Part shown: positions 1 to 64,000 of the stretch, piece by piece | Layout: every line of letters starts with the position of its first letter | Position numbering within the stretch: position 1 is the first letter of the stretch | From: Squalus acanthias | Lineage: Eukaryota | NCBI GenBank assembly: GCA_030390025.1 | Contig: CM059443.1 | Location: forward strand, 40,672,001 to 40,736,000 | DNA length: 64,000 nucleotides | Reading direction: 5' to 3' | The notes under the pieces: model-generated | The model's database searches: none | What the model saw: the letters and a program-made list of their open reading frames with translations, nothing else | Told to the model about the DNA's origin: nothing | Translations under genes and position numbers: made by a program

Positions 1-465
1 TCCCTAATGGGCCCTACTCTTTCCCTGGTTATCCTCTTGCCCTTAATATACTTATAAAACACCTTGGGATTTTCCTTTATTTTGCCCGCCAGTGTTTTTT
101 TCATGCCCCCTCTTCGCTCTCCTAATTTCTTTTTTAAGTACCCCCCTGCACTTTCTATACTCCTCTGGGGCTTCCACTGTTTTTAGTCCTTTGTATCTGC
201 CAAAAGCCTCCCTTTTTTTCCTAATCCATTCTCGTATATCCCTTGACATCCAGGGTTCCCTGGGCTTGTTGGTCCCACCCTTGACCTTTACGGGAACATG
301 TTGGCGTTGTACTCTCTCTATTTCCTTTCTGAAAGACTCCCACTGCTCTGATGTGGATTTTCCTGCAAGTAGCTTATCCCAATCCACTTTGGTCAGATCC
401 TGCCTTATCATATTAAAATCGGCCTTCCCCCAATTTAGAACCTTTATTTCCGGCCCATCTTTGTC
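1..465 (-). mobile_element. CR1 LINE ORF2 fragment, 5' truncated at about 465
   Basis: The reverse complement closely matches 8240-8707 of the + strand CR1 (KADFNMI..DL.KVDWD, EPWMSRDIREWIRKK). Confidence 0.9.
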
Positions 466-911
<446 letters not shown>

Positions 912-1015
912 TAACCTTGATATTATAAACCTTCTTTAATTAATATCTCTCTCTAATGTATTAAACTTGTGTCTGTGTGCACTTCCTATCAGCTTTCCCT
1001 CTTATAAATGATTAC

Positions 1016-1147
1016 ATCCACATTTATAATGGGAACTGCCTATGTAAACATGTCATGCTGCAGCGCCATCACTGGTGGGAGGATGTAATTATAGCGTGAC
1101 AAGTTTACATATAAAGTTTCCATTTTAAATGTGAACACAGGAATTTA
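1016..1147. mobile_element. Palindromic MITE-like element
   Basis: Imperfect inverted ends of about 40 bp; a second copy lies at 37881-38010. Confidence 0.6.
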
Positions 1148-1779
1148 TAATAGAATATAAAAATAAGGAATTAAATTACCTCCTGGGTGTGATGATTCAG
1201 TTATCCCTTAATCTTTAACCTACACCTGGCCTTGATTCCCTGTGCACCGTGTCACGGAAGATGAACAGTAGAGCTCTAAGGTTTACGTGTTGCTGTCAGC
1301 TACAGACGTGGAGCTCCAGCTCCCCTGATGGCTCAGTGAGTAATTGCACCACCCCAGGTGTGGTACAGAGATGTGAGCTGGGTAATCTGACACTGTTTCA
1401 GACCCTGTAACCCGAACACAAACCGTGTTAATCCTGTTGCTGCTGCCGTGAGAGCCGGGCTCTGTCTGACGGGAACCACAGTTTGTCTCTCTTCCCGATG
1501 ATCTCCCTCCATCTCGGGAAGGAGCTGCGTGTCGCTGGGTCGGGTTCCACATGGGCCTCGATAGTTAAATGTTGGCAGACTATTCACCCAGGAAGGCATC
1601 ACAGCCCCGCTCTGTGCCTGGTCCTGAGGTCCACACTCGCTGTCGGGGGGTGTGCGGGTGGGGGGGGTTCACATGCGAGGAGTGGGCATTCGCCTTCCTG
1701 AAACTGCTGGTTTAATTGGTGGGATGGAGAGTGCCTGTACCCCTGACCACCCCAACCCCAGTTCATTCTCTGTTTCCAG

Positions 1780-1857
1780 GTCCTGGCCCTGCAGGGTGAA
1801 TACATGGAGGCCATACCTGTCCTGAGGAAAGCTGCAAGACTGGAGCCGTCAAACAAG
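1780..1857 (+). CDS. FKBP8: FKBP8 exon (TPR3)
   Basis: tttccag| and AAG|gtgagc; VLALQGEYMEAIPVLRKAARLEPSNK; 78 nt, phase 0-0. Confidence 0.93.
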
Positions 1858-1995
1858 GTGAGCGGGAGGCCTGGGGTGCAGTCGCGATCGCTGTCGCGTG
1901 TTGCTGAGTGGGAGCCTGGGCATCGAGGCCAGCTTGGCAAAGGTTCATTCGTGTGTAAGGAACGGTCCTGTCTCCAGCACGACCACGGCGCCTAG

Positions 1996-2262
1996 TGTCT
2001 GAGACTGTGTCTGTGTGTGTGTGTGTGTGTGTGTATGAGACTGTATCTGTGTGTGTGTATGAGACTGTGTCTGTATCTGTGTGTGTGTATGAGACTGTGT
2101 CTGTATCTGTGTGTGTGTGTATGAGACTGTCTGTATCTGTGTGTGTGTATGAGACTATCTGTGTGTGTGTGTGTATGAGACTGTATGTGTGTGTGTGGTG
2201 AATGTTATACGGGGTGAATGTTATACGGGGTGAATGTTATACGGGGTGAATGTTACACGTGG
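1996..2262. repeat. GT-rich compound microsatellite plus 16-bp gtgaatgttatacggg x4
   Basis: Direct inspection. Confidence 0.9.
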
Positions 2263-2389
2263 TGACCGTTTATATATTAAGAGTCCTGGGTCTCTTTCAA
2301 CTTGCTCCTTTGCTGTTCCAACACCATCCATGGAGGTCATGTTGTCTATTCTGCTTTTCAGTTTGTAGCACCTAACACTTGTCTATTTT

Positions 2390-2512
2390 AAGAAGGAAAG
2401 GACTTACATTTAAATAGCGCCTTTCATGGCCTCCGAACATCCCAAAGCACTTCACAAAAGCACTTCATTGGCTGTTGTGTAGTCACTGTTGTAATGTAGG
2501 AAACGCAGCAAC
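2390..2512 (-). mobile_element. Deu-domain-like SINE 3' fragment
   Basis: gtagtcactgttgtaatgtaggaaac motif shared with 16308-17040 and 36353-36813. Confidence 0.7.
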
Positions 2513-3021
2513 CCTGGGCCACAGCTGACATTGTTCTGCTCACTTACATGCCTTATCCAACTAGTTGTGTAATTCCTGAGTAGTCTCTTTCGCTCTCCTC
2601 CTCCTAGTTTGGGATCATCTGCAAATTTGTCTAAGTTCCTGAATCCAGATCATGATGTAAATTAGAAAGAGTCATGGTCCCCGTGCGGATCCCCCCATTC
2701 AGTATTCCCCCCACTCTGACGTCACTCCAATTATCAGTACTCATTTCTAACGCTTCAACCAGTTTATTACCCATTCCCTTACCCGGAATAGCCACAGCTT
2801 TGAGTTTAACTAAAAGCCTTTCATGTGGAACTTTGTCAAATGTCTTCTGGAAATCTGCCGATCAGAGACCCCACACTCCTCTTGGATTGTCACTTCCGTA
2901 AAGAAGTCCAAGGTTTGGTCGGGCAAGAGCTTCCTCTTCCTGAATGCACTCTGACTGACTGTTTGCCGAGTGTTTCACTTGTATATTTTACGCTCTCCTG
3001 ACTGTTGCTCCCGCTCTGCAG

Positions 3022-3153
3022 GCGATTCAGGCCGAACTCTCCCAGCTGGTGAGGAAGCAGTCGGAGCAGCGGACGGTGGAGCAGGCCATGTATCGGAAGA
3101 TGCTCGGAGACATGGCTGTGCCCCCTCTCTCCTCGCCAGCTCGATCATCATGG
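3022..3153 (+). CDS. FKBP8: FKBP8 exon (calmodulin-binding region)
   Basis: ctgcag| and TGG|gtaagt; AIQAELSQLVRKQSEQRTVEQAMYRKMLGDMAVPPLSSPARSSW. Confidence 0.92.
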
Positions 3154-3252
3154 GTAAGTAAATTAGAACGTCAGTTGTTCACTGCTGAGCGCAGGTCGTT
3201 TACCCATGGAAATATCTGACTGGTACAGTAGAGGGTGCTCTTCTGAGATTGA

Positions 3253-3440
3253 GACAGTGTAGAGGGAGCTTTACTCTGTATCTAACCCGTGCTGTACCTG
3301 CCCTGGGAGTGTTTGATGGGACAGTGTTGAGGGAGCTTTACTCTGTATCTAACCCGTGCTGTACCTGCCCTGGGAGTGTTTGATGGGACAGTGTAGAGGG
3401 AGCTTTACTAACCCGTGCTGTACCTGCCCTGGGAGTGTTT
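3253..3440 (+). repeat. 65-bp tandem repeat, interrupted by a CR1 and resuming at about 5551-5600
   Basis: Unit acagtgtagagggagctttactctgtatctaacccgtgctgtacctgccctgggagtgtttgatggg. Confidence 0.9.
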
Positions 3441-5550
3441 AAGAACATAAAAAGCAGGAGTAGGCCAGTCGGCCCCTCGAGCCCACTCTGCCATTCAATA
3501 AGATCATGGCTGATCCAATCTTGGCTTCAACACCACTTTCCCGCTCTCTCCCCATAACCCTTGACTCCCTTGTAGTTCAAATGTCTGTCTATCTCCACCT
3601 TGAATATGTTCAATGACTCCGCCTCCACAGCTCTTTGGGGTAGAGAATTCCAAAGATTCACGACCCTCAGAGAAGAAATTCCTCCTCATCTCCGTCTTAA
3701 ATGGGCGACCCCTTATTCTGAAACTATGCCCCCTAGTTCTAGATACCCCCACTAGGGGAAACATCCCCTCAGCATCCACCCTGTCAATTCCCCTCAGAAT
3801 CTTATATGTTTCAATAAGATCACCTCTCATTCTTCTAAACTCCAATGAGTATAGGCTCAACCTTTCGTCATACGTCAACCCCTTCATCCCAGGAATCAAC
3901 CTCGTGAACCTTCTCTGCACTGCCTCCAATCCTTCCTTAAATATGGAGACCACAACTGTACGCAGTACTCCAGGTGCGGTCTCACTAGTGCCCTGTAAAG
4001 CTGCATCAAAACTTCCCTACTTTTATACTCCATACCCCTTGCAATAAAGGCCAACATTCCATTAGCCTTCCTAATTACTTGCTGTACCTGCATGCTAACT
4101 TTTTGTGTTTCATGTACTAGGACCCCCAGATCCCTCTGTACCACAGCATTATGTAGTCTCACTCCATTTAAATAATAATTTGCTTTTTTATTCTTCCTTC
4201 CAAGGTGGATAACCTCATATTTTCCCCACATTGTACTCCATCTGTCAAATTTTTGCCCACTCACTTAACCTATCTATATCCCTTTGCAGACTCTTTGTGT
4301 CCTCCTCACACCTTGCTAACCCACCTATCTTTGTATCATCAGCACATTTGTACAGTACAGTACAGTACACTCGGTCCCTTCAACCAAGTCATTAATATAG
4401 ATTGTAAATAGTTGAGGCCCCAGCACTGATCCCTGTGGCACCCCACTAGTTACTGATTGCCAACTGAAAAATGACCCATTTATCCCGACTCTCTGTTTTC
4501 TGACAGTTAGCCAATCCCCTATCCATGCCAAAATATTACCCCCAACTCCGTGAACTCTTATCTTGTGTAGTAACCTTTTATGTGGCACCTTATCGAATGC
4601 CTTCTGGAAATCCAAATACGCCACATCCACTGGTTCCCCTTTATCCACCCTGTTTGTTACATCCTCAAAGAACTCTAGCAAATTTGTCAAACACGATTTC
4701 CCTTTCATAAAACCATGTTGACTCTGCTTGATTGTCTTATAATTTTCTAAATGTCCTGCTATTACCTCAATAATGGATTCCAGCATTTCCCCAATGACAG
4801 ATGTTAGGCTAACTGGCCTATTGGTTTCCCCAAGGAGGAAGGTCGAGGAGACTGAAGCCAATGTCCAGATCACGACCTCCTGGCAGCGGTCAGCGTATCA
4901 GTTCCTGGTCAAGGTGGTTTCATTGCCGGACCAGAATCAGGCCGGGGCTAAACTGAGGGCAACATTGTAGCAAATAGTGTCCTGCTTTCTGTCTCCCTCC
5001 TTTCTTGAATAGTGGCATTACATTTGCGGTTTTCCAATCCGCTGGGACCTTTCGAAAATCCAGGGAATTTTGGTAGATTACAACCAATGCATCCACTATC
5101 TCTGCAGCCACTTCTTTTAAGATCCTAGGATGCAGGCCATCAGGTCCAGGGGACTTGTCGGCCTTTAGCCCCATTAGTTTGCCTAGTGCTTTTTCTCTAG
5201 TGATAGAGATTGTTTAAGTTCCTCCCTCCCTATAGCCCCTTGATTATCTATTATTATTGGGATTTTTTAGTGTCTTCTATCATGAAGACCAATCCAAAAT
5301 AATTGTTTAGAGTCTCTGCCATTTCTCTCTTTCCCATTATTAATTCCCCAGTCTCATCCTCTAAGGGACCAACGTTTACTTTAGCTACTCTCTTCCTTTT
5401 TATATACCTGTAGAAGCTCTTACTGTCTGTTTTTATATTATTTGCTAGTTTACTCTCATACTCTATCTTCTCCCTCTTTATAATTTCTTTAGTCATCCTT
5501 TGCTGGTTTCTAAATTTCCCAATCCTCTGGCCTACCACTAATCTTCGCAT
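3441..5550 (-). mobile_element. CR1 LINE, 5' truncated, frameshifted reverse transcriptase
   Basis: [40 protein letters not shown] motifs; CR1 3' tail at 3441. Confidence 0.95.
4819..4979 (-). repeat. Inverted duplicate of 5680-5841 inserted inside the CR1
   Basis: Reverse complement identical apart from one C in a homopolymer. Confidence 0.92.
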
Positions 5551-5860
5551 CTTTGATGAGACAGTGTAGAGGGAGCTTTACTCTGTATCTAACCTGTGCT
5601 GGTCCCCAGCACGAACATTCCTAACCTTGATGAGCAGAAACAATGTTTTAAATTTGTTTCCAAATAAAAAGAATAGTTGCACTATTTGCTACAATGTTGC
5701 CCTCAGTTTAGCCCCGGCCTGATTCTGGTCCGGCAATGAAACCACCTTGACCAGGAACTGATACGCTGACCGCTGCCAGGAGGTCGTGATCTGGACATTG
5801 GCTTCAGTCTCCTCGACCTTCCTCCTTGGGGGAAACCAATACTGACCGTTGGGGAACTGA

Positions 5861-5989
<129 letters not shown>

Positions 5990-6127
5990 CGCTTGCCGAG
6001 CAGACAGAGGCCAAGTGGGCTACACCAAAACTCTTAAAGGGGCAGGCCTCGTCATTGCGGAATTTAAATATATTCTCCCACACCCGCAATCCAGAACATT
6101 GAGCCTCATATTGCTTCAGGTATTGTA

Positions 6128-6344
6128 AATAAAGTTACGGGAATCTAGCCCTCCCATTCCCCATACAATGTCCACGCAAAGAAATGACCAACTTGGAGCA
6201 TGTGACTGAGTAGTGGCTGATGATTGGTTCATATAACGCTATGTTTTGATTTGATTTGATAATTTATTTCTTGAAGGTAGGGGGTGGTCATGGCGCTCCC
6301 TGTCAAATGAAATTTATGTAAAATGTTTATATAGTTATAATAAA
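6128..6344 (+). terminator. Candidate FKBP8 polyadenylation signals
   Basis: AATAAA at 6128-6133 and 6339-6344; the second is followed by GT-rich sequence. Confidence 0.55.
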
Positions 6345-6414
6345 ATGTTTATATGAATTCTGTGTGGGTTTGTGGTGAGATCGAAACTTAGTCTGAAGAG
6401 AAAAATCAAGGCTC

Positions 6415-6728
6415 CCATTGAAATGTATAAAATTCTGAAGGGGATTGACAGGGTAGATAGAGAGAGGCTGTTTTCCCCTGGCTAGAACCAGGGGGGTCAC
6501 AGTCTCAGGAGAAGGGGTCGGAGATGAGGAGAAATTTCTTCCCTCAGGCTGGTGAATCTTTGGAATTCTCTACCCCCCCCCATGGCTGTGGAGGCGCAGT
6601 TGATGAGTATGTTCAAGGTAATCGAGCTAGGGCGGGAAAGTGGAGTTGATGTAGAATGATCTTATTGAATGGCGGAGCAGGCTCGAGGGGCTGTATGGCC
6701 AAACTCCTGCTCCAAATTCTTATGTTTG
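6415..6728 (+). mobile_element. Degraded CR1 3' end
   Basis: tataaaattctgaaggggattgacagg and gcaggctcgaggggc...ctcctgctcc motifs. Confidence 0.8.
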
Positions 6729-9700
6729 TTAACGGGTCAGAGGGATGAACGGTAAGTGGATTGTACGGTGCAGGCTTCATATAACAAGCTGACCGAGGCT
6801 CAGGGTGTAACGAGTGTTCGCTTTTGCCGTGGCAGCTTAGAGAGACAAATTATTTCTGATACAATCAGATCCTGGCTCATTTACTGAAATGTCCGACTGG
6901 GGGGAGGTTAAACAATGTCCAAACATACCCACAGCTCAGCTGCACAAGAGGGGAGGAAAAAAAAGTGGGAGAGCAATAGTGATAGGGGATTCTAGCGTAA
7001 GGGGAACAGATAGAAGTTTCTGTGGCCGCAGACGTGACTCCAGGATGGTATGTTGCCTCCCTGGTGCCAGGGTCAAGGATGTCACGTGCAGGGCATTCTG
7101 AAGGGGGAGGGCGAACAGGCAGAGGTTGTGGTTCACATTGGTACCAACGACATGGGTAGAAAGAGGGATGAGGTCATGCAACAAGAATTTAGGGAGCTAG
7201 GTAGCAGATTAAAAAGCAGGACCTTAAAGGTTGTAATCTCTGGATTACTCCAGTGCCACGTGCTAGTGAGTATAGGAATAGGAGGACAGAGCAGATGAAT
7301 GTGTGGCTAAAGAGTTGGTGCAGGAGGGAGGGTTTTAGTTTCCTGGATCACTGGGTCTGCTTCTGGGGAAGGTGGGACCTGTACAAGTTGGACGGGTTGC
7401 ACCTGAACCGGAACGGGACCAACATCCTTGCGGGGAGGTTTGCTAGTACTGTTGGGGGGGGTTTAAACTAACTTGGCAGGGGGATGGGATACGGAGTGGA
7501 GCTATAGTAGGGGGTGATGCACAGCCAAATATAGAGGAAAAAACAAGTCAGCCTGGAAGGCAGAGCAAATATGTAATGGCACAAGGGAGTATGGCAAGGC
7601 TGGATGACATTTATTTTAATACAAGAAGTCTTGCGAGTAAGGCAGATGAATTGAAGGTGTTGATGAACACATGGGAGTATGATATTGTTGCTGTCACAGA
7701 GACATGGTTGAGGGAGGGGCAGGACTGGCAGCTCAATATTCCAGGGTATAGAATCTTCAGGCGAGACAGAGAGGGGTGTAAAAGAGGAGGGGGGTGTCGC
7801 AATATTAATCAAGGAGTCAATTACTGCTGTAAGGAGGGATGATATCTTAGCAGGTTCCTCTAATGAGGCCATATGGGTAGAATTTAAAAACAAAAAGGGG
7901 GCAAGTACTTTGCTGGGAGTGTACTATAGGCCCCCAAACAGTCAGGGGGAGATGGAGGAACAGATATGTAGGCAAATCTCAGAGAAGTGTAGAAATAATA
8001 GGGTTATAATAGTAGGGGATTTCAACTTCCCCATTATTAACTGGAAAGGCTTAGAGGGTGCGGAATTCATAAATTGCATCCAGGAGAGCTTTTTGAGCCA
8101 GCATGTAGAAAGTCCTGCAAGAGAGGGGGCGTTACTGGACCTAATTCTAGGGAATGTAGCCGGGCAAGTGGTAGAAGAGTCAGTAGGAGAGCATTTTGGT
8201 GACGGTGACCATAATTCGGTGAGATTTAAGGTAGTCATGGAAAAGGACAAAGATGGACCGGGAAATAAAGGTTCTAATTTGGGGGAAGGCCGATTTTAAT
8301 ATGATAAAGCAGGATCTGCCCAAAGTGGACTGGGATCAGCTACTTGTAGGAAAATCCACATCAAAGCAGTGGGAGTCTTTCATAAATGAAATAGAGAAAG
8401 TACAACGCCAACATGTTCCCGTAAAGGTCAAGGGTGGGACCAACAAGCCCAGGGAACCCTGGATGTCAAGGGATATACGAGAATGGATTAGGAAAAAAAG
8501 GGAGGCTTTTGGCAGATACAAAGGACTATAAACAGTGGAAGCCCCAGAGGAGTATAGAAAGTGCAGGGGGGGTACTTAAAGAAATTAGGAGAGCGAAGAG
8601 GGGGCATGAAAAACACTGGCTGGCAAAATAAAGGAAAATCCCAAGGTGTTTTATAAGTATATTAATGGCAAGAGGATAACCAGGGAAAGAGTAGGGCCCA
8701 TTAGGGACCAAAGTGGCAATCTGTGTGTAGAGCCGGAAGATGTGGGTGAAGTTTTAAATGAATATTTTGCATCTGTGTTCACCTATGGAGTAGGACAATG
8801 TAGGCATAGAAATCAGGCAGGGGGATTGTGATATACTTGAACAAATTAGTATTGAGAGGGAGGAGGTACTAGCGCTTTTAGCAGGCTTAAAAGTGGATAA
8901 ATCCCCAGGCCCAGACGAGATGTATCCCAGGCTGCTGTGTGAGGCAAGGGAGGAGATTGCAGGGGCTCTGACACAAATTCTCAGAACCTCTCTGGCCACA
9001 TTGGGAGGTGCCAGAGGACTGGAGAACAGCTAACGTAGTACCATTATTCAAGAAGGGTAGTAGGGATAAACCAGGGAATTACAGGCCAGTGAGCCTAACA
9101 TCAGTGGTAGGGAAATTATTGGAAAAAATTCTGCGGGACAGAATTAGTCTCCACTTGGAGAGGCAAGGATTAATCAAGGAGTCAGCCTGGCTTTGTCAGG
9201 GGGAGATCATGTCTGACCAATTTGATTGAATTTTTCGAGGGGGTGACTAGGTGTGTGGATGAGGGTAGTGCAGTTGATGTAGTCTACATGGACTTCAGTA
9301 AGGCTTTTGACAAAGTCCCGCATGGGAGACTGGTCAAGAAGGTAAGAGCCCATGGGATACAGGGCAATTTGGCACATTGGATCCAAAATTGGCTTAGTGG
9401 CAGGAGGCGATGGTCGAAGGTTGTTTTTGTGACTGGAAGCCTGTGTCCACTGGTGTACCGCAGGGATCGGTGCTGGGTCCTTTGCTGTTTGTAGTGTACA
9501 TTAATGATTTAGATATGAATGTAGGAGGTATGATCAGTAAGTTCGCAGGTGACACGAAAATTGGTGGAGTGGTAAATAGCGAGGAGGGAAACCTCAGGCT
9601 ACAGGACGATATAGACGGGTTGGTCAGATGGGCAGAACAGTGGCAAATGGAATTTAACCCTGAAAAGTGTGAGGTGATGCATTTTGGGAGGACTAACAAG

Positions 9701-9822
9701 GCAAGGGAATACACAATGAATGGTAGGACCCTAGGAAGGACAGAGGATTAGAGGGACCTTGGTGTGCATGTACATAGATCCCTGAAGGCAGCAGGACAGG
9801 TAGATAAGGTGGTTAAAAAGGC

Positions 9823-10419
9823 CCTGAGCTCCCAGTGGCCTGTCACTTTAATTCACTGCTCCACTCCCACTCAGACCTCACCGTCCTCGGCCTCTTGCAT
9901 TGTTCCACGGAAGCTCAGCGTAAGCTCGAGGAACAGCACCTCATCTTTCGATTTAGGCATTCTACAGCCCTCTGGACTCAACATAGAGTTCAACAATTTC
10001 AGATCATAACCTCGGCCCCTATCATATATATATTTATTTTTCCACACTTTTGTTTGTGTCTCATTCTGCCAGCGCAATTCACACCTCATCTAGAGCCATC
10101 CTTTGTACCTCAACCTGTCCCATTTCCACCTCCTCTTGCCTTGAATATCTCCTTAATGTCTCTCTATGTCTCTTAATCTCTCCTGCTTTCTATCCTATCA
10201 CTGACCTTCCCTTTTGTTCTTTCTTCCCCCCCGCACTTTTCCCAGCCTCTAAACTTGCTTTAAAATCTATTCCATTTCCTGCTTTTTTCCAGTTCTGACG
10301 AAAGGTCTTCGACCTGAAACGTTAACTCTTTCTCTCTCCACGGATGCTGCCTGGCCTGCTGAGTTTTTCCAGCGTTTTCTGTTATTTCGGATTTCCAGCA
10401 TCCGCAGTATTTTGCTATC
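9823..10419 (+). mobile_element. Penelope-like element 3' fragment (GIY-YIG C-terminus plus pLTR-type tail)
   Basis: PVACHFNS..HSHSDLTVLGL..RKLEEQHLIF/LQPSGLNIEF; 11-bp target-site duplication gttaaaaaggc at 9812-9822 and 10420-10430. Confidence 0.88.
10291..10327 (+). ncRNA. Minimal type I hammerhead ribozyme motif
   Basis: AGUU-CUGACGA-A-AGGUC(UUC)GACCU-GAAACGUU-AACU: both core boxes, helix I, helix II and a palindromic helix III. Confidence 0.82.
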
Positions 10420-10473
10420 GTTAAAAAGGCATATGGGATACTTGCCTTCATTAGCCGAGGCATAGAATATAAG

Positions 10474-10675
10474 CCATGATGTGGAGATGCCGGTGTTGGA
10501 CTGGGGTGGACAAATGTGAGAAGTCACACAACACCAGGTTATAGTCCAACAGTTTTATTTGAAATCACAAGCTTTCGGAGCGCTGCTCCTTCGTCAGGTG
10601 AAGGAGCAGCGCTCCGAAAGCTTGTGATTTCAAATAAAACTGTTGGACTATAACCTGGTGTTGTGCGACTTCTCA
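10474..10675 (-). mobile_element. Short non-coding hammerhead-bearing (Penelope-type) insertion with an internal inversion
   Basis: 13-bp target-site duplication catagaatataag (10461-10473, 10676-10688); palindrome at 10514-10678. Confidence 0.8.
10565..10601 (-). ncRNA. Minimal type I hammerhead ribozyme motif
   Basis: Minus strand reads UCAC-CUGACGA-A-GGAGC(AGC)GCUCC-GAAAGCUU-GUGA. Confidence 0.82.
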
Positions 10676-11284
10676 CATAGAATATAAGAGCAGGGAGGTT
10701 ATGATGGAGCTGTACAAATCGCTAGTTAGACCACAGCTGGAATACTGTGTGCAGTTCTGGTCGCCACACTATAGGAAGGATGTGATTGCATTGGAGAGGG
10801 TGCAGAGGAGATTCACCAGGATGTTACCTGGGCTGGAGCGCTTCAGCTATGAAGAGAGACTGGATAGGCTGAGGGGGGACCTGATTGAGGTGTACAAAAT
10901 TATGAGGGGCATAGATAGGGTAGATAGAAAGGAACTTTTCCCCTTAGTAGAGGGGTCAATAACCAGGGGGCATAGTTTCAAGGTAAGGGGCAGGAGGTTT
11001 AGAGGGGATTTGAGGAAAAACTTTTTCACCTAGAGGGTGGTTGGAATCTGGAACTCACTGCCTGAAAGGGTGGTAGAGGCAGGAACCCTCACAACATTCA
11101 AGAAGCATTTAGATGAGCACTTGAAACGCCATAGCATACAAGGTTACGGACCAAGTGCTGGAAAATGGGATTAGAATAGACAGGGCTTGATGGCCGGCGC
11201 GGACACGATGGGCCGAAGGGCCTCTTTCTGTGCTGTATAACGCTATGACTCTGACATTCCTATTAATTGCCTGATGCTGGAGAA

Positions 11285-12080
11285 GTTGCAAAAGAACCAG
11301 AGGTGACACTAGGAAAAATATTTTCACACGAGGATTTGGATTGCGCTGCCTGATAGGGTGTTGGATACAGTTTCAATAGGAGCCTTCAAAAGGGAATTGG
11401 ATAAATACTTGAGGAAGAAAAATTTGCAGGGATATGGGGAAAGAGCAGGGAGTGGGACTAACTGGATTGCTCTTCGAAAGAGCCGGCGCAGACTCGATGG
11501 GCCGAATGGCCTCCTTCTGTGCTGTACTATTCTGTGATTCTATGTTCTCAGAAGCTTATAGCACAGAAGGGAGACCATTCAGCCCATCGTGCCTCAAGCA
11601 GCTCTGAGCTGTTTCCCCAACCCCCCCCCCCCAACTCGGCCCATCGTGCCTGTGCTAGCTCGCGGAACGAGCCACTTAATCCCGTTCTCCTCCTGCCTTT
11701 AATTTTATTGTTTTTCAAATATTTACCCACCTTGCCTTTTAGAACCTGTTAGAAATTCCGTTGCTCCCACTGTTTCTGGGGGCCAGTCCATGTTCTAACA
11801 ACACCTGTCATTCCCTGAATCTTTCCATTCGGTCCTTTGCTGATAACTTATTCTCTCTCGTTACCGACTCAGTGACCAGCGGAAATGCATTATCCCGACA
11901 ATTTTGAACATCTCTATCCGAGCTCCTTTGCTTTGTCTCCGTTCTTGTGACTAGAGCCCGTTTCTCCAGTCTCTGCTCCTAACTAAAGCCTCTTATCCCT
12001 AGAATCATAGTGGATCGCTTCTGCACCCTCTCCATCCTTCCCTAAAACCAGACACAATATGTTAACTGTGGCCTGCCCAT
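11285..12080. mobile_element. CR1 3' fragment (+, to about 11545) followed by an old CR1 fragment (-)
   Basis: gggccgaatggcctccttctgtgctg tail motif present in both orientations. Confidence 0.7.
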
Positions 12081-12304
12081 TGATCGCTCTTGGAGCCTGT
12101 TGGTAATTAAAATGTTTTAAACTGAGAATTAATCTCCTGCTCCTCCTCCCCCACCCTTTCCAAAGCCTAAATGTCCCCCCACCATGGGAGGAAACCCAAA
12201 CTGGGCACAGTATTTTAACCGAGGCCCGTCTACAGCCAGTCCCTGACCAGATGCTTTGTATTCACTCCAACACGGACAAGTGACAAACACAAACAAGTAT
12301 TACA

Positions 12305-12310
12305 TTTATT
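12305..12310 (-). terminator. Candidate MYO9B polyadenylation signal
   Basis: tttatt is AATAAA on the minus strand, followed by GT-rich sequence. Confidence 0.6.
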
Positions 12311-12502
12311 TATATATAAAAAAAAAGTATTTTCATTGTTGGAGAAATGGTTACAGGTGGGGAGGGGGAGAGGCAGGTGATCCACCTTCTCAACACAGGA
12401 AGGATCCCCCCAGTCGAAATGATCCGCTGTCCCCATGTTCAGCTGGGGGGCGTTAAAATAAAATATAAATCTCTCACACAGTACAGAGCAAAGTATTGGA
12501 GA

Positions 12503-12678
12503 AGGTCACTCTCACTCTCTCTCGGTCCAGGCGGTCACTCACTCTCGGTCCAGGCGGTCACTCTCTCTCGGTCCAGGCGGTCACTCACTCTCGGTCCAGG
12601 CGGTCACTCTCTCTCGGTCCAGGCGGTCACTCTCTCTCGGTCCAGGCGGTCACTCACTCTCTCTCGGTCCAGGCGGTC
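12503..12678. repeat. About 23-bp minisatellite in the MYO9B 3' UTR
   Basis: cggtcactctctctcggtccagg, about 7 copies. Confidence 0.9.
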
Positions 12679-12775
12679 AGCGGTATGACAAGGGGGAGGC
12701 GGTAAACTGGTTCCGCGAGGTGTGCGTATAAACCGGGAATGTCCAGCACACCTGCTCCCGGAGTCAGCGGGAACT

Positions 12776-13272
12776 TTACAGGCTGGAGTCATCCGTTTCG
12801 TGAGGAAGTTCCAACAGCGGGTCGGAAAACCTCCGCTGGACCTTGGCCGGAGTGGGTTTGGCCTCGTCGGCCTGAGCAGTGGCCTGTGGCAGTTCGACCT
12901 CCCGCGCAGCGACGTACATTGAGCGGATGTTGTCAGATCGCCGCGAGGGCATCTCGCGCCGTCTCAGAGTGACTGCCAGCGGGTGCTGCTGCCCGTCCCC
13001 GGTGCCAGGGCTCACCGGGACGGCGCCCGTGGTGCTGACCATGCCAGGAGGCAGTTTGATGTTCCCCGTGGGCAGCGCGGCATTGCGCCGGGGCAGCCTG
13101 ATGCTCGCGAGCATGGAGAACGCGCGCCGCTGCATGATGGGAGGGCGAGCTGGCAGAGACTCGTGTTCAGTCGGGGGGGAGACGCGCTCTTTGACGGCGG
13201 GCGGAGGCTGGAGCGCAGACACGGACCGAAGCGAACGTCGGAGACTTCCTGTGAACTGGAACACTGCTGGAC
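12776..13272 (-). CDS. MYO9B: MYO9B last exon (proline-rich tail)
   Basis: ctctccag acceptor, phase 1; LPRRNAALPTGNIKLPPG, RRREMPSRRSDNIRSMYV and RRFSDP resemble the human MYO9B tail. Confidence 0.9.
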
Positions 13273-13538
13273 CTGGAGAGAGACAAAGAGAAAGCGTTTA
13301 CTCATTCACACCGTCTCCCCGGAGCTCGCCCGTTTCTCCGGGGCCCCCCCACAAACACCCGTTTCTCCGGAGCCCACCCCCCGCAGACGCCTGTCTCCCC
13401 ACTTCCTGTACGCAGACTCCCCGGCGCACTGCCCAATTACAATTGTACTCCGAGCCTGAGCTGACCCCACAGCCACTGCAGGTGAAAGAACCTCAGAAAT
13501 ACAGAAGTACACAAGATTGCAACCTACTTTTTACTGAC

Positions 13539-13666
13539 CTCCGGACTCTGGGTGCCCCGGTCGATCATCGAGGAGACTCTCCATACTGAGGGAGGCCTCC
13601 GAGTCCATGTTTTCCTCATCGGAGCCCCTCTGCTCTAACTCCGGGAGCTCGAGGGTCAGCTGATCT
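13539..13666 (-). CDS. MYO9B: MYO9B exon
   Basis: cccgcag| and G|gtcagt; DQLTLELPELEQRGSDEENMDSEASLSMESLLDDR. Confidence 0.9.
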
Positions 13667-13807
13667 CTGCGGGATGGAGCAGAGAAACAGAGAGAGTTTT
13701 ACTGGACCGCAAGAGCCCAGTGCCCAGCCTGTGCGGAATGAGAGCAGATCCCGGGCTCTCAGTACGAGGACACTGGGATTAGCCTTGGGTAGTGAGGGAG
13801 GACCTCG

Positions 13808-14340
13808 GTGTCCGTGGAACCTGTACCCCAGTGAGAGTCAGTGTCTGTGGAACCCATACCCCAGTGAGAGTCAGTGCCTGTGGAACCCGTACCCCAGTGA
13901 GAGTCAGTGCGTGTGGAACCCGTACCCCAGTGAGAGTCAGTGTCTGTGGAACCCGTACCCCAGTGAGAGTCAGTGTCTGTGGAACCCGTACCCCAGTGAG
14001 AGTCAGTGTCTGTGGAACCCGTACCCCAGTGAGAGTCAGTGTCTGTGGAACCCGTACCCCAGTGAGAGTCAGTGTCTGTGGAACCCACACCCCAGTGAGA
14101 GTCAGTGCCTGTGGAACCCGTACCCCAGTGAGAGTCAGTGTGTGGGGAACCTGTACCCCAGTGAGAGTCAGTGTGTGTGGAACCTGTACCCCAGTGAGAG
14201 TCAGTGTCTGTGGAACCCGTACCCCAGTGAGAGTCAGTGTGTGGGGAACCTGTACCCCAGTGAGAGTCAGTGTCTGTGGAACCCGTACCCCAGTGAGAGT
14301 CAGTGTCTGTGGAACCCGTACCCCAGTGAGAGTCAGTGCC
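13808..14340. repeat. 33-bp minisatellite, about 16 copies
   Basis: gtggaacccgtaccccagtgagagtcagtgtct. Confidence 0.95.
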
Positions 14341-14368
14341 CCTCAGTATGGTGCTCCCCTCGACTGAC

Positions 14369-14511
14369 CTCTCCTGCTTTATCGACTGGATTCGCTCGAT
14401 CAGAATTTCCTCTTCGTGTTCCATGTCCGTGTCGGAAGGCTCTTCCTCATCCAGACTTACCAACTTTGGGGTATTCTCCGCATCAGGTTTTGGGGTCCGA
14501 GGTCCTTTGCT
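14369..14511 (-). CDS. MYO9B: MYO9B exon (coiled coil)
   Basis: cttttag| and AG|gtcagt; SKGPRT...EEEILIERIQSIKQE. Confidence 0.88.
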
Positions 14512-15417
14512 CTAAAAGGGGGGCGGGGGAAGAAGATGGTGATTGTTACTGAGCTCCTTGTGGTGCCAGGCTCTATCCGGGGCCTGTGCTGAGCTACCAG
14601 ACCACAGCCAGGGTGGCGATGGGTCCCGGGGGCCCCAGGATTGTTGTGGACAAGGGCTAGAAATCAGTCAGGGACCCTGCTCCTGACCCAGAGACTCCTG
14701 TGTGCATGCGGACAGGGTTGGGGCTTGCTGTGAAGCCCCCCCCGGTACAATATCCTGCCGATACTCACCCTCCAAGCTCACACGGGCTCGGGGGGGGGGG
14801 GTGTCGTCTGTTGAACTAGCCCAGGAAGAGGCTTCATGAGTGGATTTGGGGGGGGGTGTGGGTAATGTAAATGATCCCACCCACAGACAGTTCCTTGGTG
14901 TTTCTCCCCAGGGTGGTGTCCAGTTCCTGGCTGGGTGGGAGTCGGAGTGAGGGGATGCGGGGGGTTGATGGGAGTGAGGGATGGGGGTGGGGGGTGACGA
15001 GAGGGGGGTGGGGGTGACGGGGGTTGGGGGCGAGGGGAATCTCCAGTCAGACGTTGGCCACGCTGCTTCCTCTCCGAGATTTGCCCCACACTTTTAGTGA
15101 ATCAATCTCTCCCCCCCCCCCACCAAATGTTTGTGGCTGAGATCAGGGAACATTGGGGGCAATTAATAACGAACCCTGACCCCGCTTGCAGTCACGCCCA
15201 AGGGGCAGAACGTTGCCTTGGCAGCACCAGGACGATGGGAACAGCGAGGGGGGGCTTGGAGTGTCGAACCAAATCGGGGAGTGTACGGGTCAGTGAGCAG
15301 TGCGAGGTTCAGGGGGCAGGGTTCAGGTCAGTTCCTCGTGGATTGGCATGCGACACACACAACAACAACAACAACAACAACAACAACACATGCGATGCAA
15401 GAGGCGCCTGCTAGTGA

Positions 15418-15555
15418 TGGAGGTCAGTGCGGGGTGGGGTTGGAGGTCAGTGCGGGAAGGGTTGGAGGTCAGCGCGGGAAGGGTTGGAGGTCAGCGCGGG
15501 AAGGGTTGGAGGTCAGCGCGGGAAGGGGTTGGAGGTCAGTGCGGGGTGGGGTTGG
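15418..15555. repeat. 22-bp minisatellite, preceded by (aac)n at 15360-15388
   Basis: ggaggtcagcgcgggaagggtt. Confidence 0.85.
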
Positions 15556-15628
15556 GTGACATGCGAGAACCATGGAATGAAGACAGAGCATGCGGAGAAA
15601 GGGTCAACCGAACTAGCCCAGTACCTAC

Positions 15629-15676
15629 CAGCACCCCATCGCATGGAGTAGAGAACCCAACTTCAAGAGGCCAAAG
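15629..15676 (-). CDS. MYO9B: MYO9B 48-nt exon
   Basis: ctctccag| and CTG|gtaggt; LWPLEVGFSTPCDGVL versus mammalian PWPLKLGFSSPYEGVL. Confidence 0.85.
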
Positions 15677-16133
15677 CTGGAGAGCGAGAGCGAGGGAGAG
15701 AGAGAAAAGGCACCAAACTCAGTCCCAATCATCACCGTCACAACCAGGTACGAAAACGTCAACAGAGCAAATTCTTCAACCACTCCCACAACAAAGGACC
15801 AGCCTCTCGCTTCCAGTCACTGCCCACTCCCCGCCCCTCCCACTCCCCGCTCCCAGTCCGGTGACCCAGATGCCCCAGACCCACCAGGGCATCCGTCACT
15901 CTCGGCCTCTGTTCGATTGGAATTTCTGATCAGGACAGAGGCTGGAACACCAAATCCCGACTAAAAAAACCGGGATGGACAACCGATCAAAACTGAAGTT
16001 ACGAAGAGACGAATCCCCAAAGAGACACTCCTCCGGTTCAAAAACAAAGAGTGGGATACAGGCTCGAAGGGCTGAATGGCCTCCTGCTGTTCCTATGTTC
16101 CGAAGCACGGTTACCATAGTTTTACCGACTTAC

Positions 16134-16248
16134 GCGCAGGAGCGAGAGACGTCGGACCGCCAGCTGTTCAGCCGTCTCCAGGTGGGTGATTTCGGCCATT
16201 TTCATTTTGTATTTCCGAATCTGTTCGGTGATCAGGAGCTCGACACAC
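16134..16248 (-). CDS. MYO9B: MYO9B exon (end of RhoGAP and coiled coil)
   Basis: ttggcag| and CGC|gtaagt; [38 protein letters not shown]. Confidence 0.88.
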
Positions 16249-16307
16249 CTGCCAACAAAACACAGAAACTCCCGTCAACCGGAGCAAACCCCATCAGTGC
16301 CGATCAG

Positions 16308-17040
16308 AAAGAAAGACTTGCATTTCTATAGCGCCTTTCTCCAACTCAGGACGTCCCAAAGCGCTTTACAGCCAATTAAGTACTTTTTTGAAGTGTAGTC
16401 ATTGTTGTAATGTAGGAAACACGGCAGCCAATATGCACAGAGCAAGATCCCACAAACAGCAATATGATAATGACCAGATAATTTGTTTTAGTGATGTTGG
16501 TTGAGGGATAAATATTGGCCCAGGACACCGGAGAGAACTCCCCTGCTCTTCTTTGACATAGCACCATGGGATCTATTACGTCCACCTGAGAGAGCAGACA
16601 GGGCCTCAGATTAACGTCTCATCCAAAAGACGGCACCTCCGACAGTGCAGCACTCCCTCAGTACTGCCCCTCTGACAGTGCGGCGCTCCCTCAGTACTGC
16701 CCCTCCGACAGTGCAGCGCTCCCTCAGTACTGCCCCTCCGACAGTGCAGCACTCCCTCAGTACTGCCCCTCCGACAGTGCAGCACTCCCTCAGTACTGCC
16801 CCTCTGACAGTGCGGCGCTCCCTCAGTACTGCCCCTCCGACAGTGCAGCGCTCCCTCAGTACTGCCCCTCCGACAGTGCAGCACTCCCTCAGTACTGCCC
16901 CTCCGACAGTGCGGCGCTCCCTCAGTACTGCACTGGAGTGTCAGCCTAGATTTTTGTGCTCAAGTCTCTGGAGTGGGACTTGAACCCACAACCTTCTGAC
17001 TCAGAGGCGAGAGTGCTGCCCACTGAGCCACAGCCGACAC
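16308..17040 (-). mobile_element. Deu-domain-like tRNA-derived SINE with an internal 33-bp tandem expansion (16639-16930)
   Basis: Colinear with 36353-36813 apart from about 9 copies of ccgacagtgcagcactccctcagtactgcccct; tRNA-like head near 16975-17035. Confidence 0.82.
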
Positions 17041-17395
17041 TGATGGTCCTCCATTTGGCCCCTCGAGCCTGCTCCGCCATTCAATAAAATCATGGCTGAT
17101 CTGATCTTGGCCTCAGCTCCACTTTCCTGCCCACTCCCCTTACCCTCGACTCCCCTATAGTTCAAAAATCTAGCTCCACCTTAAATATATTCAATGACCC
17201 AGCCTCCACAGCTCTCAGTCCTGTTACACACACACACAGTCAGTGCTGGAACACTCAGTCCTGTTACACACACAGTCAGTGCTGGGACACTCAGTCCTGT
17301 TACACACACAGTCAGTGCTGGGACACTCAGTCCTGTTACACACACACACACTCAGTATTAGTTTCACGGTGGAATAGGAGAAGCTGAAGACTCAC

Positions 17396-17527
17396 ATGGT
17401 TGTCTTAGAGACGTCTTTCATGCTCATCAGCGGGTCGGAGCTGTCTGGTGAACGGAGAACACATGGTGCAAAGACGATCGCCAGAGCGTTGGGAGACATG
17501 CGATTCATCTCTTCCAATACAGCCACT
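17396..17527 (-). CDS. MYO9B: MYO9B RhoGAP exon
   Basis: gtttcag| and AT|gtgagt; [43 protein letters not shown]. Confidence 0.93.
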
Positions 17528-17637
17528 CTGAAACCAAGAGCACCATCATCACAAGGGAACTCACTCCAACCTCGCACCACCAGTCAGGAACAGAGAGTTC
17601 AGGGCCATATTCTGACCTCTGGGAAGTGACAGGAAGT

Positions 17638-18014
17638 AGCTGGGAGTGGTCGGGTGAAGGTTTGGTCCGCTGGGACTGGTCGGGTGAAGGTTTGGTCCGC
17701 TGGGACTGGTCGGGTGACGGTTTGGTCCGCTGGGACTGGTCGGGTGAAGGTTTGGTCCGCTGGGACTGGTTGGGTGAAGGTTTGGTCCGCTGGGACTGGC
17801 TGGGTGAAGGTTTGGTCCGCTGGGACTGGCCGGGTGAAGGTTTGGTCCGCTGGGACTGGCCGGGTGAAGGTTTGGTCCGCTGGGACTGGCCGGGTGAAGG
17901 TTTGGTCCGCTGGGACTGGTCGGGTGAAGGTTTGGTCCGCTGGGACTGGTCGGGTGAAGGTTTGGTCCGCTGGGTCCGGTCGGGTGAAGGTTTGGTCCGC
18001 TGGGACTGGTCGGG
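17638..18014. repeat. 30-bp minisatellite, about 12 copies
   Basis: gctgggactggtcgggtgaaggtttggtcc. Confidence 0.95.
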
Positions 18015-18019
18015 ATTCT

Positions 18020-18960
18020 GCATTTATTCACAACGCCTTTAACATAGAAAACTCCCACAAGGCACTTCACAGGAGTGCAGACAAAAATGGATGCCAAGAC
18101 AAAGGAGGAGATATTAGGACAGGTGACCAAAAGCTTGGTCAAATGGTGATTTTAAGGAGTGTCAAAGAAGGCGAGAGAGGAGGAGAGGCTTAGGGAGGGA
18201 ATTCCAGAGCTTAGGGCCTTGGCAGCTGAAGGCACGGCCACCAAGGAAGAGAAGGATGCCCAACAGGCCAGAGGCAGTGGAATGCAGAATTCAGGGTGGT
18301 GATGGCGAGTGGGACTTGGTGCGAGTTAGGAGCAGCATTTTGGATGAGCTGAAGTTTAGAGGGTGCAAGGTGGGAGGCCGGCCAGGAGTGTGTTGGAATA
18401 GTCAAGTCTGGAGGTAACAAAGGCATGGATGAGGGTTTCAGCAGCGGATGAGTTGAGGCAGGGGCGGAGACGGGCGATGTTATGGAGGTCGAAGTAGGCG
18501 GTCTTGGTGATGGAGAGGATGTCGGGTTGGAAGCTCAGCTCTGGGTCGAATAGGACATCGAGATTGCGATCAGTCTGGTTCAACCTGAGACAGTGGCCAG
18601 GGAGGAAGATGGACTCCATGCCGAGGGTATGGAGTTTGTGGTGGGGACCAAAGACAATGGTTTCAGTCTTACCAATGTTTAGCTCGAACAAGTAGGCTGA
18701 CAACACAGAGGCAGTAGAGAGGTCAAGCGAGGTGGTGGAGAGGCGTACCTGGGTATCGTGAGCGTACATGTGGAACCTGACCCCATGGCTGTGGATGTCA
18801 TCGCCAAGAGCCAACATGGAGAGGAGGAAGATACGGGGGCCAAGGATAGATCCTTGGGGACTCGAGGTAATGGTGCAGGGTGGAAAGCGAAGCCTTTGCT
18901 GGAGATGCTCTGGCTACGATTGGATAGGCTAAAAGTGGAACCAAGCGAGGACAGTCCCAC
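18020..18960 (-). mobile_element. L2-clade LINE RT fragment
   Basis: FHMYAHDTQ and ETLIHAFVTSRLDYSN motifs. Confidence 0.85.
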
Positions 18961-19889
18961 TGTACAATGGGAGTGATTTGGAAGGAGTTTGGTCCTTTGG
19001 GATTCTACACAATGGGAATGATTGGGTAACGGTTCAGTCCATTGGAATTCTGACAATGTGAGTGAACGGAAAGCATAAAATACAATTTTAAGAAACGTGG
19101 TTTATGAGGATTCGGAGAGTTTTACCAGCTCTTTAAATAGTGTTCTACACTGCACTCTATACAAAAAAAAACTGCAAAGCTCTAATCCCACAATATATAC
19201 AGTAGAACAGAAAGGGCTTGGAGTTTGGTCCATTGGGATTCTGTACCATGGGAATGAATGGGATGCGATTTCGTCTGTTGGAATTCTGACTGTAGAAATG
19301 AATGGGAGATAGTTGCATTTGATCCATTGGGATTCTATCCATTGGGAATGAATGGGAAGGGTTTGGGTTTGCTTGGGGCTGGGTACACTGGCATTTCTAC
19401 AGCGCCTTTCACAACCTCAATGTTCCAAAGTGACTTGGAGCCAATGAAGTTGGTTTGAACTGTAGTCACTGTTGTAATGCAGGGAAACTGCTCGTTATTT
19501 GATTTTTTTCAGACGAGCTGATTGCTTAAAGCTGCACAGAACTCAATGAATCAAAATACATTTCCATTTTTATGAAACTATCAATAGTTTATGGAGTGTT
19601 TGGAACAAATTAACTCACTGCCAAACCAGATGGCAGACTGCCAAACTCACTGGGGATTCCAGAACTGGACAAACAATCAGCCTGGCACGGCTGGTCGAGT
19701 GTCGCAGGGGCCGAGTCTTCACAGACTGAGTCAGGGGGCAATCAGATCCCAATGTGGGGGAACAGCCGACGACGCCCGTCCCTCTCTGGGGGCGAGGGGG
19801 CTCCAACTTGGCCAGCACTTGACAATTTGGAGGATATGAGACTGATTATATGGGAAATCTTGGGTATAACCCCCGCCTCTCTTTCCACC

Positions 19890-20492
19890 ACTCCCACCGA
19901 GAGTGTGACCCCCCGAACCGCCCCCTGCCCAGAGCGTGACCCCCTCCCCTCCCCCTCCCCCCAGAGCATGACCCCCCTGCCCCATCCCCTGCCCAGAGCA
20001 TGACCCCCCGCCCCTCCCCCCACGAGAGCGTGACCCCCCGCCCCCAGAGCGTGGCCCCCGTGCCTCCCCCGCCCAGAGCGTGACCCCTGCTCCTCCCCCC
20101 CCAGAGAGCGTGACCCCTGCTCCTCCCCCCCCAGAGCAGTGACCCCCGAACCTCCCCCCGCCCAGAGCATGACCCCCGCCCCACCGAGAGCGTGACCCCT
20201 GCCCCTCCCCCGCCCAGACCATGACCCCCGCCCCTCCCCCCACTGAGAGCGTGACCCCTGCCCCTCCCCCCCACCCAGAGCGTCTCCCCTGCCCAGTGCG
20301 TGACCCCCGCCCCTTCCCCCACCCAGAGCGTGACCCCGCCCCTCCCCCCACGAGCGTGACCCCGCCCCTCCCCCGAGAGTGTGACCCCTGCCCCTCCCCC
20401 ACCGAGCGTGCCCCCTGCCCCCCCACCGAGAGCGTGACCCCTCCCCCGCCCCCCCCCACGCAGAGAGTGACTCCCCCGCCCCCTCCCCCCCT
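19890..20492. repeat. C-rich degenerate minisatellite (G-rich on the MYO9B sense strand)
   Basis: Recurring agagcgtgacccc core separated by C-runs. Confidence 0.9.
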
Positions 20493-20611
20493 GGAGGAGG
20501 CAGAGGCTCCTGGTCCGAGAGTTTAGGGTTCGAATATTGACTTTCACCAGAAGCAGCCCGTTCTAAACACCCCGTCGCTATGGTTACCCCACTTTCCAGC
20601 GCCCCTCTTAC

Positions 20612-20717
20612 TTGACCAGATGGAAGATGAGGCGTTCGAGCGTGCAGTAGCTGTGGCTAGGCAGCTGGTCCAAGACATTGTAAACCGCCTGTAACTGCTC
20701 CTGTCTCCCTGGGTGTT
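20612..20717 (-). CDS. MYO9B: MYO9B RhoGAP exon
   Basis: ccttcag| and AA|gtaaga; [36 protein letters not shown]. Confidence 0.92.
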
Positions 20718-20754
20718 CTGAAGGAGAAAGGGAAAGCGAATTAAACAACACAGG

Positions 20755-21600
20755 AGTGTGAAGTGATGCATTTTGGTAGGAAGAATGAGGAGAGGCAATA
20801 TAAACTAAATGGTATAATTTAAAGGGGAGGGGGTGGGCAGGAACGGAGAGACCTGGGGGTGTATGTACACAAGTCTTTGAAGGTGACAGGACAAGTTGAG
20901 AAGGCTGTTAAAGTAAGGCTTTATTAATAGATGTGAGAAGTTGCACAACACCAGGTTATAGTCCAACAGTTTTATTTGAAATCACAATCTTTCGGAGCGC
21001 TGCTCCTTCGTCAGGTGATTAATAGAGGCATAGAGTACAGAAGCAAGGAAGTTATGCTAAACCTTTATAAATCACTGGTTAGGCCCCAGCTGGAATAGTG
21101 TCCCCAATTCTGGGCACCACACTTCAGGAAGGATGTCGAAGCCTTGGAGAGGGTGCAGAGAGATTTACTAGAATGGTCCCAGGGATGAGGGATTACAGTT
21201 ACGAGAAGACATTGGAGAAGCTGGGGATTGTTATCCTTAGAGCAGAGAAGGTTAAGAGTAGACTTGATTGGTGTTCAAAATTATGAAGGGTTTTGATAGA
21301 GTAAATAAGGAGAAACTGTTTCCAGTGGCAGGAGGGTCGGTAACCAGAGGACACAGATTTAAGGTGATTTGCAAAAGAACCAGAGGGGAGATGAAGAGAA
21401 TTTTTTTAACGCAGCGGTGGAAGCAGATTCAATAATAACTTTCAAAAGGGAATTGGAGAAATACTTGAAGGGGAAACATGTGTAGGACTATGGGGAAAGA
21501 GCAGGGGAGTGGGACTATTTGGAGAGCTCTTTCAAAGAGCCGGCACAGGCACGATGGGCCGAATGGCCTCCTTCTGTGCTGTAAGATTCTAGGATTCTTA
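20755..21600 (+). mobile_element. CR1 3' fragment carrying a nested insertion
   Basis: [10 protein letters not shown] coding motif and CR1 tail. Confidence 0.88.
20931..21018 (-). mobile_element. 88-bp hammerhead-bearing insertion; hammerhead motif at 20982-21018 has a helix III substitution
   Basis: Near identical to 10514-10601; target-site duplication attaataga (20923-20931, 21018-21026). Confidence 0.82.
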
Positions 21601-21649
21601 GCTCAGAACTGCAAAATACCCAACAGTAATACAAACCACTGTGACTCAC

Positions 21650-21778
21650 CAATAGCACGCAGGAAGTCGCTGTACAGGGCAAAGGTCATTAGCGGGATCG
21701 GAAGTTCACGGAGCCACTGTTTAAGCACCCCTGTGATAGCATGAATGTGGTACGTCTCCAAACCCACCGACATGGGGT
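21650..21778 (-). CDS. MYO9B: MYO9B RhoGAP exon
   Basis: gtttcag| and G|gtgagt; [43 protein letters not shown]. Confidence 0.94.
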
Positions 21779-21831
21779 CTGAAACACAGAGCAACACAAA
21801 CATTTCAATCAAACACACGATTGCAGTCTCC

Positions 21832-22140
21832 ACGGGTTAGATACAAAGTAAAGCTCCCTCTACACTGTCCCATCAAACACTCCCAGGGCAGGTACAGCAC
21901 GGGTTAGATACAGAGTGAAACTCCCTCTACACTGCCCCATCAAACACTCCCTGGGCAGGTACAGCATGGGTTAGATACAGAGTAAAGCTCCCTCTACACT
22001 GCCCCATCAAACACTCCCTGGGCAGGTACAGCATGGGTTAGATACAGAGTAAAGCTCCCTCTACACTGTCCCATCAAACACTCCCAGGGCAGGTACAGCA
22101 CGGGTTAGATACAGAGTAAAGCTCCCTCTACACTGTCCCT
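21832..22140 (-). repeat. 65-bp tandem repeat, about 4.7 copies
   Basis: Reverse complement of the unit at 3253-3440. Confidence 0.9.
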
Positions 22141-22268
22141 CAGGGTAATTCTGATATACACTGACGCTGGATGTATTTGGTTGGTTCTCAGTCATGGCTA
22201 ACGTTCCCTCACTGATGTTCACTCCACATCGCTCCGACACTGAAAGCAACATGAGCACCACGACCCAC

Positions 22269-22461
22269 CCTCTTCCAGCCGCTGCCGTAGCTCCTTCATC
22301 TTGTTGGCTGCACCAGACTTGCGGTAAATTCCCTCGGTGTACAGTCCGTGCATTTCCACATATTCCAGCAGCATCTCCATCACCATGGGCACCATCTGGT
22401 TCTCGTCAGTCAGTGAGCACAGCTCTACTCCGAAATGCCGGGACGCCAGGTCAGGGTCATT
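22269..22461 (-). CDS. MYO9B: MYO9B RhoGAP exon with the arginine finger
   Basis: ttgtcag| and G|gtgggt; [10 protein letters not shown]...[30 protein letters not shown]. Confidence 0.94.
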
Positions 22462-22564
22462 CTGACAACAGGGAAGAATACAGTGAGTTAGACTGGCAGT
22501 GCCACAGCTCACCGTGTGCTGCTGACGCGCTCGTAGTGCCACGTGGGCAGTGTCAGTGCCGCCT

Positions 22565-24592
22565 GGGGGCCGGAGAGCGGGCGGTGCAGAGTGCTCCTGG
22601 TGCAGTGAGAGCGGGCGGTGCCGAGTGCTCCCGGTGCAGTGAGAGCGGGGGCGGTGCCGAGTGCTCCCGGTGCAGAGCGAGCGGGCAGTGCCGAGTGCTC
22701 CCGGTGCAGTGAGAGCGGGCGGTGCTGAGTGCGCCCGGTGCAGTGAGAGCGGGGGCGGTGCCGAGTGCTCCCGGTGCAGAGCGAGCGGGTGGTGCCGAGT
22801 GCTCCCCGTGCAGAGAGCGGGCAGGGCCGAGTGCTCCCGGTGCAGAGAGCGGGGGCGGGGCCGAGTGCTCCCGGTGCAGAGAGCGGGCGGGGCCGAGTGC
22901 TCCCGGTGCAGAGAGCGGGCGGTGCCGAGTGCTCCCGGTGCAGAGAGTGGGCGGGGCCGAGTGCTCCCGGTGCAGTGAGAGCGGGAGGGGCCGAGTGCTC
23001 CCGGTGCAGAGAGAGCGGGAGGGGCCGAGTGCTCCCGGTGCAGAGAGCGGGCGGTGCCGAGTGCTCCCGGTGCAGTGAGAGCGGGAGGGGCCGAGTGCTC
23101 CCGGTGCAGAGAGCGGGCGGCGCCGAGTGCTCCCGGTGCAGAGCGAGTGGGCGGGGCCGAGTGCTCCCGGTGCAGAGAGCGGGCGGGGCCGAGTGCTCCC
23201 GGTGCAGAGAGCGGGCGGGGCCGAGTGCTCCCGGTGCAGAGAGCGGGCGGGGCCGAGTGCTCCCGGTGCAGTGAGAGCGGGAGGGGCCGAGTGCTCCCGG
23301 TGCAGAGAGCGGGCGGTGCCGAGTGCTCCCGGTGCAGAGCGAGCGGGCGGGGCCGAGTGCTCCCGGTGCAGAGAGCGGGCAGGTGCAGAGTGCTCCCGGT
23401 GCACAGAATCCCCACAGTGCAGATTGAGGCCATTTCGGCCCATCGAGCCTGCACCGACACATATCCCATCCTATCCCCGTAACCCCACGTATTTAATCCC
23501 CCTAACACTAAGGGTCAATTTATCATAGCCAAATCAACCTAACCCGCTTTGGACTGTGGGAGGAAACTGGAGCACCCGGAGGAAACCCACGCAGACACGG
23601 GGAGAAGGTGCAAACTCCACACAGACAGTCACCCGAGGCCGGATTCGAACCCAGGTCCCTGGCGCTGTCAGGCAACAGTGCTAACCACTATGCCACCGTG
23701 TTGCAGAGCGAGCGGGCGGTGCCGAGTGCTCCCGGTGCAGAGAGCGGGCGGGGCCGAGTGCTCCCGGTGCAGAGAGCGGGCGGGGCCGAGTGTTCCCGGG
23801 GGCCGGAGAGCGGGGGTGGGGCCGAGTGCTCCCGGTGCAGAGAGCGGGCGGGGCCGAGTGCTCCCGGTGCAGAGAGCGGGGGCGAGGCCGAGTGCTCCCG
23901 GTGCTGAGCGAGCGGGTGGGGCCAAGTGCTCCCGGTGCAGAGAGCGGGCGGGGCCGAGTGCTCCCGGTGCAGAGAGCGGGGGCGAGGCCGAGTGCTCCCG
24001 GTGCTGAGCGAGCGGGTGGGGCCAAGTGCTCCCGGTGCAGAGCGAGCGGGCGGGGCAGAGTGCTCCCGGTGCAGAGCGAGCGGGCGGGGCCGAGTGCTCC
24101 CGGTGCAGAGCAAGCGGGGGCGGGGCCGAGTGCTCCCGGTGCAGTGAGAGCGGGTGGGGCCGAGTGCTCCCGGTGCAGAGAGCGGGCGGTGCCGAGTGCT
24201 CCCGGTGCAGAGAGCGGGCGGTGCCGAGTGCTCCCGGTGCAGAGCGAGCGGGCGGGGCCGAGTGCTCCCGGTGCAGAGCGAGCGGGCGGGGCCGAGTGCT
24301 CCCGGTGCAGAGCGAGCGGGGCCGAGTGCTCCCGGTGCAGTGAGAGCGGGGGCGGGGCCGAGTGCTCCCGGTGCAGTGAGAGCGGGGGCGGGGCCGAGTG
24401 CTCCCGGTGCAGTGAGAGCGGGGGCGGGGCCGAGTGCTCCCGGTGCAGAGCGAGCTGGCGGGGCCGAGTGCTCCCGGTGCAGAGCGAGCTGGCGGGGCCG
24501 AGTGCTCCCGGTGCAGAGCGAGCTGGCGGGGCAGAGTGCTCCCGGTGCAGAGAGCGGGCGGGGCCGAGTGCTCCCGGTGCAGAGCGAGCGCA
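22565..24592. repeat. GC-rich 32-36-bp minisatellite, interrupted by a SINE
   Basis: gagagcgggcggggccgagtgctcccggtgca. Confidence 0.95.
23403..23703 (-). mobile_element. HE1-type V-SINE
   Basis: V-domain ggagcacccggaggaaacccacgcagacacggggagaa, tRNA B-box (attcgaaccc) and a CR1-like tail. Confidence 0.85.
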
Positions 24593-24657
24593 CCTACCAC
24601 CACTGTAGCCAAGATGGACTCAGTGCAGAGTGGCACAAGATCCCGGGACTTCCTGCT

Positions 24658-25555
24658 CAGTGAGGAGGATGCAAAGAGGCTTCAAGGCGATTTAGACAAG
24701 TCGAGTGAGTGGGCAAATACATGGCAGATGCAGTATAACGTGGATAAATGTGAAGTTATCCACTTCGGTAGGAAAAACAGAAAGGCAGAGTATTATTTAA
24801 ATGGTGATAGATTGGGAAATGTTGATGTACAGAGGGACCTGGGTGTCCTTGTACACCAGTCACTGAAAGCAAACATGCAGGTGCAGCAAGCAGTTAGGAA
24901 GGCAAATGGTATGTTGGCCTTCATTGCAAGAGGATTTGAGTACAGGAGCAAGGATGTCTTACTACAGTTATACAGAGCCTTGGTGAGACAACACCTGGAG
25001 TACTGTGTGCAGTTTTGGTCTCCTTACCTAAGAAAGGATAGACTTGCCATAGAGGGAGTGCAGCGAAGGTTCACCAGACTGATTCCTGGGATGGCAGGAC
25101 TGTCGTATGAGGAGAGATTGGGTCGACTAGGCCTGTATTCACTAGAGTTTAGAAGAATGAGAGGAGATCTCATTGAAACGTATAAAATTCTGACAGGGCT
25201 AGACAGACTGGATGCAGGGAGGATGTTTCCCCTGGCTGGGGGTCTAGAACGAGGGGTCACAGTCTCAGGATACGGGGTTGGACATTTAGGACTGAGATGA
25301 AGAGAAATTTCTTCACTCAGAGGGTGGTGAACCTGTGGAATTCTCTACCACAGAATGCTGTGGAGGCCAAGTCACTGAATATATTGAAGAAGGAGACGGA
25401 TAGATTTCTAGACACAAAAGGCATCAAGGGGTATGGGGAGAGAGTGGGAATATGGTATTGAGATAGAGGATCAGCCATGATCATATTGAATGGTGGAGCA
25501 GGCTCGAAGGGCCGAATGGCCGACTCCTGCTCCTATTTTTCTATGTTTCTATGTC
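24658..25555 (+). mobile_element. CR1 3' fragment
   Basis: WQMQYNVDKCEVIHFG and HLEYCVQFWSP motifs; ctatgttt tail. Confidence 0.92.
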
Positions 25556-25610
25556 TGTCTCTGGATGCGGATGTTTGGGCCATTTAACCAAACACCTTTA
25601 AACACCTCAC

Positions 25611-25684
25611 CTTTTTATTGCAGCTCGATTGGCAGGTGTACTGGATCTTCATCAAACACTTCTTGTGACAAGTCATTTTGCAGG
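25611..25684 (-). CDS. MYO9B: MYO9B exon: second half of the C1 zinc finger (most 5' MYO9B exon visible)
   Basis: attcctag| phase 1 and AAG|gtgagg; CKMTCHKKCLMKIQYTCQSSCNKK. Confidence 0.9.
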
Positions 25685-26294
25685 CTAGGAATGGAAAGGA
25701 AACAGACAGTTTAGCAGGTCCGACCCCGGCTACTGACCATCAAGGTCCTCGAAAGCTCTTCCCAAGCAACACACCACCAGTTGGGACTGACGAATGAACC
25801 TTCAATCGACTCGATTAAATCTTCCTCCCAGCAGAAACACTAGTCGAAGTGAATATTGACATCACTGTGTCGGTCGATGGTCGGCACGACTTGTGGTTTT
25901 AAGTTACTGAAACTTCAGCAAACTGAGTCTCCAAACTCATGACCGAAACTGCAGCAACAGCTCCTGATAATACAGGGTGATTTCCCCAGCAACACGCAGT
26001 GAGTGGACAATAGTCACGCAATGTGTGTAAAATCAATCCCAGTCACTGACAGCAGCGCAATCTCCAGACGGGGGAATCATCTCCATTCTGGCCGGGAATA
26101 GTGGGGTCACCGTACACGGAATAGTGGGGTCACCGTACACGGAATAGTGGGGTCACCGTACACAGCCAATACTTGGTACACACCTGGTGTGGACCACCTG
26201 TGTTATGGGTAAAGGATGCTCTCCCCTCCAACACCCCCCCTTCCCGCCTAACACCCCCTTCCCCCCCCCACTCTCTCCTCTCCTTTACCCCGAC

Positions 26295-26493
26295 NNNNNN
26301 NNNNNNNNNNNNNNNNNNNNNNNNNNNNNNNNNNNNNNNNNNNNNNNNNNNNNNNNNNNNNNNNNNNNNNNNNNNNNNNNNNNNNNNNNNNNNNNNNNNN
26401 NNNNNNNNNNNNNNNNNNNNNNNNNNNNNNNNNNNNNNNNNNNNNNNNNNNNNNNNNNNNNNNNNNNNNNNNNNNNNNNNNNNNNNNNNNNNN
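26295..26493. other. Assembly gap or masked run (others at 46550-46724, 47165-47510, 47650-48013, 62604-63361)
   Basis: N runs, each adjacent to low-complexity DNA. Confidence 0.95.
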
Positions 26494-27049
26494 NGAGTGT
26501 GGGGTGGGGGGGATTGTCGGGGGCGGATACTGTGTGGAGGAGGCGAGGGATGAGCCTGCTGGTCGTGTTCTTGCCCTGATTCTCCTCAGTCACTGCCGGT
26601 GTTGTTGTGGAGCTGCAGTGAGGGTCTCCGGCCCGCGGGTGGAGCTCACGCTACAGTTTGGGCTGAAATTCTGTCAACAGTTTGTGAAAAGTTGGTGCGA
26701 GGACAAAATGGGCAATTGTGTGAAAGCGTTAACAGCCCCAGGAGCTCTGCGTAAACAAGAAATCTGTTCAACGTTTGAGGCTCCCTGTGCGTGTTTGGCT
26801 GATTTGAAAGTACTTTATTTACTGTGCCCTTGTCTCACATTAATGGAATATTCAAGCACATCTACCCAAATCTCAAGCATCATCTGCAAAATACAACTTT
26901 AGCAGCATTGAAAAATGTTTTTTAAATTATTTTTGACGGTCCCACATTGAAGCCCTGGGCCGTGCTGAATTCGATGATCGGAGCTCGGGGAACCTTGGGC
27001 CTCAGAGCCACTGTGCGGGGGACAGGAACAATCAACATTCAGGAGTCAT

Positions 27050-27848
27050 TGCAACAGGAGGAGGCCATTCAGCCCCTCGAGCCTGCTCCGCCATTCAATC
27101 AGATCAGGGCTGATCGGTAACTCAGCTCCATCGACCCACCCTTGCTCCCTAACCCATGATACCCTTACCCAACAAATATCGATCAATCTCAGTTTTGACA
27201 TTTTCAATTGTCCCCCAGCCTCAACAGCTTTTTGGGGGAGAGAGTTCCAAATTTCCACTACCCTTTGTGTGAAGAAGTGCTTCCTGACATCACCCCTGAA
27301 CGGCCTGGCTCTAATTTTAAGGTTCTGCCCCCTTGTTCTGGACTCCCCCCACCAGAGGAAATAGTTCCTCTCTATCTACCCTATCAACTCCTTTAATCAT
27401 CTTAAACACCTCGATCAGATCCCCCTTAATCTTCTAAACTCGAGGGAATACAAGCCTAGATTAGGCAACCTGTCCTCATAATTTAACCCTTTTAGCCCCG
27501 GTATCATTCTGGTGAATCTGCGCTGCTCCCCCTCCAAGGCCGATATATCCTTCCTGAGGTGCGGGGCCCAGAACTGAACCCAGTTACTCCAGATGGGGTC
27601 TAACCAGAGCTCTGTACAACTGAAGCTTCACTTCCTCCCCTTTGTATTCCAGCCCCCTCGAGATAAAGACCAACATTCCATCAGCCTCTTAGACTACTTT
27701 ATGAACCTGCCCACGAGCTTTTAGTAATTTGTGTACAGGGGCACTCAAATCCCTTCGCTCCTCCACAGCTTCTAGTCTCTCACCATTAAGAACATATTCC
27801 GATTTATCTTTCCCTGATCCAAAGTGGATAACCTCACACTTCCCACTC
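27050..27848 (-). mobile_element. CR1 3' fragment
   Basis: KCEVIHFG and WNSLPQKAVEA motifs. Confidence 0.85.
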
Positions 27849-27937
27849 AACAACTCATGCTTGGAAGAGAATGTGTGTTTGTGTATATCTGTGTGTGTGA
27901 GTGTGTGTGTGACGCCCCCTGCCCCCCCCCCAGCTGG

Positions 27938-28555
27938 TGTCACTGGACAGTGATCAGGAGCAGGAACCCTGGCTGATTTCCCCTCTCTCTAACCCAGCGG
28001 TCACTGGACAGTGATCAGGAGCAGGAACCCTGGCTGATTTCCCCTCTCTCTAACCCAGCGGTCACTGGACAGTGATCAGGAGCAGGAACCCTGGCTGATT
28101 TCCCCTCTCTCTAACCCTGGGATCACTAGGCAGTGATCAGGAGCAGGAACCCTGGCTGATTTCCCCTCTCTCTATCCCAGGGGTCACTGGGCAGTGATCA
28201 GGAGCAGGAACCCTGGCTGATTTCCCCTCTCCCTAACCCAGGGGTCACTGGACAGTGATCAGGAGCAGGAACCCTGGCTGATTTCCCCTCTCTCTAACCC
28301 AGGGATCACTGGGCAGTGATCAGGAGCAGGAACCCTGGCTAATTTCCCCTCTCTCTAACCCTGGGATCACTGGGCAGTGATCAGGAGCAGGAACCCTGGC
28401 TGATTTCCCCTCTCTCTAACCCTGGGATCACTGGGCAGTGATCAGGAGCAGGAACCCTGGCTGATTTCCCCTCTTTCTAACCCAGGGGTCACTGGACTGT
28501 GATCAGGAGCAGGAACCCGGTCTGACCTTTCCCCTCTCTCTAATGCAGGGTCCCT
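27938..28555. repeat. 61-bp minisatellite, about 10 copies, derived from a SINE body
   Basis: gtcactggacagtgatcaggagcaggaaccctggctgatttcccctctctctaacccag; single reverse copies near 34780 and 62340. Confidence 0.9.
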
Positions 28556-29227
28556 GAGACCAGTGGTAGTGCCAGTCTAAGATTGGCTAACCCGGCACCC
28601 AGGACCTCCCTGCTCTGTGACTCGGTGCCACACCGAGCGAGGCGTTTACACACCGGACCGCCAGGCAGCAGGCGGCCCATCTGGATAACATCCCCCAGTG
28701 AAGGCGGCAGCAGTTCAGAGCTGGGCTAACCTTTGCGAAGACATTTTCAAAGGCGCTGGGAGAACATGTTTAGCCGGGCTGACATTCTGCAAAGCTGTTA
28801 TTACACATCTGAGTTTTGACGGTATTTTAAAAATAGTTTACGGTCTGAGTTTACCTGCACTGTAGTCATCCGAAAAATTAAAACTAAAAAAAAAACGCTT
28901 TAAATTAATCATTGTTTCCTTTTCACCTGCTCACAACAAAAAAAATCTCCTAACATCTTTGAAATCTTTAAATTGGTAGGGCTCGGGTAAAGGAGTGTCT
29001 GGGACGGTGCGGGTGGAGACACATTAGCTGAGTGAGGGAAGGAACGCAGATAAGAGACTTGGCATCGCAGGCTGGAACGCACAAGCACAGAATGATTATC
29101 ACTTAAATACCACATGTGGAGAGGCAGCCCCTGCCACACAGCTGGATTCGGCTTCACGCCCCACACAAGCAAACTCCTCGTTGCCGAGGCTTTGCAGAGG
29201 GAGCCTGTTCGCGTTGACTTTAGGTGC

Positions 29228-30886
29228 ATAGAAGATAGGAGCAGGAGTAGGCCATTCGGCCCCTCGAGCCTGCTCCGCCATTCAATGAGATCATGGCTGA
29301 TCATCCAAACTCAGTACCCTGTCCCTGCTTTCTCCCCATATCCCTTGGTCCTTTTAGCCTTAAGAAATATATCTAACTCCTTTTTGAATATATTTAATGA
29401 ATTGGCCTCAACTGCCCTCTGTGGTAGAGAATTCCACAGGTTCACCACTCTCTGGATGAAGAACTCAGACTCGCGCTCTCACTTGGATCATAGAATCAAA
29501 CAGCACAGAAGGAGGCCATTCGGCCCATCAAGCCTTTGAAAGAGCTCTCCAATTAGTCCCACTCCCCTGCTCTTTCCCCATAGCCCTGCAAAATTTCCCC
29601 TTCAAATATTTATCCAATTCCCTTTTGAAAGTTATTATTGAATCTGCTTTCAAGCAGCGCATTCCAGATCACAACAACTCGCTGCGTAAAAAAAATTCTC
29701 CTCATCTCCCCTCTGGTTCTCTTGCCGATTATCTTCAATCTGTGTCCTCTGGTTACCGACCCTCCTGCCACTGGAAACAGTTTCTCCTTATTTACTCGAT
29801 CAAAATCTGCTTTTCTTGACATATATTAATGACTTGGACTGTGGGAGTACAGGGCACAATTTCAAAATTTGCAGATGACACAAAACTTGGAAGTATAGTG
29901 AACAGTGAGGAGGATAGTGATAGACTTCAGGAAGACATAGACAGGCTGGTGAAATGGGCGGACACGTGGCAGATGAAATTTAACGCAGAAAAGTGCGAAT
30001 TGATACATTTTGGTAGAAAGAATGAGGAGAGGCAATATAAACTGAATGGTACAATCCTAAAGGGGGTGCATGAACAGAGAGATCTGGGGGTATATGTGCA
30101 CAAATCGTTGAAGGTGGCAGGACATGTTGAGAAAGCAGTTAAAAAGGCTTATGGGATCCTGGGCTTCATGAATAGAGGTATAGAGTACAAAAGCGTGGAA
30201 ATTATGATGAACCTGTATAAAACACTGGTTCGGCCTCAACTGGAGTATTGTGTCCAATTCTGGGCACCGCACTTTAGGAAGGATGTGAAGGCTTTGGAGA
30301 GGGTGCAGAGGAGATTTACGAGAATGATTCCAGGGATGAGGGACTTCAGTTACGTGGATAGACTGGAGAAGCTGGGGTTGTTCTCCTTGGAGCAGAGAAG
30401 ATTGAGAGGAGATTTAATAGAGGTGTTCAAAATCATGAGGGGTCCAGACAGAGTAGATAGAGAGAAACTGTTCCCATTGGCAGAAGGGTTGAGAACCAGA
30501 GGACACAGATTTAAGGTGATTGGCAAAAGAACCAAAGGCGACATGAGGAAAAACTTTTTTACGCAGCGAGTGGTTATGATCTGGGATGCACTGCCTGAAA
30601 GGGTGGTGGAGGCAGACTCAATCGTGGCTTTCAAAAGGGAAGTGGATAAGTACCTGAAGGAAAGAAATTTGCAGGGCTATGGGGAAAGGGCGGGGGAGTG
30701 GGACTAGCTGAAGTGCTCTTGCAGAGAGCCGGCACGGGCTCGACGGGCCGAATGGCCTCCTTCTGTGCTGTAACCAGTCTATGATTCTATGAAAACCCCT
30801 CATGATTTTGAACACCTCTATCAAATCTCCCCTTAACATTCTCTGCTCTAAGGAGAACAATCCCAGCTTCTCCAGTCTCTGCACTG
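29228..30886. mobile_element. Nested CR1 cluster: a + strand copy (about 29810-30790, open 292-aa RT fragment) inside a - strand copy
   Basis: ISKFADDTKLG motif; the minus copy breaks at about 29805 and resumes at about 30791. Confidence 0.88.
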
Positions 30887-30931
30887 AGCTGTTATTACAC
30901 ATTCCGAGTTTTGACTGTTTTCTGAAATAGT

Positions 30932-30963
30932 TCAAGCTCTGATTTTTCCTACGCTGTAACCAT
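30932..30963 (-). CDS. CPAMD8: Candidate CPAMD8 terminal exon (DGYSVGKIRA*)
   Basis: gttttgcag acceptor; phase 1 compatible with the donor at 31610; no homology support. Confidence 0.35.
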
Positions 30964-31609
30964 CTGCAAAACACGGAAAATTTGTTGTTGTTGTGTCGGG
31001 GGTCTGCGTTTTGGGGTCTGCATGTTTGGTTGAATTCCTGCGCGGAGGCAAAGTCGCCCCTCCCACCTCAGGTTAACCTCTCACCTCTTGTGAACCTCTT
31101 TGATTGACAGTCTAACGCCTGAACATCTCCACAGACACTGCCCGCGGGGGAGGGGGGCAGTTTGACCCATCCATGTCTCATCTTCCTCCCCAGGATATGA
31201 TGACCCTCCCCCCCCCGCTCGACCTTCTCTCTCCCTGATGGTGCCGACTCTCACCAGGGTACAGGCTGCACGGGCACCCTCGGTTACCTCAGCCCGCGTG
31301 AGCCGGGGTGGTGAGTGTCGGCAGGATGTTCGCCTGTGGAGGCGGCGCAGGTATCGCGGCCAAGCCCCGATCTTGTCCTCCCACAAAGGTCGGGCCAGAT
31401 CAGTGGGCGGCCACCGAGGGCGGGAACCCTGGCCGATTCATCACTCGCCTCGACCGCTGCCCCGCTTGCGGTCAGCTCGCTCAGCACAGGACCGGGAGAC
31501 GCTCCTGCCCTGTGTGGGGCAGTGCTGCACGAGGCACTCGCCAACTGGCCAGTCCCACTGGGAGCCCAGGGGTTAACCGCGGGCACGGTGAGTAGCGGCT
31601 GAGACTTAC

Positions 31610-31684
31610 CTGCTTGGCTGTGTTCCGTCAGTGGCAGCTTCACCGGCGACGCCACTGGCTCGCTTGCTCCAGGGATGGTGTCCA
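31610..31684 (-). CDS. CPAMD8: Probable CPAMD8 post-Kazal exon
   Basis: cttcctccccgcag| and CAG|gtaagt; phase 1-1; DTIPGASEPVASPVKLPLTEHSQA; the frame also stays open to 31284 if the donor is skipped. Confidence 0.6.
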
Positions 31685-31776
31685 CTGCGGGGAGGAAGCA
31701 GAGGTCAGAGGTCAGCCTACTGTCCTGGCTCAGGGAGTGCCTGCCAACATTCAACATCAAATAAGGACCATCGGAT

Positions 31777-32453
31777 CCTCATCCCAAACCCAGGGAACAA
31801 CCTCATTCCAAACCCAAGGAACACCCTCATTCCAAACCCAGGGAACAATCATCCCAAACCCAGGGAACAATCATCCCAAACCCAGGGAACACCCTCAGCC
31901 CAAACCCAGGGAACAACCATCCCAAACCCAGGGAACAACCATCCCAAACCCAGGGAACAACCATCCCAAACCCAGGGAACAACCATCCCAAACCCAGGGA
32001 ACAATCATCCCAAACCCAGGGAACAATCATCCCAAACCCAGGGAACACCCTCATCCCAAACCCAGGGAACACCCTCATCCCAAACCCAGGGAACAATCAT
32101 CCCAAACCCAGGGAACACCCTCATCCCAAACCCAGGGAACACCCTCATTCCAAACCCAGGGAACACCCTCATTCCAAACCCAGGGAACACCCTCATTCCA
32201 AACCCAGGGAACACCCTCATTCCAAACCCAGGGAACACCCTCATTCCAAACCCAGGGAACACCCTCATCCCAAACCCAGGGAACACCCTCATTCCAAACC
32301 CAGGGAACAATCATCCCAAACCCAGGGAACACCCTCATTCCAAACCCAGGGAACAATCATCCCAAACCCAGGGAACAATCATCCCAAACCCAGGGAACAC
32401 CCTCATCCCAAACCCAGGGAACAATCATCCCAAACCCAGGGAACACCCTCAGC
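31777..32453. repeat. 22-24-bp minisatellite
   Basis: atcccaaacccagggaacaccctc variants. Confidence 0.95.
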
Positions 32454-32717
32454 CCAGCTGGGCTGGGCTCATGTCCATCCCAAATATGGAGAGTTGATAT
32501 CTATCCCACTGTACAATGAGAGAGAGACACACAGACAGAGGGATACAGGTCGAGAGAGAGACAGGTTGAGAGAGAGACCGAGACATGAGCAGAACGATAG
32601 AGAAACAGGGATGGGCAAACTGACAGAGAGACATGTAGATAGAGAGAGACAGGGGCAGAGGGAAAGAGAACTGGAGAATGGGAGAGAGAAAGAGATAGAC
32701 AGAGAGAAAAAGACCAA

Positions 32718-33092
32718 CCTTATAAAATTCTAACAGGACTAGACAGACTAGATGCAGGAAGGATGTTCCTGATGGCGGGGGAGTCCAGAACCAAGGGTCA
32801 CAGTCTAAGGATAAGGGGTAAGCCATTTAGGACTGAGATGAGGAGGAATTTCTTCACCCAGAGAGTGGTGAACCTGTGGAATTCTCTACCACAGAAGGCA
32901 GTTGAGGCCAATTCATTAAATATATTCAAGAAGGAGTTAGATATATTTCTTAAGGCTAAAGGTATTAAGGGATATGGGGAGAAGGCAGGGACAGGGTACT
33001 GAATTTGGATGATCAGCCATGATCTCATTAAATGGCGGAACAGGCTCGAGGGGCCGAATGGCCTACTCCTGCTCCTATCTTCTATGTTTCTA
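32718..33092 (+). mobile_element. CR1 3' fragment
   Basis: RRNFFTQRVVNLWNSLP motif. Confidence 0.88.
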
Positions 33093-33266
33093 TCTGATCG
33101 GTTTGCCCTGAATTTGCCGGCCCCAATGATTTAGTCCCTGAGACACACGGTCTCCATCCGACAGCGACCTTTAACCCCTCTGCTTGGCTCAAATTGAGCT
33201 CAGGTCCCGGAGTTGACCAATCGCTGTTTGGTGGTAAAGCTCGAGTGTGAACCGAGGGTCTCTTAC

Positions 33267-33479
33267 TGGAGGGGCACTGTGACACGGGGACCTGCTCGAT
33301 TCTGGTGTTGTTTCGACATGCCGCCACCTCCATCTGACACTGGTTCCGATACAGAACTCCATCGGAGCCACACACGGGCGTCCCATCGAAGCCACAGTCA
33401 CGGTAACACGCGCAGAGCTCGTAGCGTTCCTCCTCCAGACAGTCATACACATTCTTACAGGTGCCAGACTGGACGAACC
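33267..33479 (-). CDS. CPAMD8: CPAMD8 Kazal-domain exon
   Basis: attgtag| and A|gtaaga; CACYRDCGFDGTPVCGSDGVLYRNQCQMEVAACRNN. Confidence 0.92.
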
Positions 33480-33664
33480 CTACAATAAACACAAAGAGCA
33501 TTAAAACAACTCAACTGGCCCAAATCATTTTGATCTTGTCCAGCCCTTTAGCCCTGTCGGAGGACCAGGTTCTTCCTCTGGTCAGCAGGGGGCGATGGGC
33601 TGGGCTCCAGTACACCAACAACAACAACCTGCAATCATACAGCACCTGTCTCTCCCTCGGCCCG

Positions 33665-36150
33665 TATCTAGTAAAACGTCCCAGGGCGTTTCACAGGAAC
33701 GATTATCAAACAAAATTTGACACCGAGCCACAGAAGAAATTAGGACAGGTGACCAAAAGCTGGGTTGAAGAGGTGTTAAGCAGCATTTGAAGGGAGGGTG
33801 GAGAGGCGGAGAAAGTCATGGAGGGAATTCCTGAGCTCGGGGCCTCAGCAGTTGAAGGCACGGCCGCCAATGGTGGAGCGATTAAAATCGGGGGATGCGC
33901 AAGAGGCCAGAATTGGAGGAGCACAGAGATCTCGGGGGGTTGTAGGGCTGGAGGAGGTTACAGAGATAGGGAGAGGGCGAGGGCCATGGAGGGGTTTGAA
34001 CATAAGAATAAGAATTTTAAAATCGAGGCATTGCTGGACCAGGAGCCAATGTAGGTCAGCGAGCACAGGGGGTGACGGGTGAACAGGACTTGGTGTGAGT
34101 TAGGATAGAATCATCGAATCTTACAGCACAGAAGGAGGCCATTCGGCCCATCGTGCCTGTGCCGGCTCTTTGAAAGAGCTCTCCAATTAGTCCCACTCCC
34201 CCCAGCTCCTTCCCCAGAGCCCTGCAAATATTTCCCCTTCAGGTCTTTCTTTCCTTTTCTTTTCAGAAAGCACTTACTGCATTTCTCCAGCGCCTTTCAC
34301 TACCTCAGGAGGTCCCAAAGCGCTTTACAGCCAATGAAGTACTTTTTGAAGTGGAGTCACTGTTGTAATGTAGGAAATGCAGCAGCCAATTTGCACACAG
34401 CAAGATCCCACAAACAGCAATGAAATAAATCAGCAGATAAATTGTTTTAGGTCATTCAGTCCCATTGTACGGAATCCCAACGGACCAAACCCCTTCCCAT
34501 TTAATCCCATGGGATAGAATGTCTGATCCAAGCAGGACAATGCTTAATAAAATCCTGATCCAAAGGAACATTGACCCCAACGAGCTGGCTTGTAATTGCT
34601 CAGGACAGTAAATCCACTGTCAGATTTAATCTCCAGCACCAAACCCTCTCCCTCAATGGCCTGGCTGGTTAAGGCACTGCCCAGTGAGCCATATGGGTGA
34701 GAAGGTCACAGTTCAATCCTAAGTTAGCTCTCAGTCGGGGGCCGTGATTGGTTTACACCTGTTGGCCTCAGTGCCCTGGCCTAGTGAGGGGAAACTCATC
34801 CAGGATTCCAGCTCCTGACAACTGTCCAGTGACTGTCTAAAAGGATGTGTGCGCGTGAATGAATGTTGGGTTGAAAACAGGACTGGGCACAGACATGAAG
34901 CTTCCTACAGCCGATGTTTCCGGATGAGCATGGAGCCAGGTACAGGAGGGCGGCCACTCCAGCCAGTGCCTGTGGGACTCGGGCCTTTGCTCCTTATCCC
35001 TCGCTACCCTTACCCAACAGAAATCTCTCCATCTCAGTCTTGAAAGCTCCAATTGACCCTCAGCATCCACAGCTTTTTGGGGGAGAGTTCCAGATTCCCA
35101 CCACCCTTTGTGTGAAGAAGTGCTTCCTGACATCATCCCTGAACGGCCTGGCTCTAATTTTAAGGTTCTGCCCTCTTGTTCTGGACTCCCCCCACCAGAG
35201 GAAATAGTTTCTCTCTATCGACCCTATCAACTCCTTTAATCATCTTAAACACCTCGATCAAATCACCCCTTAATCTTCTAAACTCGAGGGAATACAAGCC
35301 TAGTCTGTACAACCTGGCCTCATAATTTAACCCTTTTAGCCCCGGAATCATTCTGGTGAATCTGCGCTGCCCCCCCTCCAAGGCCAATACATCCTTCCTG
35401 AGGTGCGGTACATCGGTGGGGGGAAATCCTCCTTGTGTCTGTTTAAAGATGTTAACGACTGGTGATGGAAGGCTAGAGGTTGCATGGGAGTCTTTGTTTA
35501 TAATTTTATTATGAGCGGTGTGGTTGTCATGGTGACAGGAACTGCTGGATTATGCCCGAGGGGTGTTTCCAAAACACAGCAGAACTTTCTTGGTTACATC
35601 ACTGGGGCAGCTGCAGTCAGCACTGCCCGCCAGCGCTCCGCTGTGACTGCCACACTCCTTGAGAGATTAAGATGCGTGACGGCTCATTTACCAAGGAATG
35701 CACTTACAATTTCCAGTCCTCTCCCTCTCCTGTACTAACCAAGTCCAGTTCACCCATCACCCCAGAGCTCGCTGACCTACAATGGCTCCTAGTCCGGCAA
35801 CGCCTCGATATTAAAATTCTCATCCTTGTTTTCAAATCCCTCCATGGCCCTCGCCCCTCCCTATCTCTGTAATCTCCTCCAGCCCTACAAACCCCCCGAG
35901 ATCTCTGCGCTCCTCCAATTCTGGCCTCTTGAGCATCCCCGATTTCCATCGCTCCACCATTGGCGGCCGTGCCTTCAGCTGCCTGGGCCCCAAGCTCTGG
36001 AATTCCCTCCCTAAACCTCTCCGCCGCTCTCTCTCTCCTTTAAGACGCTCCTTAAAACCGACCTCTTTGGTCACCTGTCCTAATATCCCCTTATGTGGCT
36101 CGGTGTCAAATTTTGTTTGATAATCGCTCCTGTGAAGCGCCTTGGTGGAC
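33665..36150. mobile_element. Cluster of L2 3' ends (33665-34105, 35735-36147), CR1 fragments (34105-34245, 34990-35410) and SINE pieces
   Basis: RSTIGGRAFSC L2 motif in both orientations; RRFTRMIPG CR1 motif. Confidence 0.75.
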
Positions 36151-36352
36151 ATTCAACCATGGGGGGCACTACCACGGCGAGGGATCCTGTCCTCAGCTGG
36201 TGCCCACACATGGGTACTTTCCGGCGGGGAGGAGGGGTGACGTCATTGGGTAGTGACCAGGAGCTGGAACCCTGGCTGATTTTCGAGTCCAGGGGCTTGG
36301 AGATCAATAGTCGTGTCCCGATTAACACTCCCGAGATCAGCCAGCCAAAAGA

Positions 36353-36813
36353 TGAAAGAAAGATTTGCATTTCTACAGCGCCTTTCACAACTTCAGGACG
36401 TCCCAAAGCGCTTTACAGCCAATGAAGTACTTTTTGAAGTGTGGTCACTGTTGTAATGTAGGAAACGCGGCAGCCAATTTGCGCACAGCAAGCTCCCACA
36501 AACAGCAATGTGATAATGACCAGATAATCTGTTTTAGTGATGTTGGTTGAGGGATAAATATTGGCCCCAGGACACTGGGGAGAACCCCCCTGCTCTTCTT
36601 CAAAATAGTGCCGTGGGATCTTTTACGTTCACCTGAGAGGGCAGACGGGACCTCGGTTTAACATCTCATCTGAAAGACGGCACCTCTGACAGTGCAGCGC
36701 TCCCTCAGCACTGCACTGGGAGTGTCAGGCTGGATTGTGGGCTCAAGTCTCTGGAGTGGGACTCGAACCAATGACCTTCTGACTCAGAGCTGCCCACTGA
36801 GCCACGGCTGACA
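36353..36813 (-). mobile_element. Deu-domain-like SINE, near full length (partial copies at 38324-38620 and 42903-43140)
   Basis: Colinear with 16308-17040. Confidence 0.8.
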
Positions 36814-37880
36814 CTTGGAATCAGGGGCCTCCTCGTCTTTGTGAACTGACGAAAATGCCGGAGAGAGGAAAAATTAGTCCATCGAGCCTGTACCATGTGG
36901 TCCAGTACCACACAGGATGGTGCCACTACCCACTGAGTCACTGTGGGAGGAATGGGGCAAGGGGGAGGAATAGGGGCTGGAAGGGGTCTGAGGAACGCTA
37001 CTTCCTGCTTTCCTTGTGAATTTTATGAGCTTGTTTCTAAATTAATGTTCCTCTCATTCCTCAACAATGTCACGTTCTGACTGGAGGGAACAAAGCGGCT
37101 GCCGCCCGGGCCCAAACCATCCAGCAGTAATTTGTTGTTATTATATCGGACTGGGTTTCATTAGCTCCCAGTTGACAGCTATGAGGTAAGTTTTAAAGAA
37201 AGCAGAACGCCACCAAACAGAACCAGGCTCAGGCCATAAACTACCTGTAATGAGGAGGTCCAGCCTTGGCAAGCCTGCCTTGTAAATTAATACCTCAGCG
37301 AGGAGTCTGCCCTCAGGCTGCAGCATGCTGAGCAAGGGCCTGGTTTGGCAGTCTGCCTCCGCATCAGGAGACTGGGCTGTAAATTGTCAACGGGTTCCAG
37401 GGACAGGTCTCAACACGAGTAGATTGACTTGTTTACAATGATCTTCAGGCAACGATGGGGGAGGGGGGAGGGGGGGGTGCGGGGGGGGGGGTTAAGGGAC
37501 ACACAACACAAACTTCCCAAGGGCTCAGCTCTAACAGAGCTCAGTCACGAACTCTCGGCAGCAGGTCCGGGGCCTAGCAACAGGCCTGTGCTAGTTGTCG
37601 GGAGCCTGGGGTGGTTGGGGGAGAGTCGTCACCTGGGTCATAGTGCAGTGGGCCAGAATCATTTCAGTTACTTACTTAACACAACAATCTTTGGGAAAAA
37701 AGAAAGCATTTGTTTCCAACTTCAAACGGAGAGTAATCCACAGCCCGCTGACGCCCTCCAGTGTCTCCGCCGCATTTATTCACAGACATTTGTTCCTCAA
37801 TGTGAATTCTTGACATTAGACTTTTAAATATATACGGGGGTTAAGGGCATGTGTCAATTTCTTCCAATAGAAAGCCCTTT

Positions 37881-38010
37881 GTCCGTATTTACAATGGAAA
37901 CTTTCTATGTAAACTTGTCACGCTGTGATGACACCCTCCGGCCAGTGGAGTCGCTGCAGTGACACGTTTACATAGACAATTTCCATTCTAAATGTGGACA
38001 CAGGAATTTA
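37881..38010. mobile_element. Palindromic MITE-like element, second copy
   Basis: Inverted ends homologous to 1016-1147. Confidence 0.6.
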
Positions 38011-38999
38011 TGGTGTCAGAAGTTTCATAAGGACTTAAGCACCGATTTTAATTGGGTGTAGGAGTCGGTTGGCCGGGGGTGGGGTCAACACTTTCCACCA
38101 CCCCCTGCCCGACCCCCTGACCTCCGCAGTGAGAGGTCTGGACGATTTTAACTCCTGGGCCTCATGTGCTTGTTCCCGGTCAGTTGCCTGCTCGAAACCA
38201 GCGGGGAGCTGGAGCTGACGGAAGCTGAATTTCGGGTATGGGTTTGAGATTCTTGAAACTCATCCCATGCCCGCGTTCTGCGGTCCATTTGCTCGGGTCG
38301 AGGGCTGTAGGGTTCTACAGGCTGGACGTCCCAAAGCGCTTCACAGCCAATTCATTACTTTTTGAAGTGTGGTCACTGTTGTAATGTAGGAAACGCGGCA
38401 GCCAATCTGCGCACAGCAAGCTCCCACAAACAGCAATGAGATAAAGGACCAGATCATCTGCTTTTTAGTGGTGTTGGTTGAGGGATAAATATTGGACCCG
38501 AGACACCGGGGAGAACTCCCCCTGCTCTTCTTCCAATAGTGGCCGTGGGATCTTTTTCATCCACCTGAGAGGGCCTCGGTTTAACGTCTCATCTGAATGA
38601 CGGCACCTCCGACAGCGCCAGTGACAGATTCTAACTTTGCACCATCTTAACGATGGGTACAGAAGCCCAGTGGCTCTGGCACTGGATCAGCAGTGAGTTA
38701 CAACCCCACCAGGGCAAGTTGTGAAATTGAACTCAATAAATCTGGTAATTTGTGGGCTGGCAGCAGGAATAGGAGCACAAAAGCTTCCAGATTGCCATAA
38801 AAACCCAACCGGTTCACTCATGTCCTTGAGAGAAGCTGGGCTACTTCCCCTACTTGTGACTCCAGTCCCACACTACGTCTTTGATGCTTAACGCCCTCTG
38901 AAGTGGCCAGAAACTCACCCAGTTATAAACAAATCGCTACAAACTTCGATTGAAGAACATTGGCCGGACCCTATCAGTAATGAGCCAGGCACTGTCTCC

Positions 39000-39655
39000 T
39001 CAGCTCAACCATCTCCAGCTGCTTCATCAATGACCTTCCCTCCATCATAAGGTCAGGACTGGGGCTGTTCAGCTCCATTCACAACTCCTCTGATAATGAG
39101 ATAGCCCATGCCCGCCTACAGCAGGACCTGGGCAACATCTTGACTTGGGTTGGCAAGTGGCAGGTAACATTCATGCCACACAAGTGCCAGGTAATGACCA
39201 TCTCGATCGCGAGAAATCCCAGCCACCTCCCCTTGACCTTCAACAGCAGCCTCATCACTGAACCCCCTCCCACCATCAACAGCTTGGGGGCCACCACTGT
39301 CCAGGAGCTGAACTGGACCAACCATTTCACCATTGTGGCCACAAGAGCAGGACAGAGGGGTGCTCCGTGACAAGAGGCTCACCTCCTGACTCCTCAATCC
39401 CTCTCCACCCTCTACCAGGTTCAAGTCAGGGATGTGATGGAAACTTGCCACTCACCTGGACAGGTGCAGCCTCAACAACACTCACAAAACTTGGCACCGC
39501 CCAGGGCAGAGCACTACAATTGATGGACCCCCTGCCACTGGACCCAGTATCCACTCCCACCACCACCAGCGCCCCATGGCTGCAACGTTTACAATCAACG
39601 AGATGCACTACAGCAACTCACCAAGGTTACTTCAACAGTACCGCCCTTCCTCATG
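39000..39655 (+). mobile_element. Degraded non-LTR retrotransposon RT fragment
   Basis: CFINDLPS and WQVTFMPHKCQVM motifs. Confidence 0.75.
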
Positions 39656-39736
39656 GCCCTGAGAGCAAATCGTTCACTTAGAAAAAGGCCTTTGGTGGCA
39701 CAATTCTTAAATTCTCGATCAGGTTTGATTACATAC

Positions 39737-39847
39737 CTATCCACTGATTGGCTGAGCTTTCTACCTCATTGCAGGTGGTCCCATCGCACAGCTCGCGAGC
39801 CAGGGGGCTCGTTTCACTCACGTTGTAAAACCGCGTCGCCTCGAATG
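39737..39847 (-). CDS. CPAMD8: CPAMD8 exon
   Basis: ctgcag| and G|gtatgt; [37 protein letters not shown]. Confidence 0.92.
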
Positions 39848-39896
39848 CTGCAGGAGCAAGAATATCATCAATGCCCATCATCCGACTGTATACACG

Positions 39897-40533
39897 GCAT
39901 CATCCAGTGCAGAGACACTGCACACTGCATCATCCAGTGCAGAGACACTGCACACTGCATCATCCAGTGCAGACACTGCACACACTGCATCACCCAGTGC
40001 AGAGACACTGCATCATCCAGTTCAGAGACACTGCACACACTGCATCATCCAGTGTCGAGACACTGCATACACTGCATCATCCAGTACAGACACTGTGCAC
40101 ACTTCATCATCCAGTGCCGAGACACTGCACACTGCATCATCCAGTGCCGAGACACTGCACACTGCATCATCCAGTGCAGAGACACTGCACACTGCATCAT
40201 CCAGTGCAGAGACACTGCATCATCCAGTTCAGAGACACTGTGCACACTGCATCATCCAGTGCCGAGACACTGCACACTGCATCACCCAGTGCAGAGACAC
40301 TGCACACACTGCATCATCCAGTGCCGAGACACTGCACACTGCATCATCCAGTACCGAGACACTGCACACTGCATCATCCAGTTCAGAGACACTGCACACT
40401 GCATCATCCAGTGCAGAGACACTGCACACTGCATCATCCAGTGCAGAGACACTGTGCACACTGCATCATCCAGTGCAGAGACACTGTGCACACTGCATCA
40501 TCCAGTGCAGAGACACTGTGCACACTGCATCAT
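39897..40533. repeat. About 30-bp minisatellite
   Basis: gcatcatccagtgcagagacactgcacact. Confidence 0.95.
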
Positions 40534-41920
40534 CTGAGAGCTCAACATTGCCGGTGGAGGGCTGTGCTTGACCTCCCAAAGCGCTCTTTATGACCTACCC
40601 CACAGTAAAAGTTGAACTCTCAGTTCAGTGAACCCCATAACAACCGGGATAGTAACTTAGTAAGAGTTTCAGGCAGGAGAAACCCTTTGGCCCATCTATC
40701 CACATTATCCCCTCGGTGCATTTTGAATAACCCTGAATCCTATTTGTTGACCAGAACCTGCCTAGTTCCTTCTTGAAACCCATTAAGGTTTCTTCTTCCT
40801 AACCCGTGCTGGTAATCTGTTCCCCATACTCACCACCCTCTTAGTGAAAAACATCCTCCTGCATTTCCTATTTTCCTTTGCTGTCCTTAATTTGTAAATG
40901 TGACCCTTTGTGCTTAAATTCTGTACACGGCAGAAAAACTTACTTGGATCGAATTTGTCCAAATCTACATCATTGGGTCTCCGTAGCAATGACCTAACGC
41001 AATGTCACTTAGCTCCAGCCCACTTGTGCCGATGTGAGCAGATTAAAATGCCAGACCACGAGCTCAGATGGCAGACCCCCTAGTCCAGGGGAACTGATGA
41101 CCGAACTCAGCACGGACCACGGGCTGAGCCTGGGATCGTGCTCTGTAAGACTCACTGTCCGAGCTCACTGGTTCTGTGTGTAATTCAATAAAGAGGCTGC
41201 GGCAAAACTGAAATGGCTCCAGTTTTAAATTCTGCAGCAACAACAAATCAATCACGTCAGAAGAAAAGACCATGTGGCACAATTCTTAAATTTTCGATAG
41301 TTGTGGGTAACGAAGAATCGGGTTTGTGTGGCGCACGAGCGAGCCTGTGGGACTGGCACGCACAGAGCTCATTCTAACATGAAAAGGAGCTTTAAAAGGT
41401 GGTTCGGCGAGTGTCCCGACTCCCCCCCACGCCAGTGTGAATTGGGAAGATGCCAGTGCTGGAGCTCGGCCTGTTGAAACAGGCTTCTTAAAGGGGGTTG
41501 GTAGCTGTGGTTGCTGCAAGCGGTCTTCAGTGTTTGATGGCCCGTGGGGCCGTTCCCACTGGGTCTCGAACCCATTTCAACCAGCAAGCTTGCGGGGCAG
41601 CTCCCAAAGGCCAAGGGCCCACAGCTAGGGGATGCCAACTCTGGTTGGACGTATTCCTGGAGGTCTGATCACATGACCACCTCTCTCCAACTTTCACGCC
41701 CCCCACCATTGGTTGCCCGGTGGTGCCCCGCCCCCACACTCCCCTGCCATTGGTCGCCCGGCAGTGCCCCGCCCCCACGCTCCCCCGCCATTGGTTGCCC
41801 GGCGGTGCCCCGCCCCCATGCTCCCCCGCCATTGGTCGCCTGATTGGATGATTTTTGACTGTCAATCAAACAGCCTCTTCTTTCCTAATCTCCAATATTT
41901 CTATAATTAATAAACAAAAG

Positions 41921-42556
41921 CATTTCGAGGAACTCGAGGAAGAGCACCTCATCTTTCGATTAGGCACTTTACAGCCTTCTGGATTCAACATCGAGTTCAA
42001 CAATTTCAGGCCATAACCACTGCTCCCATTTTCTCGGACAGCAGCTGCTGGTAATGAACATAAGAAATAGGAGCAGGAGTCGGTCATTCGGCCCCTCGAG
42101 CCTGCTCCGCCATTCAATAAGATCATGGCTGATCTGATCTTGGCCTCAACTCCACTTCCCTGCCCGCTCCCCATAACCCTTGACTCCCTTACCATTCAAA
42201 AATCTGTCTAATGGTTCTGCTGTTGCCATTTATACCTCCTCTAGACCCAACTTTTGTTTCTTTACTTGTCCCATTACCATCTCCTTTTGCCTTGCACCAT
42301 CTCTTAATGTCTCTTAATCTCTCCTGCCTTCCACCCTATCACAGACCTTCTCTTTTGTTCTTTCCTCCCCTCCCCCCTTTCCCTGCACTTGCTTAAAACT
42401 TTTTACATCTCTAACTTTTTCCAGTTCTGATGAAAGGTCATCGACTTGAAACGTTAACTCTGTTTCTCTCTCCACAGATGCTGCCTGACCCGCTGAGTGT
42501 TTCCAGCATTGTCTCTTTTGATTTCAGATTTCCTGCACCCGGGGTATTTTGCTTTT
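41921..42556 (+). mobile_element. Second Penelope-like 3' fragment, with a CR1 tail inserted at 42057-42208
   Basis: LEEEHLIFRLGTLQPSGFNIEFNNF; flanks ataaacaaaag and ataaacagaag; inner duplication taatg. Confidence 0.85.
42423..42459 (+). ncRNA. Minimal type I hammerhead ribozyme motif
   Basis: AGUU-CUGAUGA-A-AGGUC(AUC)GACUU-GAAACGUU-AACU. Confidence 0.8.
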
Positions 42557-42716
42557 ATAAACAGAAGTGTTGATCGGTTATGATTTTTCTCCCGGGTGTT
42601 GCTGGCTGCAGGGTCCTGGAGATTAATCTTCGATTCCTGGAGACTCCAGGCCATCCCTGGAGGGTTGGTGACCCGAACCACAGGACCATCCTGTGCCCGC
42701 GCTGCTAGAACCCTAC

Positions 42717-42822
42717 CTGGTTCATAGTAGTCGTACACCTTGACCGGGACAGGAGCTGTTTTCCCAATGATATACTCTCGGTATGCATAGAACTTGACAC
42801 AGGTCATACACTGGCTGGGGAT
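42717..42822 (-). CDS. CPAMD8: CPAMD8 exon (A2M receptor-binding domain)
   Basis: tgttcag| and G|gtaggg; [35 protein letters not shown]. Confidence 0.93.
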
Positions 42823-43567
42823 CTGAACAGAGGAGAGAGAGAGAGAGAGAGATTGAGAATGTCCAAAAATGTCCACATTCCATCCGATTCAACATTTAAA
42901 GCAAGAAAGAACTTGTATTTCTCCAGCACCTTTCACCACCTCAGGACGTCCCAAAGCGCTTCACAGCCAATGAAGTACTTTTGAAGTCACTGTTGTAATG
43001 TAGGAAACTCGGCAGCCAAGCTATGCACAGCAAGCTCCCACAGCAATGTGATAATGACCAGATAATCTGTTTTAGGGATGTTGATTGAGGGATAAATCTT
43101 GGCCCCAGGACACCGGGGATAATTCCCCTGCTCTTCTTCGACACTCATTTAGGGAAATGATTTTCTCCCCCATCTCCTGAAGGTGCCTCACCCACACGAC
43201 ATTTCATCACGTGAGCCCAGAGAGAGAGAGAGTGTCGGCCCCACCCGGTGATTGAGGGTCCAGACCGAAGAGACATCGATACCAGATTAAATGCAAGAGA
43301 TTTAGGACAGAGAGCAGCAGGAACTTATTTAGGCAGAGGGTGCTGACGCTGTGGAATGCACGCCCGGAGTTAGTCATGGAAACAGAGACCATCCCAACAT
43401 TTAAGAACAGGTTAGATCAGTCGTTGAAGGAAAGGGGGAATAAATGGATCTGGGTTGAGGGTGGGTACACGGGGTTAGGAGACTGCTCGCGTGGAAGGTA
43501 AACTCCAAGCACTGACTGGACGGGCCGAATGGGTCTGTTTCCGTGTTGATTTTAACCCTGCCAGCCC

Positions 43568-43868
43568 CGGTCAGATCAGCTCACTCAGCACAGGCCGGGG
43601 CTGGAGCCTGGGCCTTTCCTGCTGTGTGTGTGTGGGGCTCAGTCCCACACCGGGTCAGATCAGCAATCTCAGCACAGGCCGGGGATGGAGCCTGGGTCTT
43701 TCCTGCTGTGTGTGTGGGGCTCAGTCCCACACCGGGTCAGATCAGCTCACTCAGCACAGGCCGGGGATGGAGCCTGGGCCTTTCCTGCTGTGTGTGTGGG
43801 GCTCAGTCCCACACCGGGTCAGATCAGCAATCTCAGCACAGGCCAGGGCTGGAGCCTGGGCCTTTCCT
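43568..43868. repeat. About 78-bp tandem repeat, about 4 copies
   Basis: ggtcagatcagc...cacaggccggggatggagcctgggcctttcctgctg. Confidence 0.9.
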
Positions 43869-43913
43869 GATGATGTGTTTTTTATTTAATTGATTCTTTA
43901 ATTTCTCTCTTAC

Positions 43914-43988
43914 CTCATCGAAGTAAAACAGAACTTTCCTTCCGTCCATTTCATATCGTTTCAGTTCAATCTGTTTCCCCAGGAGCAG
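43914..43988 (-). CDS. CPAMD8: CPAMD8 exon (A2M receptor-binding domain)
   Basis: ctcccag| and GAG|gtaaga; LLLGKQIELKRYEMDGRKVLFYFDE; phase 0-0. Confidence 0.92.
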
Positions 43989-44462
43989 CTGGGAGAGAAG
44001 AGAAAGCTGTGTTGAATTTATCTCCCTCGGACTTGCAAAATAAACCGGATTTCATTTTATCGTCAACCTTTAAGTTCTTTTGATCAACTAGTGCAATAGA
44101 GGGGAGATTGAGAACATTTGCCTGCCTCTTCCTGTCCTGAAGGAGTTAACTCCCGTTGAGGTCCACAGACGCTGGCTGCATCGCCGGACCTCAACCAAGC
44201 GCCATTCTAGACGCGCCGACCCGGGCAGCGAGGGGGTGGCCGGCTATTCAACTGTGGAGAGCGTCGTCACTGAGTCTGATCCTGTGCTCGCTGTTCAGGC
44301 GCACACAGAGGGGTTAAAATTAAACATCGCTGGGGGAGCGATAGCAACTCGGCTGTCGGTTATACACCCCGCCCGATTTTCCATTCCACTGAGGTCCGCC
44401 GAGTTGAATTTCCCCCACATTTTCCAGCAAGATTGCCGGCTGATTAACATCTCCTTTCCTGG

Positions 44463-45028
44463 TTAGAATCTCACAGCACAGGAGGAGGCCATTCGGCCCA
44501 TCATGCCTGTGCCGGCTCTTTGAAAGAGCTCTCCAATTAGTCCCACTCCCCCCTGCTCTTCCCCACAGCCCTGCAAATTTTTCTTTTTCAAGTATTTATC
44601 CAATTCCCTTTTGAAAGTTATTATTGAATCTGCTTCCACCGCCCTTTCAGGCAGCACAGTCCAGATCACAACAACTCGCTGCGTAAAAAACATTCTCCTC
44701 ATCTCGCCTCTGGTTCTTTTGCCAATTATCTTCAATCTGTGTCCTCTGGTTATCGGCCCTCCTGCCACTGGAAACAGTTTCTCTTTATTTACTCCAGCAA
44801 AACCCTTCATGATTTTGAACGCCTCTATTAAATCTCCTCTTAACCTTCTCTGCTCTAAGGAGAACAATCCCAGCTTCTCCAGTCTCTCCACGTAACTGAA
44901 GTCCCTCATCCCTGGGACCATTCTAGTAAATCTCCTCTGCACCCTCTCCAGGGCCTTGACATCCTTCCTAAAGTGCGGTGCCCAGAATTGTACGCCAGCT
45001 GGGGGCTAAACCAGTCATTTGTAAAGGT
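44463..45028 (-). mobile_element. CR1 3' fragment
   Basis: RRFTRMVPGMRDFSYVERLEKLGLFSLE. Confidence 0.9.
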
Positions 45029-45994
45029 TTGGCCCCTAAACAGCAGCGATCAGCTGGCACAGCCTAGAGAGAGGGCTGAATCTGGGGCCCCCTGCTCTGT
45101 GTGCCTCAGTGTCCCATTGCCTTCACCAACTGAAGCCACAGGGGCTCGGAGATTTAATCTAATCCCAATATTAAGAGAACGTCAATCTAACAGATAACTG
45201 GGCTGCGATCCAAGCACAGACCCTGTGACTGGGAGGCCCACGCTCCACCCCTGAACACCAGTCTGCCAGAAATGTTTTAATTATGTATATATATATATAT
45301 ATTTTTTAAAACGACTCCCCCCGCCTTCTGAATGACCTTTATTTTAATATGGGGGGGGGGGGGGTGGTTCTTTAACGGGACCCCCCTCTGATACTTGCGG
45401 CTGTTAAACTCCCCAGGTTCTGCTACCCAGATACAATGTCTCTCTCACACACACGGACTCAGGAGATGGCAGGGTGACCTCATGAGCTCTTGCTGGGCAA
45501 GGGTAGCGAGGAAATCACAGGCTGACGTACAGAGGAACAAAGGAGAGGTCTGTGTGAGCGAGTCAGAGCCCAGATCCTGCCCTCACACTGTGCCACATTA
45601 CAGCTCCATCACAAGAAATATTGCCCAGTCTCTGGGGAAGCTTCATAAAACACAAACTGGAGCAAAAGTTCCATCTATTAAAGTCTGTGATAAGTGCACA
45701 CGACGTGAACTCGTAGCCGAGGCAAGTAAAGAGCCCCTTTTAATTTGGTGTTAGGGTTTTACAGGCCCCGAAGGCTGTAGTTAATATTTCATAGATCGAA
45801 GGGCAGCAACAGGCCGCAGACAGACGCTTTACCATGTTCTCTTGCACACTGGCGCCACGGAGAATTGTGCTCCCCAGCAAGAGCTGAGTTTTACAGGCTG
45901 CTGTGATGAAGAGCCCAACCCTATCCCCGCCCACAGCTGGGAACAGCATTCGCAGGTGGACAACCAGAGATGGCACTGCCGCAAACTGTTCCAA

Positions 45995-47649
45995 CCCCCT
46001 CCCTGCTACCCCACTCCCTCCTCTCCTCTCCTCCCTCCCTACCTCCCTACCTCCCCCCTCCCTGCTACCCCACTCCCTCCTCTCCTCTCCTCCCTCCCTA
46101 CCTCCCCCCTTCCTGCTGTGTGTGTGTCAGTGTGTGTGTGTCAATGTGAGTGTGCGTAAGTGTGAGTGTGTCAGTGTGTGTGTGGGTGTGTGTGTGTCAA
46201 TGTGAGTGTGCGCGAGTGTGAGTGTGTCAGTGTGTGGGTGTGTGTGAGTGTGTGTGAGAGTGTGTGAGAGTGTGTGTGTGTGTGCGCGTGAGTGAGTGAG
46301 TGTGTGCGTGTGAGTGTGCGTGTGAGTGAGTGTGTGCGTGTGAGTGTGAGTGAGTGTGTGCGTGAGTGTGCGTGTGAGTGTGTGCGTGTGAGTGTGCGTG
46401 TGAGTGAGTGTGTGTGTGAGTGTTTGTCAGTGTGTGTGTATTTGTCATGTGTGTGTGTCAGTGTGTGTGAGTGTCAGTGTGAGTGTGAGTGTGTGTGTGA
46501 GTGTGTGTGTGAGTGTGTGTGTGTTTGTCAGTGTGTGTGAGTGGGTGTGNNNNNNNNNNNNNNNNNNNNNNNNNNNNNNNNNNNNNNNNNNNNNNNNNNN
46601 NNNNNNNNNNNNNNNNNNNNNNNNNNNNNNNNNNNNNNNNNNNNNNNNNNNNNNNNNNNNNNNNNNNNNNNNNNNNNNNNNNNNNNNNNNNNNNNNNNNN
46701 NNNNNNNNNNNNNNNNNNNNNNNNGTGTGTGTGAGTATTTGTCAGTGAGTGTGTGAGTGTGTGTGTGTGTGACTGTGTGCGTGAGTGTGTGCGTGAGTGT
46801 GTGCGTGTGAGTGTGTGCGTGAGTGTGTGCGTGAGTGTGTGCGTGTGTGTGAGTGTGTGTGTGCGAGTGTGTGTGCGTGTGAGTGAGTGAGTGAGTGAGT
46901 GTGCGCGAGTGTGAGTGTGTCAGTGTGTGGGTGTGTGTGAGTGTGTGTGAGAGTGTGTGAGAGTGTGTGTGTGTGTGCGCGTGAGTGAGTGAGTGTGTGA
47001 GTGTGCGTGTGAGTGAGTGTGTGCGTGTGAGTGTGAGTGAGTGTGTGCGTGAGTGTGCGTGTGAGTGTGTGCGTGTGAGTGTGCGTGTGAGTGAGTGTGT
47101 GTGTGAGTGTTTGTCAGTGTGTGTGTGTATTTGTCATGTGTGTGTGTCAGTGTGTGTGAGTGTCNNNNNNNNNNNNNNNNNNNNNNNNNNNNNNNNNNNN
47201 NNNNNNNNNNNNNNNNNNNNNNNNNNNNNNNNNNNNNNNNNNNNNNNNNNNNNNNNNNNNNNNNNNNNNNNNNNNNNNNNNNNNNNNNNNNNNNNNNNNN
47301 NNNNNNNNNNNNNNNNNNNNNNNNNNNNNNNNNNNNNNNNNNNNNNNNNNNNNNNNNNNNNNNNNNNNNNNNNNNNNNNNNNNNNNNNNNNNNNNNNNNN
47401 NNNNNNNNNNNNNNNNNNNNNNNNNNNNNNNNNNNNNNNNNNNNNNNNNNNNNNNNNNNNNNNNNNNNNNNNNNNNNNNNNNNNNNNNNNNNNNNNNNNN
47501 NNNNNNNNNNAGAGAGAGAGAGAGTGGGAGACGAGAGAGAGAGAGAGACCAGAGAGAGAGTGAGAGAGAGAGACCAGAGAGAGAGTGAGAGAGAGAGAGA
47601 CCAGAGAGAGAGAGAGCGACCAGAGAGAGAGTGAGAGAGGAGAGACCAG
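45995..47649. repeat. CT-rich, GT-rich and GA-rich simple repeats interrupted by gaps
   Basis: Direct inspection; about 46205-46475 is duplicated at about 46898-47164. Confidence 0.9.
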
Positions 47650-48857
47650 NNNNNNNNNNNNNNNNNNNNNNNNNNNNNNNNNNNNNNNNNNNNNNNNNNN
47701 NNNNNNNNNNNNNNNNNNNNNNNNNNNNNNNNNNNNNNNNNNNNNNNNNNNNNNNNNNNNNNNNNNNNNNNNNNNNNNNNNNNNNNNNNNNNNNNNNNNN
47801 NNNNNNNNNNNNNNNNNNNNNNNNNNNNNNNNNNNNNNNNNNNNNNNNNNNNNNNNNNNNNNNNNNNNNNNNNNNNNNNNNNNNNNNNNNNNNNNNNNNN
47901 NNNNNNNNNNNNNNNNNNNNNNNNNNNNNNNNNNNNNNNNNNNNNNNNNNNNNNNNNNNNNNNNNNNNNNNNNNNNNNNNNNNNNNNNNNNNNNNNNNNN
48001 NNNNNNNNNNNNNGAGAGGTTTAGGGAGGGAATTCCAGAGCTCGGGGTCTCGGCAGCGGAAGGTACGGCCGCCAATGGTGGAGCGATGGAAATCATGGAA
48101 GCGCAAGAGGCCAGAATTAGACGAGCGCAGAGATCTCGGAGTGTTGTAGGGCAGGAGGAGTTTACAGAGATAGGGAGGAGACGAGGCCATGGAGGGATTT
48201 GAAAACAAGGATGAGAATTTTAAAATCGAGCATCAAGCAAGGAACGGTTCCAAAGGGCATGAGCTCTGATTGCATCATAAACCAAGGGACAACCGCGCGG
48301 GACAGGAAGGGGATTGGGGGTTGAAGGGAGCGATTACACAGACCAAAGAAACGCTCAGCAGAGCTCCGAGTCGGTCAGTGGGACGGCCCCACCAACCTCA
48401 CACAAAGTCGCGGTTAATCAGGAATTGGGGTCCAATCAGCTTCGGCCTTCAGCTCATCACCAGAATCCTGCTGCCTGGCTCCTCCCCCCAGACTCAATGC
48501 AGCCAATCAGCAAAGGCTCCTCTCCCACCTGACAGCATTTAACTCACAGCATCTGGTTACCAGGGCAACACACTTTTAATGAATTAACCACAGGCTGTGC
48601 CTCTTGGGTAAAAATCCAGCCAAAATAACTCGGAACCTGATAGAAAAATGTTACTGTAGTTGTGTTTATCTTGGAGCTCTGAGTCTCGCTCTGGCGCGGC
48701 CATGAGTGAGTCAGGAATTCCCTGCTCTGCCGATCACTTGCTCGCTGGATTATTGGGGCAGCACGAAGATAACATGTACCTCAATCTAACGGGAATCTCG
48801 CACAACACAAGGATTAAACAGACCACCACTTCACAACCGAACGGGTACGATTCAATT

Positions 48858-51800
48858 CAGCGCTGGCGGTCTGTGTGTGGGCCTGCGTACAGCGCTAACA
48901 GTCTGCATGTGGGCCTGCTTACAGCGCTGGCGGTCTGCGTGTGGGCCTGCGTACAGCGCTGGCGGTCTGTGTGTGGGCCTGCGTACAGCGCTGGCGGTCT
49001 GCGTGTGGGCCTGTGTACAGCGCTGGCGGTCTGTATGTAGGCCTGCGTACAGCGCTGGCGGTCTGCGTGTGGGCCTGTGTACAGCGCTGGCGGTCTGCGT
49101 GTGGGCCTGCGTACAGCGCTGGCGGTCTGCGTGTGGGCCTGCGTACAGCGCTGGCGGTCTGTGTGTGGGCCTGCGTACAGCGCTGGCGGTCTGCGTGTGA
49201 GCCTGCGTACAGTGCTAACAGTCTGCGTGTGGGCCTGCGTACAGTGCTAACAGTCTGCGTGTGGGCCTGCATACAGTGCTGGCGGTCTGCGTCTGGGCCT
49301 GCGTACAGTGCTGGCGGTCTGCGTGTGGGCCAGTGTACAGCGCTGGCGGTCTGCGTGTGGGCCTGTGTACAGCGCTGGCGGTCTGCGTGTCGGCCTGCGT
49401 ACAGAGCTAACAGTCTGCATGTGGTCCTGCATACAGCGCTGGTGGTTTGCATGTGGGCCTGCGTAAAGTGCTAACGGTCTGCGTGTGGGCCTGCATATAG
49501 TGCTGGTGGTGTGCATACAGCATTAACGGTCTGCGTGTGGGCCTGCGTACAGTGCTGGCGGTCTGCGTGTGGGCCTGCGTACAGCGCTGGCGGTCTGCAT
49601 GTGGGCCTGCGTACATTGCTGGCGGTCTGCGTGTGTGCCTGCGTATACTGCTGGTGGTGTGCGTACAGCGTTAACAGTCTGCATGTGGGCCTGCGTACAG
49701 CGCTGGCGGTCTGCATGTGGGCCTGCGTACAGTGCTGGCGGTCTGCGTGTGGGCCTGCATACAGTGCTGGTGGTCTGCGTGTGGGCCTGCGTACAGCGCT
49801 GGCGGTCTGCGTGTGGGCCTGCGTACAGTGCTGGCGGTCTGCATGTGGGCCTGTGTACAGCGCTGGCGGTCTGCGTGTGGGCCTGCGTACAGCGCTGGCG
49901 GTCTGCGTGTGGGCCTGCGTACAGTGCTGGCGGTCTGCATGTGGGCCTGTGTACAGCGCTGGCGGTCTGCGTGTGGGCCTGCGTACAGTGCTGGCGGTCT
50001 GCGTGTGGGCCTGTGTACAGTGCTGGCGGTCTGCGTGTGGGCCTGCGTACAGTGCTAACAGTCTGCGTGTGGGCCTGCGTACAGCGCTGGCAGTCTGCGT
50101 GTGGGTCTGCGTACAGTGCTGGCGGTCTGCGTGTGGGCCTGCGTACAGTGCTGGCGGTCTGCGTGTGGGCCTGCCCACAGCGCTGGCGGTCTGCGTGTAG
50201 GCCTGCGTACAGTGCTGGCGGTCGGCGTGTGGGCCTGTGTACAGCGCTGGCGGTCTGCGTGTGGGCCTGCGTACAGAGCTGGTGGTTTGCGTGTGGGCCT
50301 GTGTAAAGTGCTAATGGTCTGCGTGTGGGCCTGCGTACAGTGCTGGCGGGCTGCGTGTGGGCCTGCATACAGTGCTGGCGGTTTCCGTGTGGGCTTGCGT
50401 ACAGTCCTGGCGGTCTGCGTGTGGGCCTGCGTACAGCGCTAACAGTCTACGTGTGGGCCTGCGTACAGTGCTGGCGGTCTGCGTGTGGACCTGCGTACAG
50501 TGCTGGCGGTCTGCGTGTGGGTCTGCGTACAGTGCTGGCGGTCTGCGTGTGGGCCTGCGTACAGTGCTAACAGTCTGCGTGTGGGCCTGCATACAGCGCT
50601 AACCGTCTGCGTGTGGGCCTGCGTACAGTGCTGGTGGTCTGCGTGTGGGCCTGCGTACAGCGCTGGCGGTCTGCGTGTGGGCCTGCGTACAGTGCTGGCG
50701 GTCTGCGTGTGGGCCTGCGTACAGCGCTGGCGGTCTGCGTGTCGGCCTGCGTACATTGCTAGTGGTCTGCGTGTGGGCTTGCGTACAGCGCTGGTGGTCT
50801 GCGTGTGGGCCTGCGTACAGCGCTGGCCGTCTGCGTGTGGGCCTGCGTACAGTGCTGGCGGTCTGCGTGTGGGCCTGCGTACAGTGCTGGCGGTCTGGGT
50901 GTGGGCCTGCGTACAGTGCTAACAGTCTGCGTGTGGGCCTGCGTACCGTGCTGGCGGTCTGCGTGTGGGTCTGCGTACAGTGCTAACTGTCTGCGTGTGG
51001 GCCTGCATATAGTGCTGGTGGTGTGCGTACAGCATTAAGGGTCTGCGTGTGGGCCTGCGTATAGTGCTGGCGGTCTGCGTGTGGGCCTGCGTACAGCGCT
51101 GGCGGTCTGCATGTGGGCCTGCGTACATTGCTGGCGGTCTGCATGTGGGCCTGCCTATAGTGCTGGTGGTGTGCGTACAGCGTTAACGGTCTGCATGTGG
51201 GCCTGCGTACAGCGCTGGCGGTCTGCATGTGGGCCTGCGTACAGTGCTGGCGGTCTGCGTGTGGGCCTGCGTACAGCGCTAGCGGTCTGCATGTGGGCCT
51301 GTGTACAGCGCTGGCGGTCTGCGTGTGGGCCTGCGTACAGTGCTGGCGGTCTGCGTGTGGGCCTGCGTACAGTGCTGGCGGTCTGCGTGTGGGCCTGCGT
51401 ACAGTGCTAACAGTCTGCGTGTGGGCCTGCGTACAGCGCTGGCAGTCTGCGTGTGGGTCTGCGTACAGTGCTGGCGGTCTGCGAGTGGGCCTGCGTACAG
51501 TGCTGGCGGTCTGCGTGTGGGCCTGTGTACAGCGCTGGCGGTCTGCGTGTGGGCCTGCGTACAGTGCTGGCGGTCTGCGTGTGGGCCTGCGTACAGTGCT
51601 GGCGGTCTGCGTGTGGGCCTGCATACAGTGCTGGCGGTCTGCGTGTGGGCCTGCGTACAGTGCTAACAGTCTGCGTGTGGGCCTGCGTACAGTTCTGGCG
51701 GTCTGCGTGTGGGCCTGCGTACAGCGCTGGCGGTCTGCATGTGGGCCTGCGTACATTGCTGGTGGTCTGCATGTGGGCCTGCCTATAGTGCTGGTGGTGT

Positions 51801-54800
51801 GCGTACAGCGCTGGCGGTCTACATGTGGGCCTGCGTACAGTGCTGGCGGTCTGCGTGTGGGCCTGCATACAGTGCTGGCGGTCTGCGTGTGGGCCTGCGT
51901 ACAGCGCTGGCGGTCTGCGTGTGGGCCTGCGTACAGTGCTAGCGGTCTGCATGTGGGCCTATGTACAGCGCTGGCGGTCTGCGTGTGGGCCTGCGTACAG
52001 TGCTGGCGGTCTGCATGTGGGCCTGCGTACAGTGCTGGCGGTCTGCATGTGGGCCTGTGTACAGTGCTGGCGGTCTGCGTGTGGGCCTGCGTACAGTGCT
52101 GGCGGTCTGCGTGTGGGCCTGCGTACAGTGCTAACAGTCTGCATGTGGGCCTGCGTACAGCGCTGGCAGTCTGCGTGTGGGTCTGCGTACAGTGCTGGCG
52201 GTCTGCGAGTGGGCCTGCGTACAGTGCTGGCGGTCTGCGTGTGGGCCTGCGTACAGCGCTGGCGGTCTGCGTGTGGGCCTGCGTACAGTGCTGGCGGTCT
52301 GCGTGTGGGCCTGTGTACAGCGCTGGCGGTCTGCGTGTGGGCCTGCGTACAGAGCTGGTGGTTTGCGTGTGGGCCTGCGTAAAGTGCTAACGGTCTGCGT
52401 GTGCGCCTGCGTACAGTGCTGGCGGTCTGCGTGTGGGCCTGCATACAGTGCTGGCGGTTTGCGTGTGGGCCTGCGTACAGCGCTAACAGTCCGCGTGTGG
52501 GCCTGCGTACAGTGCTGGCAGTCTGCGTGTGAACCTGCGTACAGTGCTGGCGGTCTGCGTGTGGGCCTGTGTACAGTGCTGGCGGTCTGCGTGTGGGCCT
52601 GCGTACAGTGCTGGCGGTCTGTGTGTGGGCCTGCGTCCAGTTCTGGCGGTCTGCGTGTGGGCCTGCATACAGCGCTAACAGTCTGCGTGTGGGCCTGCGT
52701 ACAGTGCTGGCGGTCTGCATGTGGGCCAGTGTACAGCACTGGCAGTCTGCGTGTGGGCCTGCATACAGTGCTGGCGGTCTGCGTGTGGGCCTGCGTACAG
52801 CGCTGGCGGTCTGCGTGTGGGCCTGCGTACATTGCTGGCGGTCTGCGTGTGGGCCTGCGTACAGCGCTGGCGGTCTGCGTGTGGGCCTGCGTACAGCGCT
52901 GGCGGTCTGCGTGTGGGCCTGCGTACAGCGCTGGCGGTCTGCGTGTGGGCCTGCGTACAGTGCTGGCGGTCTGCGTGTGGGCCTGCGTACAGTGCTGGCG
53001 GTCTGCGTGTTGACCTGCGTACAGTGCTAACAGTCTGCGTGTGGGCCCGCGTACAGTGCTGGCGGTCTGCGTATGGGTCTGCGTACAGTGCTAGCAGTCT
53101 GCGTGTGGGCCTGCATACAGTGCTAACAGTCTGCATGTGGGCCTGCATACTGTGCTGGTGGTCTGCGTGTGGGCCTGCGTACAGTGCTAACAGTCTGCGT
53201 GTGGGCCTGCGTACAGTGCTGGCGGTCTGCGTGTGGGCCTGCGTACAGTGCTAACAGTCTGCGTGTGGGCCTGCGTACAGTGCTAACAGTCTGCGTGTGG
53301 GCCTGCGTACAGTGCTGGCGGTCTGCGTGTGGGCCTGCGTACAGTGCTAACAGTCTGCGTGTGGGCCTGCGTACAGTGCTAACAGTCTGCGTGTGGGCCT
53401 GCGTACAGCGCTGGTGGTCTGCGTGTGGGCCTGCGTACAGTGCTAACAGTCTGCGTGTGGGCCTGCGTACAGTGCTGGCGGTCTGCGTTTGGGTCTGCGT
53501 GCAGTGCTGGCAGTCTGCGTGTGGGCCTGCGTACAGTGCTAACAGTCTGCGTATGGGCCTGCATACAGTGCTGGCGGTCTGCGTGTGGGCCTGTGTACAG
53601 TGCTAACAGTCTGCGTGTGGGCCTGCGTACAGTGCTAACAATCTGCATGTGGGCCTGCGTACAGCGCTGGCGGTATGCATGTGGGCCTGCGTACAGTGCT
53701 GGCGGTCTGCGTGTGGGCCTGCGTACAGCTCTGGCGGTCTGCGTGTGGGCCTGCGTACAGCGCTGGCGGTCTGCGTGTGGGCCTGCGTACAGCGCTAACA
53801 GTCTGCGTGTGGGCCTGCGTACAGCGCTGGCGGTCTGCGTGTCGGCCTGCATACAGCGCTGGTGGTTTGCGTGTGGGCCTGCGTAAAGTGCTAACGGTCT
53901 GCGTGTGGGCCTGCGTATAGTGTTGGTGGTGTGCGTACAGCGTTAACGGTCTGCGTGTGGGCCTGCGTACAGCGTTAACGGTCTGCGTGTGGGCCTACTT
54001 ACAGTGCTGGCGGTCTGCGTGTGGGCCTGCGTACAGCGCTGGCGGTCTGCGTGTGGGCCTGCGTACAGTGCTGGCGGTCTGCGTGTGGGCCTGCATACAG
54101 TGCTGGCGATCTGCGTGTGGGCCTGCGTACAGTGCTGGCGGTCTGCGTGTGGGCCTGCGTACAGTGCTGGCGGTCTGCGTGTGGGCCTGCGTACAGTGCT
54201 GGCGGTCTGCGTGTGGGCCTGCGTACAGTGCTGGCGGTCTGCGTGTGGGCCTGCGTACAGTGCTAACAGTCTGCGTGTGGGCCTGCGTACAGCGCTGGCA
54301 GTCTGCGTGTGGGTCTGCGTACAGTGCTGGCGGTCTGCGAGTGGGCCTGCGGACAGTGCTGGCGGTCTGCGTGTGGGCCTGCGTACAGCGCGGGCGGTCT
54401 GCGTGTGGGCCTGCGTAGAGCGCTGGCGGTCTGCGTGTGGGCCTGTGTACAGCGCTGGCGGTCTGCGTTTGGGCCTGCGTACAGAGCTGGTGGTTTGCGT
54501 GTGGGCCTGTGTAAAGTGCTAACGGTCTGCGTGTGGGCCTGCGTACAGTGCTGGCGGTCTGCGTGTGGGCCTGCAAATAGTTCTGGCGGTTTGCGTGTGG
54601 GCCTGCGTACAGTCCTGGCGGTCTGCGTGTGGGCCTGCGTACAGTGCTGGCGGTCTGTGTGTGGGCCTGCGTACAGTGCTAACAGTCTGCGTGTGGGCCT
54701 GCATACAGCGCTAACAGTCTGCGTGTGGGCCTGCGTACAGTGCTGGCGGTCTGCGTGTGGGCCTGCGTACAGCGCTGGCGGTCTGCGTGTGGGCCTTCAT

Positions 54801-57800
54801 ACAGTGCTGGCGGTCTGCGTGTGGGCCTGCGTACAGCGCTGGCGGTCTGCATGTGGGCCTGCGTACATTGCTGGCGGTCTGCATGTGGGCCTGCGTACAG
54901 CGCTGGCGGTCTGCGTGTGGGCCTGCGTACAGCGCTGGCGGTCTGCGTGTGGGCCTGCGTACAGTGCTGGCGGTCTGCGTGTGGGCCTGCGTACCGTGCT
55001 GGCGTTCTGCGTGTGGGTCTGCGTACAGTGCTAACAGTCTGCGTGTGGGCCTGCGTACAGTGCTGGCGGTCTGCGTGTGGACCTGCGCACAGTGCTGGCG
55101 GTCTGCGTGTGGGCCTGCGTACAGTGCTGGCGGTCTGTGTGTGGTCCTGCGTACAGTGCTAACAGTCTGCGTGTGGGCCTGCATACAGCGCTAACCGTCT
55201 GCGTGTGGGCCTGCGTACAGTGCTGGTGGTCTGCGTGTGGGCCTGCGTACAGCGCTGGCGGTCTGCGTGTGGGCCTGCGCACAGTGCTGGCGGTCTGCGT
55301 GTGGGCCTGCGTACAGCGCTGGCGGTCTGCGTGTCGGCCTGCGTACATTGCTAGTGGTCTGTGTGTGGGCCTGCGTACAGCGCTGGTGGTCTGCGTGTGG
55401 GCCTGCGTACAGTGCTGGCGGTCTGCGTGTGGGCCTGCGTACAGTGCTGGCGGTCTGGGTGTGGGCCTGCGTACAGTGCTAACAGTCTGCGTGTGGGCCT
55501 GCGTACAGTGCTGGCGGTCTGCGGATGGGTCTGCGTACAGTGCTAACTGTCTGCGTGTGGGCCTGCATATAGTGCTGGTGGTGTGCGTACAGCATTAAGG
55601 GTCTGCGTGTGGGCCTGCGTACAGTGCTGGCGGTCTGCGTGTGGGCCTGCGTACAGCGCTGGCGGTCTGCATGTGGGCCTGCGTACATTGCTGGCGGTCT
55701 GCATGTGGGCCTGCCTATAGTGCTGGTGGTGTGCGTACAGCGTTAACGGTCTGCATGTGGGCCTGCGTACAGCGCTGGCGGTCTGCATGTGGGCCTGCGT
55801 ACAGTGCTGGCGGTCTGCATGTGGGCCTGCGTACAGTGCTGGCGGTCTGCGTGTGGGCCTGCGTACAGCGCTGGCGGTCTGCGTGTGGGCCTGCGTACAG
55901 TGCTAGCGGTCTGCATGTGGGCCTGTGTACAGCGCTGGCGGTCTGCGTGTGGGCCTGCGTACAGTGCTGGCGGTCTGCGTGTGGGCCTGCGTACAGTGCT
56001 GGCGGTCTGCGTGTGGGCCTGCGTACAGTGCTAACAGTCTGCGTGTGGGCCTGCGTACAGCGCTGGCAGTCTGCGTGTGGGTCTGCGTACAGTGCTGGCG
56101 GTCTGCGAGTGGGCCTGCGTACAGTGCTGGCGGTCTGCGTGTGGGCCTGTGTACAGCGCTGGCGGTCTGCGTGTGGGCCTGCGTACAGTGCTGGCGGTCT
56201 GCGTGTGGGCCTGTGTACAGCGCTGGCGGTCTGCGTGTGGGCCTGCGTACAGAGCTGGTGGTTTGCGTGTGGGCCTGCGTAAAGTGCTAACGGTCTGCGT
56301 GTGGGCCTGCGTACAGTGCTGGCGGTCTGCGTGTGGGCCTGCATACAGTGCTGGCGGTTTGCGTGTGGGCCTGCGTACAGCGCTAACAGTCTGCGTGTGG
56401 GCCTGCGTACAGTGCTGGCGGTCTGCGTGTGGGCCTGCGTACAGCGCTGGCGGTCTGCATGTGGGCCTGCGTACATTGCTGGTGGTCTGCATGTGGGCCT
56501 GCCTATAGTGCTGGTGGTGTGCGTACAGCGTTAACGGTCTGCATGTGGGCCTGCGTACAGCGCTGGCGGTCTACATGTGGGCCTGCGTACAGTGCTGGCG
56601 GTCTGCGTGTGGGCCTGCATACAGTGCTGGCGGTCTGCGTGTGGGCCTGCGTACAGCGCTGGCGGTCTGCGTGTGGGCCTGCGTACAGTGCTAGCGGTCT
56701 GCATGTGGCCCTATGTACAGCGCTGGCGATCTGCGTGTGGGCCTGCGTACAGTGCTGGCGGTCTGCGTGTGGGCCTGCGTACAGTGCTGGCGGTCTGCAT
56801 GTGGGCCTGTGTACAGTGCTGGCGGTCTGCGTGTGGGCCTGCGTACAGTGCTGGCGGTCTGCGTGTGGGCCTGCGTACAGTGCTTACAGTCTGCATGTGG
56901 GCCTGCGTACAGTGCTGGCAGTCTGCGTGTGGGTCTGCGTACAGTGCTGGCGGTCTGCGAGTGGGCCTGCGTACAGTGCTGGTGGTCTGCGTGTGGGCCT
57001 GCGTACAGCGCTGGCGGTCTGCGTGTGGGCCTGCGTACAGTGCTGGCGGTCTGCGTGTGGGCCTGTGTACAGCGCTGGCGGTCTGCGTGTGGGCCTGCGT
57101 ACAGAGCTGGTGGTTTGCGTGTGGGCCTGCGTAAAGTGCTAACGGTCTGCGTGTGGGCCTGCGTACAGTGCTGGCGGTCTGCGTGTGGGCCTGCATACTG
57201 TGCTGGCGGTTTGCGTGTGGGCCTGCGTACAGCGCTAACAGTCTGCGTGTGGGCCTGCGTACAGTGCTGGCGGTCTGCGTGTGAACCTGCGTACCGTGCT
57301 GACGGTCTGCGTGTGGGCCTGCGTACAGTGCTGGCGGTCTGTGTGTGGGCCTGCGTCCAGTTCTGGCGGTCTGCGTGTGGGCCTGCATACAGCGCTAACA
57401 GTCTGCGTGTGGGCCTGCATACAGTGCTGGCGGTCTGAGTGTGGGCCTGCGTACAGCGCTGGCGGTCTGCGTGTGGGCCTGCGTACATTGCTGGCGGTCT
57501 GCGTGTGGGCCTGCGTACAGCGCTGGCGGTCTGCGTGTGGGCCTGCGTACAGCGCTGGCGGTCTGCGTGTGGGCCTGCGTACAGCGCTGGCGGTCTGCGT
57601 GTGGGCCTGCGTACAGTGCTGGCGGTCTGCGTGTGGGCCTGCGTACAGTGCTGGCGGTCTGCGTGTGGACCTGCGTACAGTGCTAACAGTCTGCGTGTGG
57701 GCCCGCGTACAGTGCTGGCGGTCTGCGTATGGGTCTGCGTACAGTGCTGGCAGTCTGCGTGTGGGCCTGCATACAGTGCTAACAGTCTGCATGTGGGCCT

Positions 57801-60800
57801 GCATACTGTGCTGGCGGTCTGCGTGTGGGCCTGCGTACAGTGCTAACAGTCTGCGTGTGGGCCTGCGTACAGTGCTGGCGGTCTGCGTGTGGGCCTGCGT
57901 ACAGCGCTGGCGGTCTGCGTGTGGGCCTGCGTACAGCGCTGGCGGTCTGCGTGTGGGCCTGCGTACAGCGCTGGCGGTCTGCGTGTGGGCCTGCGTACAG
58001 CGCTGGCGGTCTGCGTGTGGGCCTGCGTACAGTGCTGGCGGTCTGCGTGTGGGCCTGCGTACAGTGCTGGCGGTCTGCGTGTGGACCTGCGTACAGTGCT
58101 AACAGTCTGCGTGTGGGCCCGCGTACAGTGCTGGCGGTCTGCGTATGGGTCTGCGTACAGTGCTGGCAGTCTGCGTGTGGGCCTGCATACAGTGCTAACA
58201 GTCTGCGTGTGGGCCTGCATACTGTGCTGGCGGTCTGCGTGTGGGCCTGCGTACAGTGCTAACAGTCTGCGTGTGGGCCTGCGTACAGTGCTGGCGGTCT
58301 GCGTGTGGGCCTGCGTACAGTGCTAACAGTCTGCGTGTGGGCCTGCGTACAGTGCTAACAGTCTGCGTGTGGGCCTGCATACAGCGCTGGTGGTCTGCGT
58401 GTGGGCCTGCGTACAGTGCTAACAGTCTGCGTGTGGGCCTGCGTACAGTGCTGGCGGTCTGCGTTTGGGTCAGCGTGCAGTGCTGGCAGTCTGCGTGTGG
58501 GCCTGCGTACAGTGCTAACAGTCTGCGTGTGGGCCTGCGTACAGTGCTGGCCGTCTGCGTGTGGGCCTGTGTACAGTGCTAACAGTCTGCGTGTGGGCCT
58601 GCGTACAGTGCTAACAGTCTGCGTGTGGGCCTGCGTACAGCGCTGGCGGTATGCATGTGGGCCTGCGTACAGTGCTGGCGGTCTGCGTGTGGGCCTGCGT
58701 ACAGCTCTGGCGGTCTGCGTGTGGGCCTGCGTACAGCGCTGGTGGTCTGCGTGTGGGCCTGCGTACAGCGCTAACAGTCTGCGTGTGGGCCTGCGTACAG
58801 CGCTGGCGGTCTGCGTGTCGGCCTGCATACAGCGCTGGTGGTTTGCGTGTGGGCCTGCGTAAAGTGCTAACGGTCTGCGTGTGGGCCTGCGTATAGTGAT
58901 GGTGGTGTGCGTACAGCGTTAACGGTCTGCGTGTGGGCCTGCGTACAGCGTTAACGGTCTGCGTGTGGGCCTACGTACAGTGCTGGCGGTCTGCGTGTGG
59001 GCCTGCGTACAGCGCTGGCGGTCTGCGTGTGGGCCTGCGTACAGTGCTGGCGGTCTGCGTGTGGGCCTGCATACAGTGCTGGCGATCTGCGTGTGGGCCT
59101 GCGTACAGTGCTGGTGGTCTGCGTGTGGGCCTGCGTACAGTGCTAGCGGTCTGCATGTGGGCCTGCGTACAGTGCTGGCGGTCTGCGTGTGGGCCTGCGT
59201 ACAGTGCTGGCGGTCTGCGTGTGGGCCTGCGTACAGTGCTAACAGTCTGCGTGTGGGCCTGCGTACAGCGCTGGCAGTCTGCGTGTGGGTCTGCGTACAG
59301 TGCTGGCAGTCTGCGAGTGGGCCTGCGGACAGTGCTGGCGGTCTGCGTGTGGGCCTGCGTACAGCGCTGGCGGTCTGCGTGTGGGCCTGTGTACAGCGCT
59401 GGCGGTCTGCGTTTGGGCCTGCGTACAGAGCTGGTGGTTTGCGTGTGGGCCTGCGTAAAGTGCTAACGGTCTGCGTGTGGGCCTGCGTACAGTGCTGGCG
59501 GTCTGCGTGTGGGCCTGCATATAGTTCTGGCGGTTTGCGTGTGGGCCTGCGTACAGTCCTGGCGGTCTGCGTGTGGGCCTGCATACAGTGCTGGCGGTCT
59601 GTGTGTGGGCCTGCGTACAGTGCTAACAGTCTGCGTGTGGGCCTGCATACAGCGCTAACAGTCTGCGTGTGGGCCTGCGTACAGTGCTGGCGGTCTGCGT
59701 GTGGGCCTGCGTACAGCGCTGGCGGTCTGCGTGTGGGCCTTCATACAGTGCTGGCGGTCTGCGTGTGGGCCTGCGTACAGCGCTGGCGGTCTGCGTGTGG
59801 GCCTGCGTACATTGCTGGCGGTCTGCATGTGGGCCTGCGTACAGCGCTGGCGGTCTGCGTGTGGGCCTGCGTACAGCGCTGGCGGTCTGCGTGTGGGCCT
59901 TCATACAGTGCTGGCGGTCTGCGTGTGGGCCTGCGTACAGCGCTGGCGGTCTGCGTGTGGGCCTGCGTACATTGCTGGCGGTCTGCATGTGGGCCTGCGT
60001 ACAGCGCTGGCGGTCTGCGTGTGGGCCTGCGTACAGTGCTGGCGGTCTGCGTGTGGGCCTGCGTACAGTGCTGGCGTTCTGCGTGTAGGCCTGCGTACAG
60101 TGCTAACAGTCTGCGTGTGGGCCTGCGTACAGTGCTGGCGGTCTGCGAATGGGTCTGCGTACAGTGCTGGCGGTCTGCGTGTGGGCCTGCGTACAGTGCT
60201 GGCGGTCTGCGTGTGGGCCTGCGTACAGCGCTGGCGATCTGCGTGTGGGCCTTCGTACAGTGCTGGCGGTCTGCGTGTGGGCCTGCGTACAGCGCTGGCG
60301 GTCTGCGTGTGGGCCTGCGTACATTGCTGGCGGTCTGCGTGTGGGCCTGCGTACAGCGCGGGCGGTCTGCGTGTGGACCTGCGTACAGTGCTGGCGGTCT
60401 GCGTGTGGGCCTGCGTACAGTGCTGGCGGTCTGCGTGTGGGCCTGCGTACAGTGCTGGCGGTCTGCGTGTGGATCTGCGTACAGTTCTGGCAGTCTGCGT
60501 GTGGGCCTGCGTACAGTGCTAACAGTCTGCGTGTGGGCCTGCATACAGTGCTGGCGGTCTGCGTGTGGGCCTGCGTACAGTGCTAACAGTCTGCGTGTGG
60601 GCCTGCGTACAGTGCTGGCGGTCTGCGTGTGGGCCTGCGTACAGTGCTAACAGTCTGTGTGTGGGCCTGCGTACAGTGCTAACAGTCTGCGTGTGGGCCT
60701 GCGTACAGTGCTAACAGTCTGCGTGTGGGCCTGCGTACAGCGCTGGCGGTCTGCGTGTGGGCCTGCGTACAGTGCTAACAGTCTGCGTGTGGGCCTGCGT

Positions 60801-61082
60801 ACAGTGCTAACAGTCTGCGTGTGGGCCTGCGTACAGCGCTGGCGGTCTGCGTGTGGGCCTGCGTACAGCGCTGGCGGTCTGCGTGTGGGCCTGCGTACAG
60901 TGCTGGCGGTCTGCGTGTGGGCCTGCGTACAGTGCTGGCGGTCTGCGTGTGGGCCTGCGTACAGTGCTGGCGGTCTGCGTGTGGGCCTGCGTACAGTGCT
61001 GGCGGTCTGCGTGTGGGCCTGCGTACAGCGCTGGCGGTCTGCGTGTGGGCCTGCGTACAGTGCTGGCGGTCTGCGTGTGGGC
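48858..61082. repeat. 12.2-kb array of a 32-bp unit (about 380 copies)
   Basis: gcgtacagtgctggcggtctgcgtgtgggcct. Confidence 0.98.
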
Positions 61083-61193
61083 TGGGTGCCACATTCTCCA
61101 GCCAAAGGGGAAGTTGCGATGTTTGCATTGTCCAATGACCGAGGACTCTCAACAGCGGGGACAGTGAATAAATGGACCATGTGACACACTCAC

Positions 61194-61307
61194 CGTATTT
61201 CTGAACTTCAAAGGTTTTATTGTAGGTGTAATCCTGCAGTTGGACGAAGATTATCCACTCGCCGAGCACAGGCTGGTCCGACAGTGGCAGGCTCATGTTT
61301 ACAATAC
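61194..61307 (-). CDS. CPAMD8: CPAMD8 early exon (MG2 domain)
   Basis: ccttcag| and G|gtgagt; [38 protein letters not shown]; phase 1-1. Confidence 0.92.
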
Positions 61308-61866
61308 CTGAAGGAAAGTAAAGGCCAGCTGATTATTCCTGGGCCGGAGGGGTGAGGTTTATTTGTACAATTCTCCGCCACAAATAAATCACCGATTAGA
61401 CTGGCGTTCCATGTGGGTCAGAGTGTTCCGGTGAGCACAGCTCGATCGAGTGATGCCACACACACTGCCCCTCAGAGCTGGGCATCCACCAGCAGTCCCA
61501 CTGACACCTGGCGTGGCACAGCTCTCTGAGGTAATGCTCTGAGGGGGCACACGGCAGCCTGACACTGGGCTTCACATCGAGCTGAAGTGTGAACCCGACC
61601 CTCCTCTCCTCAGAGGACAGCCCGCTCGCCCTTCCCGCCCGCTCGTACACCCTGCACTAACCCGGCCCACCCACACTCGCTCGCTCGCGCGCACCCGCCA
61701 CCCGCCCGCTCGCCCACCACCCGCTCGCCCAATCCAAGCAACAGATAAAAACAGCAGTGAGCTTGTGGGAAATGGAAATGTCACTGGGGTGAAGTTAAAC
61801 CAGGAGAAAGTGAGTCCAGTTCATTTTCAGTGTTCGGCAATGACTGACTGCGAGAAACCTGCTCTC

Positions 61867-62207
61867 TGTACTGGCGAGGGATTCACACCCTCACTGCACT
61901 GGCGAGGGATTCACACCCTCACTCTACTGGCGAGGGATTCAACCCCTCACTGTACTGGCGAGGGATTCACCCCCTCACTGTACTGACGAGGGATTCGCCC
62001 CCTCACTGCAGTGGCGAGGGATTCAGACCCTCACTGCACTGGCAAGGGATTCACCCCCTCACTGTACTGGCGAGGGATTCACCCCCTCACTGTACTGGCG
62101 AGGGATTCACCCCCTCACTGCACTGGCGAGGTGTTCACCCCCTCACTGCACTGGCGAGGGATTCACCCCCTCACTGCACTGGCGAGGGGTTCACCCCCTC
62201 ACTGCAC
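61867..62207. repeat. 28-29-bp minisatellite, about 12 copies
   Basis: actggcgagggattcaccccctcactgc. Confidence 0.92.
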
Positions 62208-63495
62208 TGACTGCAGCCACGGAGCAGGGGTCACTGGGAAACACTCCAAACACGCTCGGCTTCAAATCAAGAAAGAAGTGGCGAGGTGATCGAGAGTTTA
62301 GATCGTTCCCGCTGTAGCTGGTGCTGGTGTCCCCGGGTTAGCGAGGGTGAAATCAGCCGGGGCTCCTGTACCCAGCTGTCATCCAGTGACCCTGGCAGGA
62401 AATGCGTGTGTGCGTGGGGATTGGGTGAGGGAGGATTGGGCTGTGGTGCCACCCACAGACCGAACCCTGGCACACTCACATCGAGACACTTGGGTTAGAC
62501 ACCAGAGGGTCCATGTAACCCATCTCACAGAACCGGTCACTGCCCGAGAGAGAGAGAGACAGACAGAGAGAGAGAGGAGAGAGAGACACAGAGAGCAGAG
62601 AGANNNNNNNNNNNNNNNNNNNNNNNNNNNNNNNNNNNNNNNNNNNNNNNNNNNNNNNNNNNNNNNNNNNNNNNNNNNNNNNNNNNNNNNNNNNNNNNNN
62701 NNNNNNNNNNNNNNNNNNNNNNNNNNNNNNNNNNNNNNNNNNNNNNNNNNNNNNNNNNNNNNNNNNNNNNNNNNNNNNNNNNNNNNNNNNNNNNNNNNNN
62801 NNNNNNNNNNNNNNNNNNNNNNNNNNNNNNNNNNNNNNNNNNNNNNNNNNNNNNNNNNNNNNNNNNNNNNNNNNNNNNNNNNNNNNNNNNNNNNNNNNNN
62901 NNNNNNNNNNNNNNNNNNNNNNNNNNNNNNNNNNNNNNNNNNNNNNNNNNNNNNNNNNNNNNNNNNNNNNNNNNNNNNNNNNNNNNNNNNNNNNNNNNNN
63001 NNNNNNNNNNNNNNNNNNNNNNNNNNNNNNNNNNNNNNNNNNNNNNNNNNNNNNNNNNNNNNNNNNNNNNNNNNNNNNNNNNNNNNNNNNNNNNNNNNNN
63101 NNNNNNNNNNNNNNNNNNNNNNNNNNNNNNNNNNNNNNNNNNNNNNNNNNNNNNNNNNNNNNNNNNNNNNNNNNNNNNNNNNNNNNNNNNNNNNNNNNNN
63201 NNNNNNNNNNNNNNNNNNNNNNNNNNNNNNNNNNNNNNNNNNNNNNNNNNNNNNNNNNNNNNNNNNNNNNNNNNNNNNNNNNNNNNNNNNNNNNNNNNNN
63301 NNNNNNNNNNNNNNNNNNNNNNNNNNNNNNNNNNNNNNNNNNNNNNNNNNNNNNNNNNNNNGACAAAAGGGGGATTTTGTTAATGGGGTTGTGTTGTGAT
63401 CAGGAGCTGGGGGAAGCTGATATAAACCGAACCTTTAACGTGTTCTTGGTTTCAATTTTATGGGAATATCAGAGGCGGCAGAATACCATACTTAC

Positions 63496-63550
63496 CACAA
63501 CACACCGGCTTCAGGTCATTCCATTGGATTATCCGAGAGCCTCGTGGATC
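63496..63550 (-). CDS. CPAMD8: CPAMD8 early exon (MG2 domain)
   Basis: ctctcag| and G|gtaagt; DPRGSRIIQWNDLKPVCC. Confidence 0.9.
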
Positions 63551-63684
63551 CTGAGAGAGAGAGAGAGAGAGAGACCGGGAATGTCAGAGAAATTGGGGTC
63601 AGGAGGAACTGAACCACAGACAGATTATTGGCCGAACAATTATCTGCAACCACTGTGCTGCACCCTTCAGGAACCACATCCATT

Positions 63685-64000
63685 TCTATGTCTGTGATTC
63701 CCCCACACGGTGATGGGACGCGGGTCTGTGTCTGTGATTCCCCCGCACAGTGATGGGACGTGGGTCTGTGATTCCCCTGCACAGTGATGGGACGTGGGTC
63801 TGTGTCTGTGATTACCCCACACGGTGATGGGACGCGGGTCTGTGTCTGTGATTACCCCACACGGTGATGGGACGCGGGTCTGTGTCTGTGATTCCCCCAC
63901 ACGGTGATGGGACGCGGGTCTGTGTCTGTGATTACCCCGCACGGTGATGGGACGCGGGTCTGTGTCTGTGATTACCCCACACGGTGATGGGACGCGGGTC
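63685..64000. repeat. 40-bp minisatellite running to the window end
   Basis: gtctgtgattaccccacacggtgatgggacgcgggtctgt. Confidence 0.92.

Follow-up and report, generated by a model that had tools for sequence, protein, structure and literature searches.

A hammerhead-bearing palindrome in shark DNA as a probable head-to-head insertion of a Penelope-like end repeat

The hammerhead-bearing palindrome described here (copy A), found in a 64,000-nucleotide stretch of Squalus acanthias DNA (the window), is very probably a heavily 5'-truncated, dead-end insertion of a young, high-copy Penelope-like retroelement (PLE), with two copies of its end repeat likely made head to head during integration. We are slightly more confident still of the class, a PLE insertion with a twice-copied end repeat; within this class, two-strand priming is the favoured route and snap-back a lesser, still serious contender. 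PLE identity was assigned by the anatomy of the insertion and not by an open reading frame (ORF), no reverse transcriptase (RT) or endonuclease ORF of this family being found in the window. All testable sequence-level features fit, barring the variable 5' truncation, which gave a mixed result, and PLE membership is likely on this footing. Most likely, the mirror arm arose at integration and does not belong to a mini-element as a constant component.

Anatomy of the insert and its target site

The inverted-repeat arms (10514-10592 and 10600-10678) are 79 nt each and 99% complementary, with 7 nt (GTCAGGT) between them, and the single mismatch (10526 A versus 10666 G) is a CpG-type transition. These arms, together with the mismatch, the loop and the 13-bp target-site duplication (TSD), had been described in the original prediction and were re-found here, the duplication CATAGAATATAAG being an exact repeat with a chance of about 2e-8 at a given position. 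The element had also been given an extent of 10474-10688; the palindrome does lie within it, but the insert proper is 10474-10675 (202 bp), with the right arm's final 3 nt (CAT) common to arm and TSD. Read on the minus strand, the insert consists in order of an inverted partial core (family positions 88 to 10), a direct core (1-88) and a 40-nt tail, resulting in a unit of 88-nt core plus tail in which the tail sits on a single arm and 10474-10513 has no mirror partner. Going by the upstream consensus of run X10 (see below), the direct arm may reach 10603, and 10600-10603 fits both arms by 2 nt from the window alone and by 4 nt with that consensus. No ORF and no tandem repeat were found at 10474-10675, where there is one complete hammerhead core; the tail ends in ATCATGG, which may represent an ORF start. 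A DNA-transposon or MITE reading was set aside given the unequal arms, the tail at one end and a second copy (copy B) without inverted repeat.

Table 1. Features of the insert, its host and related insertions (window coordinates)
Feature	Position	Strand	Basis
Neighbouring PLE of another family: frameshifted endonuclease C-terminus and end repeat with the 10291-10327 hammerhead	9823..10419	+	TSD, peptide comparison
Host: decayed LINE 3' part, split by the insert	10420..11250	+	window paralogs at 65-71%
Left TSD copy, 13 bp	10461..10473	.	repeat match and empty-site joints
40-nt tail, one arm only	10474..10513	-	not found in copy B or the inverted arm
Direct arm: 88-nt core of the PLE end repeat (pLTR)	10514..10601	-	sequence comparison
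Minimal type I hammerhead motif	10565..10601	-	motif and fold analysis
Centre: CTTC / 7-nt loop / GAAG	10589..10603	.	microhomology joint
Inverted arm, without CUGA or tail, covering family positions 10-88; its last 3 nt also in TSD	10600..10678	+	
Right TSD copy	10676..10688	.	exact repeat
Copy B: 88-nt core, no tail, no inverted arm	20931..21018	-	3 differences in 88 from copy A

The host LINE is presumably of the CR1 type, and the ORF of one of its paralogs (29820-30707) gave a weak RVT_1 match (E 1.4e-4, below the cut-off). Removal of the insert and one TSD copy makes the LINE align gap-free there with the paralog near 30090-30280. Contigs were then compared in four runs (X1, X6, X10 and X21) from related genomes at a likeness of 85. 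Empty LINE paralogs, seen as the joint 10460>10676 with 13 letters fitting both sides, were present in 12 contigs of X6, 3 of X10 and 2 reads of X21, a set of raw reads from another organism (58 matching out of 10 million) that is informative for these two reads only; in X1 the joint was absent at the exact row and present in shifted versions. Empty sites in other LINE copies represent 6 of the 15 joints listed (857 in total).

None of the listed contigs or reads crosses copy A's own junctions, as would be the case for an assembly fold-back artefact; run X1 contains 0.87 of the 62 words sampled from 10300-10900. However, the two arms are not identical, with one base and the tail setting them apart, and beyond the insert the LINE picks up again behind an exact 13-bp duplication in agreement with the empty paralogs, making such an artefact the least probable of the explanations considered.

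The TSDs of copies A and B (13 bp and 9 bp) are 77% and 89% AT, against 48% in positions 1-47000. Three of the four hammerhead-bearing insertions of the window (9822, 10473 and 20931) lie in one short LINE segment (paralog positions 30148, 30191 and 30176, respectively), a clustering that suggests a target hot spot. A joint in X6 (10458>10519) represents a copy without tail, inserted at the LINE base that copy B also occupies. Elsewhere in the window, a 97-nt inverted repeat (30347-30443 and 30795-30891, 88%) is found where the 3' end of a LINE copy is directly followed by a short LINE piece in inverted orientation.

The neighbouring PLE is flanked by its own 11-bp TSD, GTTAAAAAGGC, at 9812-9822 and 10420-10430, and a second copy of its family was found near 41930-42555. 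Its peptide is 78% identical to a protein of the skate Leucoraja erinacea in a stretch just after a GIY-YIG match, which is weak (E 0.008, below the cut-off) and bears on the 10291 family rather than that of copy A; the skate gene model also has an RT piece, maybe LINE-derived. Neither of the neighbour's two peptides matched a Pfam family, and their best matches in the Atlas were below 0.9, the nearest named cluster having GIY-YIG in 15% of its members (a lead only). The distance from motif to end is similar in the two families (125 nt in the 10291 family, 124 in that of copy A). The helices of copy A had been said to differ from the 10291 motif with pairing kept; they do belong to a different family, but this reflects two families of one known motif and not covariation within a family. 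Directly before the 10291-family core, a pyrimidine run ending in CAG occurs at 10286-10294 and again at about 42418-42426, resembling the intron end described at helix I for the Penelope of D. virilis (Cervera and De la Pena 2014, PMC4209133). The core of the 42427 copy reads CUGAUGA and thus contains an ATG, the position at which the ORF of the anole element starts, while the 10295 copy has ACG.

The hammerhead and its predicted hairpin

The minus-strand hammerhead (10601-10565) is composed of helix I UCAC/GUGA, CUGACGA, an extra A, helix II GGAGC/GCUCC, GAAA and AAGCUU. By inspection, it has the features of minimal PLE hammerheads: the core boxes, the extra base before helix II, G10.1-C11.1 and a palindromic helix III. 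A strict motif scan of positions 1-47000 returned 4 hammerheads (10295, 42427, 21014 and 10597) and 0 in each of 200 shuffles, in agreement with the complete hammerhead of the original prediction. The scissile bond is predicted between 10569 and 10568, and an AATAAA follows the hammerhead at 10559-10554. An Rfam search of the whole window (E<=1) gave no hammerhead family, its 3 matches all being mir-3070 in a distant tandem repeat, and the folding energy of the isolated 47-nt motif was not beyond chance (13 of 200 shuffles were equally good).

That the inverted arm starts inside the core, lacking CUGA, was confirmed, its first base being family position 10. The computed energy of the hairpin is -145.9 kcal/mol, against -99.1 with helices I and II forced, leaving the hairpin 47 kcal/mol more stable. 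A transcript of copy A would form a hairpin of 76-79 bp, and the ribozyme is predicted to be silent, without cleavage, because the inverted arm would be transcribed first and the hairpin is far more stable than the forced hammerhead fold; the suggestion that this arm would sequester the ribozyme is thus upheld by computation. The self-duplex of AAGCUU in copy A has -4.3 kcal/mol and that of AAGAUU in copy B +0.8. Minimal hammerhead monomers showed no self-cleavage in vitro (PMC4209133), and cleavage by the hammerhead of PAc, a Poseidon PLE of Anolis carolinensis, needed protein (Frangieh et al. 2024, PMC11167929).

The window as a whole is vertebrate DNA rich in repeats. It contains the 3' exons of a myosin-IXb-like gene on the minus strand (12776-22460), with the RhoGAP domain and tail; the best PDB match is 5c5s (E 1.2e-19), further exons were read by short motifs, and a stop at 12776 is followed by an AATAAA at 12310, the likely poly(A) signal. 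Copy A lies about 1.6 kb past this signal and copy B in an intron, both in the gene's sense. Read-through transcripts would therefore include the hairpin, which could have been kept for a host role in small-RNA production or in termination behind the MYO9B-like gene. However, the insertion is young (3 differences in 88 from copy B), one arm carries a CpG-type change and there is no sign of selection, so that we regard a host role as highly improbable; the RNA runs contained only 0.05-0.16 of the sampled words and were not counted as evidence. Most likely, copy A is an inert remnant of a common retroelement, of the kind that insertions of this known class ordinarily leave behind. Two other repeats of the window are a 66-nt imperfect inverted repeat (37856-37921 and 37959-38024; 77%, 37-nt spacer) without hammerhead core, possibly an old hairpin element, and a 12-kb array (48858-61082) of about 381 copies of a 32-bp GC-rich unit beside N gaps.

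Other copies and the formation of the palindrome

Copy B consists of positions 1-88 alone within its own 9-bp TSD, ATTAATAGA (20923-20931 and 21018-21026, the end bases being common to TSD and element), indicating that the family has two natural ends, position 88 and position 128, and an optional mirror arm. It shares its end base with the inverted arm of copy A, likewise tail-less, and its helix III palindrome is broken (AAGAUU). In X10, 57 contigs run past 10603 into common upstream sequence (agreement 0.71), and the family is therefore longer than the 88-128-nt unit. In X6, 3 of the 12 matches listed have other sequence attached to the core close to the inner boundary found in copies A and B. 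Furthermore, 8 of the 15 joints listed (857 in all) run from the left side into the right arm through different breakpoints, the arms starting at (94,36), (51,34), (42,26), (38,34), (32,21), (28,23), (27,35) and (20,32), compared to (1,10) in copy A, which indicates that the palindrome centre differs between copies. These joints have a short side of 21-28 letters, come mostly from runs of other species and may in part be variants of each other, so they speak of variety and not of frequencies. A clustering of arm starts at positions 32-36 (5 of 8) was set aside since at least 2 of the 5 are variants of other joints. Several inverted arms begin at 10622-10626, close to where cleavage is predicted (10624 in the right arm), a weak pattern that variants explain in part.

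Contigs fitting two places of the stretch numbered 3606 in X1, 15220 in X6 and 1451 in X10. They are most simply explained by the two arms and would point to a large family, with the reservation that summed contig depths are not equal to copy number. Pattern scans of viral, metagenome and prokaryote contigs gave no match to the element. Short stretches of it were absent from the literature searched, although the family may well be catalogued already, and titles and abstract openings on Penelope, sharks and inverted repeats held nothing on the family of copies A and B.

The original prediction of a dedicated tiny element with a designed hairpin found no support in view of copy B without the arm, the upstream extension in X10 and the other palindrome centres. 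A broader form of this idea would leave the hairpin unfixed and assume a non-autonomous, retrozyme-like unit, 88-128 nt in length, whose 5' end is set at helix I and which a PLE would mobilise in trans. Copies A and B begin at nearly the same base, X6 contains a head-to-tail joint of the ~84-nt core (10600>10519, depth 253, in another genome), and retrozymes have been argued to derive from PLE end repeats (bioRxiv 10.64898/2026.07.22.740005). However, the 57 X10 contigs extend the family upstream, other junctions start at positions 20-94, neither window copy is in a tandem array, and the hammerhead is of the minimal PLE kind rather than canonical as in the retrozymes of PMC7229834. Therefore, we consider such a unit unlikely. 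The hammerheads at the X6 joint are close enough that a dimeric ribozyme could form, a retrozyme-like arrangement.

For the preferred reading, a PLE insertion with the end repeat copied twice at integration, we propose a course in three steps. The 13-bp TSD would reflect nicks made 13 nt apart on both strands of an AT-rich site by the element's GIY-YIG endonuclease. Each 3' overhang would then prime reverse transcription, one from the outer start site at the tail end (10474) and the other from the inner site at family position 88, where 3 nt (CAT) match the target. Finally, both cDNAs would halt in the hammerhead region and be joined through the complementary CTTC and GAAG, presumably by repair. 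At copy A itself, the ends are staggered by 13 nt, with a 3-nt target match at the inner end and a 2-4-nt match at the centre. Two start sites, an outer and an inner one, each serving one strand, would explain why the tail is found on one arm only. The anole PLE protein cuts and extends both strands in vitro, prefers AT-rich DNA, uses two internal start sites with the tail between them, and is a predicted dimer (PMC11167929). That two start sites serve two strands in one event is our own proposal, which was not found stated in the literature searched.

Alternatively, the same element could have acquired the mirror arm via self-priming, in which the 3' end GAAG folds on CTTC across the 7-nt loop and copies itself up to the inner boundary. 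A 4-bp stem with a 7-nt loop has snap-back geometry, junction palindromes have been read in this manner (PMC3846280), and the two arm ends are at most 17 nt apart in 8 of 9 cases. By contrast, this closeness is no greater than in shuffled pairs, and self-priming alone leaves unexplained why the copied arm stops at the tail-less family end, the same as in copy B. A permutation test of the arm ends favoured neither joining mechanism (p 0.44, 0.07 and 0.49). Taken together, we regard self-priming as possible and distinctly less probable than priming from both target strands.

The upstream extension in X10 and the varied arm ends speak for a variable 5' truncation, yet both window copies begin at nearly the same base. 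A 5' end at the helix I edge was observed in three junctions (copy A, copy B and the X6 tandem joint), which random truncation does not predict, although three samples are too few to call. A CCACTTC, which we take to be initiator-like, lies just before helix I in the X10 upstream consensus. A tentative and less likely reading is that the stubs are complete copies of the RNA 5' end rather than random truncations, with the transcript starting just before helix I and a dimeric RT-endonuclease priming both target strands at the two internal start sites to leave, in one reaction, the hairpin and the one-arm tail. If so, the palindromes would record directly in the genome how Penelope integration passes through its unresolved second-strand step, and would make up a short self-amplifying sub-family. 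In Drosophila virilis the PLE intron ends at helix I (PMC4209133); the X10 upstream consensus of the copy A/B family has no AG at the helix I edge.

A young family with many short inverted insertions and clean TSDs offers a genome-wide map of start sites, nick stagger and joining points, which could decide between two-strand priming and self-priming, a step left open in the literature consulted. It also carries a warning, as hairpins of this type could pass for MITEs, microRNA precursors or new ribozyme elements.

Comparison with known systems

Copy A resembles L1 twin-priming inversions as an inverted, truncated insert within a TSD, for which both target strands would have served as primers. 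However, the arms in L1 twin-priming reportedly cover different parts of the RNA, whereas both arms of copy A copy the same 79 nt.

The original prediction had named a Penelope-type or a retrozyme-like family; the first holds by anatomy, while retrozyme features are lacking at the locus. Like non-LTR retrozymes (Cervera and De la Pena 2020, PMC7229834; Li et al. 2026 preprint), copy A is short, non-coding and PLE-related and has a type I hammerhead. By contrast, these retrozymes form head-to-tail arrays giving circular RNA, whereas copy A is a single head-to-head insertion with one complete core. No head-to-tail array with at least 2 complete hammerheads was found at its locus, nor was a canonical type I hammerhead (6-bp helix I, loop 1-loop 2 contact), copy A having a helix I of 4 bp.

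The hammerhead is closest to those of metazoan PLEs (PMC4209133), with which it shares the 4-bp helix I, the unpaired base before helix II, G10.1-C11.1, a one-pair helix III with palindromic AGCU, and single or opposite-strand occurrence; paired minimal hammerheads have been reported on opposite strands 100-700 bp apart. Helix II is 5 bp in copy A, unlike the 7-8 bp of the Schistosoma families, and sharks are not named in the two supplementary files of that study that were searched. Copy A is also like PAc (PMC11167929) in its two end points bounding the tail, its AT-rich target and an outer end about 120 nt past the hammerhead core. The ORF of PAc starts inside the hammerhead, whereas in copy A none of the three frames through the motif stays open as far as the tail end, where a candidate ATG is located.

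Published PLE insertions include an inverted 5'-truncated copy, a 30-40 bp tail at one end, an 8-10 bp TSD and head-to-head junction palindromes (Arkhipova et al. 2013, PMC3846280; Craig et al. 2021, PMC8557442). Copy A differs from these units in its arms of less than 130 nt without ORF, in its 40-nt tail and in a TSD of 13 bp instead of 8-10 bp. Like the endonuclease-positive units among them, it has a head-to-head inverted end repeat with the inverted copy shorter, a tail on one arm, a short TSD, a junction palindrome and an insertion site within another retroelement.

What the first reader, a model, noticed from the sequence alone, without database searches (positions are those of the whole stretch)
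12776..26493. MYO9B without a motor: intact half-C1, RhoGAP and tail, with no upstream exons
Seen: ten exons splice into one open frame with the GIYRKSG arginine finger. Upstream of 25684 there is no first half of C1 and no IQ, motor or RA exon before CPAMD8 3' exons appear on the same strand about 5-6 kb away. Established: class IX myosins are RA-motor-IQ-C1-RhoGAP, and human CPAMD8 and MYO9B are divergently oriented neighbours. Inference: either a stand-alone RhoGAP gene derived from MYO9B or a mis-join at the 199-N gap. A candidate first exon exists: agaATGg at 26086 to A|gtgact at 26047, phase 1, in frame (MEMIPPSGDCAAV-TCKMTC), with a weak donor.
Basis: partly seen in the sequence, partly recalled or inferred. 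Interest (0 to 1): 0.75.

Follow-up and report, generated by a model that had tools for sequence, protein, structure and literature searches.

The report
Shark MYO9B split by assembly gap
These are the last ten exons of a shark myosin IXb gene, and spliced RNA joins them to an upstream exon that is missing from this stretch of the assembly, so the motor-less look is most likely an assembly break and not a new gene.

Summary
Ten minus-strand exons (25684-12776) splice to one 520-residue frame: second half of C1, RhoGAP, tail. No upstream MYO9B exon is in the window. The gap is 200 N, not 199.

The stand-alone RhoGAP reading fails. In 3 of 3 laid RNA-type runs (one study, three samples), one contig matches exon 25684-25611 with no difference, continues into the next exon, and continues upstream into letters reading PMEKVLLCCT. 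That is the first half of C1, identical in 5 of 14 cartilaginous-fish orthologues and absent from the window. One contig runs 2,655 nt upstream, beyond the 2,121-2,259 nt that separate this exon from the motor end in orthologues; reaching the motor is inferred from length.

No contig uses the proposed first exon. CPAMD8 across the gap is also cut: its terminal exon and residues ~221-1599 are missing. No laid DNA contig bridges the gap.

Verdict: ordinary full-length MYO9B broken by a scaffold join (0.93). A minor headless isoform is not excluded. Interest 0.05.

The parts
25611..25684 (-). MYO9B internal exon, second half of C1; phase-1 acceptor; first MYO9B exon present in the window
   Evidence: matched with no difference by one spliced contig in each of 3 RNA-type runs
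22269..22461 (-). MYO9B exon, start of RhoGAP with GIYRKSG
   Evidence: Pfam RhoGAP E 8.7e-10; best PDB match human MYO9B 5c5s, E 8.7e-20; its first 30 letters are the 3' loose end of the contigs
21650..21778 (-). MYO9B RhoGAP exon
20612..20717 (-). MYO9B RhoGAP exon
17396..17527 (-). MYO9B RhoGAP exon
16134..16248 (-). MYO9B exon, end of RhoGAP region
15629..15676 (-). MYO9B 48-nt tail exon
14369..14511 (-). MYO9B tail exon
13539..13666 (-). MYO9B tail exon
12776..13272 (-). MYO9B last coding exon with stop; AATAAA at 12310 downstream
26047..26086 (-).
   Evidence: no joint to 25684, and short pieces here are shared with many DNA contigs (summed depth about 12,000 against 3.5 at 26510-27050); donor 5 of 9
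26295..26494 (.). 200-N gap; inferred scaffold join between two contigs, one ending in a MYO9B intron and one in the last CPAMD8 intron
   Evidence: flanks C-rich left, G-rich right on the + strand; not bridged by any listed contig
31610..43988 (-). Five CPAMD8 3' exons (43988-43914, 42822-42717, 39847-39737, 33479-33267 Kazal, 31684-31610), residues ~1600-1794 of 1846; terminal exon absent
61194..63550 (-). Two CPAMD8 5' exons (63550-63496, 61307-61194), residues ~165-220; residues ~221-1599 are absent between here and 43988
715..3150 (+). FKBP8-like TPR exons (715-887, 1780-1857, from 3022), tail to tail with MYO9B; context only
   Evidence: first exon matches FKBP8 structures, E 2e-21; boundaries read

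Best explanation
The ten exons are the 3' end of a shark MYO9B gene whose spliced RNA carries the first half of C1 from an exon outside this window, so the gene is most likely full-length and the 200-N gap likely an assembly join. Shown: the ten-exon frame, its collinearity with the C-terminal ~520 residues of orthologues, and the RNA junction to the first half of C1. Inferred: the gap joins two contigs that are not neighbours in this orientation; a flipped block running from the last CPAMD8 intron to the C1 intron of MYO9B would explain the same-strand orientation, the missing MYO9B 5' exons and the missing CPAMD8 terminal exon together, but needs the human gene order, which is recalled. The protein would work as in mammals: a motor that carries a RhoGAP to actin-rich protrusions and turns Rho off locally (PMC7949024, abstract and opening text).
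For:: in X6, X7 and X8 one contig each covers 25611-25684 with 0 differences, with the same 3' loose end (start of exon 22461) and the same 5' loose end; that 5' end reads in frame as PMEKVLLCCT, 10 of 10 identical in 5 of 14 orthologues (6-9 of 10 in the rest); its best window match has 11 mismatches in 30. Downstream contig lengths (1,583, 1,594, 1,583 nt) fit the model's 1,491 nt to the stop plus 92-103 nt, ending at the tandem array 12512-12679. Upstream lengths are 1,501, 1,142 and 2,655 nt; the motor-end motif lies 2,121-2,259 nt upstream in 14 of 14 orthologues; 13 of 14 cartilaginous-fish species have a motor-bearing orthologue. CPAMD8 lacks its terminal exon (best score 33-42, shuffled means 39-41, shark-to-shark 129-159) and ~1,380 internal residues, with incompatible phases across that jump.
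Against: Only 30 upstream letters were displayed, so motor sequence was not read. The three RNA-type runs are one study and their RNA label is a guess, although the contigs skip a 3.1-kb intron. No whole genome was held, so the 5' exons were not located and a second copy was not excluded. The DNA run did not cover 25560-25859 or 26160-26294. One flip does not explain the missing middle of CPAMD8; a second break is needed.
Confidence: 0.93

Rival explanations
1. The gene is full-length, but a minor headless RhoGAP isoform also starts from an internal promoter in the C1 intron, using the 26086-26047 exon or another one.
For: An in-frame ATG and phase-1 GT exist. Assembled contigs drop rare variants, so absence is not shown (caveat). 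A headless myosin X isoform is a recalled precedent, from no call.
Against: No joint from 26047 to 25684 in 3 RNA-type runs; one 130-nt X7 contig reads unspliced across the donor. Donor matches 5 of 9 consensus places against 6-9 for 14 real donors; CpG observed/expected is 0.62 against 0.58 for the window. Similar candidates in 14 of 31 control bins. The product would begin with half a zinc finger.
Confidence: 0.035
2. The window is right: this is a real truncated duplicate or rearranged allele of the MYO9B 3' end, and the RNA comes from an intact copy elsewhere.
For: No whole-genome search was possible; no listed contig resolves the gap.
Against: The break falls on a round 200-N gap. RNA is identical over the 74-nt exon. 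CPAMD8 is cut on the other side of the same gap and again further on. CPAMD8 and MYO9B share a longest-contig length in three other species, so this looks like the ancestral site and not a new insertion.
Confidence: 0.025
3. CPAMD8 reads through into MYO9B, splicing its exon ending at 31610 (phase 1) in frame onto exon 25684 to give a fusion protein.
For: Phases are compatible and the CPAMD8 terminal exon is absent here.
Against: The 5' loose end of all three contigs matches the CPAMD8 exon end at only 6 of 30 letters and reads as MYO9B C1.
Confidence: 0.01

Closest known systems
Cartilaginous-fish unconventional myosin-IXb (MYO9B), closest Pristiophorus japonicus P0001
   Same: The 520 residues align end to end with the C-terminus: 86% to P0001, 67-82% to the other 13 species. 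The junction peptide into the first half of C1 is identical to P0001.
   Different: RA, motor, IQ and first-half C1 exons are not in this window; this is read as an assembly break.
Human MYO9B RhoGAP domain (PDB 5c5s)
   Same: Best structural-database match of the second exon, E 8.7e-20, with the G-x-YRKSG motif aligned.
   Different: Only one exon was compared; activity was not tested.
Other truncated shark MYO9B models: Heptranchias P0004 (1,451 aa, low quality, 64,881-nt contig), Stegostoma P0002 (1,297 aa), Pristiophorus P0001 (1,812 aa, part of the motor missing)
   Same: Incomplete models of the same gene in 3 of 14 species, suggesting a locus that often assembles or annotates badly (cause inferred).
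   Different: They break further 5', within the motor or at its end, not inside C1.
Headless myosin X (recalled, from no call)
   Same: Would be the precedent for a motor-less isoform from an internal promoter.
   Different: No such start is supported here.

Membership tests
Class IX myosin, MYO9B | RhoGAP domain with the arginine-finger motif | tested here: met
   Pfam RhoGAP; motif aligned to human MYO9B 5c5s. That this arginine is the catalytic finger is recalled.
Class IX myosin, MYO9B | Complete C1 domain before RhoGAP | tested here: met
   Second half in the window; the last ten residues of the first half read from spliced contigs. The rest of the first half was not displayed.
Class IX myosin, MYO9B | Motor domain and IQ motifs on the same transcript | tested here: inconclusive
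   Not in the window. The X8 contig is long enough to reach them (2,655 nt against 2,121-2,259 nt) but its letters were not shown.
Class IX myosin, MYO9B | N-terminal RA domain | not testable with these tools
   Outside the window and beyond the contigs; no whole genome held. Listed for 12 of 14 orthologue species.
Class IX myosin, MYO9B | MYO9B-type tail and orthology | tested here: met
   All 4 hits of the last exon are named myosin-IXb-like; collinear with 14 cartilaginous-fish species. No tree against MYO9A was built; two species' records are named si:zfos-588f8.1.
Stand-alone RhoGAP gene derived from MYO9B | Own first exon spliced to 25684 | tested here: not met
   No joint; contigs carry the MYO9B C1 exon instead.
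Stand-alone RhoGAP gene derived from MYO9B | Short counterparts in relatives | tested here: inconclusive
   Among proteins of 288-2000 aa the last exon found 4, all 1,297-1,866 aa; the tool calls such a blank weak. could not show proteins under 996 aa.
Stand-alone RhoGAP gene derived from MYO9B | Continuous DNA from CPAMD8 to exon 25684 | tested here: inconclusive
   No listed contig of the one DNA run laid bridges the gap; a hole proves nothing.

The most novel reading that the evidence does not exclude
Besides full-length MYO9B, this shark makes a motor-less RhoGAP isoform from a promoter inside the C1 intron, or carries a real truncated second copy, giving Rho inhibition that is not tied to actin protrusions.
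Probability: 0.05. Interest if true: 0.55.

Novelty: not a real feature. Interest (0 to 1): 0.05.

Why it matters
A natural motor-less MYO9B would matter because Myo9b needs its motor to reach lamellipodia and inhibit Rho locally (PMC7949024, abstract); a headless form would test local against global Rho control. The evidence says this is not one. The practical value is a curation flag: the assembly breaks MYO9B and CPAMD8 at 26295-26494 and breaks CPAMD8 again between 43988 and 61194, so gene models and gene order from this stretch should not be trusted.

Tried and rejected
Whole-genome search for the 5' exons: no genome held. Run search: no holder is on record as RNA; RNA labels are guesses. 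DNA bridging: the one DNA run laid covered 26495-27050 with a 593-nt contig and did not bridge; no verdict. No RNA-type contig covered 26495-27050; no verdict. A possible extra MYO9B exon at 14930-14884 and a later donor at 16126 broke the frame. A CPAMD8 last exon guessed at 27010 has no orthologue support. The profile search with the Kazal exon returned mostly multi-Kazal proteins and short fragments and added nothing. Earlier findings: 3 look-ups, nothing. Paper searches for myo9b+cpamd8, myosin IXb/motorless/RhoGAP and myo9b/headless/alternative promoter listed no paper whose title or abstract start describes a motor-less MYO9B; only listings were seen. The shark-assembly search was seen as a listing only and not used. 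PMC12884960: term search found only a reference title on Myo9b splicing. In one search one donor row (61195) was set one base off and was dropped, leaving 14 of 15. dN/dS was not run: no orthologous DNA was held.

Full report
Observation. The ten exons are there. With boundaries 25684-25611, 22461-22269, 21778-21650, 20717-20612, 17527-17396, 16248-16134, 15676-15629, 14511-14369, 13666-13539 and 13272-12776 on the minus strand, all introns are GT-AG and the frame is open for 520 residues to a stop. Pfam places the first exon on C1 model positions 34-52 of 53 and the second on RhoGAP. The second exon's best match among solved structures is human MYO9B. The gap is 200 N at 26295-26494; four other N runs have odd lengths of 175, 346, 364 and 758. 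No whole genome was held.

What the gene is. The last exon finds four proteins, all cartilaginous-fish myosin-IXb-like. A second search with the sawshark tail lists 14 cartilaginous-fish species at the top, 13 with a motor domain and 12 with an RA domain on record; it could not show proteins under 996 residues. The window's protein aligns end to end with their C-termini at 67-86% identity, and five full-length orthologues find no exon upstream of 25684 in the window. The organism is therefore a shark-like fish closest, among those listed, to the sawshark (inference).

The decisive test. Four runs of organism A, the best holder of the last exon, were laid on 25560-27050: one DNA-type and three RNA-type, the latter three samples of one study. 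In 3 of 3 RNA-type runs a single contig covers 25611-25684 with no difference. Its 3' loose end is the start of exon 22461, so it is spliced. Its 5' loose end is the same 30 letters in all three and reads in frame as PMEKVLLCCT. This is the end of the first half of C1, identical in 5 of 14 orthologues and 6-9 of 10 in the others. The best window match to those letters has 11 mismatches; the candidate exon matches 8 of 30 and the CPAMD8 exon end 6 of 30. So the exon that precedes 25684 in the RNA is the normal MYO9B exon, and it is not in this window.

How far the RNA reaches. The contigs extend 1,583, 1,594 and 1,583 nt downstream of the exon. The ten-exon model needs 1,491 nt to the stop, and the remainder ends at the tandem array at 12512-12679, which checks both the model and the reading of orientation. 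Upstream they extend 1,501, 1,142 and 2,655 nt. In 14 of 14 orthologues the motor-end motif lies 2,121-2,259 nt upstream. The longest contig would therefore reach about 400-530 nt into the motor. This step is inferred from length; only 30 letters were displayed.

The candidate first exon. No contig joins 26047 to 25684, and one 130-nt contig reads unspliced across that donor. Short pieces of this stretch are shared with many DNA contigs (summed depth about 12,000 against 3.5 at 26510-27050), though no second copy lies in the window. The donor matches 5 of 9 consensus places, against 6-9 for 14 real donors, one misplaced row dropped; there is no CpG enrichment. An in-frame ATG with a comparable phase-1 donor occurs in 14 of 31 control bins. 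Contigs drop rare variants, so a minor isoform is not excluded.

The other side of the gap. The upstream exons are CPAMD8. Only about 220-250 of some 1,850 residues are matched in the window: ~165-220, then ~1600-1794. The conserved terminal exon is absent: best scores 33-42 against shuffled means of 39-41, while shark tails score 129-159 against each other and the penultimate exon scores 74 as a control. One orthologue isoform (P0273) has a different C-terminus. The jump from 61194 to 43988 joins a phase-1 donor to a phase-0 acceptor, yet the six best-conserved exons are 74-97% identical to the basking-shark protein. Two conserved genes thus each stop in an intron at the same round gap, and one is broken again across a 12-kb satellite and three more N runs. 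The gap's flanks are C-rich on the left and G-rich on the right, unlike the other four N runs, which are G-rich on both sides; this is a weak sign of unrelated contig ends. The DNA run did not bridge the gap and left holes on the MYO9B side, which decides nothing.

How the artefact likely arose. From recall, human CPAMD8 and HAUS8 lie on the strand opposite MYO9B, upstream of it. Flipping a block from the last CPAMD8 intron to the C1 intron of MYO9B gives what is seen: same strand, no MYO9B 5' exons, no CPAMD8 terminal exon. Linkage is supported, orientation is not: a chicken paper lists CPAMD8, HAUS8, MYO9B, USE1 and ELL in one 1-Mb region of chromosome 28 (PMC8469556, three passages), and the two proteins share a longest-contig length in basking shark, bamboo shark and elephant shark. 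Simple omission of sequence at the gap is the alternative, and a second break is needed for the middle of CPAMD8. Incomplete MYO9B models in 3 of 14 species, one on a 64,881-nt contig, suggest a locus that is hard to assemble.

Comparison and verdict. The gene works like, and on the tested features is, MYO9B; motor, IQ and RA membership features were not read directly. Mammalian Myo9b uses its motor to reach lamellipodia and inhibit Rho locally (PMC7949024, abstract and opening text), and the shark protein would do the same (inference). Three paper searches listed no motor-less MYO9B, listings only. Three look-ups of earlier findings returned nothing. The motor-less gene is most likely not a real feature (0.93); a headless isoform or truncated duplicate keeps about 0.05. 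Interest 0.05.

Noticed in passing
window 43988-61194: CPAMD8 lacks about 1,380 internal residues (~221-1599) across a 12-kb satellite and three N runs, with incompatible exon phases; a likely second assembly break.
   Followed up: yes
window 26495-31609: The conserved CPAMD8 terminal exon is absent from the window.
   Followed up: yes
window 48858-61082: A 12.2-kb tandem array of a 32-nt unit (about 381 copies) inside CPAMD8.
   Followed up: no
window 715-3150, + strand: FKBP8-like exons lie tail to tail with MYO9B, where human has USE1 (recalled); no USE1 search was made.
   Followed up: partly
window 26021-26114: Short pieces shared with many DNA and RNA-type contigs of the organism but single in the window; an unidentified dispersed repeat.
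   Followed up: partly
window 4818-4977 and 5680-5841: A stretch of about 150 nt near 5680-5840 reappears inside the LINE-like sequence near 4820-4980, seen by eye.
   Followed up: no
P0004, P0002, P0001: MYO9B models of three other sharks are also incomplete at the 5' end or within the motor.
   Followed up: partly
window 13808-14338, 16636-16931, 17639-18014, 22573-24590: MYO9B introns are rich in minisatellites with 30-34-nt units.
   Followed up: no
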